64,000 bases of DNA. Source: Macrostomum lignano. Lineage: Eukaryota. The notes beneath the pieces are model-generated. The model made no database searches. It was not told the DNA's origin and worked only from the letters and a program-made list of their open reading frames with translations. The stretch spans positions 62,001 to 126,000 of the forward strand of contig NIVC01001398.1 of the NCBI GenBank assembly GCA_002269645.1, read 5' to 3'. Positions 1-64,000 of the stretch are shown one piece after another (position 1 is the stretch's first letter; every line of letters begins with the position of its first letter). The position numbers were made by a program, and so were the translations under genes.

Positions 1-2270
1 TCTAATTAGTTTGCAGTTAAAATATATAACAGAACTATTTATTAAGATTAATTTTTAATTCAAAATAAGCTAAAAACTAATTAAAATTATTGATATGCTT
101 GATTGCAAAAAAAAATTTAGTTATGCTCAACTAAAATTGCATTTTTGGCATGCCACTAAGTTTGTACAACCAAAATTAAATATAAAGTCTATTGAATAAG
201 TCTCTGCTGCAACTTAGATCTGAAAATTTAAAATAATATAATAAGAAATAAAATACACTAATATTAAGAGTCGATCAATAAGAACTCCAAATAATGTTTG
301 CCTTATCAAAAATTAGATTATAATTTCACAAGTAACTGTATCATAGCTGCCTACAAACATAATAGCATTAAAATAAATAATATAATGGTGAAATTTACTA
401 AGGATGTACCTAAAACATTACCGAGTACAGCGATTAACCAGAGTTAAGATGCTTTCTTGGCCTTGTGTTTAGCAATCACGAGCACTTTCAAAAGCATGGC
501 TTGCTAGTTCGGTAAAATTGAAATGTGAATTTTATAGCCAGTAGACACCGTGCAAGAAAGTAATTTTTGGACTTTTTAGTTAATATCTGATAATCTGAGT
601 TTTTATTCTTTCGAAAAATCGGTAGCATTTGATAAATAGATCAGCCAACAGAACTAACTTTAACGAGAAGTTGTTATACCATTTATGTGCAACGCGTATT
701 TTCTCGGCTTTTGACACAAAACATGCAAGAGAGTCTAAATTCTTAGAAACAGATCATAATGTCTGATCTTCCCTGATAAAAAAGACAGATAATATTCTGC
801 AAACAAGAAAAGTGCTCATTTTTTAGACATGGAGTGCGTAAGTAAAGTTGCATAATGCATACTCCCGGCGTGGTACTGCTGAAGATCGAACTGCCGAATC
901 TGCATTTGAACCTACGATTCCGATGAATGTGGTGAATTCCGTCTGGACCAAAGCAACCAGAAAACAGTTGGGCTCTTGTGTGGCATTTGTGTAGCCAATG
1001 ATTATCTCAATTGGGCCATCTCATCATTCTTCGATTTTCTTCATGATATGATACGTACGACTGGTGATGCTGCTACTGCTACTGGGTCTGTTACATATGA
1101 TGCTGAGCTCGGGTCAACTGGTACTGCAACTTCTTAACTGTCTTCTCGCTGGCTGAATATTCTTTTCTGCTGCTGTTTCAACTAATTAGAGTGATTAATA
1201 AAGTCGCAGTTGCAGCGCGCTCGATCGGTTTGCATGAGCTCTAGCTAATTTCCGTAGCCAGCCTGGCCCGCTTCAAGTAGCTGCTAGCGGTGGTGGTAGC
1301 ACAGTTGCAGTGGCGAGGGACATTCCTCGACGATCCATCTTAGCAGTACTGGCGGATACAGCTTGTCAGTCCCTGCATCACAATACTTCGTACATGTATA
1401 ACCAGCTTGGTTTCACAGATTACTGTACATGTATAGTTGTAGTGACGCAATTGCAACTTTGTCTGGAACCGCATTCCACAGCAAACGCATGGATATAGTT
1501 AGGGCTAGTAAGGGCTAAGTAGTGTTATAATTAAGCTGGATCTATTGAATGTGCACTACATATTCATAATTTTGAAATAGGTCGCCGAAATTGCTGGGCT
1601 GGGCTCGGAATTACCCTGGCAGAATAATTTGGAACCTGTTCTGTTCTGCTATGGCCCGACCAAGAAGCACCTGCTGGTCGTCGCGAAGGACAAAAATCGG
1701 CTCCTACTGAAGAAGCAGACCTAGCCGAATCAGGTGCCACCTGGTGAATCTGCCATTTGGCCATCGAAAGATCAACTTTGAATCGAGAACTGCTAGGAAC
1801 TGACTCGAGTTTAAGTTTTCCAGGCCAGATGCTGCATTGCATATTCTGTTACTTTTCCAACGTTTCCCTTTAATTCCCTTTGCATGAGGAGTTTGGCCTC
1901 TCGATAAACGTTTTCTTTCTAAGTTTAAATTCACACCTGTTTCGATACCCCCCTGCTTCTTCACCCCTTTTCTGGACATCAGGGGTTTTGCCAAAAGAAA
2001 AAAAATGGTTTGATTCTGGTTGGTTTGTTTGTCTATTTGAAGATTAAAATATGCAAACAAGTTCTCAGCAAAACTTCAAGTCTAAGTGCCCAGTTATATA
2101 TTGTCACACTGTATTAAATAAGTGCGCAAGCAGTTTCAATGCATTGATATTGCATAATTAAACGTCAAAAATAAACATTCACAATTCAGACAGAATGCTT
2201 TTGACACAAATTTCAAAAGCAAAAATATGAAACCATATTAAATAATTTTCTATGGCAAGCAGACTAAACT

Positions 2271-5504
<3,234 letters not shown>

Positions 5505-5544
5505 CTGCGCTTTAAGAGGCCAGTTTTCAGAAGTGACCTTTGGT

Positions 5545-5735
5545 TCAGGGAGGCTGGTTGAAGGGTTCAGGGAGGCTGTTTGAAGGGTTTCAAGGAGCTG
5601 GTTGAATGAATGGTTCAGAGAGGCTGGTTGAAGGGTTCCAGGAGTCTATTAGAAGGGTTCAGGGAGTCTGTTTGAAGGGTTCAGGGAGACTGGTTGAAGG
5701 GTTCAGGGAGGCTGGTTGAAGGGTTCAAAGGAGCC
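5545..5735. repeat. ~22-bp minisatellite (GAAGGGTTCAGGGAGGCTGGTT)
   Basis: About 8 diverged tandem units. Confidence 0.9.
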
Positions 5736-6379
5736 AATTCCAAGAATCAATTTGTCTTCTTTAGGAGCAGGATTTGGCTTTTACGAGCGTAAAGGCACAA
5801 ATATCTGAGCTATTTTGGCCAAAGAGTCAAAATTGCTATGCTTGATGGATTACTTTTTACAGGTAAGTTTGGTAGGCTGTCATTCAATCGCGGATGGTCT
5901 CAGATGCTGCTGATAACTCATTACTCCCCCCACTTTCCCAGCCATTATAATCAGCATTGATTCTTGGTAAACACGTATTATTGCACTGAAGTGCCTGACG
6001 CTTGCACAGTTGCCATGTCAACCAAATATATTGCCTCGGATGCACTTTTTTACCTTGTAAAAATAACCTTCCCAGACTGGGTCAGAGGGGTGTCTGGACT
6101 GCCAGACCCATCAATTATGAGCAATTATTTGTGCATGATAAACTCTAATTAATTAGTCTGCTCCACTTGACAGCCCGAGAAAGACGAACCCCGCTGAGCA
6201 CTTGGTATGGCAACATATTGTTCACGATTTCAGATCCTGACTAGAACATACATGTACAGTAGATTCGAGATCGCTGACATCAAAGATCTCAGGTACGATT
6301 TATGGCGGAACAGAATCTAAGTATTCATAGCTAAGGTTGGTCAGAAAAGAACAGCATCGGGCGGATTCAGATTTTTGAG

Positions 6380-6716
6380 TTTTGAGTCAGGACAGAGCAG
6401 ACCCAGGTGAGATTTAAGTCAGGACAGAGCACACTAAGGTAAGATTTGAGTCAGGACAGAGCAGACCCAGGTGAAATTTGAGTCAGGACTGAGCGGACCC
6501 AGGTGAGATTTGAGTCAGGCAGACCAAGGTGAAATTTGTGTCAGGACTGAGCAGACCCAGGTGAGATTTGAGTCAGGACAGAACAGACCCAGGTGAGATT
6601 TGAGTCAGGACAGAGCAGACCCAGGTAAGATTTGAGTCAGGACAGAGCAGACCCAGGTGAGATTTAAGTCAGGCAGACCTAGTTGAAATTTGAGTCAGGA
6701 CAGAGCAGACCCAGGT
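6380..6716. repeat. ~32-bp minisatellite (GATTTGAGTCAGGACAGAGCAGACCCAGGTGA)
   Basis: About 10 tandem units. Confidence 0.92.
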
Positions 6717-6932
6717 ATATACAATAACACACTGCACTATAAAAGTACACACCTAATCAACAGAAGGTGTAAATAGTACAGGCTTACCAAGCATTTGTCG
6801 GAGGCATTTAATGAGCTGATTGAGTCGAGTTAGTAGTGCAGATTGAATTCAGAATCAGTTCAAAGAGAACAGAGAAATGGCAGTCAGAATAAACACGAGA
6901 GTTTTAAGCCATATTTATATAGAGCAGCTTAC

Positions 6933-7172
6933 CGCCCGCCCGCCCAGCAGCCAATTAGAAGCTGGCCCAGAAGGGTTTGCTCGTAAATGCAATTGCTTAA
7001 GGAGTGCACTATAGTTAAATAGCTGGCCCTGAGCGAGGAGGCAAACCTGTGCTGAGCCACTGCAGCTGGAGCTGATGCGAAGAGTTTACTGAAGTGCTGA
7101 ACATGAGAAGTCTCGATGCAGGAACCCAGGAGCAGGTTGTAGGCATTCTCACACACCTTGATGCAGTATGCA
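6933..7172 (-). CDS. Possible additional upstream exon of the K2P gene (240 bp, phase 2-2, open, no Met)
   Basis: ctgcag acceptor at 7173, CG|GTAAG donor at 6933, length divisible by 3, phase matches the acceptor at 5504; peptide not recognised. Confidence 0.3.
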
Positions 7173-7279
7173 CTGCAGGACGTTCAGCAACCCCCCCCCC
7201 CACCTAAATAGCCAGCTGCTTCCGTGGCAAAATGGCATAAGTTTTTTTGGCGGTTGACTTCTTTCAAAAAATCGTTTTT

Positions 7280-7967
7280 GAGACGATTCTCCAGGTGGAT
7301 TTGAAGCAATTCTCCAATAGTATTGGGACGATTCTCCAGGTGGATTTGAAGCAATTCTCCAATAGTATTGGGACGATTCTCCAGGTGGATTTGAAGCAAT
7401 TCTCCAATAGTATTGGGACGATTCTCCAGGTGATTTTGGGGCGATTCTCTAAGTGGATGTGGGGCGATTCTCCACGTGATTTTGGGGCGATTTTCCTAGT
7501 GGATTTGGCAATTCTCCACGTGATTTTGGGGCGATTTTCCTAGTGGATTTGGGGCAACTCTCCACGTGATTTTGGGGCGATTTTCCTAGTGGATTTGGGG
7601 TGATTCTCTAGGTCATTTTGGGGCGATTCTCCAGGTGGCATTCGGGACGATTCTCCAAGTGGTTTCGGGGCGATTCTCGAGGTGGATTTGGGGCGATTAT
7701 CCAGGTAGATTTGGGGCGATTCTCCAGATGGATTTGGGGCGATTCTCCAAGTGGTTTCGGGACGATTCTCCAGGTGGATTTGGGGCGATTCTCCAAGTGG
7801 ATTTGGGTCAATTCTCCAGGTGGATTTGGGACGATTCTCTAGGTGGATTTGGGGCGATTCTCCAAGTGGTTTCGGGACGATTCTCCAGGTGGATTTGGGG
7901 CGATTCTCCAGGTGGATTTGGGGCGATTCTCCAGGTGGATTTGGGGCGATTCTACAGGTGGATTTGG
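7280..7967. repeat. 23-bp minisatellite (GGTGGATTTGGGGCGATTCTCCA), interrupted by the copia element; resumes at 13244-13310
   Basis: Tandem units on both sides of the LTR element. Confidence 0.97.
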
Positions 7968-8073
7968 TGTTGAAATTTGCTTCTTTTAATTCAGTATATT
8001 TTATCAGTTTGAACAAAAAGAAAAACACAAGATATAAAGTACTAAAAGTACGAGCTATATACTATAAACAACA
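7968..8073 (-). repeat. 3' LTR of the copia element (106 bp), preceded by PPT AAGTGGGAG (8074-8082)
   Basis: Matches 12260-12325 plus 13204-13243 with 2 substitutions. Confidence 0.95.
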
Positions 8074-8198
8074 CTCCCACTTAATTGTCAGAAACTTATC
8101 ATTGGAAGATTTAAGTTAATCGCGGTAAATTACTCAGTAGTCTCTGATATTAAAAATGGATGACAATGACATTAGTTACTTCAGTTACTCCAGTTACT

Positions 8199-11100
8199 TC
8201 AATTTATATCCATATACTTAATACCAAGCATTGATCGCAGATTTTCAAACTGATGCCTGGGAATTGGCTTTGTTAGAATGTCCGCCAGCATTTCCTTTGT
8301 CGGACAGTATTCCAGTTTCACAGTACCAGCTTGAATAGCATCTCGAATAAAATGATAGCGGATGTCAATATGCTTTGTCCGCTTGTGTCGAATCGGATTT
8401 TTTGACATTGCAATGGCTCCTTGATTGTCCAGTGACATTGGCACCCAAATCGCTTACAAGTCGACGAAGCCATATTGCCTCCTGTGTCGCAGAGGCAAGG
8501 GCCATATACTCAGCTTCTGTCGTTGACAACGCCACCGTGGTTTGCTTTTGACTTAACCATGTTACTGCTCCACCGGCCATAATGAAGACACTTCCAGTGA
8601 CTGAGCGTCTGCTATCCAAGTCCGACGCCCAATCAGCGTCTGAGTAGCCAATGATCTCGGTACTTCCAGACTTCTCATATTTCAGAACGACGTCCGATGA
8701 GCCTTTCAGGTATCGAAGAATTCTCTTGGCAGCGGTGAGATGAGCGTCAGTTGGTTTGGAATTGAATTTCGATACTGCTCCCACTGCTTGAGCAATGTCT
8801 GGCCGTGTAGCGATCGCTGCGTACAATAGGCTGCCTACAATTGATTGATAGGCCTTTGGATCCACGAATTTTCTGTAGCCATCGTTTTCAACGAGCTTGA
8901 CGCTTGAATCCATTGGGGTTGTGGCTGGGTTTGCTTCCAACATTTTAAACTTCTTCAGTAGTTGCATAATGTATTGCTTCTGATGAAGTTGAAGAAATCG
9001 TCTCTCTGAGTCAATCACTATTGTCACTCCTAAACAGTAATGAAGCTCTCCCATATCTTTCATCTTGAATCGTCGAGTGAATTCCTCCTTGATACTCTGC
9101 ATTTCATCCATAGTATCAGTAGCCATCACCCAGTCGTCAACATAAACCGCAATGATTGACATGTTTCCAAGTTTGCGAGTGAACACACATGGGTCTGCTC
9201 CACTTTCCTTGAATCCAATCGAGATTAGGTAATCACAGAGGGCCTTGTTCCAACACCGGGGTGATTGCTTTAGACCATATAGCGATCTTTTCAGCTTGCA
9301 GACTAAATTCTCTTTGTCGCATTTAACGTATCCGGGTGGTTGATCCATGAAGATTTTTTCTGTTAAATGTCCGTTTAGAAATGCAGTGACCACATCCATT
9401 TGATGAATGTGCATTTCTCGTTGAGTTGCGAATGCCAGTATAGTACGGATTGATGAGAATCTTACCACAGGAGAAAACGTCTCGTCATAATCCACTCCAG
9501 GTTGTTGAGAATACCCTTTGGCAACCAGGCGTCCTTTGAATCGTTCAATGTTTCCGCAGCTGTCATGCTTCACTTTGAATATCCACTTGCAGCCAACAGT
9601 CTTTCGTCCTTCTGGAAGAGAAACTAATTCCCACGTATCATTTTCTATCAGAGAGTTGTATTCCGAGTCTGTTGCTTCTTTTCATTCCTTCGCATTGTCA
9701 CAACTCCAAGCCTCGTCAATCGATCTGGGTTCCAAAATCTCCATGGCTCGAAAAGCACGATGTTGTGGCTCTGTTGTACTTAGGCTAGCTACTTCGAAGT
9801 TCTCATTGTATTGAAAACGCTCTGGGGTTTTCCTTTGTCGCGTGGTCGTTGGCAGAATTTGTTGGATTTCAGTTTCAATTTCTTCATTCGGAGTTGTTCG
9901 GCTGTTGTGCTCGTCGAGGTTCACTTCCATATGTGAATTTATCTTTTCATTGTTCTGCTGGAAATCATTCAACTTTCCGAAGTCTCCCTCATTGAAGATG
10001 ACATCGTAACGAACAACTGTTTTCCTAGTTCTTTCGTCAAACAATCTGTAGCCCTTTTGATTGTCACTGTAGCCAACGAACCTAAGCTTGGTAGTCTTCT
10101 TATCAAGTTTTTGTCTCTCTACTGTAGGAATGTGAGCATAAGCTACACAGCCAAACGTTCGAAGGTGTGAGATGTTTGGCTTTCGTCCACACCATCTTTC
10201 GTAGGGTGTCATCATTGGCGCTACCGAGTTCGTCGGGACTCTGTTGCGGATATACGCGGCTGTGTTGATGGCTTCTGCCCAATAAGCATTGCTAAGACCA
10301 GCATGAGTTATCATTGTTCTAGCAGATTCGATGAGAGTACGGTTCATTCTTTCAGCAACACCGTTCTGATCTGGTGTGTGGGCAACCGAAATTTTGTGTC
10401 GAATTCCTTTTGCAAGTAAAAACGCAGAAAATTCCTTTGACATGTACTCTCCTCCACCATCAGTTCGGAGAACTTTTATTGTTTTTTCAGTCTCATTAGT
10501 CACCTGCGCTTGGAATTCCTTAAACTTCTGGAAGACTTCAGACTTAGTCTTCAGAAAATAGACCTTCACAATGCGAGAGAAGTCATCGATGAAAGTCGCA
10601 AAAAATCGATTCCCGCCAAACGACTGCGTCTGCATTGGTCCACAAATGTCACTGTGCACAAGTTGCAGTACTTCTGATGAGCGAATTTCTCCCACTGATT
10701 TGTGATTCTTTCGATGTGCCTTTCCTTCAACGCACGCTTCACAGAAATTCATATCACTCACAATGGAAGTGTCAGTACCCTCGACGTACCTTTTCTTGAA
10801 TAGTTGTTCGAGTTGATTTCTGTGGAGATGTCCTAGACGTTGATGCCACAAATTGGCAGTTTCGAGCTCTGACTTTGTAGTCGTTACTGCAGCTGTAGCT
10901 AAGTTGCAATCTACATCACACTCAAGTTGGTACAATCGATCAACTAGTGTTCCAAAGCCTACTAGCTTCCTTGTTTGGTTTCGAATCCAGCACCTAGTGT
11001 GACCAAACTGAATGACATTGTTCTTAAGTGTAGCCGCACGTACACTGAACAGATTGCAGGCTAGTCTAGGTACGAAAAGTACAGATCCAAGTACTGCGTT

Positions 11101-12124
11101 AGAACGCTCACCACCAGGGAGTCTCGTGACGATGTCCACTCGTCCAGTTCCGTAAGCTTGAACTGTTCGCCCGTCTCCGAGCCCTACATTTTCCGGTTCA
11201 TCGAATTCAGTGTAGTCTTTTAGAGCATTCCTTTGACAGGTCATATGTCTTGTCGCACCAGAGTCAATTATCCACCGTGCAGTTGTGTCCTGAGGACCAG
11301 TTTCTTCAGAGGTAAGAAATGTAGCGGCACTATCGGCTATCTCGTTGTCCAGGTTCGGATTCGAATGACTCGTACTTTCTGCGGTTTTAGCTTTATGCAG
11401 AGTCGATTTTGAGTTTTGCTGCCTGTTGCTCACGTTGAACCTGCACTCTCTACTGAAGTGTCCTTCCTTGCCGCATGTGCAGCACTTAATTGGTCTGCGT
11501 CCCTTAAATTTGTCAACACGAAGAGCAGATTCCGAATCACGGGATTCGTATTTCATAGTTTCACTTCGTTTCATTTCTTCATTAAGCAGTGCTTGTTGAA
11601 CCGTCAGCAAAGTCAGCTCCTCTTCCTTTCGGGTCTCCAGAGCCGTAACCAGACGACTGTAGCTGTCAGGTAGACTGCTAAGAAGAATCACAACCTGGTC
11701 TTCGTCAGACACAGCAGCATTAATGGACGCCAGCTTGTCAGTTAACTCCTTCAGACAGCGAAATGTGCTCCTGAACTGGAGTCCCATCAGTCATCTGCAG
11801 TCTAAATAGTTTTTTCTTCAAAAACAACTTGTTGGCAGTCGAGTCACGTTCGAAATGACCACATAAAATTTGCCACATCTGCCTCGGATCATCATCGCAT
11901 GTAGTCACAAGGTAGATGTACTCACTGCTGAGAGACAGAACTATCATTGCTGCTGCTCGCTGTTGCTGTTCCTTGAATTCATTGTGTCGTGCTTCATTTG
12001 CGTCTTGCTGAAGAACATCTTCTCCGGTAGCTATGCCCCAGAGTCTTCTTGCGATTAAGCAATGTTTCATTTGGATTTTCCACGTCATCCAATTGTCCTT
12101 CGTGAGCTTCTCTATGTGCCCCAT
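8199..12124 (-). pseudogene. copia gag-pol polyprotein with a frameshift near 11760, an in-frame TGA at 9682 (expected Trp) and a frameshifting deletion near 8430
   Basis: Gag (KLTKDNWMTWKIQMK), CCHC knuckle CCTCGKEGHFSREC, protease WIIDSGATRHM, pre-integrase LWHQRLGH..CEAC, integrase HSDICGP/FIDDFSR/TDGGGEY/AERMNRTL, RT QMDVVTAFLNG and YVDD, RNase H YSDADWA/EAEY/DNQGAI. Confidence 0.97.
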
Positions 12125-12245
12125 TTTTCTTCGCTTGCAGCCATAGCAACGTAACTGATCGACCGAGCGATCAAGTTTCCAGATGGCACGAAGAACCAGA
12201 TTACCAGAATGATCTAGTACATCGAAGTACTCGCAGTGGCCTAGG

Positions 12246-12259
12246 CTGGGCCCATAACC
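12246..12259 (-). promoter_or_regulatory. Primer-binding site GGTTATGGGCCCAG (Drosophila copia-type, primed by a tRNAi-Met 5' half)
   Basis: Directly follows the CAACA end of the 5' LTR; same motif as the Drosophila copia PBS, recalled from knowledge. Confidence 0.88.
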
Positions 12260-13243
12260 TGTTGAAATTTGCTTCTTTTAATTAAGTATATTTTATCAGT
12301 TTGAACAAAAAGAAATACACAAGATGAAAAATTGAGCAGTTTGGGGGGCACTTAAAGTATTCCTTTTTACGTTCTATTTGATAAAAACTGCAACCAATTT
12401 GGCCACGGCTCAGCCTGACGCAGCCGCAGCAATTTTCCATAGACAGCCACCGCTAGCGGCAACCAATTTGGTAAAAACTGCGAGCTATTTTGCCAGCTTG
12501 AAGATAGCAGCTCAATAGCATAACAATAACGATAAAGAATGTTAACAATACATGCACGAAGTCAGAACATTATGTCCTCAGCATTCAAGCACCGATTGAA
12601 GTACGTCTGGGAATGGTTGATCCAGCGCAGGCACTTGAGAGGCGTGAGAGGCAGTAGGTTGACCTTCGACGAATTGAACAATGGTGTCCACCATAGCCTC
12701 CGTCAGCGCCATCCTCTTCACTCCTCCTTTTGGCAGAGTGCCAACTCTACCAGTTCGTTCATACGTGGTCACGATGTTCCTCACTGTCGGTTTCTTCATC
12801 CCCATCATTCTGCCAAGCTCTCCCCAGTCGTCGCCACTCCTGTACGCTCTCACGATTCGCTCTCGATCCAGCTGACTTATCTTTTGGTACGGCCCACGAT
12901 TCGCCATCAGAGCAGCTGCTATCTTCAAGCTGGCAAAATAGCTCGCAGTTTTTACCAAATTGGTTGCCGCTAGCGGTGGCTGTCTATGGAAAATTCTATG
13001 CCTATGGTCAGGCTGAGCCGTGGCCAAATTGGTTGCAGTTTTTATCAAATAGAACGTAAAAAGGTATATTAGCGTATTTGCGATATGAACTAACAACCAT
13101 AGATATATCGGAACGATACTGTATTGGATATTTATTGAACTTTCTAGAAAGGGATCCGCACAGCTATTTGCATTAACAATATTATGTATCTGACAATTAC
13201 TATATAAAGTACTAAAAGTACGAGCTATATACTATAAACAACA
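12260..13243 (-). repeat. 5' LTR of the copia element, carrying 878 extra bases (12326-13203) that include a DNA transposon
   Basis: First 66 nt and last 40 nt match the 3' LTR. Confidence 0.93.
12362..13064 (-). mobile_element. Internally deleted Tc1/IS630-like DNA transposon with 151-bp TIRs
   Basis: IRs 12362-12512 and 12914-13064, identical except for one 11-nt block; TA on both flanks; ATG at 12907 begins an HTH-like N-terminus (ISQLDRERIVRAYRSGDDW..VRNIVTTYERTGR) joined to a transposase-like C-terminal tail (CLRWINHSQTYFNRCLNAEDI); no DDE core. Confidence 0.85.
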
Positions 13244-13740
13244 TTTGGGGCGATTCTCCAAGTGGTTTGGGGAATCGGGACGATTCGCCATCTGTGGATT
13301 TGGAGCGATTTTTAGACGATTCATATCCGACCTCTCCAATTCAATTTTGAACCGCAAGTAGGCCTTTATCTACTTGTAGTAGCATGTGCATAATTAAGGA
13401 GTGCAACATCTTTCTACTTGTTTTTTTAAAAGTACTTGACTTTATAAATTGAGCTAATCAATTTATTCCTGGAGTCCCCAACCAGAGTGCGTATGTACCC
13501 TTGACCAAAGGGCGACTCTCAAGCTCCTAATATCCACACACCCTCAATAAGTAGTTAATTAACGAGTCTAATTATCGCGCTACGAGTGTAAAGTTCTATT
13601 TCTCAGTGCTCGGAAAGACTTGATAAAAGTGCTTGTACACAAAAAATTGTTTAGTGCAATTTTCACCTACGATGGCCAACCAAAAGTCGATTGTCGCCCA
13701 TAAGCCTCCTCCCCGTGCATACATGTACATCCCTAATGTA

Positions 13741-14030
13741 GGAGCCTGTCACTAGCTGGTCAGAGCGTCGAACTCACGACTGAAAGGTCGGGGGTTCGAT
13801 TCTCGACCCACTCGGAACAATTTGTGTCCTTGAGTTTAGACACTTAACTCTGCTTTGCATTGCTTCAGTTCTAAAATGGGTGCCAGCATTAGCTGGGGTA
13901 AAATTGGTGTGTGTGGCGACCCCCCAGTCCTTGGACTGAACAGCCGTACGCAGCCTTCAGATGCGCCGCGCAATAGCTGCGGCTGAGCCATCGGTTGTCA
14001 ATAAGGCAGGTGTAATCGTTATTTTTTTTT
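13741..14030 (+). mobile_element. tRNA-derived SINE, copy 1
   Basis: A-box-like TAGCTGGTCAGAGCG, B-box GGTTCGATTCT, central GTGTCCTTGAG..GACACTTAACTCT..AAATGGGTGCCAGC, T-rich tail; high similarity to 58347-58655. Confidence 0.88.
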
Positions 14031-14335
14031 ATGTACAAAAAATCAATAAAAAGTCTAACAAAAACAACTATTTTATATTTTATTCAAAACAGAAATAAAA
14101 AATATAGAAAAGATGTGTCAATAAGAAATTCGATCAAACAATTAAATCAGGTAAAAAGTCACTAATACAAAAAATGAATTGAATAAGAAATTTAGCTAAA
14201 AAAATAATTGAAAGCATAAATAGATATCAAGAACTGTAGAAAACAAATGCAAATAGCACACCGAGAAGCAACAAAACAGCTGATTGCAATTGTACAGAGC
14301 AGTCATCCAATCAAACTGCAATCAATGTGCCGAAG

Positions 14336-15865
14336 TCAGCAGTCCGGCTCCACAACGATGCAGCAGCTGCCGGCATCGACAGATGAGGCGGGCTCGAACA
14401 CAGCTGAGCAGAGGCGGGGCCGGTTGGGCCAGTCGCTAGTCAGGGTCACGTGACGAAGCCGAATAGCCGCGTGGCGACCGAGAAGCTGCTGGAGGCTGGC
14501 CAGGGGAGGCTGGCACAGGCGGGGCAGGTTGGCGGCTGTTTCTGATTGGCTGAGACTGCTGGGACTCGACTGCATCCTGACTAGGATGGTCAGCCAGCAC
14601 CGGCTGTCATCTGCTCCTCCGGCGTCCATCGGATCGCACACCTGCTAGTGCAGCGGGCAGCGATGCTGGGCTAATGCTTCTGGGCTAATGGCTGGTGATG
14701 CTGGGCTAAAGCTTCTGGGCTAATGGCTGATGATGCTGGGCTAATGCTTCTGGGCTACTGGCTGATGATGCTGGGCTAATGCTTCTGGGCTACTGGCTCA
14801 TGATGCTGGGCTAATGCTTCTGGGCTACTGGCTGATGATGCTGGGCTAATGGCTGGTGATGCTGGGCTAAAGCTTCTGGGCTAATGGCTGATGATGCTGG
14901 GCTAATGCTTCTGGCTACTGGCTGATGATGCTGGGCTAATGCTTCTGGGCTACTGGCTGATGATGCTGGGCTAATGGCTGATGATGCTGGGCTAATGCTT
15001 CTGAGCTAATGGCTGGTGATGCTGGGCTAATGGCTAATGCTTCTGGGCCATTAGCCCATAATGGCTGGTGATGCTGGGCTAATGCTTCTGGGCTAATGGC
15101 TGGTGATGCTGGGCTAATGCTTCTGGGCTAATGGCTGATGATGCTGGGCTAATGCTTCTGGGCTAATGGCTGATGATGCTGGGCTAATGCTTCTGGGCTA
15201 ATGGCTGATGATGCTGGGCTAATGGCTGGTGATGCTGGGCTAATGCTTCTGGGCTACTGGCTGATGATGCTGGGCTAATGCTTCTGGGCTACTGGCTGAT
15301 GATGCTGGGCTAATGGCTGATGATGCTGGGCTAATGCTTCTGGGCTAATGGCTGATGATGCTGGGCTAATGCTTCTGGGCTAATGCTTCTGGGCTAATGG
15401 CTGATGATGCTGGGCTAATGGCTGGTGATGCTGGGCTAATGCTTCTGGGCTAATATAAATAAAACAAAAGCATGACTGGCACCTGAAAAACCAGATGCTG
15501 AGAATGTTTCCCATTAGTAGTTGGAGCATCGCAGCCTGAGCACATAATGAAGTGGCCAAGCACCAGCCCCGGCCAGATTGGATGGCCCAGCTGACTGGCC
15601 CAGCCCTTGTCGCCCAAATCCGCATCATGAACTCGATAGCTATCAATAGGGTCCAAGCAGGCGGCCAGGTGAGTCATAAACCTTGCCCAGCCAACCAGCT
15701 TGGCTAGTCGAGCGCACTCAGACCGATGGCTGGACCAGTGAGCCACCTGGCAGGCGCGGCAGCAATAACTGGCGTTCCGGCAGCGGCCGCACAGCTGACA
15801 GTCCCGACTGGCCGAGCAGTTCAGGCAGATCTGCGAGCGGTGCCGCAGTTGCTGGGCGGCCGAGT
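14336..15865 (-). CDS. MYND-type zinc-finger protein, 5'-partial; exons 15865-15483 and 14641-14336
   Basis: Canonical MYND pattern CLNC-x7-CGRC-x4-YCCRACQVAHWSSHRSEC; CAG|GTG donor at 15483 joins cag|GTG at 14641 in phase 0; TGA at 14336; AATAAA at 14079-14084 (minus strand). Confidence 0.82.
14662..15450. repeat. Composite minisatellite (GCTGGGCTAATGCTTCT / GGCTGATGAT) filling the MYND gene intron
   Basis: Direct reading. Confidence 0.97.
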
Positions 15866-15917
15866 CTGCCAGGAAAATTGCAGGAGATGTCAGTCACTCA
15901 GTATAAGGCAGTCCCCA

Positions 15918-16610
15918 GGATTTGGGGCGATTCTCTAGGTGGATTTGGGGCGATTCTCTAGGTGGATTTGGGGCGATTCTCTAGGTGGATTTGGGGCGAT
16001 TCTCTAGGTGGATTTGGGGCGATTCTCAGGTTGGATTTGGGGCGATTCTCTAGGTGGATTTGGGGCGATTCTCCAGGTGGATTTGGGGCGATTCTCTAGG
16101 TGGATTTGGGGCGATTCTCTAGGTGGATTTGGGGCGATTCTCAGGTTGGATTTGAGGCGATTATCCAGGTGGATTTGAGCGATTCTCCAGGTGGATTTGA
16201 GCGATTCTCCAGGTGGATTTGGGCGATTCTCCAGGTGGATTTGGGCGATTCTCCAGGTGGATTTGGGCGATTCTCCAGGTGGATTTGGGCGATTCTCCAG
16301 GTGGATTTTGGCGATTCTCCAGGTGGATTTGGGGCGATTCTCCAGGTGGATTTGGGGCGATTCTCCAGGTGGATTTGGGGCGATTCTCTAGGTGGATTTG
16401 GGGCGATTCTCCAGGTGGATTTAAGGCGATTCTCTAGGTGGATTTGGGGCGATTCTCCAGGTGGATTTGGGGCGATTCTCTAGGTGGATTTGGGGCGATT
16501 CTCCAGGTAGATTTGGGGCGATTCTAAAAGTGGTTTTGGGGCGATTTTCTAGGTGGATTTGGGGCAATTCTCTAGGTGGCTTTGGGGAAATTCCCCAGGT
16601 GGTTTTGGGA
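15918..16610. repeat. 23-bp minisatellite (GGTGGATTTGGGGCGATTCTCCA/TA), second array of the same family
   Basis: Same unit and orientation as 7280-7967. Confidence 0.97.
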
Positions 16611-16707
16611 CAACTATCCCCCCTCCCGCTGAACATCAGAGAAAGAACACAAACAACTGAGACGAACAGTTTCAACAGATGTACAAAACCCCTTTGGAAC
16701 AGATTTC

Positions 16708-16713
16708 TTTATT
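16708..16713 (-). terminator. Candidate polyadenylation signal of the hnRNP F/H transcript
   Basis: AATAAA on the minus strand followed 30-70 nt downstream by a GU/U-rich tract (TGTTCGTCTCAGTTGTTTGTGTTCTTTCTC). Confidence 0.5.
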
Positions 16714-16914
16714 TAACCAAATCCACAAGAAGCCGTCACGTTAAAGATCACCCAGTGCTTAGTATTCAGTAGTAACAACAGACTCAAATGGGCTTTGAAA
16801 TGGACAGAATATGCTTATTATAAAAACGGGAGGCGAAACTGCCATGCAACTGAGACGGGTGGTACATGTAGAGACGAAAATTGGAATATGAAGTAATAGC
16901 AGAGCAGTTTGATA

Positions 16915-17690
16915 CCGGATGTGGGTCATTACACTACTGGATGTAGGCCATCACACTAACCGGATGTGGGCCAGTACATTAACCGGATTTAGGCCATTAC
17001 ATTAACTGGATGTTGGTCATTACACCAAACGGATGTTGGTCATTACACTAACCGGATGTGGGTCATTACACTAACCGGATGTGGGTCATTACACTACTGG
17101 ATGTGGGCCATCACACTAACCGGATGTGGGCCAGTACATTAACCGGATTTAGGCCATTACATTAACTGGATGTTGGTCATTACACCAAACGGATGTTGGT
17201 CATTACACTAACCGTATGTGGGTCATTACACTAACCGGATGTGGGTCATTACACTTACCGGATGTGGGTGATTACACTTACCGGATGTGGGTCATTACAC
17301 TAAACAGGTGTGGGTCATTACATTAACTGGATGTGGGTCATCACACTAGCCGGATGTGGGTCATTACACTAGCCGGATGTGGGTCATTACACTAAACAGG
17401 TGTGGGTCATTACATTAGCTGGATGTGGGTCATTGCACTTACCGGATGTGGGTCATTACACTAAACAGGTGTGGGTCATTACATTAACTGGATGTGGGTC
17501 ATCACACTAGCCGGATGTGGGTCATTACACTAGCCGGATGTGGGTCATTACACTAAACAGATGTGGGTCATTACACTAACCGGATGTGGGTCATTACACT
17601 AACCGGATGTGGGTCATTACACTAAACAGGTGTGGGTCATTACATTAACTGGATGTGGGTCATTGCACTTACCGGATGTGGGTCATTACT
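16915..17690. repeat. 23-bp minisatellite (CCGGATGTGGGTCATTACACTAA)
   Basis: More than 30 tandem units. Confidence 0.97.
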
Positions 17691-18179
17691 CCATAAGGAA
17701 ACACGAGACAGGCAGACTCAGCAGGAAGGGGCAATACAAAAACAATAGAGCATGCAGGTATGAGTACACAGAGACACTAGCTGGGGTCGCCCCATCCCAC
17801 CAAGATAAACGGCGCACATCAGTGTTAAATGCGGCGCCCAGACAGACACGCAAAAATTTGGTTCGAAGCGATATAATTTGGAGATAACTAATAATTACCA
17901 ATTATTTAACAGACTAATAGTTAATGAGACACAACAGGAAACAATGTTTCTAATCGTTAGTTAATAAATGAACAAGTTCACACATTAACAAGCCCGCTAG
18001 CATTAAACACATAGTCGCATTAAGCACAATATAGATAGAAGAAGTACATTATGTTACACTAGACGGGTGTGCAAGCGAAACTCGTCCACAATTCAGCTAG
18101 ACTAAGAAGCTTGCTGGACAATACGAAAACCCGCGCCTCCAAGACGGAACCACACCGGTGCGGACAGCGGCCGCGGATC

Positions 18180-21162
18180 TCAGTTCGTAAAGATTTCAAT
18201 GTAGCGAGTGCCTGCATCGGAGTTGCGAAGGGGCTAAGTTGTTAGGGGCCGTGAAAGTTTGAGATATTGAATAAAACATTTCAGTTTTTTGGAAGGCTTT
18301 ACATGATGCTTAGGGCGTTTGGGGATAATTAATGGGGATCTAGGGGATTTGAGGATAATTCATGGGGATCTAGGGGATTTGGGGATAATTCATGGGGATC
18401 TAGGGGATTTGGGGATAATTCATGGGGATCTAGGGCATTTGGGAATAATTCATGGGGATCTAGAGCATTTGGGGATAATTGGATCTAGAGCATTTGGAGA
18501 TAATTCATGGGGATCTAGAGCATGTGGGGATAATTCCTGGGGATCTAGGGCATTTGGGAATAATTCATGGGGATCTAGGGAATTCGGGGATAATTCATTG
18601 GAGATCTAGAGCATGTGAGGATAATTTATGGAGATTAAGGGCATTTGGGAATAATTTATGGGGATCTAGGGGATTTGGGAATAATAATTTATGGGATTCG
18701 TGGGAATATAATAGTGGGGATTTAGCTACATGGGGATAAATCATGTGGATCTAAGACACTTGGAAGAATTATGATTAGAAAATTGAGGATAAGTAAAAAG
18801 ATATTAACCAGACACCATGAGCCGCAACTCACCGATAACTTTGCCATTGTACTCGGCAGCCTGGCGGACCTCATCAGCTGACTGAAAGAAAGCATCGGCC
18901 TCGCCGGAGCTCCGACCGCCGGGGTCGCGCCCGATCTGCACCCGGGTGGGCCGCAGCGGCGCGAAGAAGTCGTAGATTTCGGCCTCGCCGGCCGACCAGG
19001 GTAGGCCGCGCAGGTGGACGCGGAAGCCGTCGCCAACGCCCGGGCCGACGCCGCCGCGGTAGCCGCCGGGCTGGTGCATCGGCTGGTGCATCAGCTGGGG
19101 CGGCCCGCCCACGCCAGCTCCGCGCCCGCCGCCGCCGCCGCCGGCCCTGTGCAGGAACAGGTCGACATAGCGGCTGCCCAGGTGCTGCTTGTTCTTTTCC
19201 ATCGCCCGGCGACAGTCGGCTTCCGAATCAAAATCGACGTCGGCCTCGCCGCTTGGCCGGCCGTCCGGGTTGAAGCGAATCTCCACGTGGGCGGCGGTGA
19301 GCGGGGCAAAGAACTGCCGGATGTCCGATTCGCTGGCCGAGTACGGCAGGCCACGCATGTGCACCCAGTAACCCGTGGTCGACGCCCAATCGCTGCCAGG
19401 CGGCCCGCCGCCGCCGCCGCCGCCAAAGTCGCGGCGCATCCCGCCCGGGCCGCCGCCACCGTAGGGACTCGGCCTTGCGCCGCCGTAGCCGCCGGGGCCA
19501 CCGCGGCCGCCGCGCATCGAGCCGCCGCCACTGGCCATAGCGCCAGAATAGTCGCCCATCTGAGGCCCGTAGTCGTAATCGTAGCCGTAGCCACCGCCGT
19601 AGGGTGGCGGCACCGCTGCGCCTCCGGCCGCGTACGGATCGCCTGTGAGAGTGCGATGGGACAAGCAAAAGATGGAGTCTCACTATGAGATAACAGTCCC
19701 GAAATCTCACTATTAGATAACAGTCCCGAAATTTCACAATGAGATAACAGTCCCGACATCTCACTATGAGATAACAGTCCCGACATCTCACTATGAGATA
19801 ACAGTCCCGACATCTCACTATGAGATAACAGTACCGAAATCTCACTATTAGATAACAGTCCCGAAATTTCACAATGAGATAACAGTCCAGAAATCTCACT
19901 ATGAGATAACAGTCCCGAAATTTCACAATGAGATAACAGTCCCGAAATCTCACTATGAGATAACAGTCCCGAAATCTCACTGAGATAACAGTCCCGAAAT
20001 CTCACTTTTAGATAAAAGTCCCGAAATCTCACTATGAGATAACAGTCCCGAAATCTCACTTTGAGATAAGTCTTGAAATTTCAGGTAGCAGGTAGCACAG
20101 GTACAATACGAAAGCATGCCACGGTACAAGTAGCCAGAAAGTCTTCAACGAGTCGCCTAAGAGTCAATTTGAGGCGTTTTATAATATTGTCGGCGACTCT
20201 GGGGCAGTAAAGTCGTATCTGAGGCATACTAGAGTCGCTGTATAGTCAGAGTTGCGTCTAAAGCCCATCTGCTGTATGAATTAGAATCGCATCTCGCAAT
20301 AATAAAAACTCTGTTTAGTCTACTTAAGTTAGTAGAAAGTTAAGCGCTGACTCAAAAGTCGCCTCTCCGTCGCATTTGGGTCGTTAAAAGCTACAAGTGT
20401 CGCTCAAGAGTCGATAGAGTCACTAGTGGGGACAGTGGGGAAGGGCGGGGGGATATTCTAGGCACATCAAATGCGAACAAACGCCTCACCTCCGGACGCC
20501 ATCATCTGCTGCCTATTAGCCTCAGCGTACGCCTCAGCCATAGAGCTGGGGAACAGCTCAATGTAGCGGCTGCCCATATTCTGCCGGTTGCAGCTGCTCA
20601 AAGCACTGCTGGCAGTCTCCGGGGTGTCGAACTGCACGTAGGCCTCGCCGCTAGGCCTGCCGTCCTGGTTGTACACCATCAGGATGCCGTCCTTCACCAC
20701 GTGAAAGCCGTGAAAGAACTCTCTGATGCCGTCGAAATCCGCGGCAAACGGCAGGCCGCGCATCCGCAGCACCGGCTCCCGGTTGTGCCCGCCGTAGGCG
20801 CCGCCGCCGCCGCTGCTGTTCGCTGGCCGGCCAGTGGGTCCGGGGACTCCGGCGCCAGGGACCATGCGAGCTAGCTCGGCCTCGCTGGATTGAAACAGCT
20901 CCACATAGCGCCTGCCCATGTGCTGCTTGTCGTGCCTCATAGCCGCAGCGGCGTCGTCGGGTGTTTCAAAGACGACATAGGCCTCGCCGCTGGGCCGGCC
21001 AAGGTGGTCCTGGGTCAGGTGCACACCCTGCTGGCCCCGGCTGATGCTGCAGTCGTCAAAGAATTTCACAACATCGCTAGCCGTGGATTCGAATGGCAGG
21101 CCGCGCATTCGAACTACACAGGACGGCCCGCCGGACGAATTGTTGGAATTGTTATAGCGCAT
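18180..21162 (-). CDS. HNRNPH: hnRNP F/H (Glorund-like) RNA-binding protein with four qRRMs, 504 aa; exons 21162-20490, 19642-18833, 18211-18180
   Basis: Four RGLP[FYW]..GEA..RY[VI][ED][LI]F modules plus Gly/Tyr-rich linkers. Phase-1 junctions are consistent. The 32-bp last exon (tgcag|GC ACT CGC TAC ATT GAA ATC TTT ACG AAC TGA) completes qRRM4 as GTRYIEIFTN*. Total 1515 nt. Confidence 0.93.
18320..18770. repeat. ~30-bp minisatellite (GGGGATCTAGGGCATTTGGGGATAATTCAT) in hnRNP intron 2
   Basis: Direct reading. Confidence 0.95.
19678..20065. repeat. 27-bp minisatellite (CTCACTATGAGATAACAGTCCCGAAAT) in hnRNP intron 1
   Basis: About 14 tandem units. Confidence 0.96.
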
Positions 21163-22109
21163 GGCTCTGGGGATCTGCTGGCTGAAGTATTTTGTAAGTT
21201 TTTCTATGTACAACTCTTATTTTCAAATACAAAGTTATGTACTTATTATTTCGAAAATGGTTATTGCACTTTATATCTCTAACCTTAAGCTTGCTTAAGC
21301 ATTGTAATTAAATGCTCTAATTTTAATCTTCTGCAATTTAAATAAGTTTTATACAGAAATCATATATCAACAGATAAATGAAAAGTCCTTTTAAAAGAGT
21401 TTATCAAAGAGTCGAACCTACTATGTATCTATGCTATAATGCATAAAAGGTGAAGGTTCCAACTTATAATATAAGTAACCATTTATGGGATGTATACTTT
21501 AAAGAATAGTCTAGTTATTAAGGAAAATTAATTGTTAACTAATCATTTTTAAAAGTAAATAAACAATTCAGTTATTGGTAAAAGTGTTGGCATTAAAACA
21601 AAAAAATCTTAACTTATTAAATTTCTTTGAGTTGACTAAAAGTTAATTAGAATATGCTAATCTATTATCAATAACACAGAATATACAGAAACTTAGCACT
21701 TTCATTTACAAAAACAAACTTTAAAATGCATTGTCTGCATTTTCATTCTTTTGGCTAGCACAGAGAGGTCATTGAAGTAATTTACAATTTATTAAGTAAC
21801 ACATACTAAGAAAAAATATAAATTTGTAATATAACTTATCAAACATATTTTTGTTCTTTCTTGTCTTTGGTCTCATTGACATTTCCATTATCATAAATCA
21901 TACATGCGCAACTGCTGGCCGACCTGGCCGATCCGGCCACCGTAAATCGTGGCTGACCAGGGGTAAGTCGCAAAATTGAGTCAACCAAAAACAGAAAAAC
22001 ACAAGAACCAAGAAAGGCAAGAGGAAAGCGAAAGAAAGAGCAGTTCAGGGAAAATGGTGAAGCAAAAGAAAAACAATTCGCAAAAGAAGCAAACTAAGTT
22101 GTAAAAATA

Positions 22110-22640
22110 ATCAGGTAAGTCGCAAAAAGGATCAGGTAAGTCGCAAAAGGATCAGCTAAGTCGCAAAAAGGATCAGGTAAGTCGCAAAAGGATCAGCTAA
22201 GTCGCAAAAAGGATCAGGTAAGTCGCAAAAGGATCAGCTAAGTCGCAAAAGAAGCAAACTAAGTCGCAAAAAGGATCAGGTAAGTCGCAAAAGGGTTAGG
22301 TAAGTCGCAAAAAGGATTAGGTAAGTCGCAAAAAAAATCAGGTAAGTCGCAAAAAGGATCAGGTAAGTCGCAAAAGGATCAGCTAAGTCGCAAAAGAAGC
22401 AAACTAAGTCGCAAAAAGGATCAGGTAAGTCGCAAAAGGGTTAGGTAAGTCGCAAAAAGGATTAGGTAAGTCGCAAAAAGGATCAGGTAAGTCGCAACAA
22501 GAATCAGGTAAGTCGCAAAAGGATCAGCTAAGTCGCAAAAGGGTTAGGTAAGTCGCAAAAAGGATTAGGTAAGTCGCAAAAAGGATTAGGTAAGTCGCAA
22601 AAAGGATTAGGTAAGTCGCAAAAAGAAGCAACTAAGTCGC
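22110..22640. repeat. ~21-bp tandem array with invariant core TAAGTCGCA inside the TIR element
   Basis: About 25 units; the same core also occurs near both element ends (about 21964, 24099, 24123). Confidence 0.92.
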
Positions 22641-22800
22641 AATAAGAGGGAAGTAAGTCACAATCAGAGGCAATCAGGGGGTAGTAGGTGCAAGTGTGGC
22701 AGGAGAGCAAAAACAGAATAGAAGCCTTCAACCACAGACAAGATCTTTGAAATCAGAAGCCCGCGTCAACAGTTTCCCATTGATTTCTTAAACTCTGGAG

Positions 22801-23050
22801 CAGGGGTTGGCAAACTCCGGCTCGCGAAGCCCCTCTATCTGGCCCTCGCCCTCGGGTTCTTTGAAACTTCCTAACCAGCAAGGTTGGTGTCTCTTCAATT
22901 CTCATCTCTCTCTTCTTCTCTACCTTGCCTCCCCTCTTCTCTCTCTCCCCCCTTTTCCCTCTTCTCTCTCCTCTCATTTTTACTCTCCTCTCTTCTCCCC
23001 CTTTCTCTCTACCCTTTCTCCTCAATGCCCTCTTCTCTCCTCTTATCTTC
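22801..23050 (+). mobile_element. 5' end of a hAT (Charlie-like) non-autonomous element nested in the 9-bp-TSD element
   Basis: Terminus CAGGGGTTGGCAAACT after CTCTGGAG; shares GTTGGTGTCTCTT plus a CT-rich tract with 44174-45152; 3' end not found. Confidence 0.55.
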
Positions 23051-25099
23051 AGCAAAAATATGTGCATATTTTCTTACTTCAAAGTAGAGGGAATAGAAGA
23101 TTAGAGATAAGCAAACAGAGGGGAGGCGAGCGATGCGATGGGAGAAAAGATAGAAGAGGAGAGAAAAGCTGAGGGAGGAAAAAGAGATGAGAGAGAAGAG
23201 GAGATTAGAGGAAAGAGGAAAGAAAAGATGATGGATGAGATCAGAAGAGAGGAAAGAGGAAAGAGGAGAGAGTAGATGAGAGAAGAGAGGATAAAGAGGA
23301 GATGAGAGGAGAGTGAAGAGAGGAGAGATGAGAGAGTAGAAAAGAGAGATAAGATGAGAGAGTAGAGTGGAGAGAGACGAGAGGGAAGATAAGATGAGAG
23401 AGTAGAGTGGAATGGAGAGACGAGAGGAGATAAGAATGTAGAGAGGAGACAGAAGAGATAGGAGAGGAGAGGAAAGAGAGTAGAGAGGAGAGGAAAGAGA
23501 GGAGAGAGGAGAGGAAAGAGAGAAGGGATAAGGGATGAGAGAGAAAAGAAAAAGAGGATGAGAAGATTGAGGAATGAAGAGAATTTGCAAAGGCCTCAAA
23601 TCTTAGTTTAACATGCATTACTCCAATCTTTGCCTTTTTCCTAACTGTTAACAAGTTTTTGTTTGAGCATGACTTCAAATTTAGAATCTATGCAAAAATA
23701 GTTCCGGGAATTAGAATTCAGTGGTTTAAAAATCTGTGGGTTTTCACAGCTTGTATCTCTACTGGATTCGTATTCTGCATCTGATGAGCCATCTGAATCA
23801 GGGCTCTCATCTTCCATGCCAAATCGTCTAGCAAATCGTTCTTGAGCTATAGGTCACACTGTATTCACTTCACTTACTTCTGGACATTCATGAATCATGA
23901 CTTTTGTAGTATGCTCACTACACTGTACTGACAATTTACTAATTGCTTCATGCCGCCACTAGATGACACTGATTAGCTGTTATAAAAACGCGGAATCTGC
24001 ACGCAGCACTAATTAGCTGGTGAGGCATTTAGCTTTAAAAATATAGTCATAGTTACTCCTGCCGTTTACCTAAAGTTTTTGCTTGGCTCTTTCATAGGTA
24101 AGTCGCATTTTTTATCGAAAACTAAGTCGCACGGCCAGCGTAATTTCAGAAGTTGCGCATGTATGATCATAAATGATGAATTTGTTGTTAATTCACAAAT
24201 TATTAATGCAAATTCATTAATCAACAAAAAATCTTAATGACATTTCATTAATGTTAATGAAAATCTAAATTCTTATTAATGGATTGTTACCCAATACTGC
24301 TACCTAGATTGTTATAATATGGTCATGGTTAGGTTAATCATATTATTAGTTGTTTTATATTATAGAGTATGCTATCATAGGATTAGGTTTAGAATTTTAG
24401 TATAGTTATATTTTTTAGAGGATATGTTATAATTCATTATGATATATACAAGTATGATAATTATACAAGTTTTGTAAATAGTTATACAAGTTATTTTAGC
24501 CGAGCTATTTATTATTCATTAAAATAAAAAAGACATTTTTATGAAAAAGTATTTGAGTATAATAAAATAAATAATGCTTTAGATATTTATGATAAAAAAT
24601 ATTGCAAAGTATTTATTTTAGATTATAGTCTACTTTTTTGACATCTAATTATAATTTATAATTTATATACTGAAAATCAACCCTATGATTGGAATAAATT
24701 CTGAAAATGTGTGGATGCCTATCAAGGGTCTAGCAAAAATGCACCAAAAGGTCACTCTAAAGTATATAGACTATATCAATGGATCACCAAGCAGTGGTGG
24801 CACACCAAAAAATAGCATTGTTATGCAGAGCACACCTAATAACTTTGCCAACTTTTGACATTTTGACATTTAGGCCATTCTGACATGGATTCCAAGCACT
24901 ATGCAAGTACCAAGTGTCGCACTGCACTATACCATACTGCACTAAGTGCTACCTTACAGAAAATACGCCACATCTTAGGGTCATTTTAAAAATGTCTAGA
25001 TAGCTATCTGCCATTTAGAAACTTTTTTAATAAGGAAAAGCAAACTAGGATAAGGGCTTCCAAAATGCCAAATTACTAAAAAACATAGGCAGTGAAAAG

Positions 25100-25590
25100 T
25101 TTAGATCCCCTAATATATCCCCTAGACTAAGTCTATCTTTGATTAGGACATTAAAATTTCTAAATTAACAAAGTTTAATAATACAATGTTCTAATAAATA
25201 CAACTTGAGCATACAATGCACTTTGTGACTTTCCAACTACATGTAAAGTCAATCACTATCTATATTTTATTTATCTAAATGATCTAACTATGTACAAACA
25301 TAATTAAAAACACCTAGGCACAAATGAAGACAAAGTTCTATAGCTAGCATGGCATTAGGCCTAGTGATGACCTTTTTGACTTTCATTTCAGCAAGTTCCT
25401 CTAGTAGTGATATCAATTTTACCCAAAGAAATGCTTTGACAATTTCCTATATTAGGTGACCCATTACTATGATATATAGGGTCTAATGCTATTTTTAAGG
25501 CTATAAAACTTTAATTAATAAACTTGTTTCTGTTTGTTTGTTAAAAATCTAGTTTCAAAATAATTTAATGTAGAAAACTAAGACATTGCC
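25100..25590 (+). pseudogene. Hypermutated Merlin (IS1595/IS1016-like) transposase C-terminal remnant with 3' TIR
   Basis: Reads TNIIKNT*AQMKTKFYS*HGI[RP]SDDLFDFHFSKFL***..CFDNFLY*VTHYY, homologous to 29337-29806; TIR-like end ..AACTAAGACATTGCC at 25590. Confidence 0.72.
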
Positions 25591-26389
25591 ACTTTAGTAA
25601 GCCTATTAATTAGTAGATATAAGGTCATTTTGTCTGCTGTTAGGCCTAGTTTGTCTGCTAGCAGACAAAATGACTACTCATTAGTAGGTACATTTATTGT
25701 TTGTTTAGCATGCTGCATGATATTATATAACATTAATATTGATTTATTACAGTTATTCTTTCTCCTATTTTTTCACTGTGAACTCTTATTTTGACTTATA
25801 TGCTAATACTATAAAAAACTATATGAACTTCAAACTTTGTGTGAAATTTCTACCGAAACATACATTCGTTTTAATAAAAGTAGCACTAAATAGTAAAAAA
25901 TAGATGCTTATTAGCAGCAAATATTTTATTGTACACAACACAATAGACAAAAATCTACCTTAGCAATGCTTTGATAGAATGATTAGGCCTACTCTTAATT
26001 TTCAAGTTAAAAAATTCAATTTATAATTATAGAAACTTTAAATGCATAGGCCCAATCTAGGCAAAAAGCATAACATCTAACTACATGCCTATAGCAACTC
26101 ATACTCATTCATGTCAATTATCAAGTCAAGTTACAAATTAGGCCTAATTTAATTGCATTCAATATTCTAAAATTTTCCTAAATCAAACTTAATTAACCTG
26201 TTTTTATGCAGGTCCTTTTTCCTAAGAGCAAAAAACTTCTTCCAAATAGTTGAACCATCATTGCTTCTATGTTGCACCTATTTTTTTTATTAATCTTTAG
26301 CTTTTTTGTTCTCATTTGGCAAGGACCAAGAAGTCAATGACCAGCAACCAGGTTCAAGTTAAGAATAAGATGTTATACCTTATATATTA

Positions 26390-27428
26390 CGAGGGGTGTC
26401 CCAAAAGTTCCCGGAATGTCTAACGTAGCTCTTCAACGGAGCCATGATGTTTCACGCCCTTGGTGTCAAATGAAAGGAAGTTTTGTCACGAAGAAAATGA
26501 AGTTAAAAGCATGTTGATATCTGTTTTTATTCAGGAGCTGCAGCAAGAAACGTGCGCAAAGGTCAAGGGTACTGTTACACAACCTCACATATCACTGAAA
26601 ATAATTTTTCATCTTCGTTTTTAGATATTTTCATTTTGAATTCGTGCTACTAACGTCTCAGAAAGACGTGGTAGTGTCTATGGAAAAAAGCAGAAATGCT
26701 CATTAAGCTAATCTGAGCTTTTGCACGAGTGCAGATAATTCTTACCAAGCGCTTGCTTTCAACTTGAAATCTCTTTGCCAAATTGGGTTCTCTTCAGAGC
26801 CTCGAAAGTCAGCGAAGTCAAGTTTTTGTCCTTTGGTCAATAGGATGGAGTGGGGCCAAGATTTCTGACCACTTATTCTCCATCCATGGTAAGAAAAGCC
26901 TGAAAAAACTGCCATTTACGAATGGATCGAACGCTTTAGAGACGGTCCAGAAAATTCGTAGCCGGTGTTCCAGAACCGCAGTGAACTTGAAGGCTTCACT
27001 CGTCGCGTCATCCTGCATCATGAAATGCCTCGAACTGTTTTTGCCCAGGCCATCGACGGCATGCTTTCAAAGTGGCAGAGGTGTATTCAGCAGAATGGGG
27101 ACTACATGGAGAAGCCGCAGGCTGAGCTTGACGATTCGCTTTGAATTTTGAATCGGTGCATGTCCCAAGGATTCATCAATGGTATGAAATGTTCTGTGTT
27201 TTATTGTTTAAAATCATTGCCATAGATTTTTGAGGTTGTGTAACAGTACCCCTGACCTTTGCGCACGTTTCTTGCTGCAGCTCCTGAATAAAAACAGATA
27301 TCAACATGCTTTTAACTTCATTTTCTTCGTGACAAAACTTCCTTTCATTTGACACCAAGGGCGTGAAACATCATGGCTCCGTTGAAGAGCTACGTTAGAC
27401 ATTCCGGGAACTTTTGGGACACCCCTCG
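26390..27428 (+). mobile_element. Internally deleted mariner element (irritans-like termini) with 198-bp TIRs
   Basis: TA TSD; TIRs 26390-26587 and 27231-27428 with 1 mismatch, starting CGAGGGGTGTCCCAAAAGTT; HTH remnant (SQRSQVFVLWSIG..AIYEWIERFRDG) and C-terminal KWQRCIQQNGDYME; no DDD core. Confidence 0.93.
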
Positions 27429-28418
27429 TATATCTATTTACTAAAAATTATAGACTATAAGCTATTGAAACTCACAGATTTTGAACCCAGGGATTCCAAT
27501 CCCTGGAACTATTTTTGCATATATTCTAAAATCTGAGGCCATACTTAAACAAAAACTTGATAATACTTAGTTTAGTAGGATAGAGGTAAACATAAAATGG
27601 AATACAATTACATAAAATTAGGATTTGAGGCAAGCAGTTGATCTTGTTAGTTGGGGTGCTACACAGTTGGGCAATGTTTATCTAACTTTAAAACATGTAT
27701 TGGCAAACTGTGGCCTCTGCCTCTTCTTTTTCTGACTTGGCAAGTAAAATAAAAAGAAATTCAAAAATCAACATGTGGTTTTTTTGACGCATTTTGCATA
27801 CCAAGGTACATTATCAAGTATATTGTTAGAAACAAAAGGTATGACTATGACTAAGTGAATTTATAAATTTTGGATTTTTATATCCCTTGGATCTTTTGAA
27901 ACTTCTATTTTCTCTTCTGTTTCCTCTTTTCTTTCTTTTGTCTTTTTTTCCTATCTTTTTTCTCTCTAGGCCTACTCTCTCCCTGTTCCACTTTCATCTC
28001 TTGTCTGTTCACTCAAGTCCCTGCTCTCATCTTCCCTCTTTCATCTGTCATCTTTATTGTTTTATATGTTCTATTACCTCTCACCTCTATACTTCTTTTT
28101 TCCCCTCTTTTGACTCTTCACTTTCCTTTTTATTTTATTTTCTTTTCCATTTTCTATAGGCCCTATTCTCTCTCTTATTTCCTCTATTCTCTCTCTACTC
28201 TTTTCCTTTATCTTTTATCTTTCATTTCTCATCTTTCCTTACACCTTTTTAGTTTATAGCCTAGAGAATGAAGTCAATGAAAAATTGTGCATTTTGAGCA
28301 GAAATTTTAAGGTAGCCTATGAGTATGACATTTTCTATAGTTAATTTAAGGTGGGTGCAAAATTTGGTGTAATATGGTTGAGCCATGTGGGAGTCCATAG
28401 CAAAGTAATTTGTATACA

Positions 28419-28421
<3 letters not shown>

Positions 28422-28456
<35 letters not shown>
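28422..28456. repeat. (CA)n microsatellite
   Basis: Direct reading. Confidence 0.97.
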
Positions 28457-28457
<1 letters not shown>

Positions 28458-29336
28458 CATTTATTTGCAGCAACCAGGTTCAAGTAGGCCTAAGAATAAG
28501 ATATTATACCTTTATTTATACATTATATATTATATATAGACTATACCCTATCCCTATAGTCAATGATAGACATAGTAATTAATTTTAAATATCATTTATT
28601 TGTTAATTGCAATTCAGCTAGCTAAAAGCCAAAGTAGCCAAAATTGGATCCAGTATTATCTGAGCAGTTGAAAAAAGTAGGGCCTACTGATTCACTGATT
28701 TATCATTAGGGCCTAGTGCACTGTAAATGTAAATCAACTAAGTAAATGAAGGCCTATGCAACAAAAGTAACATTTTTCCTTCACAAAAACGCAAATGGCT
28801 GCGTCTTACTAATAGTAAGTTCTAACATTAACAGTAACAGCCATATAACTTCTTTGTAATCTATTGTTTGCGTTTATAAAAGTTTTATCTAGTCTCAGCG
28901 ACGATATATAAATTACAAATCGACGAATTAACAAACCCGTTACCCAAATTTGCACTTTTCCAAGACTTATCTGTGAATTTTTTAGACTTATTAATTATTG
29001 CATTAGCCATTTCTGAATTTGAGTCACCTAGCAGTGATATAAATTTTGTAGTTATTATAATTACTTTTTTAAGTTTTGTTTAAATTACAAAAAAATTCAA
29101 CGAAATGGATCTCCTAATTTAAATCCAACAAACAGCAAATTCTTCCTCGAAAGGCAAATTTTTCTTGCATGAGCAGAAGAGTGACTACAGAAGTCCCTTA
29201 AAAGTTCTATGGCATTGTTTCTATCATTTAAATGTTATAAAAAACAAAATCAAATCGTCATTTAAATACAGACGACGTAGACACAGCTTTTCTAAATTAG
29301 TTTTTGCAATTTATTAATTAATATATTTGATGTATG

Positions 29337-29806
29337 GGCATTGTCCTAGTTACCCGCGTTAAATTATTATTTTGACCCAAAATTTGAAACGAACAAACAA
29401 AACAAAAGCAAGTTTATTCAAGATTTTAAATGAGTCTTAGGTATTAAAAGGAGTAGTACACGGCGTAGTAATGTGTCAGCCAGTACAGAAAGTTGCCGAA
29501 GCTCTTTTTGGGTAGGCCTAGGCCCTTAGAGTCAGCGCCAGAGAAAATTGCTAAAGTGAGAGTCAAAAAGGTCGTCATTGGTGCCATGCTGACTACAAAA
29601 CTTCACCTTCACGTGGGCCCAGGTGCCTTCAATGGTGTTCTCAATGACTGATTCCAAGGTCACAGAGGTCAGCCAATGGCTGAATGGCCGCAAATTGGCA
29701 GGAGGTAGGATATTTACAGGCGCTCGAGGTTGTCCCGCCATGATTTACACTGAAAATAAAGAAGATTGGGTCAAAATAATTTAATGGGGGAAAGTAGGAA
29801 CTTGCC
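29337..29806 (-). mobile_element. Internally deleted Merlin-family DNA transposon (470 bp)
   Basis: Imperfect ~44-bp TIRs starting GGCA; 8-bp TSD GATGTATG/AATGTATG; ORF from 29741 fuses an N-terminus to the Merlin-type C-terminal motif NTIEGTWAHVKVKFCSQHGTNDDLFDSHFSNFLWR. Confidence 0.8.
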
Positions 29807-30216
29807 AATGTATGTATGCCTATGTATCCTATATAGATCTGGACCTAGGATTCTAGATGGACATTGATTAATTCAATTAAATGTTTTATTTTTTGTAAAA
29901 TAGAAACTGATTTTTCTGCTATTAACTTAACAATTAATAAACATTTGCTGGTTTAAGTAGAAAGATACCAATATAGCATAAAACATTTAATTTATATATA
30001 ATTATATAGCAATATGCCTATATGCTATATCTTATAAATTATTGAACTAAGGATAGTGAATAAGGTGTAAGTAGGAATTAAAGCTTAGCCATAATCTTTT
30101 TATTGAATTTCTGTAATATTATATTTTTAAAACTTTGATATTATTATATTAGGCCATTAGGGGCCTACTTTTCAATATATAATATCAATGATCCCACGAC
30201 TTCCAGTATTATATTT

Positions 30217-30455
30217 GGCGCATGACTAAGACTACCATACACTAAGACTACCACAGCTATTACTGGCTACTAGTATTGAGGGGGAACTACCAATCTTCTA
30301 GCATTGCTATTCTTTTCATAGGTTCTTTTCTTGCTCCTGGCTCTCCTACCCACTAATCTCCTCTCTAGCACCATCTAATAACATATAAATTCAAATTTCT
30401 CCATTAGTTCCCCAAGTGTGGCGGTTTTGGTGTGTGGCAGTCTTGGTCCTACACC
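30217..30455. mobile_element. MITE with 40-bp imperfect TIRs and 8-bp TSD
   Basis: 30217-30256 is the reverse complement of 30416-30455 at 29 of 40 positions; flanks TTATATTT and TTATATTC. Confidence 0.7.
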
Positions 30456-33400
30456 TTATATTCTGCATATAAAAAAGAAAATTTAACAAAAAGTTGATTT
30501 TTTTGCAAATAAACATTGCATTAAACATTGCAAAATAATTACAAAAGATAAAAAAAATCTTTAACAAAAAAATTTGGCCTTAACTATATTAAATAAATAG
30601 CAAAACATCTTTTGTAAGCCTTACTAACAATGTATTAGTTAGTTTCTAGCATTAAATTATTTTGACATTAATTTTTAACAAATAAACCAAAACAAGTTTA
30701 TTAAAGCATACTTAAGATATATATAATCAATATTAATAAGTCTTTAAACTGTAGAGATCTTAAAAAAGCAACATTAAATAATATAGTGATAAATGATAGG
30801 TCATTTTGGTCATCTAATATCAAAAGTTGCCAAAGTATTTCTATAGGTAGAGTTGGCACTAGGGTCTATAAGAATTTTTGCTAAGATAAAGTGTGCTCTT
30901 TTTAAGTTGCCATTGATCTTTGTATGCAGAGTGATCTGACTAGTAGATGTCAGGGGTCTCGCTGCTCCAAGAAGATAGGCCCTTATGTGTAGACAATCTA
31001 GTTGCAGATGAATGACTAGCGTAGCTCTCTAAACTTGCAAGCTACAGCTGCATTGCATAGTCAGTTGTACTAGTTGTTAATATTTGCTAAAAATGCAATG
31101 TAGAATCCACATGAATTTTCCATGTAGAATTAATATCAAATTTGTCACAGCAATTACATGTGGAATCTATGTAGAAAATCCATCTGGAATTGATATTGAA
31201 TTTGTCCTAGTGATTCCATGTGGAGACCATATAGACTTTTCTACCTGAAATCAGGCTTCATTTTGCAGATTGAGCTGAATGCTATCCAGGTATGCCTAAA
31301 TGTTTAATTCAAAATAAGCTTTAAATTGAAGTCAACTATCTTGATCTTTACATTAGAAAATGATGCTAGCCAAGTCTGTATATATTGAAATGTAAGATAA
31401 GTAGCAGCCTTAAATTAATTTAAATCATTTGTGATACAAAATACATTTAGGGTGTTTTAAAATTAAAATATAATATACAATACAATATAAAAGATCTTCA
31501 AGGCACTCAATAAAGGCCAACATTTCTGGGTCTTAGTTGTGTAGTTCCTTCCATTTTCGTTGGACTTCTCCTAGAGCATGCAGTCTAACAGACGATTGAC
31601 ATAGGCTTTTATGTGCTTCAGTAGTCTCACTTTCAAGTATGCGCAGTGAACAGATCTAAAAAATACCAAATGCAATATTAGGAAAATTATTGCAAGATAC
31701 TTAAGATTAACTTCAAGTTTGATTGTTGCATTTGTTAGCATATTTAAATTAATAGGCAAATATATAATTGAACATAATTAAATAGGCCAAAATGTGTGTA
31801 ACAGGGGTGTTTCCTGTACACTGAGAATCCCACTGCTGAGACACCAAAAGCTGTAACAGGGGGGGATTCTTCCTTCTTAATAATATCCCACTGCTGGTAC
31901 CAAAAGCTGTCCCAGGGCTCTTAATTATTCTCTTTCTAGTCTTACTTGCTGCTACTAAGTTGTCAAAGTGGTGTTCCTGTACAATACAAAATCCCACCAA
32001 TTAGCCACCAAGCTGTTACAGGGCTAATTTACTAATCTCTTAAGTGTTCTTCTTAGGTTGGTAGCTGCCACCAAGATTATTCTATTAATAAATTATGAGT
32101 TTATCAATATTAGAATAATCTGAGAAAAGTTTCTTAGAATAGGTCTGATTATTTAGTCTGAGTATTATTCTTAGAAAAACTGTTAGCCCTGAAAGATTTT
32201 ACTCTTCTGATTATTCTGGTAGCGTTCTATTTAATAATAACCTAAGCAGTATTTTGGCTTACTGGTATATGTATTTCATGTACTTTGCAAGTCCTTGGGC
32301 GTTACCGAGATCAGAGGGTCACAGCCTCCGTTATTCTTACACGTATTACTTCAGATCTACTTCACAACTTCTTACTACTCAACACTTTCCTTCTCAGTAG
32401 TATATATGGTACACACTTCCATCTACTTCACTCTTTCTTAAAAAAAGGAATTAACACAGAAAACACTTCTTCAATTCTTATTTTCTCGGAACTCTTACTA
32501 TTCGTTATCAATTGCTTATTGTGGAACCGCAATGCGCAAGGTTGGTCTCTCCTCTGCCAAAAACGCTTCTATTTATACTAAAATTTGCTACAGTTTTAAA
32601 CAAAAATTCGTTAGTGCAAAATTTTATAGAAAATACAAGTATTAAAACAAAATATGTTTCTTAGTTTTGGCGTGAATTCAAATTGACTAAACGGGAGGGG
32701 CCCTGCACATGTGCATTTGCCAGATGTGCTAAAAGCCATGGCTTTTTTACTTGAACAAGGCCTATTTCTTATTTAGTTTTAGATCTTAGGCTAATAAACT
32801 GCAATGAAAAAGAAATAAAAATCATATACCATATAAATATTCCTTATAAAAAAACATACAAATATCTAAAAACTAATTTACACAATAAAAATTTAGAAAA
32901 AGTGCAATACCTAGGCTAGTCTTCATATTTGGCAAATCTTCTATTACAAGTTGCAATTTTGAATTTTCACTTTAAGAAAAATTATTAAATTTATATAGTC
33001 TACTTTTAAATGAAATTTAAGATAATTCTTATTGCTATGACTCATTAGCAAAATTATAAAAAAATAATTTTGCAATAGGCCTATGTCCTTGTTTTATTGA
33101 ATTACAGGCCTACACTTAGGGTAAAGACAGAGTAAAAAATAGAATAAACTTGGGAAAAGATGCAATTTAATGAGACAAAGCAAGAATGGATAAGCATGTA
33201 TTTTTTAAGAGTCATTCATCAATTTTATAAATCACTTATTAAATGTAACTTTGTTTGACGTTACATAGCTAGCTATAGCAGAAGATTCTTGTAGGGCATG
33301 CTAGGCCTACAAACAAATAACTGAAGGCCTAATGATAGATTAGTAAGGACAATTGACTTATCATTTGAATAAATATAATGATTTAAGATTTAAGTATTAC

Positions 33401-34097
33401 AAAGTTTATATATCAAAGAATGAGATTTTTGTCCACATTTAATATTTGTCCACAATAAGATAACAATTAAGGACCCTGAAACCAACTTTTGATTCAAGTA
33501 CTTACAAGGAAAGACACATAACACACATGTTAACAAAAATTTTATTCACATCCTTCACCTTAAATAGAAAATAAAAAAACAATAAAACTCCAAGTGTCAT
33601 CCAAGATTCTTGATGCTACCAAGAATTGCTTTAGTATGGTAGCCCACTCTGTCCAATGCTTGCTGATAGTGTGGGGGTCTGCACTGATGCTGAATAGTAA
33701 CTAAAAAGAAAAAAACAAACAACAAACAAATTTAATAGGTTGAAGGTAGAATTGTACAGTTGTAATAAATCATCAGAAACTAACTCTGTATATCCTATGA
33801 ATCGAATCACATTCACAGTGACTACTATGACTGATGCAATGACTAACTAAAACGAATTAATAATTTTTTAATTTCTAGAGTCTGATATAATTATTAACTT
33901 CAAAAGAAATAAAATTATGGGAAAATGTTTCTTTAGCTTAAAAGTTACAAATTTTACAAGTTGCAAGTGAGATAAGTGAGCAATGAACTTTGGAAAATGC
34001 AGGGGTTAACAATTCAACTGTCGCAAATGCCATTCTGCAGGCCAAAGTGCAGACCCATGTTGCCAATGGCGGCATCAAACTGGCCTCGCAGACAGCC

Positions 34098-37000
34098 ATG
34101 ACTGCCCCGGCCACATCGTTGCCTGCCTCTGCCGCTGCGGACAGCTGGGGCAGCGCCGCCCGGGAGGCCACGGTCTCTGCCGCGGCGCCAGACGGCTGCC
34201 TGCAGCTCAGCCTGACTGGCGGGGCCGAAAATGGCCAGCTGTGCGCATTGGCCGACATCCGACCGGACCAGTGCGTCTTCTGGCAGGGCCGGGCCGAGTC
34301 TGGCGACATCCTGCTAGAGGTTCAAGGCCACCGGGTCAGCGGGTTCACTCTGCGCGACGCTCGCGAACTTCTCGCCGCCCTGTCTGCCAACGGCGCGCCT
34401 GTGGTGCTGAAGACGCTGCCAGCAGGCCGACTGTCGCCGGATCTAGCCAGGCTGCTGCGCTCGCAGTTCGATGCTGGCAGCCCCGAAGCCGCACTGCAGT
34501 CGGTGGTGCGCGACAACCTGTACCTGCGCACCGTGCCGGTGACCACCCGGGCCAGGCGGGAGAATGAAATCGACGGCGTCGACTACGCTTTTATTGGGGC
34601 CGACGAGTTCGACCGGCTGGAGCGGGCCGGCCGGCTGCTTGAGAGCGGCGTGTTCGAGGGCAATCGCTACGGCACGCCGCGGCCGGCGCCCGAGGCTACC
34701 GGCCTGTTCCGCCGCACTGCCGACGGCGGCGTCGCTGCTGACTCGGCGGCGTCGGCATCGACGAGCAAAGCGGGCTCGCCGAGCCGCAAAGTCAACGCCG
34801 TGCAACCGCAGCCGAGGTCGGAGACGCTGCCAACTGGCAAGGCGGCCAGTCCGGAGGCTGCAGCTGCCGATGCCGCATCAACGGATGAGTCGCCTCTGCC
34901 TGCTGGTTGGGAGCGAGTTGTGGATCCCAAATATGGCGTGTTCTATATTGAGTGAGTTCAGGGGAGGGGGTGGATAGCTTTTGATCAGGGTGTAATTATT
35001 GTGTTGGGGACTGGATATACTAAACTGATTGGGGACTTGGTGACTGGATATACTATACTAAATAGCGGAGAATGTGCTGGATAGCGGAGAATATCTGGAA
35101 AGCAGAGAATGAGCTGGAAAGCAGAGAATGTGCTGGAAAGCGGAGAATATACTAAATAGCGGAGAATATGCTGGATAGCGGAGAATGTGCTGGATAGCGG
35201 AGAATATCTGGAAAGCAGAGAATGAGCTGGAAAGCAGAGAATGTGCTGGAAAGCGGAGAATATACTAAATAGCGGAGAATATGCTGGATAGCGGAGAATG
35301 TGCTGGATAGCGGAGAATGTGCTGGATAGCGGAGAATTTACTGGAAAGCGGAGAATGTGCTGGATAGCGGAGAATGTGCTGGATAGCGGAGAATGTGCTG
35401 GATAGCGGAGAATGTGCTGGATAGCGGAGAATGTGCTGGATAGCGGAGAATGTGCTGGATAGCGGAGAATATGCTGGATAGCGGAGAATATGCTGGATAG
35501 CGGAGAATGTGCTGGATAGCGGAGAATGTGCTGGATAGCGGAGAATATGCTGGATAGCGGAGAATGTGCTGGATAGCGGAGAATGTGCTGGATAGCGGAG
35601 AATGTGCTGGATAGCGGAGAATGTGCTGGATAGCGGAGAATGTGCTGGATAGCGGAGAATATGCTGGATAGCGGAGAATGTGCTGGATAGCGGAGAATGT
35701 GCTGGATAGCGGAGAATATGCTGGATAGCGGAGAATGTGCTGGATAGCGGAGAATGTGCTGGATAGCGGAGAATGTGCTGGATAGCGGAGAATGTGCTGG
35801 ATAGCGGAGAATGTGCTGGATAGCGGAGAATGTGCTGGATAGCGGAGAATGTGCTGGATAGCGGAGAATATGCTGGATAGCGGAGAATGTGCTGGATAGC
35901 GGAGAATGTGCTGGATAGCGGAGAATATGCTGGATAGCGGAGAATGTGCTGGATAGCGGAGAATGTGCTGGATAGCGGAGAATTTACTGGAAAGCGGAGA
36001 ATGTGCTGGATAGCGGAGAATGTGCTGAATAGCAAAGTATGTACTGGATAGCCTAGAATTTACTGGAAAGCAGAGAATGTGCTGGATAGCGGAGAATGTG
36101 CTGGATAGCGGAGAATGTGCTGGATAGCGGAGAATGTGCTGGATAGCGGAGAATTTACTGGAAAGCGGAGAATGTGCTGGATAGCGGAGAATGTGCTGGA
36201 TAGCGGAGAATGTGCTGGATAGCGGAGAATATGCTGGATAGCGGAGAATGTGCTGGATAGCGGAGAATGTGCTGGATAGCGGAGAATGTGCTGGATAGCG
36301 GAGAATGTGCTGGATAGCGGAGAATGTGCTGGATAGCGGAGAATGTGCTGGATAGCGGAGAATGTGCTGGATAGCGGAGAATATGCTGGATAGCGGAGAA
36401 TGTGCTGGATAGCGGAGAATGTGCTGGATAGCGGAGAATATGCTGGATAGCGGAGAATGTGCTGGATAGCGGAGAATATGCTGGATAGCGGAGAATGTGC
36501 TGGATAGCGGAGAATGTGCTGGATAGCGGAGAATGTGCTGGATAGCGGAGAATGTGCTGGATAGCGGAGAATGTGCTGGATAGCGGAGAATGTGCTGGAT
36601 AGCGGAGAATGTGCTGGATAGCGGAGAATATGCTGGATAGCGGAGAATGTGCTGGATAGCGGAGAATGTGCTGGATAGCGGAGAATATGCTGGATAGCGG
36701 AGAATGTGCTGGATAGCGGAGAATGTGCTGGATAGCGGAGAATGTGCTGGATAGCGGAGAATGTGCTGGATAGTGGAGATTGTGCTGGTTAAGCTAGATC
36801 GTAGATATCGGAGCTTCTAAGAATTTTAATATTTACGAAAGATCGCTCTGAGCAAAAACGTTTCTTTATTTTTGAAAGCACTGTATTGTGCACCTGAAAT
36901 CCAGTGCTAAGGAAATTGCTATTTACTTTGTTGCGACACCATTGCAAAGTGTCCATAATTTAGTTCGCTCGCTATCTATTTACACCGTGGCGGTATTTTG

Positions 37001-40000
37001 TTATGCATGCGCAGCCGTTAGTACCCGTTTCTGTACTTAAAATTTGTTATATTCTCTGTTCTAGCTTGAGCCCGTCTGAGGCGTCTCCAGGCGGGCCTGG
37101 GTAAGCCAACTCTGGTAGATGTCCCTCGCCTCACATGATGTTTAGTAAGGCCTGCCTTGCAGTTTAGTAGAGTAAAATCTTTAAACTCTAGCCAAGCACT
37201 TTCTCCTTACGATCTTGTTAGAAAATTTCCCCACGAGAATTCTCTTCCCTTCACGGCTTAAGGCGAACCAAGCAGCCTCTGCTTTTTTTACCTTCTCCTC
37301 CACGTTTTCTGCTTGTCTGCCTTCCCCTCTTTCGCCTACTAGAGAGATCTGGTGGCATTGTCTGCAGTTGCTGGTTGGCTGTTCCCCCAGCCAGCCCTAC
37401 TCACCTCCGCTCTGCTAGCCCTCTTCCCCAACGTTTTTCCCCCATTTGAGGTGTACTCCTCGCTTCCTCACTCCCCCTAATACATGCAAATTGTTGACTT
37501 TCCTCCCATTGCCGGCAGTGACTAATGCCGCCCAGCCCTTGTCCTTGCGTGCCGTTGGCTGCTATGGGGAGAGGGAGGGAGACACTTCCCATTGTTGAAG
37601 GGTGACATTGCTAAGATAGGAAATGGAAATCCCCAGCCAGCCAGAAGCCGCGGCTACAAATTGTACGCTCGCTTCTTCCGTGGATTGATTCTTTTTTTAG
37701 GCATAAAAATCTGAGACAATTTTTGCCAAAGAGGACTCCAGACTTGTAGGTTATTTAAGGTAGACTGCGATTGTAGCTATTTGTAGATCTTATATCTTAT
37801 TGAAACTAACTTCAATCTACCTTTTTATCCTTACACTAACAATAAAGCAGATTTTTATTTTGATTTTTGTACAGAAATGTTGAAAATTTATCCAAAATCT
37901 AACATTTACAAATAGATCTATTAGTATTGCTGGTTTTAAGGAGCCTACTAATCGCAAAAATGTAAGTTCTGAAGGATTCTGATAAATTGATTTCTTGGAA
38001 AATAACTACGAGCTACTTGAAGTAGAAGTCTTTTTTATCATCATAGATGCCAGGTTTCTATGGTCATAGATGTGGGTTGTTTATGCTCATAGATGCCGGT
38101 TGTTTATGGTCATAGATGCCAGCTGTTTTTGATCGTAGATGCCGGTTGTTTATGGTCATAGATGTCAGGTGTTTATGCTCATAGATGCCGGTTGTTTATG
38201 GTCATAGATGCCAGGTTTTTATGGTCATAGATGCCAGGTTTTTACGGTCATAGATTCCGGTTCTTTTATAGTCATAGATGTGGGTTTTTATGCTCATAGA
38301 TGCCGGTTGTTTATGGTCATAGATGCCAGTTGTTTATGGTCATAGATGCCGGTTGTTTATGGTCATAGATGCCAGTTGTTTATGGTCATAGATGCCGGTT
38401 GTTTATGGTCATAGATGCCGGTTGTTTATGGTCATAGATGCCAGTTGTTTATGGTCATAGATGCCGGTTGTTTATGGTCATAGATGCCGGTTGTTTATGG
38501 TCATAGATGCCAATTGTTTATGGTCATAGATGCCGGTTGTTTATGGTCATAGATGCCAGGTGTTTATGGTCATAGATGCCAGGTGTTTATGGTTATCGAC
38601 GCCGGTTGTTTATGGTCATAGATGCCGGTTATTTACAGTCCTAGATTTTAGGTGTTTATGGTCATAGATGCCAGTCTTTTTTATCATAGATGCCAGTTTA
38701 CGGTCATGGATGCCAGCTATTTATTACCATAGTAGTTACAGCCATAATAGCCGTCTATCACCTCAGAGTTAAGGAACCTAAGCTACCCATTTATTCCACT
38801 TTTCTCTTGAGCAGTCATTTCAACCGGCGCACCCAGTACGACCGGCCCACCGCGGCCTCCACCGGAGCCTCGGCCACTCTAGACGGTTCAGCAACCTCAT
38901 CCGCTTCCATGCCGCACTCGCGATCCTGCACTAACGGCCTGGCGCTCAGCAGCGGCGATTTGAGACCGGCGCGTCACGTTCGAATGGCCCCGTCCATCTC
39001 CGTGTCTGATGTGGCCTCCGTGTCCGCCCTGCCCGGTGAGTGGCTGACAATGACAGTTCTGCGTTTCTGTTAACCCAATATCCCCTGTAGCTCTCAAATC
39101 TTCCCACATCTCCAATTATCCCAATATCCTCTGTAGCTCTCCCATCTTCCCTAATCTCCATTTATCCCAATATCCCCTGTAGCTCTCCCATCTTCCCTAA
39201 TCTCCATTTATCCCAATATCCCCTGTAGCTCTCCCATCTTCCCACATCTCCATTTATCCCAATATCCCCTGTAGCTCTCCCATCTTCCCACATCTCCAAT
39301 TATCCCAACATCCTTTGTAGCTTCTCCCATCTTCCCACATCTCCAATTATCCCAACATCCTTTGTAGCTTCTCCCATCTTCCCTATCTTCGCTTCCCCTT
39401 CCCAGCTTCCCATCAATTCATGAAATGCTGAACTGTATAATTGTAAGCAACAAAAATGTTTATGCTTTAATAATATGGTACATACGACTAAGCTACTTAT
39501 AGTAGTTTCACTGCCAATCTATCATTGCAGCCGCCCGCCAAGAGCCGGTGTTCACGCCGAACCCGGCCCGCCTATGCGGACCCTTCCAGACGGTGTCGCT
39601 GGTCAAAGCGGCCACCGGCTTGGGGTTCACCATAGTTGGTGGCGGCGAGCGCGGCCAGCCGGAATTCCTCCAAGTCAAAGGCATCGTGGCCGGGGGTCCG
39701 GCGCATCGGGATGGCCGGCTGGCCACCGGCGACGTTCTGATGTTTGTCAACGATACGCTGGTGCTCGGCTTCACTCACGAGGACGTTGTGGAACTGTTCA
39801 GCTGCTTGGAGCCCGGCCGCGCCGTTGCCCTGACTGTCAGCAAGGCCTACCGCCTGCCCCGCAGTGCCAATGACCCCACAGCTCAGGTCATCACCAAGCT
39901 GGCCGTGGGTCCCGCCGGCTATGGCGGCTCCATTCAAGACGTGCAATCAGCCGCGATTCGTTCTACCAGCTCGGCCAGCAACTCGGTTGAGCTGGTCAAG

Positions 40001-40227
40001 CTGGTGCTGCCCAGGACCAACACCGGGTTCGGCTTTACCATTGCGGATTCTGCTCAGGGACAGCGGGTGCGCCTCATTGTGGAGCCCGACCGCTGCAGGG
40101 GACTGCGGGTGAGTGCGGGATCGTCTCTCGGGCTAAATCAGTGCGGCCGAATGTTTAGCCCAGAGGCTTGAAACCGTTAGCCATTTCCTATATACTCAAA
40201 TTTTAGTATAGAGCTCAATATGCCGTG

Positions 40228-40270
<43 letters not shown>

Positions 40271-42934
40271 ACCTCACAACTTCTCTTTATCTCCCATCTC
40301 TCTCTCTACCCTGAGGAAGAGCATGAAATATTCTAACTATCGCCACTTCGCTTAAACAGCTGCGTTATCGCGTCAGTGCTTTTGAGTTTGAGAACTCTTC
40401 CAACTCTTTCTCTCTCCGTAGCTAAGCAGTGTTTTTTAAGTTAAGCAAATTTGGTCGTGGATAGTACGCAGCTGTATAGACTTATTAAGCTGCGGTAGAA
40501 ATATACAGTGGAAGTATTTACACCATGCTGTACAATGCACAAAGTTGAGGCAGTTCCAGGACACCCACTGTGATTGTTAAAGCAAGCCCTGATTGATCCA
40601 CGCAAAACTTAACTAATTAACTCGTAGTATTGACTACTCATTTATAATTGAATAGTAAGCCAGGCTCCTCATTTGCAATGCACTGAAATTACTACTCAGT
40701 CTCGGGGCAAAATGCAGTCTTATTTATGACACCTTTGAGTCTCTGACGCCCTGTTTTACAACTTAAACAGCATATGTTAACTATGCTACTGTTAGTAGAG
40801 TAGTTTAGACTAGTTTTCATAATGATTTAAATTTCCGATTTTCCCCTCTAACGTAGACTGGAGACATTCTAGTGGAGATCAATGCCCGCCGAGTCAAGGA
40901 GCTGCCGCATGCCGACGTTGTCCGGATCCTTAGCGACTGTCCCGTCGGCTCCGATGCCACCTTCCTGCTGCAGCGCGGCTGCCCCACCCTGACCAGCGCC
41001 GACCTTGCATCCTCCTCCGCCTCCTCCTCCTCTGCCGCCGCTGCGGTCGCTACCGTTGCTTCGGCAGCCGCCGCCGCTGCTTCCAATCGTTCGGCTCCGT
41101 CGCCAATGCCACCAGTGCTGACTGGCAAAGGCCAGGAGTCTGGGCGGGCTTCCGCGACTGCCGCTGTCACCAGCAGCTCGACTAGTGAGTGCTCTCTGTG
41201 CTTGATTTGAATCAGTTAATTCTGTATTATTGCAATGAGATTGAGTGAGATTTTGACCATTGAAGTGTGAGATTGGGTGAGATCTTAACGACTCAAATAT
41301 GAGATTTTGACCATAGAAAATTAGAGTGTGAGGTGGGTGAGATTTTGACCCATGTAAGTGTGGTATTGGGTGAGATTTTGACCATAGTGTGAGATTGGGT
41401 GAGATTTTGACCCACGATAGTGTGAGATTGGATAAGAATTTGACCACTGAAAGGTGAGATTTTGACCATCAAAGTGTGAGATTGGGTGAGATTCTTACCA
41501 TCAAAATGTGAGATTGAGTGAGATTTTGACCCATGAAAGTGTAAAATTGGGTAAGATTTTGACCATTGAAGTATGAGATTGTGTGAGATTTTGACCATCA
41601 GAGTTGAGTGTGAGACTGAGTAAGATTTTGACCATCAAAGTATGAGATTGAGTGAGATTTTGACCATCAAAGTATGAGATTGAGTGAGATTTTGACCATT
41701 GAAGTGTGAGATTGAGTGAGATTTTGACCATTGAAGTGTGAGATTGAGTGAGATTTTGACCTATGAAAGTGTGAGATTGGGTGAGAATTCAGTTGGCACG
41801 GGATTACAGTCTGAAGTCCGAGATGGGATAACTTGAACTGAAAGTGCTAATTTACCTATAATCCCTCTACCGCGCCCAGGCACTTTCGGTCCTCCCGGCT
41901 CCACAGCCACTCTGAGCAAGTCCGCCAGCTCAACTCGGCACTCGTCGTCCAGCGGCGGCAGCGAGTTCGTCCGCCGCGGCATCCTTCGATCCTCTCGGCC
42001 CGAGGCTTCAACCATCGTGCAGCATCAGCAGCACGTGGTCGCCTTCCCCACCAGCCAGCGGCCCAGCCCGCCAGCCAACGGTAACCATGGCAACAGCAGC
42101 AATGGCAACAGCCGCGACGTAACTGTCGCCCGCGCACCAGACGAAGGCTTCGGCTTCGTGATAGTCAGCGCCGTCACTCGCCAACCGGACGGCACCTCCG
42201 ACATTGGCGAATTTGTCGGCGAAGTTGTTCAAGGCTCACCGGCTTCCCGCTGCCTGCGCAAAGGCGACCGAATCTTGGCCGTGAACGGCACCGACGTGGC
42301 CCGCCTGCACCACGAGGACATTGTGGCAATCGTGCGGGAGAGCGGTCTGGCTGTCACCCTCACCATCGGTCCGCCGGCCCCTGCCGCTCAGGCCGGCGCC
42401 ATTGCAGCCGCTGCTGCCGCTGCCGCCGCAGCGTCCACCGCTTCCGGTGGCGGCAGCGTCGGCCGAGCCAGCTTCAGCTCGGTTGCGTCAACCGGCGATT
42501 CGTCGACTGCCGCGGCGGCGGCCGGCAGGCAGAGCGGTGGCGGCGGAGGCGGCGGTGGCAGCTTGAAGATCCTACCTACAGCGGCAGCCTCCTCTACGGC
42601 TGGAGCCGCCAGCAGCTGCGAAGAGTTCGAAGTCGAGCTCCGCCGCACGGTGAAGGGCTTCGGCTTCTCCATCCGCGGCGGCGCCGAGTTCAACCAGATG
42701 CCGTTCTACGTGCTGCGCATCGCCGATGGCGGCGGCGCCGCCGAGAATGGCCGCCTGCGCGTCGGCGACGAGATTCTGGCCATCGGCGGGCGGAGCCTTC
42801 GGGGCCTCACTCACACAGAGGCTGTACAAGTAATCCGCGGTGCCGGCGACGCTTTGCGGCTCCGATGCCGGCGGGGCAGCGGCGGCCCAGCAAACGGCGG
42901 CGCACCGGCTGCGCCTTCCGAGTCGTCGGCTTAA
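34098..42934 (+). CDS. MAGI: MAGI (membrane-associated guanylate kinase, inverted): PDZ0-GK-WW-PDZ1-PDZ2-PDZ4-PDZ5; exons 34098-34951, 38815-39035, 39531-40108, 40857-41184, 41880-42934 (1011 aa from ATG 34098; an in-frame acceptor at 34041 may extend the N-terminus)
   Basis: MAGI-specific motifs GGAENG, GDILLEVQG, LQSVVRDNLY, GVDYAF, GNRYGTP; WW LPAGWERVVDPKYGVFYI|DHFNRRTQY; PDZ loops GLGFTIVGG, GFGFTIAD, GFGFVIVS, GFGFSIRGG; all junctions GT-AG and in phase (3036 nt). Confidence 0.93.
35060..36790. repeat. 19-bp minisatellite (GCTGGATAGCGGAGAATGT), ~1.7 kb, MAGI intron 1
   Basis: About 90 highly homogeneous units. Confidence 0.99.
38040..38710. repeat. 23-bp minisatellite (ATAGATGCCGGTTGTTTATGGTC), MAGI intron 1
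   Basis: Direct reading. Confidence 0.97.
39075..39385. repeat. ~46-bp minisatellite, MAGI intron 2
   Basis: Unit ATCCCAATATCCCCTGTAGCTCTCCCATCTTCCCTAATCTCCATTT. Confidence 0.93.
41235..41790. repeat. ~32-bp minisatellite (GAGATTTTGACCATCAAAGTGTGAGATTGAGT), MAGI intron 4
   Basis: Direct reading. Confidence 0.95.
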
Positions 42935-43109
42935 CGATAATTGAGCCGTGTCTTTACTTGAAAGCGCCATAATAGTTAAAATTGGTGAACTTTTCCAAAG
43001 AATTTAGTAAACTTCAATAACTCTTCAAAGAGTGTCCTCTAATGCTTAAGTTTGTGTGGCGTTGGCGCCAAAAATTAGAGGTATCTGGCACCAAAATGTG
43101 CGAAAGTTG

Positions 43110-43625
43110 GCGCCAAAAGATGATTTAGGGAGGCGTCAAAGAATGATGTAGGGATGCGCCGAAAAGATGATGAGTGCCTAGGGAGGCACTAAAGAGATAA
43201 TGTAGGGAGGCGCCAAAAGAAGATGATGTAGAGAGGCGCCAAAGAGATGATGTAGGGAGGCGCCAAAGAGATAATGTAGGGAGGCGCCAAAGAGATAATG
43301 TAGGGAGGCACTAAAGAGATAATGTAGGGAGGCGCCAAAGAGATGATGTAGGGAGGCGCCAAAGAGATTATGTAGGGAGGCGCCAAAGAGATGATGTAGG
43401 GAGGCACTAAAGAGATAATGTAGGGAGGCGCCAAAGAGATAATGTAGGGAGGCGCCAAAGAGATAATGTAGGGAGGCGCCAAAGAGATGATGTAGGGAGG
43501 CACTAAAGAGATAATGTAGGGAGGCGCCAAAGAGATAATGTAGGGAGGCACCAAAAGATAATGTAGGGAGGCGCCAAAGAGATAATGTAGGGAGGCGCCA
43601 TAGAGATGACGTAGGGAGGCACCAA
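43110..43625. repeat. 24-bp minisatellite (GGGAGGCGCCAAAGAGATAATGTA) downstream of the MAGI stop
   Basis: Direct reading. Confidence 0.96.
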
Positions 43626-44173
43626 AGACCCACAAAATGATGTATTGAGGTGCCAAATAGATGATGTAGATGTAGAAAGGCGCAAAACAGTTGGTTCGAA
43701 CTCACAGCGCTACAAAATAATTCAGCGTTCAGGCTTTAACAGTTAAATTGGCGGCTGTGCCTTCAGTGTCCATTGTGTATGTACCAGCCTAATGGCGTAG
43801 TATCTGTACAAGCAGTGCTCATTTCAGCTGTACATAAAAACCACATCATCTTTTGTATATAAAACTGGCATGCGTTTTTTTTAAACTGCACTTCCTGTTC
43901 CGGTTCGAATCTGATCAAAAACCTCATTGTTAAAGTTTGAATAAAATTCATCTGGATCTGTCTGACTTCTTTGTGTCGCATTTAAGTCGCATGAATTTTA
44001 TTAATTTTTTCCTTCTCTCTCATTTCCCCGCGCGACACCGTTTTTAGCAATGCAGCAACCGTTTCGTTCGTTCGTTCGTATTTTAATTTTTTTGGTATAG
44101 AAAAACATGCCTCCTTTGCATGTTTGACCTTTCGCACTCTTGAGATTTGCTGCTCGAAATGAAACTCTTAACC

Positions 44174-45152
44174 CGAGGGTCAGCAAACTTTTGAAGCTCC
44201 TCTTGGTTGGTTGGTGTCTCTTTTCAGCTCTTCTTTTCTCTCCTCTCTCTCCTCTCTTCTCGCTTCTCTCCACTCCCTTCTCTTCTCAGGCTCCCCTCTC
44301 CTCTTTCTACCCTCTGCTCTCTACTCTCTCCCCTCTTCTCTCTCCTCTCCTCTCCCCTCTCTCCACTCTCCACCCTCTACCCTCCCTTCTCTCCCCTCTC
44401 TCCACTCTCCACCCTCTACCCTCCCTCCTCTCCCCTCTCTCCACTCTCCACCCTCTACCCTCCCTCCTCTCCCCTCTCTCCACTCTCCCCTCTCTCCACT
44501 CTCCACCCTCTACCCTCCCTCCTCTCCCCTCTCTCCACTCTCCACCCTCTACCCTCCCTCCTCTCCTCTCTCTCCACTCTCCCCTCTCTCCACTCTCCAC
44601 CGTCTACCCTCCCTCCTCTCCCCTCTCTCCACTCTCCCCTCTCTCCACTCTCCACCCTCTACCCTCCCTCCTCTCCTCTCTCTCCACTCTCCCCTCTCTC
44701 CACTCTCCACCGTCTACCCTCCCTCCTCTCCCCTCTCTCCACTCTCCACCCTCTACCCTCCCTCCTCTCCTCTCTCTCCACTCTCCCCTCTCTCCACTCT
44801 CCACCGTCTACCCTCCCTCCTCTCCCCTCTCTCCACTCTCCACCCTCTACCCTCCCTCCTCTCCTCTCTCTCCACTCTCCCCTCTCTCCACTCTCCACCG
44901 TCTACCCTCCCTCCTCTCCCCTCTCTCCACTCTCCACCCTCTACCCTCCCTCCTCTCCTCTCTCTCCACTCTCCCCTCTCTCCACTCTCCACCGTCTACC
45001 CTCCCTCCTCTCCCCTCTCTCCACTCTCCACCCTCTACCCTCCCTTCTCTCCCCTTTTCTCTCCCATCTTCTCCCATCTCTCATCTTCTATTCCGCAGCC
45101 AAGAGCTGGATTTTTATCTGGCCCATGAAGTACAACAGTTTGTCGACCCCTG
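44174..45152. mobile_element. hAT-derived non-autonomous element whose body is a CT-rich tandem array
   Basis: Ends CGAGGGTCAGCAAACT and AGTTTGTCGACCCCTG (Charlie-like 16-bp TIR, 12/16 match); 8-bp TSD TCTTAACC/TCTTAACT. Confidence 0.72.
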
Positions 45153-45814
45153 TCTTAACTCCTGAAGCTTCTTTGTCTTCGCGTCTGTCGGTTTGTAATG
45201 AAGTTTTTCTTAGAAATATTCCACCACAGCTGCTGGTGTTTTTTTCAACACGTTAATTCCGTCATTTTCCTTTCGAATTTTTGCTTTACATAACTGACCG
45301 CTTTTTTCTTTGCTTTAAGTTTGGCGTTTGTTTCAGCTTCAGGTAGAAGTCCCTGTCTAGCATAGCATGTATCCATCACACTGTCTGGTGTAGCTCTTGT
45401 GCGTCTTCTTCTTTTGCGTTTTCTTTTATTTGTGAATGAAAGTTTTTTTTGGCACACCTTTTTATATTTATATACATCTATAAATATGGTTTATTTAATT
45501 TTATAGTCGATCAATTCTGATTGCTAGAATCACCGCCTAATAATGAAACCATGTTTATGTTTTTACTCAACTGGACTCTTGTCTGCTCCACAAGCTTTGT
45601 TAATACTAGTAATTATATTGTTTATGAAATTATATTTATATCTATACATACTATTATAGTAAAATTTGATTGCGATAAAAATGTGGCTCCTGGTTCGATC
45701 CTGGGTGTGTTCTTTCATTTTCTGTTGCTAACGGGCATGATGATGTAAAAGTGCGTCTCAGACATTCGCTTTGCTGCTGAGCTGCATGGATTTCGTGGCT
45801 TTATCTATTATTTA

Positions 45815-46180
45815 AGATCAGGATCTGGGATTTCAGATTGAGATTTTGAATTTCAGATTTAGATTTGGGATCTAGGATATCAGATAGTCCAATATACTAA
45901 ATAGGGATCTAAGATTTTAGATAGGGATTTGGGATTTAAGATTTCATATTGGGATTTGGAATTTCAGATTGGGATCTGGGATTTCAGATTGGAATCTGGG
46001 ATTTCAGATTGGGATTTCAGATTGGGATTTTAGATTCGGATCTAGGATTTCATATTGGGATTTTGAATTTCAGATTGGGATCTGGGATTTCAGATTAGGA
46101 TTTGGGATCTGGGATTTCAGATAGGAATTTGATTTCAGATTGGGATCTGGAATTTCAGATTAGGATTTGGGATCTGGGAA
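45815..46180. repeat. Degenerate ~20-bp minisatellite (GATTTCAGATTGGGATCTGG) upstream of ADCK5
   Basis: Direct reading. Confidence 0.9.
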
Positions 46181-46297
46181 TTACAAGGACTCTGGAAGCA
46201 GACCATTGTTTTGCCCCGAATCAGTTAAACTCTCACATTTGTTTATGCTTGAGACTAGCGCCTACATATTAATAGATATATTTTCTAAACCGAAATT

Positions 46298-49200
46298 ATG
46301 AGCGGCCGAATGCGTTCAGTTGCCATGGCAACCGTTGGCATTGGCGCCGTAACTGCGGCGGCCGCCACGGTAGCGACGTCGTCGGTCCCGCCGCAGGGCG
46401 CCGGCTGGTTCCGGTTCGCCAACACGGCGCGGCACGGCGCTGTGGTGGCGCTGGACTACAAGCTCAGCCTGCTGCTCCTGACCGAGGGCTCGCCTGAGTA
46501 CGACCGCGCCCTGCACCGCTGCCACTCCCGGGCCGCCGACCGCATCCTGGCCGGCTGTCTGCAGAACGGCGGCCTGTACATCAAGCTGGGCCAGGGCCTG
46601 TGCGCCATGAACCACATCCTGCCCGCTGAGTACGGCGCCAAGCTGCGCCTGCTGCAGAACGAGGCGCTGCGAAGGAAGAAGCACGACCTGGACCGGATCT
46701 TCGCCGAGGATTTGGGCACATCGCCGGAGGCCGCCTTCGCTAGCTTCGATCGGCAGCCGTGCGCCTCGGCTAGCATTGCCGATGTGCACCGGTGCGAAAG
46801 GGGTGTAACCCGGGCAGGTGGCAGGGGTGCATGTAGTTAGAGTAGGGGACAATTGATGTCATTGTGGGGTGCGGGTAATTAGGGCAGGTGATAATTGATG
46901 TCATTGTGGGGTGCGGGTAATTAGGGCAGGTAATAATTGATGTCAGTGCGGGTAATTAGGGCAGGTAATAATTGATGTTAGTGTGGGTTGCGGGTAATTA
47001 GAGCAGGTGATAATTGATGCCAGCAGGGGTGCTGGTAATTAGAGCAGGTGATAATTGATGTTAGTGTGGGGTGAGGGTAATTAGAGCAGGTGATAATTGA
47101 TGTCAGTGTGGGGTGCGGGTAATTAGGGCAGGTGATAATTGATGTTAGTCTGAGGTGCGGGTAATTAGGGCAGGTGATAATTGATGTCATTGTGGGGGTG
47201 CGGGTAATTAGAGCAGGTGATAATTGATGTCATTGTGGGGTGCGGGTAATTAGGGCTTAGGGCAGGTGATAATTGATGTCAGTGCGGGGGTGCGGGTAAT
47301 TAGAGCAGGTGATAATTGATGTCAGTGTGGGGTGCGGGTAATTAGGGCAGGTGATAATTGATGTCAGTGCGGGTAATTAGAGCAGGTGATAATTGATGTC
47401 ATTGTGGGGTGCGAGTAATTAGGGCAGGTGATAATTGATGTTAGTCTGAGGTGCGGGTAATTAGGGCAGGTGATAATTGATGTTAGTCTGGGGTGCAGGT
47501 AATTAGGGCAGGTGATAATTGATGTCATTGTGGGGTGCGGGTAATTACGGCAGGTGATAATTGATGTCAGTGCGGGTAATTAGGGCAGGTAATAATTGAT
47601 GTCAGTGTGGGGTTCGGGTAATTAGGGCAGGTAATAATTGATGCCAGCAGGGGTGCTGGTAATTAAAGCAGGGGATAATTGATATCAGTGTGGGGTGCGG
47701 GTAATTAGGGCTGGTGATACTTATAGTCAGTTGAAGGTGTGTGCTAATATAACAGGTAATAATTGATAAAAGCTTGGTGTGTCTACATGTAATTGGAGCC
47801 GTTAAAACTGATTGCCTAATTTGGTTGAGCATAAATAACAATAATATAATCATTCAATATTTTGCAGCGCTGTGACCCAGTCTGGCCAGCCCGTGGCAGT
47901 CAAGGTGCAGCACGGCGACCTGCGCGGCCGCTTCCCCTCGGACATTCGCACCCTGGAGCTGCTGCTGCGATTCGTCGGCCTGCTGCACCCGGACTTCAAT
48001 TTCGCCTGGGTGCTGGCCGATCTCAAAGACACCCTCGCTCAGGAGTTGGACTTCGAGAATGAGGCGGCCAACGCTGAGCGATGCGCGACCGATTTGAAGG
48101 GGCTGGCCGCGGTCCCGAGGGTGCACCGGGGACTCATCAGCAAGAGAGTGCTCACCATGGACTGGATTGACGGCGTCAAGGTGAGCGCTGAGCTTCGAGA
48201 GTTGGGGAAGCGGTTAAAAAGAGAAGAGATGAATTGAGGGGAGAGAAGAGATTAAGGGAGGGGAGAGAAGGAATGAAGGGAGGGGAGAGAAGAGATGAAG
48301 GGAGGGGAGAAAAGGAATGAAGGGAGGGGAGAGAAGAGATGAAGGGAGGGGAGAGAAGAGATGAAGGAAGAGGAGAGAAGAGATGAAGGGAGGGGAGAGA
48401 AGAGATGAAGGGAGGGGAGAGAAGAGATGAAGTCAGAGGAGAGAAGAGTTTCAGGACAGAGAACTCAGTTGAGCTGTCAATAAAGACTCCAGCCGCTCTC
48501 GCCCCCGGCGCAGATCAACGACAAAGCCGGCATTCAGTCGCTGGGCCTGTCGCTCACCGACGTCGACAACCAGCTGGTGCGAGTCTCGGCCCGCCAGATC
48601 TTCGGCACCGGCTTCGTCCACGCCGACCCGCACCCGGGCAACATTCTGGTGCGCAGGTCGGCGACGCGGCCCGGCAGGCCGGAGCTGGTGGTGCTGGACC
48701 ACGGCCTGTACCAGCGGCTGAGCAAGTCGGAGCGCCTGGGGCTCTCCAAGCTGTACGCCGCGGCGCTGTGGCAGGACGATGCGGCGGCGAAGGCGTACGC
48801 CGCCGAGTTGGGCGTGTCGGACCATCGGACCCTGTGCGAGATCCTGCTGCAGCGGCCCGTGCTGAGCGGCGCCGGAGCGGCCAGGTCGCTTGCTTTTTTA
48901 TGCTTGAGTCTTGAGTCTCCCTAGTCTCACATTGGTCTTACCTTTCAATCTCACCTCAGTCTCAACTTTCAATCTCACCTCAGTCTCAACTTTCAATCTC
49001 ACCTCAGTCTCAACTTTCAATCTCACCTCAGTCTCAACTTTCAATCTCACCTCAGTCTCACCTTTTCATCTCACCCCAGTCTCACCTTTCAATCTCACTC
49101 GAGTCTGACCTTTCAATCTCATCTCAGTGTCACCTTTCAATCTCACTCAAGTCTCACCTTTTAATAACATCCCAGTCTCGTCTTTCAATCTCATCTCTCA

Positions 49201-50640
49201 TCTCACTACAGTGCTCATTGCAGTGTTCCCTCCGCCACCCACCTTGGCAGGCGCCTGTTCCACGTGCACCACATGACCCCGGAGGAGCGGCGCTACATGG
49301 TGCAGATGGCGTCGGAGCGATTCGACCAGATCATGGCCACCCTGCGCCAGATGCCCAAGTCGCTGCTGCTCTGCATTCGCAACATTAATACTGTGCGCTC
49401 TGTGCTGCAGGTGAGCGCTGAGCTGATTGCGGCTCTCTTCCCCTCTCTCGTCTCTTCCCATCCCTCTTCTCTTCCCATCCCTCTTCTCTTCCCATCCCTC
49501 TTCTCTTCCCCTCCCTCTTCTCTTCCCCTCCCTCTTCTCTTCCCCTCCCTCCTCTCTTCCCCTCCCTCTTCTCTTTCCCTCCCTCTTCTCTTCCCCTCCT
49601 TCCTCTCTTCCCCTCCCTCTTCTCTTTCCCTCCCTTTTCTCTTCCCCTCCTTCCTCTCTTCCCCCTTCCCCTCCCTCTTCTCTTCCCCTCCCTCTTCTCT
49701 TTCCCTCCCTCTTCTCTTCCCCTCCCTCCTCTCTTCCCCTTCCCTCCCTCCTCTCTTCCCCTCCCTCCTCTCTTCCCCTCCCTCCTCTCTTCCCCTCCCT
49801 CTTCTCTTCCCCTCCCTCCTCTCTTCCCCCTTCCCCTCCCTCCTCTCTTCCCCTCCCTCTTCTCTTCCCCTCCCTCTTCTCTTCCCCTCCCTCCTCTCTT
49901 CCCTTCCCTCCTCTCTTCCCTTCCCTCCTCTCTTCCCCTCCCTCTTCTCTTCCCCTCCTTCCTCTCTTCCCCTCCCTCCTCTCTTCCCCTCCCTCTTCTC
50001 TTCCCCACCCTCCTCTCTTCCCTTCCCTCCTCTCTTCCCTTCCCTCCTCTCTTCCCCTCCCTCTTCTCTTCCCCTCCCTCTTCTCTTCCCCTCCCTCCTC
50101 TCTTCCCTTCCCTCCTCTCTTCCCTTCCCTCCTCTCTTCCCCTCCCTCTTCTCTTCCCCTCCTTCCTCTCTTGCCCTCCCTCCTCTCTTCCCTTCCCTCC
50201 TCTCTTCCCCTCCCTCCACTCTTCCCCTCCCTCCACTCTTCCCTTCCCTCCTCTCTTCCCTTCCCTCCTCTCTTCCCCTCCCTCCACTCTTCCCTTCCCT
50301 CCTCTCTTCCCTTCCCTCCTCTCTTCCCCTCCCTCCCTCCTCTCTGCCTAAGTGTGTCAATCGCAAAGCGCTGGCAACCGCCCTCCAGGACCATGGCCAC
50401 CCGATGAACCGCTACCCGGTGATGTTCGCCGCTGCCCTTCGCGGCCAGTTCCCCGACCGCCTGCGCTGGCCGGACCGCCTCCGCCTCGGCTGGCTGCTGG
50501 CCGCCGCCTGGCTGCGCCTGCTGGCCGACCGGCTGGTGGCCGGGCTGGCCGCCTTCTACCTGAGCCGCTTCGCGCCGGAGGCGAGCGCCGCGATAGCCAA
50601 GACGGCGGCCAAGACCAGCGAGGCGCTTGGCGGGGTCTGA
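46298..50640 (+). CDS. ADCK5: aarF-domain (ABC1/UbiB) atypical kinase ADCK5, 529 aa; exons 46298-46791, 47868-48180, 48514-48884, 49251-49410, 50389-50640
   Basis: [64 protein letters not shown] match ADCK5 as recalled; all junctions GT-AG and in phase (1590 nt). Confidence 0.93.
46850..47710. repeat. ~42-bp G-rich minisatellite, ADCK5 intron 1
   Basis: Unit GTAATTAGGGCAGGTGATAATTGATGTCAGTGTGGGGTGCGG. Confidence 0.96.
48240..48430. repeat. 22-bp purine-rich minisatellite, ADCK5 intron 2
   Basis: Unit GAGAGAAGAGATGAAGGGAGGG. Confidence 0.93.
48930..49200. repeat. 24-bp minisatellite, ADCK5 intron 3
   Basis: Unit CTTTCAATCTCACCTCAGTCTCAA. Confidence 0.93.
49430..50342. repeat. Almost purely pyrimidine (CT-rich) tandem array, ADCK5 intron 4
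   Basis: Direct reading. Confidence 0.97.
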
Positions 50641-51404
50641 CATGCCTGCCGCTGCGTCGCTGACCTCAGGGATGATTTAGTGTAGTATATTTGTCAGACC
50701 ATGAAGCGCTGCAAGTTAAGCATAGTCTATCGCGGTTAGTATGCAGCTAAAATAGGCTCCTTGCGTCACCGTCACTTCTCCAGCGAGCGTGAAAATATTA
50801 GTTAATCACAGGTTCACCGGCTTTGAAGTATAACAAATCACCAGAACAAGTCCATCAACCCAGTGCAAAGAAAACTCGGTTTGATATCCGTGAAACCTTT
50901 CTGAACCAACCCTGTAGTATCTATTAATTATAGCTTCCCATGCCGTTCGTAGTTGAATTCTAGAATAATTCCAGTTATTATCGATCATATATGCATAGCT
51001 AACTCAATTTCTGTGTAAATTGCATTTTATAGTTAATTGCTTTTTTGCCCAAGTCAAATTGATTGATTACCTGTACTATTACTAATAGTAGTTCGAGTAT
51101 TCACTTTGCAATTTTAGTTCAGTAAAAAAATTAAGTGTCTCAACATTCTCGTCTTTCTATCAATGAGCTGAGATACAGTGTATGTGACTTTAAAGCATCG
51201 TTATTGTAATCGGTTCCTGAACTCAAAACTCATTTTGAGCTCGCGAAAAGTACACTCTGTCCTTATAATTGCAGCTTTGTATTTTATTCTGATCTTTTGA
51301 ATTAGACTAACTAATCGCTTAATTGATCCATTTTTGGCTTTCTTTTTTTGTCTTTTAACGCTTGTCAGTGCCAACATTTAGTTAGCCACCCTATGGCCCA
51401 TGGC

Positions 51405-53570
51405 CTCCTCTTGTGTCCCATGTCCTCCTCTGTGTCCCATGTCCTCCTCTTGTGTCCCATGTCCTCATCTTGTGTCCCATGTCCTCCTCTTGTGTCCCAT
51501 GTCCTCATCTTGTGTCCCATGTCCTCCTCTTGTGTCCCATGTCCTCATCTTGTGTCCCATGTCCTCCTCTTGTGTCCCATGCCCTCCTCTTGTGTCCCAT
51601 GTCCTCCCTGTGTCCCATGCCCTCCCCTTGTATCCCATGTCCTCCTCTTGTGTCCCATGTCCTCATCTTGTGTCCCATGTCCTCCTCTTGTGTCCATGTC
51701 CTCATCTTGTGTCCCATGTCCTCCTCTTGTGTCCATGTCCTCCTCTTGTGTCCATGTCCTCCTCTTGTGTCCCATGTCCTCCTCTTGTGTCCCATGCCCT
51801 CTTGTGTCCCATGTCTTCCTCTTGTGTCCCATGTCCTCCTCTGTGTCCCATGTCTTCCCTGTGTCCCATGTCCTCCTCTTGTGTCCCATGTCCTCCTCTG
51901 TGTCCCATGTCCTCCTCTTGTATCCCATGTCCTCCTCTTGTGTCCCATGTCCTCATCTTGTGTCCCATGTCCTCCTCTTGTGTCCCATGTCCTCCTCTGT
52001 GTCCCATGTCCTCCTCTTGTGTCCCATGTCCTCATCTTGTGTCCCATGTCCTCCTCTTGTGTCCATGTCCTCCTCTTGTGTCCATGTCCTCCTCTTGTGT
52101 CCCATGCCCTCTTGTGTCCCATGTCTTCCTCTTGTGTCCCATGCCCTCCTCTTGTGTCCATGTCCTCCTCTTGTGTCCCATGTCCTCCTCTTGTGTCCCA
52201 TGTCCTCCTCTGTGTCCCATGTCCTCCTCTGTGTCCCATGTCCTCCTCTTGTGTCCCATGTCCTCATCTTGTGTCCCATGTCCTCCTCTTGTGTCCATGT
52301 CCTCCTCTTGTGTCCCATGTCCTCCTCTTGTGTCCATGTCCTCCTCTTGTGTCCATGTCCTCCTCTTGTGTCCCATGCCCTCTTGTGTCCCATGTCTTCC
52401 TCTTGTGTCCCATGTCCTCCTCTGTGTCCCATGTCTTCCCTGTGTCCCATGTCTTCCTCTTGTGTCCCATGCCCTCTTGTGTCCCATGCCCTCTTGTGTC
52501 CCATGCCCTCTTGTGTCCCATGTCTTCCTCTTGTGTCCCATGCCCTCCTCTTGTGTCCCATGCCCTCCTCTTGTGTCCCATGTCCTCCTCTGTGTCCCAT
52601 GTCCTCCTCTTGTGTCCCATGCCCTCTTGTGTCCCATGCCCTCTTGTGTCCCATGTCCTCCTCTGTGTCCCATGCCCTCTTGTGTCCCATGTCCTCTTGT
52701 GTCCCATGTCCTCCTCTGTGTCCCATGTCTTCCTCTTGTGTCCCATGCCCTCTTGTGTCCCATGCCCTCTTGTGTCCCATGTCCTCCTCTGTGTCCCATG
52801 TCTTCCTCTTGTGTCCCATGCCCTCTTGTGTCCCATGCCCTCTTGTGTCCCATGTCCTCCTCTGTGTCCCATGCCCTCTTGTGTCCCATGTCCTCTTGTG
52901 TCCCATGTCCTCCTCTGTGTCCCATGTCTTCCTCTGTGTCCCATGTCTTCCTCTTGTGTCCCATGCCCTCTTGTGTCCCATGTCCTCCTCTTGTGTCCCA
53001 TGTCCTCCTCTTGTGTCCCATGCCCTCCTCTTGTGTCCCATGTCCTCCTCTGTGTCCCATGTCCTCCTCTTGTGTCCCATGCCCTCTTGTGTCCCATGTC
53101 TTCCTCTTGTGTCCCATGCCCTCTTGTGTCCCATGCCCTCTTGTGTCCCATGTCCTCCTCTGTGTCCCATGCCCTCTTGTGTCCCATGTCCTCTTGTGTC
53201 CTATGTCCTCCTCTGTGTCCCATGTCTTCCTCTGTGTCCCATGCCCTCTTGTGTCCCATGTCCTCTTGTGTCCTATGTCCTCCTCTGTGTCCCATGTCTT
53301 CCTCTGTGTCCCATGTCTTCCTCTTGTGTCCCATGCCCTCTTGTATCCCATGTCCTCCTCTTGTGTCCCATGTCCTCTTGTGTCCCATGCCCTCCTCTTG
53401 TGCCCCATGCCCTCCTCTTGTGTCCCGTGTCCTCCTCTTGTGTCCCGTGTCCTCTTGTGTCCCATGCCCTCCTCTTGTGCCCCATGCCCTCCTCTGTGTC
53501 CCATGCCCTCTTGTGTCCCATGTCCTCCTCTTGTGTCCCATGCCCTCCTCTTGTGTCCCGTGTCCTCACC
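51405..53570. repeat. ~20-bp satellite (TTGTGTCCCATGTCCTCCTC), ~2.2 kb, between ADCK5 and the Ig gene
   Basis: More than 100 variant units; source of the long spurious six-frame ORFs. Confidence 0.99.
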
Positions 53571-54779
53571 CGTGTTTCATACCCTCAGCACTCCCTGTGC
53601 TATGACTGATTCATCCTACTCTACTTAAAGTAGCAAGCGCAGCAAATGCAAACTGCCAGCTACACTGCAAGCCTTGGAAATTTATCGCTAGCCCAAGGCA
53701 GTCAAAAATGCAGTTTTGTTTACGCATCAAACTCTCTCTGGCAGTGAATTTTTAGTTCGTTTCCAAAATTTGCTTTCCAAGAAAGCGAGCGCCGAATTAA
53801 ATTCGTGCCAGTCTAGCGGGTCGGTGGGCGCCCCGCCCCCCCCCCGCCCCCCTAGCAACAAAATCATCCACCATTGGTATTGGGAGGTTCATGGCAAAAC
53901 ATGACCGCTCACGTCAATGCGATATTCTTAGCGAATTTCTGTCTATTCCTTGTTTCTGTTTGCCCCCGCGGGCTGCGGCTCTCTCTGCTGTGTTACCTGC
54001 GCTCCACCCTCCGGGGCACCACTCTCTCTAAATCCCTGTTTAAACAACCATTCAACATATTGCTCCCTAAGGGCTGGGATAACAGTCGGGGGGGGGGGGG
54101 TTCTGGGCCGGCCTTTCAGAAACAGCCCCCCTCCCCAAGGCAGACAGATCCGCCATCAATCAATCATTATTCTCAGCCCGCTCCCCCATCACTCTGCTAC
54201 TCCCTGTCTTGATCGGTCAGGCATTTACCTGCGATGGCGCACTTGCAGGCTTCGCTACTGCTGTATCGCTCGGTTTTTATCCTTTATAAATTCTCTTAAT
54301 CCAAGCCGGGGACTTCAAGGCTGCACTTTCGACTTTGACCGGCTGTCGCCCCAGTGCCCGACAGAGCTGGGACTCGAACTCTAATCACTCATCGAATAGG
54401 GGCGGGGGGTCTGTAGTGATTCTCTGGCACTCCTGATTAGTCCCTTCCGCTCCTCCCGTTCGGCCTCCCGGGCGCACTGGGTCCTTGCTAACTTGTTAAA
54501 AGGAGTCGATGAAGCTGAGAAGCTGGGGAGCTCAGGAGGGGGGGGGCAGAGGAAAGCCACGCGCCTGATTGGGCGGGGGAAGTGGCTCTTTTGAATTGAT
54601 CTGCAGCTGCCCAGCTGCACTGGGTGGGAGCCGGAGTCTTCAAGCTTGTCCTGTTCTCATTCTTCACTTGATTGACATTTCACTGCCCGGATTCCACCCG
54701 GATGTGGGGGCTACAAAGCTCACAGGATTGTTGGAGATTGCCGTATAGTGTCTGATCCTTCGGTTTTGGATATCCCTGT

Positions 54780-55012
54780 TGCTGAGCCAGCCTCCCAGAT
54801 CCTCAGTTGCTGGGCCAGCCTCCCAGATCCTCAGTTGCTGGGCCAGCCTCCCAGATTCTCAGTTGCTGGGCCAGCCTCCCAGATCCTCAGTTGCTGAGCC
54901 AGCCTCCCAGATCCTCAGTTGCTGGGCCAGCCTCCCAGATCCTCAGTTGCTGAGCCAGCCTCCCAGATCCTCAGTTGCTGGGCCAGCTTTCCAGATCCTC
55001 AGTTGCTGGGCC
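54780..55012. repeat. 28-bp minisatellite (GCTGGGCCAGCCTCCCAGATCCTCAGTT)
   Basis: About 8 units. Confidence 0.95.
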
Positions 55013-55415
55013 ACCGCCAGGCTCCCAGATAAAAAATTCCCAGATAAATTTTGCATGAGCGACCTAAGAAAACATTTTCTCAGTTTCCAAGCGGCATCCA
55101 GTCAGTCGGAGATGCTTGGTGATTGACATGCGAATGTCTGCTTTATTTAGGCTGAAACGGCTGAAACAATACACGAAAATTTATGGAATATTTCTGTAAC
55201 TTTGGAAAAACTATAAGTATTATGCGCACACTTTTATAACAATTATCAAAGTAAATTGGCTTGCAAATACACAAAGAATTAGGTTTTTACAACGAACAGT
55301 GATTTACGATCTACCAGAAATTGCACTAAGTGAAAGATGTGAGCTTAAAAAAGCCAGTTAGCTTAACAGCTGTGTAGGTAAACAGTTCCATTACTGAAAT
55401 CCTCTGATTGACAGC

Positions 55416-56107
55416 CTAGATTCTGGGCCAGTTTGCAAGCCATGCTGTTGCTGCGGTTAAAGCGAATGTTGATGAAGCTGATGCTTCTGACCCGGCTGAT
55501 GATGACGTAACCAGGCCGCCAGCTGTAGCAGCGCAGAGGAGAGAGGGGGGTGGGAGGGTGAGAGACTTCTGCGGAACTGCAATTTCGGGAATAATTGCAG
55601 ACTGGGGGTGGCTTGACCCCCCCCCCGCCAGTTCTGCGCCTTTCCGGGCTTCTCCTTGACCGGAGCTATAGTCGCTTTGAGTCACTTTTGATGAAGCTCA
55701 CTGACTGCTTAGCACTGAAGTTCAGGGATCCTGCAGTATATATGACTGCTATAAAGCTATCAGCATGGGCTATGCCTCATCATAAATATAAGTGTGGAAA
55801 TTTCGCTGTCCATCCAGATATAATTTCCTCAAGGCGGCCAGTATTATTATTACTGAATTGTAATTTATAGCTTGCTTACCTTCTCTTGCCATAATCATAA
55901 TGCAATTATCTCTGCAATTGCCTGCCTTGCTATGTGCCTGCTGTATTTCACTACTCTGTCTGTCTACCTGCCTGCCTGTCTGTCTGTCTGTCTGTCTGTC
56001 TGTCTGCCTGTGTCTGTCTGCCTTTGTCTGTCTGTCTGTCCGCCTGCCTGCCTGTCTGTCTGTCTGTCTGTCTGTCTGTCCTGTCTGTCTGTCTGTGTCT
56101 GTCTGCC

Positions 56108-56178
<71 letters not shown>

Positions 56179-59035
56179 GTCTGTCCTGTCTGTCCAGCTC
56201 ACATGAGTGCTTGTCAATCCTGGACTCTGCAGCGTCGATGGCCTCAGCGCTGCCGGACGCTGTGCCGGGCTGGGAAGCGGCAGCGGGCCGGGACGCAGAG
56301 GATGCTGAGGCAGATGATGAAGCGTAATACGGCGGAGGCGCCGCTTTAGCCGCAGAATCCTTTGCCTTCTGCTGCTTCACCCGGCTGGGGTCTTGGAGCT
56401 CTGGAATGAATGAGAAGTGTAAAACTTATTTAGCACTTTGAGATGCATTCCGGATTCGGGACTCCGATTGAGTATTCGGGACTCCGACTGAAGGTTCGAG
56501 ACTCCGATTGAGTATTCGGGATCCGATTGAGTATTCGGGACTCCGATTGAAGGTTCGGGACTCCGATTAAAGGTTCGGGACTCCGATTGAGTATTCGGGA
56601 CTCCGATTGAGTATTCGGGATCCGATTGAGTATTCGGGATCCGATTGAGTATTCGGGACTCCGATTGAAGGTTCGGGACTCCGATTAAAGGTTCGGGACT
56701 CCGATTGAGTATTCGGGATCCGATTGAGTATTCGGGACTCCGATTGAAGGTTCGGGACTCCGATTGAAGGTTCGGGACTCCGATTGAGTATTCGGGATCC
56801 GATTGAAGATTCGGGACTCAACTGTCTCAAGCGCCAGGACTCGAACTCACCCAGCACGTGAGCCGCTTTGCGGTCCTCACCCAGCTCGGACTTGGCCACG
56901 CACTCGTACACTCCGAAGTCTCCGGCGGTGAGGTTCCGCACCAGCAGGTCGATCCGCGTCATCGTCTGGAACCCGTCGCCGTCCACCTCGTCGCCAGCGC
57001 TTGTCGTCTGCTGGTAGAGGCAGTGCCGCCCGCCGCTCCAGCAGGTGGCCGCATCCGGTCCAGGGCGGAAGCGGCGGCCGCGGTGCTCCCAGTAGAGCTC
57101 GCGGATCGGCAGGCCGCTGACGGCGCACATCACCATGGTGGAGTGGCCGCGGGACTGGCTGATCTGCTCGTTGGCCACGCTGACCCGCGGCCGGTCTGTG
57201 GCGGTCGAGAGCGATAGAGGGGATCTCTTGCAGCGAGTCGTAGAGGTGAACTTTGAGACTTGAGAATGAATCGCAGAGAGTGAAACTTGGAGAGTGGATC
57301 TGACGAAGTGAATCGTAGAGTGAATCTTAAACATTGAGTCATAGACAACCGTAGAGAGTGAGACCATACAGTGAGACCATAGAATTTTAGAGTGAATCTC
57401 ATCGAGTGAATCACAGAATCCTACAGAGTGAGTCTTATCGATGGAATCATAGAGAATCGTACAGATTAAACCTATAGAGTGAATCTTATAGATTGAATCT
57501 ATAGAGTGAGTCATACAAAATCTTAAAGAGTGAATCTTATAGATTGAATCTATAGAGTGAATCATACAAAATCTTACAGAGTGAATCTTATAGATTGAAT
57601 CTATAGAGTGAATCATACAAAATCTTACAGAGTGAATCTTATCGAGTGTATCATAGAGAATCGTACAGAGTGAATCTTACCGAGTGAATCATAGAGAATC
57701 GTACAGAGTGAATCCTATAGATTGAGTCCTAGACAACCGTAGAGAGTGAATGGTACAGAGTGAATCTTATAGAGAGAATCTATAGAGTGAATAGTAGACA
57801 GTGAATCTTACAAAGTGAAACGCAGAGAGCGAAACTTAGAGTAAGTGAATCTAAAATGAAGTCTAGGCATTACATAAGCTGTGCCCAGCTACTCACAGTG
57901 CACAACAACTCGAATCTCGCGCCTATCCGCCGGCTCCTCTCCGTTGTCGGCCAGACACTGGAAGATTCCGTCGCACTTCCGGCTAGCCGAGGCCACGGTG
58001 TACACCGGGCCGGAGCTCAGCGCTGTGAGGAGTCGAAGAGGGTGCAGGTGCTAATTGATTTGGAGCAGTTAATTTGGAAACCCAGGAGGGAGCAGAGTAG
58101 CTTAGCGGTAAGTCACGAGAAAGTCAGGGCCGCTCTAGACCTTGTGCAAGCGTGTGCCCAGCGAAAGACCCAGCTGATTAGGCCATGGTAGCGGTTGTCG
58201 CCGCGATTTTCTGCAGTGCAGTCTTCTCCATACAGCCTTTTGCATGGCAATGGAGCAACCGGGTGACGCTGGTTTCCACAGAGAGAGTTTTGTCAGTCGA
58301 GTTTGTCTATGGTCGAACCCCATTCATCTATTAGTATACTCAGTATGGGGGTTGCAGCCTAGTGGTTAGAGCGTCGGACTCACGACTTGAAGGTCGGAGG
58401 TTCGATTCTCGGTCCACTCGGAACAATTCGTTTCTTTGGCAAGACACTTAACTCTGCATTGCTTTAGTTCACCCAGCTGTAAAATGGGTGCCAGCATCAG
58501 CTGGGGTAGTTGGGGTGTGTGATGCGACCCCCCCTCCCCCCAGTCCTTGGACTGAACAGCCGTACGCAGCCTTCAGATGCGCCGCGCAATAGCTGCGGCT
58601 GAGCTGTCGGTTGCACATCTGGGCATTAGGGCAGGTGTAATCAATTATTATTATTTGGAGAACGAAATGGTGTTGCGCCATAGACAAAATCGGTCGAGAG
58701 AAATCCGAGGCCATCTTTCAGCGGGTCAGGAGTGGGTTGCCACGAGCCGTATTGTGTTTTTACCGATAGTCTCCAAGCTCCCAGAGTCCGGGTTTGACTG
58801 TCGACTCCCATGAATTTCTCGTTTATCATCTGCCTGTCGGACCTTCAAAGCGACAATTGGCGAATCATCGAAGCGCAGACGGTTGGTTGCTGGGAGAAAT
58901 CAATCAGACGGTTCGAAGCGTGACTGCTATTCCCCATGCAAACGATATTTGTTGAGTTGTCAGGCAAATCCTTCGTTAATCCCTTTGAAATGTACTTTTA
59001 CAGCGAATGGCCCGGGATTTAGTAAAATCTCTAAA

Positions 59036-59069
<34 letters not shown>

Positions 59070-62000
59070 TTTCCTATTTTTGACAGGAATCATTCCATTA
59101 AGTAAAGCCTCTGCCTACCATATACCATTCATTCAGGAATCTATTACACATCTTCAGTAGTAATTTGTTACGCCTAACTCAGACCTGGTCTGGCGCCTCT
59201 CTTACACCTGGTCTGGTGACTCCATTACAGCAGGTCTGGCGCCTCTCTTACACCTGGTCTGGTGACTCCATTACAGCAGGTCTGGCGCCTCTCTTACACC
59301 TGGTCTGGCGACTCCATTACAGCAGGTCTGGCGCCTCTCTTACACCTGGTCTGGTGACTCCATTACAGCAGGTCTGGCGCCTCTCTTACACCTGGTCTGG
59401 CGACTCCATTACAGCAGGTCTGGCGCCTCTCTTACACCTGGTCTGGTGACTCCATTACAGCAGGTCTGGCGCCTCTCTTACACCTGTTCTGGCGCCTCTC
59501 TTACACCTGGTCTGGCGACTTCATTACAGCAGGTCTGGCGCCTCTCTTACACCTGGTCCGGCACCTCCCTTACACCTGGTCTGGCGCCTCTCTTACACCT
59601 ACCTGTTCTGGCGCCTCTCTTACACCTGGTTTGGCGCCTCTCTTACACCTGTTCTGGCGCCTCTCTTACACCTGGTCTGGCGACTTCATTACAGCAGGTC
59701 TGGCGCCTCTCTTACTCTTGGTCTGGCGCCTCTCTTACACCTGGTCTGGCGCCTCTCTTACACCTGGTCTGGCGCCTCTCTTACACCTGGTCTGGCGCCT
59801 CTCTTACACCTGGTCTGGCGCCTCTCTTACACCTGGTCTGGCGCCTCTCTTACACCTGTTCTGGCGCCTCTCTTACACCTGTTCTGGCGCCTCTCTTACA
59901 CCTGGTCTGGCGCCTCTCTTACACCTACCTGGTCTGGCGCTCTCTTACACCTGGTCTGGCGCCTCTCTTACACCTACCTGTTCTGGCGCTCTCTTACACC
60001 TGATCTGGCGCCTCTCTTACACCTACCTAATCTGGCGCCTCTCTTACACCTACCTGTTCTGGCGCCTCTCTTACACCTGGTTTGGCGCCTCTCTTACACC
60101 TGTTCTGGCGCCTCTCTTACACCTGGTCTGGCGACTTCATTACAGCAGGTCTGGCGCCTCTCTTACTCTTGGTCTGGCGCCTCTCTTACACCTGTTCTGG
60201 CGCCTCTCTTACACCTGGTCTGGCGACTTCATTACAGCAGGTCTGGCGCCTCTCTTACACCTGGTCTGGCACCTCCCTTACACCTGGTCTGGCGCCTCTC
60301 TTACACCTACCTGTTCTGGCGCCTCTCTTACACCTGGTTTGGCGCCTCTCTTACACCTGTTCTGGCGCCTCTCTTACACCTGGTCTGGCGACTTCATTAC
60401 AGCAGGTCTGGCGCCTCTCTTACTCTTGGTCTGGCGCCTCTCTTACACCTGGTCTGGCGCCTCTCTTACACCTGGTCTGGCGCCTCTCTTACACCTGGTC
60501 TGGCGCCTCTCTTACACCTGGTCTGGCGCCTCTCTTACACCTGGTCTGGCGCCTCTCTTACACCTGGTCTGGCGCCTCTCTTACACCTACCTGTTCTGGC
60601 GCTCTCTTACACCTGATCTGGCGCCTCTCTTACACCTGGTCTGGCGCCTCTCTTACACCTACCTGTTCTGGCGCTCTCTTACACCTGATCTGGCGCCTCT
60701 CTTACACGTACCTGTTCTGGCGCCTCTCTTACACCTGGTCTGGCGCCTCTCTTACACCTACCTGTTCTGGCGCCTCTCTTACACCTGGTCTGGCGCCTCT
60801 CTTACACCTGGTCTGGTGCCTCTCTTACAGCAGGTCTGGCGCCTCCTTTAAAGCTGGGTTGGCCAGAAGGTCCAAAAGGTTGGAGCATAGTTAAATCTGC
60901 ATTGACAATCTTCCATAATGGCTTAGATAGAGTACATTGGGGAGATAAGATGATGCTGGCCGAGTGCCAAGGCGACTCACGAACTAATCGTCGACCGCTA
61001 CTCAGTGACTGGCCGCTGCTGAGCCGCTTAAACCACGAGATGCTGGGCGGCGGGCTGCCGTCCGCTGCGCAGCGCAGAGTCAGCTGCTGACCCTCGACAA
61101 CCAGCACCTTCAGCGGCGAGGAGTCGGCGGCGCGAATGCGGGGCGGAACTGCGGGAGGGTGAGTAGACTGTGAGAATTGGTGTGAGTAGAGTTTGAGAAT
61201 TGGTGTGAGTAGAGTGTGAGAATTGGTGTGAGTAGTGTGAGAGAATTGGTGTGAGTAGAGTGTGAGTAGAGTGTGAGTAGAGTGTGAGTAGAGTGTGAGT
61301 AGAGTGTGAGAATTGGTGTGAGTAGAGTGTGAGAATTGGTGTGAGTAGAGTGTGAGTAGAGTGTGAGTAGAGTGTGAGTAGAGTGTGAGTAGAGTGTGAG
61401 AATTGGTGTGAGTAGAGTGTGAGAATTGGTGTGAGTAGAGTGTGAGAATTGGTGTGAGTAGAGTGTGAGAATTGGTGTGAGTAGAGTGTGAGAATTGGTG
61501 TGAGTAGAGTGTGAGAATTGGTGTGAGTAGAGTGAGAGAATTGGTGTGAGTAGAGTGTGAGTAGAGTGTGAGTATTGGTGTGAGTAGAGTGTGAGAATTG
61601 GTGTGAGTAGAGTGTGAGTAGAGTGTGAGTATTGGTGTGAGTAGAGTGTGAGTAGAGTGTGAGAATTGGTGTGAGTAGAGTGTGAGAATTGGTGTGAGTA
61701 GAGTGTGAGTAGAGTGTGAGTAGAGTGTGAGTAGAGTGTGAGTAGAGTGTGAGAATTGGTGTGAGTAGAGTGTGAGAATTGGTGTGAGTAGAGTGTGAGA
61801 ATTGGTGTGAGTAGAGTGTGAGAATTGGTGTGAGTAGAGTGTGAGAATTGGTGTGAGTAGAGTTTGAGAATCGGTGTGAGTAGAGTGTGAGAATTGTTGT
61901 GAGTAGAGTGTGAGAATTGGTGTGAGTAGGGGCAGAAATGTATGGACTAATGCAACACCGTCAGGACTAGAGCAACTCGAAAACACATCATTAAGATCAT

Positions 62001-63970
62001 TAAGACTCCAGTGTACTTTAATAGAATGTACTCTTTCGTGGCAAGTCAAATTTTAAATAATTTGGTTTCCTAGAAACCATTAAATTAGCTCTCTACTTCT
62101 ATTTAAGTTTCAATCAATTTTCGAGCTCTGGATATTTAGGCCAGAATCTGCTTACTAAGACAAGTAGAAGGCCAGTGCAGTCAGCATGCAGCTTAACGAC
62201 GGACTAAAGTGCAACTAGCAGGGCAACTTTCTCGAAGACAAGATGGCTGGAAAATTGGTAAATCAATGGCCCACGCCGGTAACCAAGGCTTTTCTTAACT
62301 TTTTCAATTCTCAAACACCTTCTCAAATTATGAGCTAAGAATATGGCGAGGCCAAGTGAGGACAGGCTCAGCGCGCCCTGATCCTCCTGAGCAGGCTAAT
62401 GGATACGGCGGCTGCTGGGGATCGATGGAGCTGCATAAGAGTGCTGCTCTGCCAGATAACTGTTTACAGAGCTGGCTGCCTCCGCTTGACACGCGATCTG
62501 ATCACTATTGTGCTTGATATGTCGATTCAGGTTTACTGCAGGTGACTAATTAAGGATTCGGGACTAGGATTAAGGATTTGGGACTAGGAGCAAGGATTCG
62601 GGACTCATATTAATAATTCGGGACTAGGATTAAGGATACGGGACTAGGAACAAGGATTAAGGACTCGGGACTGGGATTAAGGATTCGGGACTAGGGTTAA
62701 AGATTCGGGACTAGAATTAAGGATTCGGGACTAGAATTAAAGATTTGGGACTAGTATTAAGGATTTGGGACAAGAATTAAGGATTCGCGGGACTATGATT
62801 AAGGATTTGGGACTAAGATTAAGGGTTAAGGATTTGGGACTAAGATTAAGGATTAAGAATTTGGGATTAAGATTAAGGATTAAGGATTTGGGACTAAAAT
62901 TAAGAATTAAGGATTTGGGACTAAGATTAAGGATTAAGGATTTGGGACTAAGATTAAGGATTAAGGATTTGGGATTAAGATTAAGGATTAAGGATTTGGG
63001 ACTAAAATTAAGAATTAAGGATTTGGGACTAAGATTAAGGATTTAGGATTTGGGACTAAGATTAAGGATTCAGGACTTCAGGTAATGACTTCAATCATCC
63101 CTTTGCCTGACCTTTCACCTCCAGCTCCGCCCTTCGCACGTGGTAGCCGCTGCCGGAGCTGGCCACGCAGGAGTACAGGCCCCGGTCGGCCAGCTGCACC
63201 GCCCCGATCGTCAGGTCGAAGTTGAGCGATTCGCCAGCGTCCTTGGCGGGAAGCGGCGAAACTCGGATGCGAGGGTCGACCAGCGAGTTGCGATTGAAGG
63301 TCAGCGTCTGGGAGTTGCGCATCCAGATCACCTGCTCCGGGTTCGGGGGTTCTGCAGTCTATTCTATTCTATTCCATTCTATTCCATTCTATTCTATTCT
63401 ATTTCATTCTATTCTATTCTATTCTATTCTATTCTATTATATTCCATTCTATTCCATTCTATTCTATTCCATTCCATTCTATTTCATTCTATTCTATTAT
63501 ATTCCATTCTATTTCATTCTATTCTATTCTATTTCTATTCTATTCTATTCTATTCCATTCTATTCCATTCTATTCCATTCTATTCCATTCCATTCCATTC
63601 CATTCCATTATATTCTATTCTATTCTATTCTATTTCTATTCTATTCTATTTCTATTCTATTCTATTTCTATTCTATTCTATTCCATTCTATTCTATTCTA
63701 TTCTATTCTATGTCTATTCTATGTCTATTTCATTCTATTTCATTCTATCTTTTCTAATGCTATTCTATCCCTTCCTATTCTACCCTACTCTACCCCATCC
63801 CACTCAAGCCGCACTCACCCGCAGCCGGTCGCTCGAGTCGCCCAGCTGCAGGCCCGAAAAGTCGCACGGCAGGCTGGCATTCGAGCCAATGACGGCGCGA
63901 ACAACGGCCGGCTTCGAGTCCGCGGAAGGCGCCATCTGTGAGAGCGGCTGCCCCTGCTGCCACCCGCTGG
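55416..63970 (-). CDS. Three-Ig-domain cell adhesion protein (Lachesin/IgLON/DIP-like), 5'-partial; exons 63970-63819, 63331-63112, 61148-60981, 58022-57897, 57195-56851, 56400-56203, 55522-55416
   Basis: Ig1 SLPC..VIW..DLTIGAVQLADRGLYSC; Ig2 LTLRCAADGSPPPSISW..DGIFQCLADNG; Ig3 MCAVSGLP..LYW..DFGVYECVAKSELG; Ser/Ala stalk and a moderately hydrophobic C-terminus; all junctions phase-consistent. Confidence 0.85.
55960..56195. repeat. (TCTG)n microsatellite in the last intron of the Ig gene
   Basis: Direct reading. Confidence 0.97.
56450..56818. repeat. 20-bp minisatellite (TTCGGGACTCCGATTGAGTA)
   Basis: Direct reading. Confidence 0.96.
57250..57850. repeat. Degenerate AGAGTGAATCTTAT-based minisatellite
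   Basis: Direct reading. Confidence 0.88.
58347..58655 (+). mobile_element. tRNA-derived SINE, copy 2
   Basis: A box TAGTGGTTAGAGCG, B box GGTTCGATTCT, body shared with 13741-14030, (ATT)n tail. Confidence 0.9.
59180..60845. repeat. 23-bp minisatellite (GGTCTGGCGCCTCTCTTACACCT) with higher-order variants, ~1.7 kb
   Basis: Direct reading. Confidence 0.98.
61160..61928. repeat. 11/23-bp minisatellite (GAGTAGAGTGT GAGAATTGGTGT)
   Basis: Direct reading. Confidence 0.97.
62555..63070. repeat. 20- to 27-bp minisatellite (TTAAGGATTCGGGACTAGGA)
   Basis: Direct reading. Confidence 0.95.
63358..63760. repeat. (CTATT)n pentamer microsatellite in the first visible intron of the Ig gene
   Basis: Direct reading. 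Confidence 0.98.
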
Positions 63971-64000
63971 CTGAAAATTGCAAGGCGGGTAAATTTTGGA

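What the first reader, a model, noticed from the sequence alone, without database searches (positions are those of the whole stretch)
24900..30460. RIP-like, CpA/CpG-directed C>T hypermutation of old transposons in an animal genome
Seen in the sequence, in two independent comparisons. (a) The two TIRs of the MITE at 30217-30455 differ at 11 of 40 positions. Nine are transitions, and 8 of those are at CpA/TpG or CpG; none is at the many CpC sites. (b) In the Merlin copy at 25100-25590, compared with its better-preserved relative at 29337-29806, all three Trp codons have become TAG (25315, 25402, 25453; TpG>TpA) and none TGA. CAG has become TAG (25345), TGT has become TAT, and GAC has become GAT before G (CpG). 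The whole 21.3-33.9 kb block looks CpG-poor and TpA/CTAG-rich, while the young mariner inside it keeps its CpGs. Established: CpA>TpA conversion of repeats is the hallmark of fungal RIP, whereas ordinary animal 5mC decay targets CpG. Inference: a repeat-directed non-CpG methylation or deamination defence system may act in this lineage.
Basis: partly seen in the sequence, partly recalled or inferred. Interest (0 to 1): 0.85.

Follow-up and report, generated by a model that had tools for sequence, protein, structure and literature searches.

The report
Flatworm spacer decay, not RIP
The C-to-T changes seen in old transposon copies are real, but they come from an ordinary, region-wide mutation bias (hot spots at CpG and at CAG) in an AT-rich gap between two genes of the flatworm Macrostomum lignano, and not from a fungal-style defence that targets repeats.

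Summary
The window is Macrostomum lignano (assembly Mlig_3_7, contig NIVC01001398.1). The region 21.3-33.9 kb is the AT-rich spacer between a divergent hnRNP-F/H gene and a MAGI gene. It holds three decayed Merlin/IS1595 remnants, an 8-bp-TSD MITE and a young mariner.

Pooled paralogue comparisons show only CpG decay at the dinucleotide level (CpA 0.32, CpC 0.24, CpT 0.27, CpG 0.67 per site).

A ~96%-identical homeologous contig gave a far larger sample. It shows a real context bias in the spacer: CpG 19-22%, CAG 20-22%, other CpA 9%, CpT 6%, CpC 4%. A second, polarised locus repeats it (CAG>TAG 3.6% against 0.5%). A third locus does not.

The bias is identical in TE remnants and in the rest of the spacer. 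It is absent from GC-rich genic DNA, and it occurs at ordinary divergence (4%). CpA is not depleted, and the mariner's 200-bp matching arm portions differ at one base. So the bias is regional, not repeat-directed, and not RIP.

The likeliest cause, which is inferred, is 5mC deamination by the retained DNMT1/DNMT3 with some CAG side activity.

Unexplained extra: TAGGCCTA micro-palindromes inserted at TA sites, about 1 per kb of AT-rich DNA.

The parts
21300..33900 (.). AT-rich (GC 0.31-0.34) intergenic spacer between divergently transcribed genes
   Evidence: Composition profile. hnRNP-F/H exons lie at 18804-21213 (-) and the first MAGI-like exon at 33990-34955 (+) (Pfam RRM_1, Guanylate_kin, PDZ). 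CpG o/e 0.31-0.45, TpA o/e 0.87-0.93, (CpA+TpG)/(ApC+GpT) 1.26.
25100..25625 (+). Merlin/IS1595-type transposon remnant, copy A (heavily decayed, GC 0.28, no CpG left)
   Evidence: Aligns to copy B at 71% identity over 292 nt. It reads through the conserved ...NTIEGxWA..K.KF...HGT.D.LFD.H...FLWR...YW..HYY C-terminus with stops.
25315..25317 (+). TAG replacing the invariant Trp (TGG) of the transposase; CCAG>CTAG on the other strand
   Evidence: The mutated cytosine is in CAG context.
25345..25347 (+). TAG where copy B has CAG
25402..25404 (+). TAG replacing the Trp of the FLWR motif
25453..25455 (+). TAG replacing the Trp of the (L/F)YW motif; shared with copy C
25356..25363 (.). TAGGCCTA micro-palindrome: a 6-bp insertion at a TA inside Merlin copy A
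   Evidence: It adds two codons to the HGT(S/N)D-LFD spacing that is conserved in all 11 homologues. It is present in the homeologue too.
26388..27430 (.). Young internally deleted mariner-like element with 221-bp inverted arms and a TA TSD
   Evidence: Arms are 96% identical overall, and over their matching 200 bp they differ at 1 base. The homeologous contig has the empty site with a single TA. The C-terminal remnant resembles the SETMAR/Hsmar1 transposase (E = 0.037). CpG o/e 0.85.
29334..29809 (-). Merlin/IS1595-type element, copy B (better preserved; internally deleted)
   Evidence: 35-nt TIRs start with GG (I13). The 8-bp TSD is GATGTATG/AATGTATG (read). The 69-aa ORF at 29535-29741(-) hits proteins that carry Pfam DDE_Tnp_IS1595.
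29513..29520 (.). TAGGCCTA motif inside copy B; the region carries an 8-bp insertion with a frameshift relative to copy A, and the 6-bp unit TAGGCC is absent from the homeologue
30217..30455 (.). MITE with 40-nt TIRs (29/40 identical) and an 8-bp TSD
   Evidence: The right TIR is deleted in the homeologue.
30600..30860 (-). Merlin remnant, copy C (92% identical to copy A over 84 nt in the local alignment; 82% over 94 nt by BLAST)
27967..27974 (.). TAGGCCTA motif that is a clean 6-bp gain at a TA relative to the homeologue
28467..28552 (+). Paralogue of 26342-26389 plus 27432-27465; it carries a TAGGCCTA (28485) as a 5-bp insertion relative to its paralogue
27456..27570 (-). Unclassified repeat, paralogue of 23641-23755 (80-82% identical)

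Best explanation
What it is: the AT-rich intergenic spacer between two head-to-head genes of the free-living flatworm Macrostomum lignano. It is filled with old cut-and-paste transposon debris (three Merlin/IS1595 remnants and a MITE) and one recent mariner.

Shown:
- The sequence is decaying neutrally under a strong GC>AT bias. The spacer's GC of about 0.31-0.34 equals the equilibrium predicted from the C>T and T>C rates seen in the window's minisatellites.
- The cytosine mutation spectrum depends on context: CpG ~ CAG > other CpA > CpT > CpC, with a 5' G being protective.
- This spectrum applies to the whole spacer, whether transposon-derived or not. It operates at ordinary rates and is not seen in the GC-rich genic DNA next door.
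- Nothing indicates recognition of repeats or bursts of mutation.

Inferred: the hot spots most likely reflect deamination of 5-methylcytosine. This species retains DNMT1 and DNMT3. They would methylate some intergenic spacers in the germ line or stem cells at CpG, with the DNMT3-type side activity on CAG. T:G mismatches outside CpG would be poorly repaired.
For: Species and homeologue: a 98%-identical hnRNP protein is annotated in M. lignano. L003 is 100% identical to the window, and L002 is a homeologous contig.

Old paralogues pooled: CpA 0.32, CpC 0.24, CpT 0.27, CpG 0.67 transitions per site. CpA against CpC+CpT gives OR 1.36, p = 0.35. CpG gives OR 6.3, p = 3e-4.

Homeologue comparison of the spacer (248 substitutions):
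- CpA 10.3%, CpT 6.2%, CpC 3.5%, CpG 22% (OR 2.0, p = 1e-4).
- By +2 base: CAG 20%, CAT 13.6%, CAC 12.4%, CAA 3.6%, CTG 12.6%.

Independent triple locus L004/5/6, polarised by majority, AT-rich part:
- C>T at CAG 7/193, against 10/1923 for other non-CpG cytosines.
- TAG>CAG only 2/278.
- CGN 2.9%.

Merlin A against B: CAG 5/7 against 24/91. Across the four datasets the Mantel-Haenszel OR is 3.45 and the combined p is 2.5e-7.

Not repeat-specific: TE remnants against the rest give divergence 4.2% against 3.9%, CAG 4/18 against 14/63, and YpA 9.5% against 10.7%.

Absent from GC-rich DNA: CAG 9/607 against 98/4679, and no CWG effect in the GC part of L004-6.

CpG and CAG mutability rise and fall together between loci: window 19% and 22%, L007/8 4.9% and 2.0%.

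GC>AT bias in minisatellite variants: C>T 0.35-0.55 per site against T>C 0.14-0.20 per site.

Literature: M. lignano retains DNMT1 and DNMT3 and has low 5mC, and the genomic pattern is unknown (PMC11292947, PMC9246332, PMC10658182). The asymmetry CAG > CTG (7 against 1; 5/7 against 1/7) matches what I recall of DNMT3-type mCAG (my own knowledge, not tested here).
Against: - The methylation step is entirely inferred. No methylation data were available.
- One of three loci (L007/L008, AT part) shows no CAG effect (2/99 against 2.9%).
- The homeologue comparisons are unpolarised. The three-way polarisation is imperfect: an apparent TpG>CpG rate of 1.4% probably reflects CpG>TpG on internal branches.
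- If CAG>TAG had long run at the CpG rate, the CAG/TAG ratio (0.54) should be far lower than the CAA/TAA ratio (0.68). It is only slightly lower, while CGN/TGN is 0.19. So the hot spot is either weaker or more recent than the point estimates suggest.
- The 'rest of the spacer' may itself be unrecognised ancient repeat. The TE against non-TE contrast is therefore not a clean repeat against unique contrast.
- The -1/-2 preference (C or A favoured, G disfavoured) is not the TA-CAG motif I recall for mammalian DNMT3B.
Confidence: 0.6

Rival explanations
1. RIP-like, homology-directed defence. Duplicated sequences are recognised and their cytosines are mutated in bursts, mainly at CpA, by a RID-like methylase or a deaminase.
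For: - The context ranking CpA > CpT > CpC matches the ranking of fungal RIP.
- The most decayed copies drift towards the RIPCAL thresholds. [quoted passage not shown]
- C>T and G>A counts are balanced in A against B (21 and 19).
Against: - TE remnants and the rest of the spacer have the same rate and spectrum.
- Homeologue divergence is an ordinary 4%.
- The spacer index of 1.26 and the copy indices of >=1.03 are what relaxation towards context-free equilibrium (1.0) gives. They are far from true RIP values of 0.27-0.74 with TpA/ApT of 1.65-2.7 (PMC2621366).
- CpG is at least as mutable as CpA here. In RIP, as I recall it, CpG ranks below CpA and CpT.
- The mariner's matching 200-bp arm portions differ at one base, which is in CpT context.
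- A and C share derived states.
Confidence: 0.04
2. A methylation-independent regional context effect. Cytosines next to weak or flexible steps (CpA/TpG) in AT-rich, easily melted, probably late-replicating or heterochromatic DNA would deaminate or be miscopied more often. GC-flanked cytosines (GC, CC) would be protected.
For: - The effect is confined to AT-rich DNA.
- A 5' G and a 3' C are protective (GCC 1.2%, GCT 1.0%, CCC 0%), as expected from local duplex stability.
- No methylation data are needed.
Against: - It does not explain why +2 G (CAG, CTG) promotes change while +2 A (CAA 3.6%) protects. Local AT richness predicts the opposite.
- It does not explain why CpG, the most stable step, is the other hot spot.
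- It does not explain why the CpG and CAG effects vary together between equally AT-rich loci.
Confidence: 0.22
3. No special process beyond CpG decay and AT-biased drift. On this view the CpA and CAG signal is ascertainment by the reader plus sampling noise and locus heterogeneity.
For: - Pooled old-paralogue data show no CpA excess.
- One of three homeologous loci shows none.
- The trinucleotide contrast was found by exploring the data. It was not specified beforehand.
Against: CAG excess appears in three datasets that share no substitutions:
- window/L002, p = 1.5e-5.
- L004-6, p = 4e-4, with direction CAG>TAG 7 against 2.
- Merlin A/B, p = 0.02.

The combined p is 2.5e-7, which easily survives correction for 16 trinucleotide classes.
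Confidence: 0.12

Closest known systems
Fungal repeat-induced point mutation (RIP; RID/Dim-2 dependent)
   Same: C:G>T:A transitions with a neighbour ranking CpA > CpT > CpC. Nonsense codons (TAG) are created in transposase reading frames. The affected DNA is AT-rich.
   Different: There is no dependence on duplication and no bursts. CpA is not depleted (index 1.26; RIP gives 0.27-0.74). CpG is as hot as CAG. The +2 base matters. The young inverted duplication is untouched. The organism is an animal with canonical DNMT1/3.
5-methylcytosine deamination decay of CpG in methylated animal DNA
   Same: CpG transitions are 3-6 fold above other contexts and CpG o/e is 0.26-0.41 in the spacer. The young mariner still has its CpGs. 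DNMT1 and DNMT3 are present in the species (literature).
   Different: The depleted, fast-decaying compartment here is intergenic, TE-rich DNA. In most invertebrates, gene bodies are the usual methylation target. A non-CpG context (CAG) decays as fast as CpG.
DNMT3-type non-CpG methylation (mCAG in mammalian pluripotent cells, mCAC in neurons)
   Same: CpA is preferred over CpT and CpC. There is a +2 G preference with strand asymmetry (CAG > CTG). The effect co-varies with the CpG effect between loci.
   Different: It is known from vertebrate somatic or pluripotent cells. It is not known as a germ-line mutational signature in an invertebrate. Methylation was not measured here, and the upstream-base preference differs from the one I recall.
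AID/APOBEC editing of retroelements in vertebrate genomes
   Same: C>T or G>A changes with a sequence-context preference that pile up in mobile elements.
   Different: There is no strand asymmetry (21 C>T against 19 G>A). The preferred -1 base is C or A, which fits neither TC (APOBEC3A/B) nor WRC (AID). The elements here are DNA transposons and non-TE spacer, not reverse-transcribed elements.

Membership tests
RIP (repeat-induced point mutation) | Mutation is confined to duplicated sequence (homology-dependent) | tested here: not met
   TE remnants against the rest of the spacer: divergence 4.2% against 3.9%, CAG 4/18 against 14/63, YpA 9.5% against 10.7%. Caveat: the rest may contain unrecognised old repeats.
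RIP (repeat-induced point mutation) | CpA>TpA dominance that leaves CpA/TpG depleted and TpA in excess (TpA/ApT >=0.89 and (CpA+TpG)/(ApC+GpT) <=1.03; true cases about 1.7-2.7 and 0.27-0.74) | tested here: not met
   Spacer 1.02 and 1.26; Merlin A 1.18 and 1.04; MITE 1.44 and 1.03; CpA+TpG o/e 1.04-1.12. Thresholds and fungal values come from PMC2621366.
RIP (repeat-induced point mutation) | Hypermutation: many transitions introduced into a fresh duplicate | tested here: not met
   The mariner arms have 1 difference in their 200 matching bp. Spacer divergence is no higher than neutral expectation.
RIP (repeat-induced point mutation) | A RID/Dim-2-type cytosine methyltransferase homologue in the genome | not tested
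The literature reports only canonical DNMT1, DNMT2 and DNMT3 (PMC11292947, PMC9246332, PMC3710501).
5mC-driven CpG decay | Excess CpG>TpG/CpA transitions and low CpG o/e in older sequence | tested here: met
   CpG against CpC+CpT: OR 6.3, OR 5.1 and OR 5.7 polarised. CpG o/e is 0.31 in the spacer against 0.85 in the young mariner.
5mC-driven CpG decay | The region is actually methylated in the germ line | not testable with these tools
   No methylation data. The literature says only that 5mC is low and DNMT1/3 are present in the species.
DNMT3-type non-CpG (CAG) methylation footprint | C>T excess at CAG over other CpH, asymmetric with respect to CTG, in the same regions as the CpG excess | tested here: inconclusive
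   Met in window/L002 (22% against 6.7%), in L004-6 (3.6% against 0.5%; CAG 7 against CTG 1) and in Merlin A/B (5/7). Not met in L007/8 (2.0% against 2.9%), where the CpG effect is also weak.
Merlin (IS1595/ISXO2-like) DNA transposons | DDE_Tnp_IS1595 transposase | tested here: met
   The ORF at 29535-29741(-) hits 12 proteins at E<=1e-3. Seven of the 8 scanned match PF12762, and 6 of those clear the curated cut-off. W41, K45, K47 and G53 are invariant. The fragment itself is too short for Pfam.
Merlin (IS1595/ISXO2-like) DNA transposons | TIRs beginning with GG and an 8-9 bp target-site duplication | tested here: met
   Copy B: TIRs GGGCATTG... and GGCAAGTT..., TSD GATGTATG/AATGTATG. The defining values are from my recollection of the family description.
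Tc1/mariner | TA target-site duplication, TIRs and a mariner transposase | tested here: met
   TA flanks both ends, and the homeologue has the empty site with one TA. The arms are 221 bp long. The transposase is only a remnant, with a weak match to SETMAR (E = 0.037).
AID/APOBEC editing | Strand-asymmetric, clustered C>T (or G>A) in a TC, CC or WRC motif | tested here: not met
   21 C>T against 19 G>A in A/B. The -1 base is C or A, with G disfavoured and T neutral. Clustering was not examined.

The most novel reading that the evidence does not exclude
Macrostomum lignano may direct cytosine methylation at CpG and at CAG to particular AT-rich, transposon-laden intergenic spacers in its germ line or neoblasts. 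The resulting deamination would erode and inactivate whatever lands there. That would be a region-targeted animal counterpart of the fungal methylation and mutation defences (MIP/RIP). It would also be a driver of this genome's sharp split between AT-rich spacers and GC-rich genes.
Probability: 0.15. Interest if true: 0.7.

Novelty: new variant of a known kind. Interest (0 to 1): 0.33.

Why it matters
As proposed (RIP in an animal), the finding would have been remarkable, but the evidence does not support it.

What remains is smaller but testable. A free-living flatworm whose methylome pattern is still undescribed shows, in some intergenic spacers, a mutational footprint with CpG and CAG equally hot and gene regions spared.

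If methylation data confirm mCG plus mCAG on these spacers, three things would follow:
- The footprint would give a first view of what DNMT1/DNMT3 target in flatworms.
- It would be an invertebrate case of heritable non-CpG methylation.
- It could explain why this genome alternates between 32% GC spacers and 50-58% GC genes.

The TAGGCCTA micro-insertions may separately record very heavy past activity of an unseen TA-inserting transposon, or an undescribed insertion process.

Tried and rejected
- Pfam on the Merlin and mariner fragments gave no hits because the fragments are too short. Family identity was obtained indirectly through homologues.
- An exact look-up and a homology search with the copia ORF, meant to reach more copies from the same genome, found nothing on record and a best hit of 52% identity.
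- The first species search with one hnRNP exon failed because of the tool's length filter. A concatenated two-exon query succeeded.
- Two metagenome scans, one for the mariner TIR and one for a dispersed minisatellite, gave nothing and one chance bacterial hit.
- The mariner arms carry too few differences to serve as a mutation-spectrum source.
- A block-wide RIP signature was rejected on dinucleotide o/e values and RIP indices.
- CTAG enrichment was rejected against Markov expectations.
- No parent transposon with TA|GG...CC|TA termini was found in the window or in about 190 kb of fetched M. lignano DNA.
- The Tc1-like fold-back at 12358-13068 has CC...GG ends, the wrong polarity for the footprint.
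- A literature search for the TAGGCCTA motif returned only primers and unrelated uses.
- The Wasik et al. 2015 genome paper (PMC4603488) is not held in the library.

Full report
**Setting**

The window has GC-rich genes (45-58% GC) whose introns are full of 17-46-bp minisatellites. These genes flank a 12.6-kb block of 31-34% GC at 21.3-33.9 kb.
- ORFs on the left encode a K2P channel, a copia-type retrotransposon and a four-RRM hnRNP-F/H protein on the minus strand.
- ORFs on the right encode a MAGI-like protein (guanylate-kinase and PDZ domains) on the plus strand, an ABC1 kinase and Ig-domain proteins.
- The block is therefore the spacer between two divergently transcribed genes.

A query made from the two hnRNP exons found a 98%-identical protein annotated in Macrostomum lignano.
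- Fetching its cluster partner returned DNA 100% identical to the window: contig NIVC01001398.1 of assembly GCA_002269645.1.
- Fetching the protein itself returned a homeologous contig, NIVC01002222.1 (locus L002). It aligns to window 19.7-31.8 kb with about 96% identity at aligned sites, plus indels and one 2.3-kb rearrangement.

**The elements**
- Copy B (29334-29809, minus strand) has 35-nt TIRs beginning with GG and an 8-bp TSD. It also has a 69-codon ORF whose 12 database relatives align as ...HTNTVEGxWA..K.KF..MHGTSD.LFDSHLQEFLWR...W..HYY. Seven of the eight relatives scanned match Pfam DDE_Tnp_IS1595. So 'Merlin' is right.
- Copy A (25100-25625, plus strand) is 71% identical to B.
- A third remnant, copy C (30600-30860), is closest to A: 92% over 84 nt in the local alignment and 82% over 94 nt by BLAST.
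- The MITE at 30217-30455 has 40-nt TIRs and a 7/8-matching 8-bp TSD.
- The mariner (26388-27430) is an internally deleted element with 221-bp inverted arms, TA flanks and a weak SETMAR-like C-terminal remnant. The homeologue has the empty site with a single TA, so the insertion is younger than the homeologue split.

**Checking the observation**

Every base-level statement holds.
- The TIRs differ at 11 of 40 positions: 9 transitions, of which 5 are at CpA/TpG, 3 at CpG and 1 at CpT.
- In copy A, TAG stands at 25315, 25402 and 25453 where B and the protein family have Trp. TAG also stands at 25345 where B has CAG.
- The block is CpG-poor (o/e 0.45, or 0.31 without the mariner). The mariner is not (0.85).

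Two claims are overstated.
- TpA o/e is 0.87-0.93, which is below 1.
- CTAG is not enriched once di- or trinucleotide content is allowed for: 43 observed against 34 +/- 5.7 or 47.

**Is it more than chance? First pass**
- The TIR contrast alone (8/13 CpA or CpG sites hit, against 1/10 others) gives p = 0.03.
- The whole A-B alignment, with B taken as proxy ancestor, gives C>T at CpA 11/41, CpC 6/25, CpT 13/34 and CpG 10/17.
- Five paralogue comparisons pooled give CpA 0.32, CpC 0.24, CpT 0.27 and CpG 0.67 per site. CpA against CpC+CpT has OR 1.36 (p = 0.35). CpG has OR 6.3 (p = 3e-4).
- Variants in 23 minisatellite arrays, polarised against each array's consensus, show a strong GC>AT bias: C>T 0.35-0.55 per site against T>C 0.14-0.20. 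They show no CpA preference.

**Second pass with the homeologue**

The spacer alignment to L002 gives 248 substitutions at 4% divergence, so saturation is negligible.
- Transitions per cytosine site, with the context taken from the C-bearing allele and identical neighbours required, are CpA 10.3% (76/740), CpT 6.2%, CpC 3.5% and CpG 22%. CpA against CpC+CpT has OR 2.0, p = 1e-4.
- The +2 base matters: CAG 20%, CAT 13.6%, CAC 12.4% and CAA 3.6%; CTG 12.6% against 4-7% for the other CTN contexts.
- A 5' G is protective: GCC 1.2% and GCT 1.0%.
- These counts are unpolarised. T-site abundance still cannot explain them, because TAA sites outnumber TAG sites while YAA differences are the rarest.

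**Replication and direction**

Three paralogous M. lignano contigs around another hnRNP gene (L004, L005, L006; about 98% pairwise identity) allow polarisation by majority.
- In their AT-rich upstream part, C>T occurs at CAG 7/193 (3.6%), at other non-CpG cytosines 10/1923 (0.5%) and at CGN 2.9%.
- The reverse change TAG>CAG is 2/278.
- In their GC-rich genic part there is no CAG or CpA effect, and only a weak CpG effect.
- Going back to Merlin A against B with trinucleotides, CAG is hit 5/7 times against 24/91 (p = 0.02).
- A further homeologous pair (L007/L008) does not show the effect (2/99 against 2.9%).
- Across the four datasets the Mantel-Haenszel OR is 3.45 and the combined p is 2.5e-7.
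- In L007/L008 the CpG effect is also weak (4.9% against 19% in the window) and CpG o/e is higher (0.55-0.60 against 0.41). The two hot spots therefore vary together between loci.

**Is it repeat-directed or RIP-like?**

No, on every test available here.
- Within the spacer, annotated TE remnants (1.6 kb aligned) and the remainder (4.4 kb) have the same divergence (4.2% against 3.9%). They also have the same spectrum: YpA 9.5% against 10.7%, and CAG 4/18 against 14/63.
- Divergence is ordinary: 3.8-4% in the spacer and about 3% in the neighbouring GC-rich part.
[quoted passage not shown] That is simply relaxation towards 1.0. The RIPCAL paper uses <=1.03 as its threshold and reports 0.27-0.74, with TpA/ApT of 1.65-2.7, for true RIP.
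- CpA/TpG o/e stays above 1.
- The mariner's matching 200-bp arm portions differ at one base.
- Copies A and C share derived T states, including a TAG. The TAGs in A are also present in the homeologue, so they are old and probably partly inherited.
- C>T and G>A are balanced (21 against 19). The -1 base preference fits neither the TC nor the WRC motif, which argues against APOBEC/AID-type editing.

**Mechanism**

Shown: a regional, context-dependent spectrum with CpG ~ CAG > other CpA > CpT > CpC, operating at neutral rates in AT-rich spacers.

The spacer's GC (0.31-0.34) matches the equilibrium of about 0.30 predicted by the C>T to T>C ratio in minisatellites. The spacer therefore looks like DNA at mutational equilibrium.

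Inferred: the two hot spots reflect 5mC deamination.
- M. lignano, unlike planarians and parasitic flatworms, retains DNMT1 and DNMT3 and has low 5mC. The genomic pattern has not been described (PMC11292947, PMC9246332, PMC10658182).
- CAG is the classic side target of DNMT3-type enzymes, with CAG favoured over CTG. This rests on my own knowledge.
- The co-variation of the CpG and CAG effects between loci fits locus-specific methylation.

Against this inference:
- No methylation was measured, and one locus fails to replicate.
- The CAG/TAG ratio (0.54) is only slightly below the CAA/TAA ratio (0.68), whereas CGN/TGN is 0.19. A long-standing CpG-strength hot spot at CAG is therefore unlikely.

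The main rival is a methylation-independent effect of AT-rich, easily melted DNA. That rival does not explain the +2 G preference or the CpG hot spot.

**Side finding**

The palindrome TAG(2-4)C(2-4)TA, mostly TAGGCCTA, occurs 13 times in the spacer and nowhere else in the 64 kb. The expected count is 0.2-1.6.
- It occurs 6-13 times (9-13 in all but L008) per roughly 10 kb of AT-rich DNA in each of the window and six further M. lignano loci, and never in a GC-rich part.
- Wherever a comparison exists it is an insertion:
  - +6 bp in Merlin A, breaking the conserved HGTSD-LFD spacing;
  - +8 bp with a frameshift in Merlin B;
  - +5 bp relative to a paralogue;
  - between homeologues, clean +6 gains at a TA (window 27966, and two in L007), a +8 TAGGCCCC at a TA, a +8 at an AT, and one tandem duplication.
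- Flanks show a weak palindromic A-N-[TA]-N-T pattern.
- The structure, TA plus 4-6 G/C bases plus TA, is what a Tc1/mariner-type excision footprint looks like. No element with matching GG...CC termini was found in about 190 kb.
- The motif contributes TA and CTAG to the block and interrupts both Merlin reading frames.

**Verdict**

The 'RIP-like, repeat-directed hypermutation' reading is not supported. A modest, real and testable residue remains: a CAG/CpG-centred regional mutation bias, possibly a methylation footprint. Interest is about 0.33.

Noticed in passing
window 25356, 25641, 25984, 26139, 27967, 28157, 28485, 28678, 28707, 29513, 30158, 33076, 33302; also L002, L004-L008: TAG(2-4)C(2-4)TA micro-palindromes (mostly TAGGCCTA) occur at about 1 per kb in AT-rich spacers only, 10-50 fold above expectation. 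Wherever a paralogue or homeologue allows comparison, they are 5-8 bp insertions, usually +6 at a TA. They look like transposon excision footprints, but no parent element was found.
   Followed up: partly
window 21899-24176 versus L002 101-2540: A 2.3-kb segment holding the 21-bp minisatellite and a GA-rich stretch lies next to the hnRNP gene in the window. In the homeologous contig it lies at the far end of the spacer, so the two copies differ by a rearrangement.
   Followed up: no
window ~26068 (350-bp insertion at L002 ~7098-7434): The homeologue carries a 350-bp insertion flanked by a roughly 12-bp direct repeat (CATAACATCTAA). It is possibly a short retroposon or another TE insertion polymorphism.
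   Followed up: no
window 12358-13068: A Tc1-like fold-back derivative. It has two nested, nearly perfect inverted arm pairs (82 nt at 100% and 62 nt at 98%) around an ORF with a Sleeping-Beauty-type HTH. Its architecture (long perfect arms, deleted core) matches that of the mariner at 26388-27430.
   Followed up: partly
window 7277-7967 and 15918-16609; many arrays throughout 1-21 kb and 34-64 kb: Introns are packed with 17-46-bp minisatellites, and one 23-bp unit (GGATTTGGGGCGATTCTCCAGGT) recurs at two separate sites. Genes are 45-58% GC while the spacers are 31-34% GC, close to the mutational equilibrium. Something other than mutation bias must therefore keep genic DNA GC-rich.
   Followed up: partly
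window-L002 alignment, spacer: Most short indels between the homeologues are exact tandem duplications of 4-8 bp, for example TATAG, AAGAT, TTAGT, ATTATAT and CCCTAT. Replication slippage is therefore the dominant indel process here.
   Followed up: no
L004/L005/L006 three-way alignment: The three paralogous contigs are roughly equidistant overall (97.9-98.2%). Locally, however, L004-L005 reach 98.8% while L006 is at 95.5-96%. This mosaic suggests gene conversion or mixed allelic and homeologous relationships in this partly duplicated genome.
   Followed up: no
window 8365-11787: A copia-type LTR retrotransposon has long open gag-integrase (701 aa) and RT/RNase H (402 aa) frames. The closest database relative is only 52% identical.
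   Followed up: partly

What the first reader, a model, noticed from the sequence alone, without database searches (positions are those of the whole stretch)
25366..33309. Dense TA-GGCC-TA octamers are insertions at TA sites: candidate excision footprints of an unidentified GG...CC-ended transposon
Seen: exact TAGGCCTA at 25366, 25641, 25984, 26139, 28485, 29513, 33076 and 33302. That is 8 copies in about 8 kb, against a rough expectation below 0.1 at about 30% GC, and I spotted none by eye elsewhere in the window. Variants: TAGGGCCTA (28678, 28707), TAGGCCCTA (28157), TAGGGGCCTA (30158), TAGGGTCTA (25477, 30860). In-window paralogues supply empty sites. The Merlin frame GGC ATT AGG CCT AGT GAT carries a 6-bp insertion at a TA relative to GGC ACC AAT GAC. 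The repeat CAAGT-TAAGAATAAG (about 26355) reads CAAG-TAGGCCTA-AGAATAAG at 28481. The 29513 copy also sits in extra sequence relative to the other Merlin. Established: TA-targeting transposons leave a duplicated TA plus a few terminal bases on excision. Inference: this block records many insertion-excision cycles of an element with GG(G)...(C)CC ends, giving a footprint-based record of past transposition.
Basis: partly seen in the sequence, partly recalled or inferred. Interest (0 to 1): 0.8.

Follow-up and report, generated by a model that had tools for sequence, protein, structure and literature searches.

The report
Repeated TAGGCCTA scars in junk DNA
A 10-kb AT-rich stretch of decayed transposon debris upstream of an animal MAGI gene carries 13 small GGCC insertions, each flanked by TA on both sides. 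They look like scars left by a cut-and-paste transposon that jumped in and out many times, but that transposon is not in the window and could not be identified.

Summary
Exact TAGGCCTA occurs 9 times, not 8: the first copy is at 25356, not 25366, and 27967 was missed. There are also 4 length variants of the form TA-G(2-4)C(2-3)-TA. All 13 lie at 25.3-33.3 kb, inside an AT-rich (32% GC), CpG-depleted block, and none lie elsewhere. About 0.15 exact copies are expected in the block. TAGGCCTA is the most over-represented 8-mer there.

The flanks are unrelated. Wherever a comparison is possible the motif is extra DNA inside otherwise colinear sequence:
- +6 bp at 25356, shown to be derived by a paralogue and 7 distant Merlin-like transposases.
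- +8 bp at 29513 against two paralogues.
- +5 bp at 28485.

These results exclude a point-mutation origin at those sites. The best reading is repair scars, made of a TA duplication plus terminal GGCC, left by a TA-targeting cut-and-paste element. This is the chemistry of Tc1/mariner footprints.

- No TA|GG...CC|TA element is in the window.
- The TAGGGTCTA "variants" do not behave like insertions.
- The strong clustering and the uniformity of the scars remain unexplained.
- No sequence from the same genome could be retrieved.

Interest is moderate.

The parts
25356..25363 (.). TAGGCCTA inside Merlin-like fragment c1. It is a derived in-frame 6-bp insertion that reads HG-I-RP-SDD.
   Evidence: Paralogue c2 and 7 distant Merlin-like transposases all lack the two codons.
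25641..25648 (.). TAGGCCTA within 21 extra bases (25639-25659) at the central TA of a perfect 15+15 palindrome (25624-25638 / 25660-25674). The extra DNA includes a 10-nt copy of the left flank, TTTGTCTGCT.
   Evidence: This is the only site with a flanking direct repeat longer than TA. It looks like filler-type break repair (inference).
25984..25991 (.). TAGGCCTA; no paralogue is available.
26139..26146 (.). TAGGCCTA; no paralogue is available.
27967..27974 (.). TAGGCCTA inside a C/T-rich low-complexity tract (27887-28240).
   Evidence: The 354-nt tract has only 18 G and three GG dinucleotides. Two of the three GG are in this motif and the one at 28157.
28157..28165 (.). TAGGCCCTA variant in the same C/T-rich tract.
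28485..28492 (.). TAGGCCTA in repeat copy B (28468-28560). Copy B has 5 extra bases compared with copy A (26342-26387), which reads CAAGTTAAGAA.
28678..28686 (.). TAGGGCCTA variant.
28707..28715 (.). TAGGGCCTA variant, 29 bp from the previous one.
29513..29524 (.). TAGGCCTAGGCC (tandem GGCCTA-GGCCTA on the minus strand) inside Merlin-like fragment c2. It has 8 extra bases compared with both c1 and c3.
30150..30167 (.). TAGGCC-AT-TAGGGGCCTA: a half site followed by a 10-nt variant.
33076..33083 (.). TAGGCCTA. A half site, CAGGCCTA, lies 29 bp downstream (33105-33112).
33302..33309 (.). TAGGCCTA. A half site, AAGGCCTA, lies 22 bp downstream (33324-33331).
28735..28756 (-). Half site AAGGCCTA. 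The sequence next to it (read on the minus strand: GGCCTTCATTTACTTAGTTG) resembles that at 33310-33331 (GGCCTTCAGTTATTTGTTTG). This may be a remnant end of the donor element.
   Evidence: The match is 12/16, with permutation P about 0.02. Suggestive only.
23600..33990 (.). AT-rich (32% GC), CpG-depleted block of transposon debris between an hnRNP F/H-like gene and the MAGI exon. It holds every motif copy.
   Evidence: CpG observed/expected is 0.31 (mariner excluded) against 0.69 for the rest of the window. The block has 1057 TA dinucleotides and the rest has 2690.
25297..25626 (+). Merlin-like 3' fragment c1 (heavily C>T decayed). It serves as the host of the 25356 site and as a comparator.
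29309..29847 (-). Merlin-like fragment c2. It contains the 69-aa transposase C-terminus ORF (29532-29741) and inverted arms at 29334-29368 / 29775-29809.
30576..30960 (-). Merlin-like fragment c3. Its apparent terminus is ...TTAAGGCC (GGCC at 30576-30579).
26388..27430 (.). Young non-autonomous Tc1/mariner-like element with 221-bp inverted repeats and CGAGGGG...CCCCTCG ends flanked by TA. It is not the donor. It shows that TA-targeting elements were active in the block.
   Evidence: Its empty paralogous site is 28468-28560.

Best explanation
The octamers are break-repair scars left when copies of a TA-targeting cut-and-paste DNA transposon, whose ends read 5'-GGCC...GGCC-3' (or GG(G)...(C)CC), excised from this block.

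Proposed steps:
1. Integration duplicates the target TA.
2. Excision cuts the non-transferred strand a few bases inside each end, so terminal bases stay on the flanks as 3' overhangs.
3. End joining then gives TA + GGCC + TA, a net +6 bp.

If the stagger were 4 nt, both overhangs would be the self-complementary GGCC and would ligate cleanly. That would explain why 9 of 13 scars are identical. Occasional fill-in or slippage would give GGGCC, GGCCC and GGGGCC. Resection or filler synthesis would give the +5, +8 and +21 cases.

What is shown: real enrichment, unrelated flanks, derived insertions inside colinear sequence, and TA as the only common flank.

What is inferred: the transposon origin, the ends of the element, the stagger, and repeated cycles.
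For: 1. Enrichment and specificity: 9 exact copies against about 0.15 expected. TAGGCCTA is the top 8-mer, and TA-GGCC-TA is the top TA-NNNN-TA octamer.
2. The flanks of the 13 sites are not alignable with each other, so the motif is not part of one repeat family.
3. Insertion polarity: 25356 is +6 bp compared with paralogue c2 and with 7 distant Merlin-like proteins found by exhaustive HMMER. 29513 is +8 bp compared with two paralogues. 28485 is +5 bp. Two of the three GG dinucleotides in a 354-nt C/T tract lie in the motifs.
4. At all five evaluable sites, both sides continue the same host sequence. The motifs are therefore not junctions between elements.
5. TA is the only shared flank. There is no TWA or TTAA signal, and only 1 of 13 sites has a longer direct repeat. 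Among 33 GGCC, duplicated dinucleotide flanks are TA x9, AA x1 and TT x1.
6. [quoted passage not shown]
7. A TA-flanked mariner-like element sits in the same block.
8. Site 25641 carries a 10-nt templated filler. Fillers are a known by-product of excision repair (PMC4423477).
9. One-mismatch copies exceed chance (10 against 3.2). Their ratio to exact copies implies roughly 9% decay (my estimate from the ratio), which is younger than the host fragments, whose c1/c2 alignment is 65-72% identical.
10. Two half sites share adjacent sequence, possibly remnant element ends (P about 0.02).
Against: - No TA|GG...CC|TA element with inverted ends is in the 64 kb. The resident mariner-like element ends in CGAGG.
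- No described TA-duplicating family known to me has GGCC ends (from memory).
- Natural footprints are usually heterogeneous. In rice, only 8 of 94 excisions were 'perfect' (PMC4423477). Here 9 of 13 are identical.
- All 13 sites lie among 1057 TA dinucleotides, and none among the other 2690. My arithmetic gives (1057/3747)^13, about 7e-8. A genome-wide process limited only by TA availability is not enough.
- The 5-bp and 8-bp cases need extra steps.
- Everything rests on one window. No second sequence from this genome could be retrieved.
Confidence: 0.5

Rival explanations
1. Same donor, different loss mechanism. Short palindromic (hairpin-forming) TA-flanked elements with GG...CC ends were removed by replication slippage or hairpin processing rather than by transposase. 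Only the base of the stem (GG+CC) remained between the two TA copies.
For: The scar is a perfect palindrome. One site sits at the centre of a perfect 30-bp palindrome. No transposase source is present in the window.
Against: Slippage between the two TA repeats would normally restore the empty site. Deletion end points would be expected to vary more than 9 identical of 13. This rival also needs the unseen element.
Confidence: 0.12
2. Not a transposon at all. Recurrent 2-nt staggered breaks at TA are filled in, a few G residues are added to both 3' ends, and the ends are joined blunt. The G addition could be untemplated, by a TdT/Pol mu-like polymerase. It could instead come from telomerase, because TTAGG|CCTAA is a head-to-head junction of the arthropod-type telomere unit. 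The product is TA-G(n)C(m)-TA.
For: The variants differ only in the number of G and C: GGCC, GGGCC, GGCCC, GGGGCC. Six of 13 sites read TTAGG on the left. No donor element was found.
Against: No (TTAGG)n or (TTAGGG)n arrays are in the window. T before TA at 6 of 13 sites is close to background. Nothing known makes TA-staggered breaks in animals apart from transposases. n=m=2 at 9 of 13 sites is too regular for untemplated addition.
Confidence: 0.08
3. Scars or ends of a PIF/Harbinger-type (PHIS) element. The terminal repeats of this group typically start GG(G/C)CC. A lineage of it would here duplicate only TA, or would lose one base of a TWA duplication on repair.
For: The Harbinger terminal-repeat consensus is GG(G/C)CC with a TAA/TTA target (PMC4423477). 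GG starts are typical of PHIS groups (PMC4482050). The variants GGGCC and GGCCC match that consensus. One half-site interior reads GGCCTTGTTCAAG, which resembles Tourist-like ends (from memory).
Against: The flanks show no TWA duplication: left TTA at 6 of 13 and right TAA at 2 of 13, both about background. ISL2EU duplicates AT, not TA. No PHIS transposase or Myb-like gene is in the window. Harbinger excision is often precise (PMC4423477).
Confidence: 0.15
4. TAGGCCTA is a selected protein-binding palindrome, such as a transcription-factor or insulator site. It would be kept in multiple copies in the 12-kb region between two divergently placed genes.
For: The copies cluster upstream of the first MAGI coding exon. 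It is a perfect 8-bp palindrome. Exact copies (9) are about as many as one-mismatch copies (10).
Against: Copies sit inside a decayed transposase reading frame, a C/T low-complexity tract and other repeat debris. They arose as insertions, not by substitution. No conservation data exist.
Confidence: 0.05
5. Chance or a sequencing/assembly artefact.
For: There is only one window, and no raw reads are available.
Against: None of 100 window shuffles and none of 300 block simulations reached the observed count. The sites are confined to one compartment and have biologically sensible TA flanks. Transposon-based sequencing kits would leave other end bases (from memory).
Confidence: 0.02

Closest known systems
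Tc1/mariner (IS630-Tc1-mariner) excision footprints, for example the Sleeping Beauty canonical footprint and Tc1/Tc3 and Minos footprints
   Same: TA target duplication remains on both sides. A few terminal transposon bases are retained between the two TA copies. The net gain is about 5-6 bp. End joining after staggered cleavage leaves 3' overhangs (PMC2874221, PMC12255080).
   Different: Known elements end in CAG/CAGT/CGAG/CCAGG and similar, not GG..CC. No donor was seen here. The scars are far denser (13 in 8 kb) and more uniform than footprints usually reported.
Genome-wide transposon excision scars found by comparing rice species (PMC4423477)
   Same: This is a record of past excisions read from genome sequence. 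Fillers and small deletions accompany the scars, as at 25641, 28485 and 29513.
   Different: In rice the filled state is seen in the sister species, and the scars are heterogeneous (8 of 94 perfect). Here no filled state is available, and 9 of 13 scars are identical.
PIF/Harbinger-ISL2EU (PHIS) superfamily
   Same: Terminal repeats begin GG. For Harbinger the consensus is GG(G/C)CC. Targets are AT-rich (PMC4423477, PMC4482050).
   Different: The duplications are TWA (Harbinger), AT within A|AT|T (ISL2EU), ANT, CWG or TNA, never TA. No such transposase is in the window.
Merlin (IS1016/IS1595-like) elements
   Same: Three decayed Merlin-like fragments lie in the block. Two appear to end in AAGGCC/AAGGTC, that is, GG..CC-type termini.
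   Different: Merlin makes 8-9-bp duplications (stated in PMC4482050). Twelve of 13 octamers have no repeat beyond TA. No other GGCC site matches the Merlin end.

Membership tests
Tc1/mariner-type excision footprint | The scar is flanked on both sides by the duplicated TA target. | tested here: met
   The 13 sites were selected as TA-G(n)C(m)-TA, so the flanks alone prove nothing. Independent support: 16 of 33 GGCC are preceded by TA and 16 of 33 are followed by TA, against about 10% background. At 25356 the gain is exactly GGCC plus one TA (+6).
Tc1/mariner-type excision footprint | The motif is extra DNA relative to the ancestral (empty) site. | tested here: met
   +6 bp (outgroup-polarised), +8 bp (two paralogues) and +5 bp. 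Only 3 sites could be tested by alignment and 2 more by tract composition.
Tc1/mariner-type excision footprint | The scar bases equal the terminal bases of an element family present in the genome. | tested here: not met
   No TA|GG..CC|TA inverted-repeat element is in the 64 kb. The resident mariner-like element ends in CGAGG. This is therefore 'not met in the window', not 'absent from the genome'.
Tc1/mariner-type excision footprint | Filled, scarred and empty states are seen at the same locus in alleles or relatives. | not testable with these tools
   No orthologous or allelic sequence is available.
ISL2EU | 2-bp AT duplication at A|AT|T, with terminal repeats starting GG. | tested here: not met
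   The flanks are TA, not AT. No ATGGCCAT occurs. The family definition is from PMC4482050.
PIF/Harbinger | 3-bp TWA duplication, with terminal repeats starting GG(G/C)CC. | tested here: not met
   The GGCC/GGGCC/GGCCC bases fit the terminal-repeat consensus. However, left TTA occurs at 6 of 13 sites and right TAA at 2 of 13, both about background. The definition is from PMC4423477.
Merlin | 8-9-bp target duplication flanking the element or scar. | tested here: not met
   Only 25641 has a longer (10-nt) flanking repeat. The other 12 sites have none of 8 nt or more.
hAT | 8-bp duplication. TAGG/CAGG-type ends are recalled from memory. | tested here: not met
   There are no 8-bp duplications and no inverted-repeat pairs starting TAGG.
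piggyBac / Kolobok (TTAA targets) | TTAA duplication. | tested here: not met
   Only 26139 reads TTA-GGCC-TAA.

The most novel reading that the evidence does not exclude
The scars are the uniform product of a dedicated, high-frequency process rather than occasional by-products of a selfish element. One possibility is an undescribed TA-specific transposase family that cuts 4 nt inside palindromic GGCC ends, so that every excision self-ligates to TAGGCCTA. If so, the scars would be a countable molecular fossil of each hop. Another possibility is a host-directed break-and-G-addition (telomerase- or TdT-like) process confined to methylated, AT-rich repeat islands.
Probability: 0.12. Interest if true: 0.8.

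Novelty: new member of a known kind. Interest (0 to 1): 0.45.

Why it matters
If the scars are excision footprints, they give a direct count of past cut-and-paste events. Such events usually leave no readable trace. That would allow three things:
- Estimates of excision versus insertion rates.
- Dating of activity relative to the host repeats.
- Discovery of an undescribed TA-duplicating family with GGCC ends, simply by searching for TA|GGCC...GGCC|TA.

The confinement to one CpG-depleted island would also bear on how chromatin or methylation steers DNA-transposon targeting. If the scars prove ordinary, they remain a useful annotation flag: 6-bp GGCC insertions at TA in old repeats of this genome.

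Tried and rejected
**Point-mutation origin.** Rejected at the three alignable sites. The CAGGCCTG-type, RIP-like C>T route I first suspected is included in this rejection.

**Motif as part of one repeat family.** Rejected because the flanks are unrelated.

**Motif as a junction between nested elements.** Rejected because both sides continue the same host sequence.

**Intact donor in the window.** No TAGG...CCTA pair with 14-nt inverted ends (4 or fewer mismatches) lies within 12 kb. The inverted-repeat scan of the block found only the mariner-like element and the Merlin-like fragments.

**Merlin ends as the source.** Copies c1 and c3 seem to end in AAGGTC/AAGGCC. However, no other GGCC site matches that end, and there are no 8-9-bp duplications.

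**ISL2EU, Harbinger, hAT and TTAA families.** The target duplications do not fit.

**Telomere-type arrays.** None found.

**TAGGGTCTA 'variants'.** 25477 shows no indel against c2 and c3. 30860 is ambiguous.

**Getting more of this genome or a relative.**
- MAGI exon search: best hit is a louse protein at 37% identity.
- Exact look-up of the copia ORF: nothing.
- Copia homologues: at most 52% identity.
- Mariner end in metagenome contigs: 0 hits.
- Merlin word search: no candidates.
- Merlin profile in metagenome contigs: one 1.5-kb contig without the motif.

**Other searches.**
- Pfam did not recognise the 69-aa Merlin-like fragment. Exhaustive HMMER did.
- Rfam and tRNA scans of the window found nothing.
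- A literature search for the octamer returned only unrelated uses.

Full report
**Setting**

The window is nuclear DNA of an animal. It carries:
- exons of a two-pore potassium channel (3095-3607);
- an hnRNP F/H-like RRM protein (18804-21213, minus strand);
- a MAGI-type scaffold protein with PDZ, guanylate-kinase and WW domains (from 33990);
- a near-intact copia-type retrotransposon (8365-11787);
- 55 rows of tandem-repeat arrays.

Most of the window is 42-58% GC. The 10.4 kb between about 23.6 and 34.0 kb is 32% GC. It lies between the hnRNP-like gene and the first MAGI coding exon. This block is very rich in TA and strongly CpG-depleted: observed/expected is 0.31, against 0.69 elsewhere. 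It consists of decayed repeat fragments plus one young mariner-like element.

The species could not be identified. The best protein matches were 37% (MAGI exon, a louse) and 52% (copia, unnamed contigs; named hits were an octocoral and a sponge).

**The observation**

Exact TAGGCCTA occurs nine times, all between 25356 and 33309. Four length variants of the form TA-G(2-4)C(2-3)-TA are at 28157, 28678, 28707 and 30158.

The expectation for the block is 0.15-0.16 with a first-order model, and 1.25 with a third-order model that already absorbs part of the motif. No simulation reached nine.

An unbiased ranking gives the same answer:
- TAGGCCTA is the most over-represented 8-mer in the block.
- TAGGCC is the top 6-mer.
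- TA-GGCC-TA is the most frequent of all TA-NNNN-TA octamers, although GGCC is one of the rarer tetramers.

About half of all GGCC in the block have TA on a given side, against roughly 10% background. One-mismatch versions (10) also exceed chance (3.2 ± 1.7).

**What the copies are**

- *Unrelated flanks.* The 40-nt flanks of the 13 sites do not resemble each other. The motif is therefore not carried by one repeat family.
- *Site 25356.* This copy lies in a fragment of a Merlin-like transposase gene. An exhaustive HMMER search with the paralogous 69-aa ORF found 12 relatives. In the protein alignment, the paralogue c2 and seven distant relatives all read HGT-(S/N)D-LF. Copy c1 has two extra codons, AGG CCT. 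This is a derived 6-bp insertion, equal to GGCC plus one extra TA.
- *Site 29513.* Copy c2 has 8 bases that both c1 and c3 lack. The sequence reads as a tandem GGCCTA-GGCCTA.
- *Site 28485.* One copy of a short repeat has 5 bases more than the other.
- *Sites 27967 and 28157.* These lie in a 354-nt C/T tract with only 18 G. Two of its three GG dinucleotides are the motifs.

In all five cases the host sequence continues on both sides, so the motifs are not boundaries between elements.

The TAGGGTCTA strings should be dropped from the set. The one at 25477 aligns to both paralogues without any length change. The one at 30860 is ambiguous.

**What flanks them**

TA is the only common feature. There is no TWA or TTAA pattern. 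Only one site, 25641, has a longer direct repeat. That site is informative in another way. Twenty-one extra bases sit exactly at the central TA of a perfect 30-bp palindrome. They consist of the motif plus a 10-nt copy of the adjacent flank. This is the kind of templated filler described at transposon excision sites in rice (PMC4423477).

**Mechanism**

The form 'duplicated TA, a few constant bases between, net gain about 6 bp' is that of Tc1/mariner excision footprints. The transposase cuts a few bases inside each end. The terminal bases stay on the flanks as 3' overhangs, and end joining leaves them between the two TA copies (PMC2874221; PMC12255080).

For the scar to be GGCC, the element must begin GG(CC) and end (GG)CC. 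I add one inference. That would account for the unusual uniformity, 9 identical of 13. The ±1-2 G/C variants and the +5, +8 and +21 cases would be ordinary repair noise, or repeated use of a scar's own TA.

A rough age follows from the ratio of excess one-mismatch copies to exact copies. It gives about 9% decay (my estimate). That is younger than the Merlin-like fragments, whose c1/c2 alignment is 65-72% identical, and older than the mariner-like element, whose arms are 96% identical.

**What is missing or awkward**

- *No donor.* No TA-flanked element with GG...CC inverted ends is in the window. The resident mariner-like element ends in CGAGG.
- *Harbinger does not fit.* Its ends match the bases (GG(G/C)CC, PMC4423477), but it duplicates TWA, which the flanks do not show.
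- *Merlin does not fit.* The Merlin-like fragments seem to end in AAGGCC/AAGGTC. However, Merlin makes 8-9-bp duplications, and no other GGCC site matches that end.
- *Possible remnant ends.* Two half sites share adjacent sequence (12/16, P about 0.02). Three half sites lie 22-42 bp from a full site with their defective side facing it. These may be remnants of element ends, but the evidence is thin.
- *Clustering.* All 13 sites fall among 1057 TA dinucleotides, and none among the other 2690. My arithmetic gives about 7e-8. Much of the remainder is young tandem arrays, exons and a young copia. Even so, several ordinary AT-rich stretches (1-1000, 13.0-14.3 kb, 21.2-22.1 kb) have none. Age, local hopping, or a preference for the methylated, CpG-depleted state could each explain this. 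None could be tested.
- *Uniformity.* Natural footprints are normally more varied than these (PMC4423477).

**Rivals**

- Loss of palindromic elements by slippage would need the same unseen donor.
- A break-and-G-addition process would explain the G(n)C(m) series, and TTAGG|CCTAA resembles a head-to-head telomere unit. However, there are no telomere-type arrays, and n=m=2 is too regular.
- A selected binding site is hard to reconcile with copies inside a dead reading frame and a C/T tract.
- Chance or artefact is very unlikely on the statistics, but it cannot be excluded without reads.

**Verdict**

The 'excision footprints of a GG...CC-ended transposon' part is the best available explanation (about 0.5, plus about 0.27 for variants that still invoke such an element). 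It lacks its defining proof, the element itself.

The finding is a probable new member of a known kind (transposon excision scars) with two unusual properties, density and uniformity. Interest is moderate. It would rise sharply if the whole genome showed the same scar at scale, or if a new TA-specific family with GGCC ends were found.

Noticed in passing
window 8365-11787 (minus strand): Near-intact copia-type LTR retrotransposon. It has a 701-aa gag-protease-integrase ORF and a 402-aa reverse-transcriptase ORF in different frames. The best database relatives are only about 52% identical (unnamed contigs; named hits were an octocoral and a sponge).
   Followed up: partly
window 26388-27430: Young non-autonomous Tc1/mariner-like element. 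Its terminal inverted repeats are unusually long (221 bp, 96% identical), its ends read CGAGGGGTGTCCC, and it is flanked by TA. A paralogous empty site lies at 28468-28560.
   Followed up: partly
window 23600-34000 versus the rest: CpG depletion is confined to the AT-rich block (observed/expected 0.31 against 0.69). Other AT-rich stretches of the window are not depleted (0.54-0.93). This suggests a sharply bounded island that was methylated in the germline.
   Followed up: partly
whole window, e.g. 7277-7967, 15918-16609, 35062-36788, 51397-53567, 59183-60845: Extraordinary load of minisatellites: 55 Tandem Repeats Finder rows, mostly with 17-46-bp units and up to 115 copies. They fill introns and intergenic DNA. 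Some families recur at distant places (7277-7967 and 15918-16609).
   Followed up: no
window 13752-14030 and 58359-58656: Two copies (80% identical) of a short interspersed repeat whose start looks tRNA-like by eye. ARAGORN calls no tRNA.
   Followed up: no
window 25624-25674: Perfect 15+15-nt palindrome (GTCATTTTGTCTGCT / AGCAGACAAAATGAC), interrupted at its central TA by 21 bases that contain TAGGCCTA and a 10-nt copy of the left arm.
   Followed up: partly
window 25297-25626, 29309-29847, 30576-30960: Three decayed fragments of one Merlin-like (IS1595-type) element family. c1 is heavily C>T/G>A decayed relative to c2. c1 and c3 appear to terminate in AAGGTC/AAGGCC.
   Followed up: partly
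window 29815, 30013, 31291: TATGCCTA occurs three times. It is the same single G>T difference from TAGGCCTA each time. It may be chance or a second scar type.
   Followed up: no
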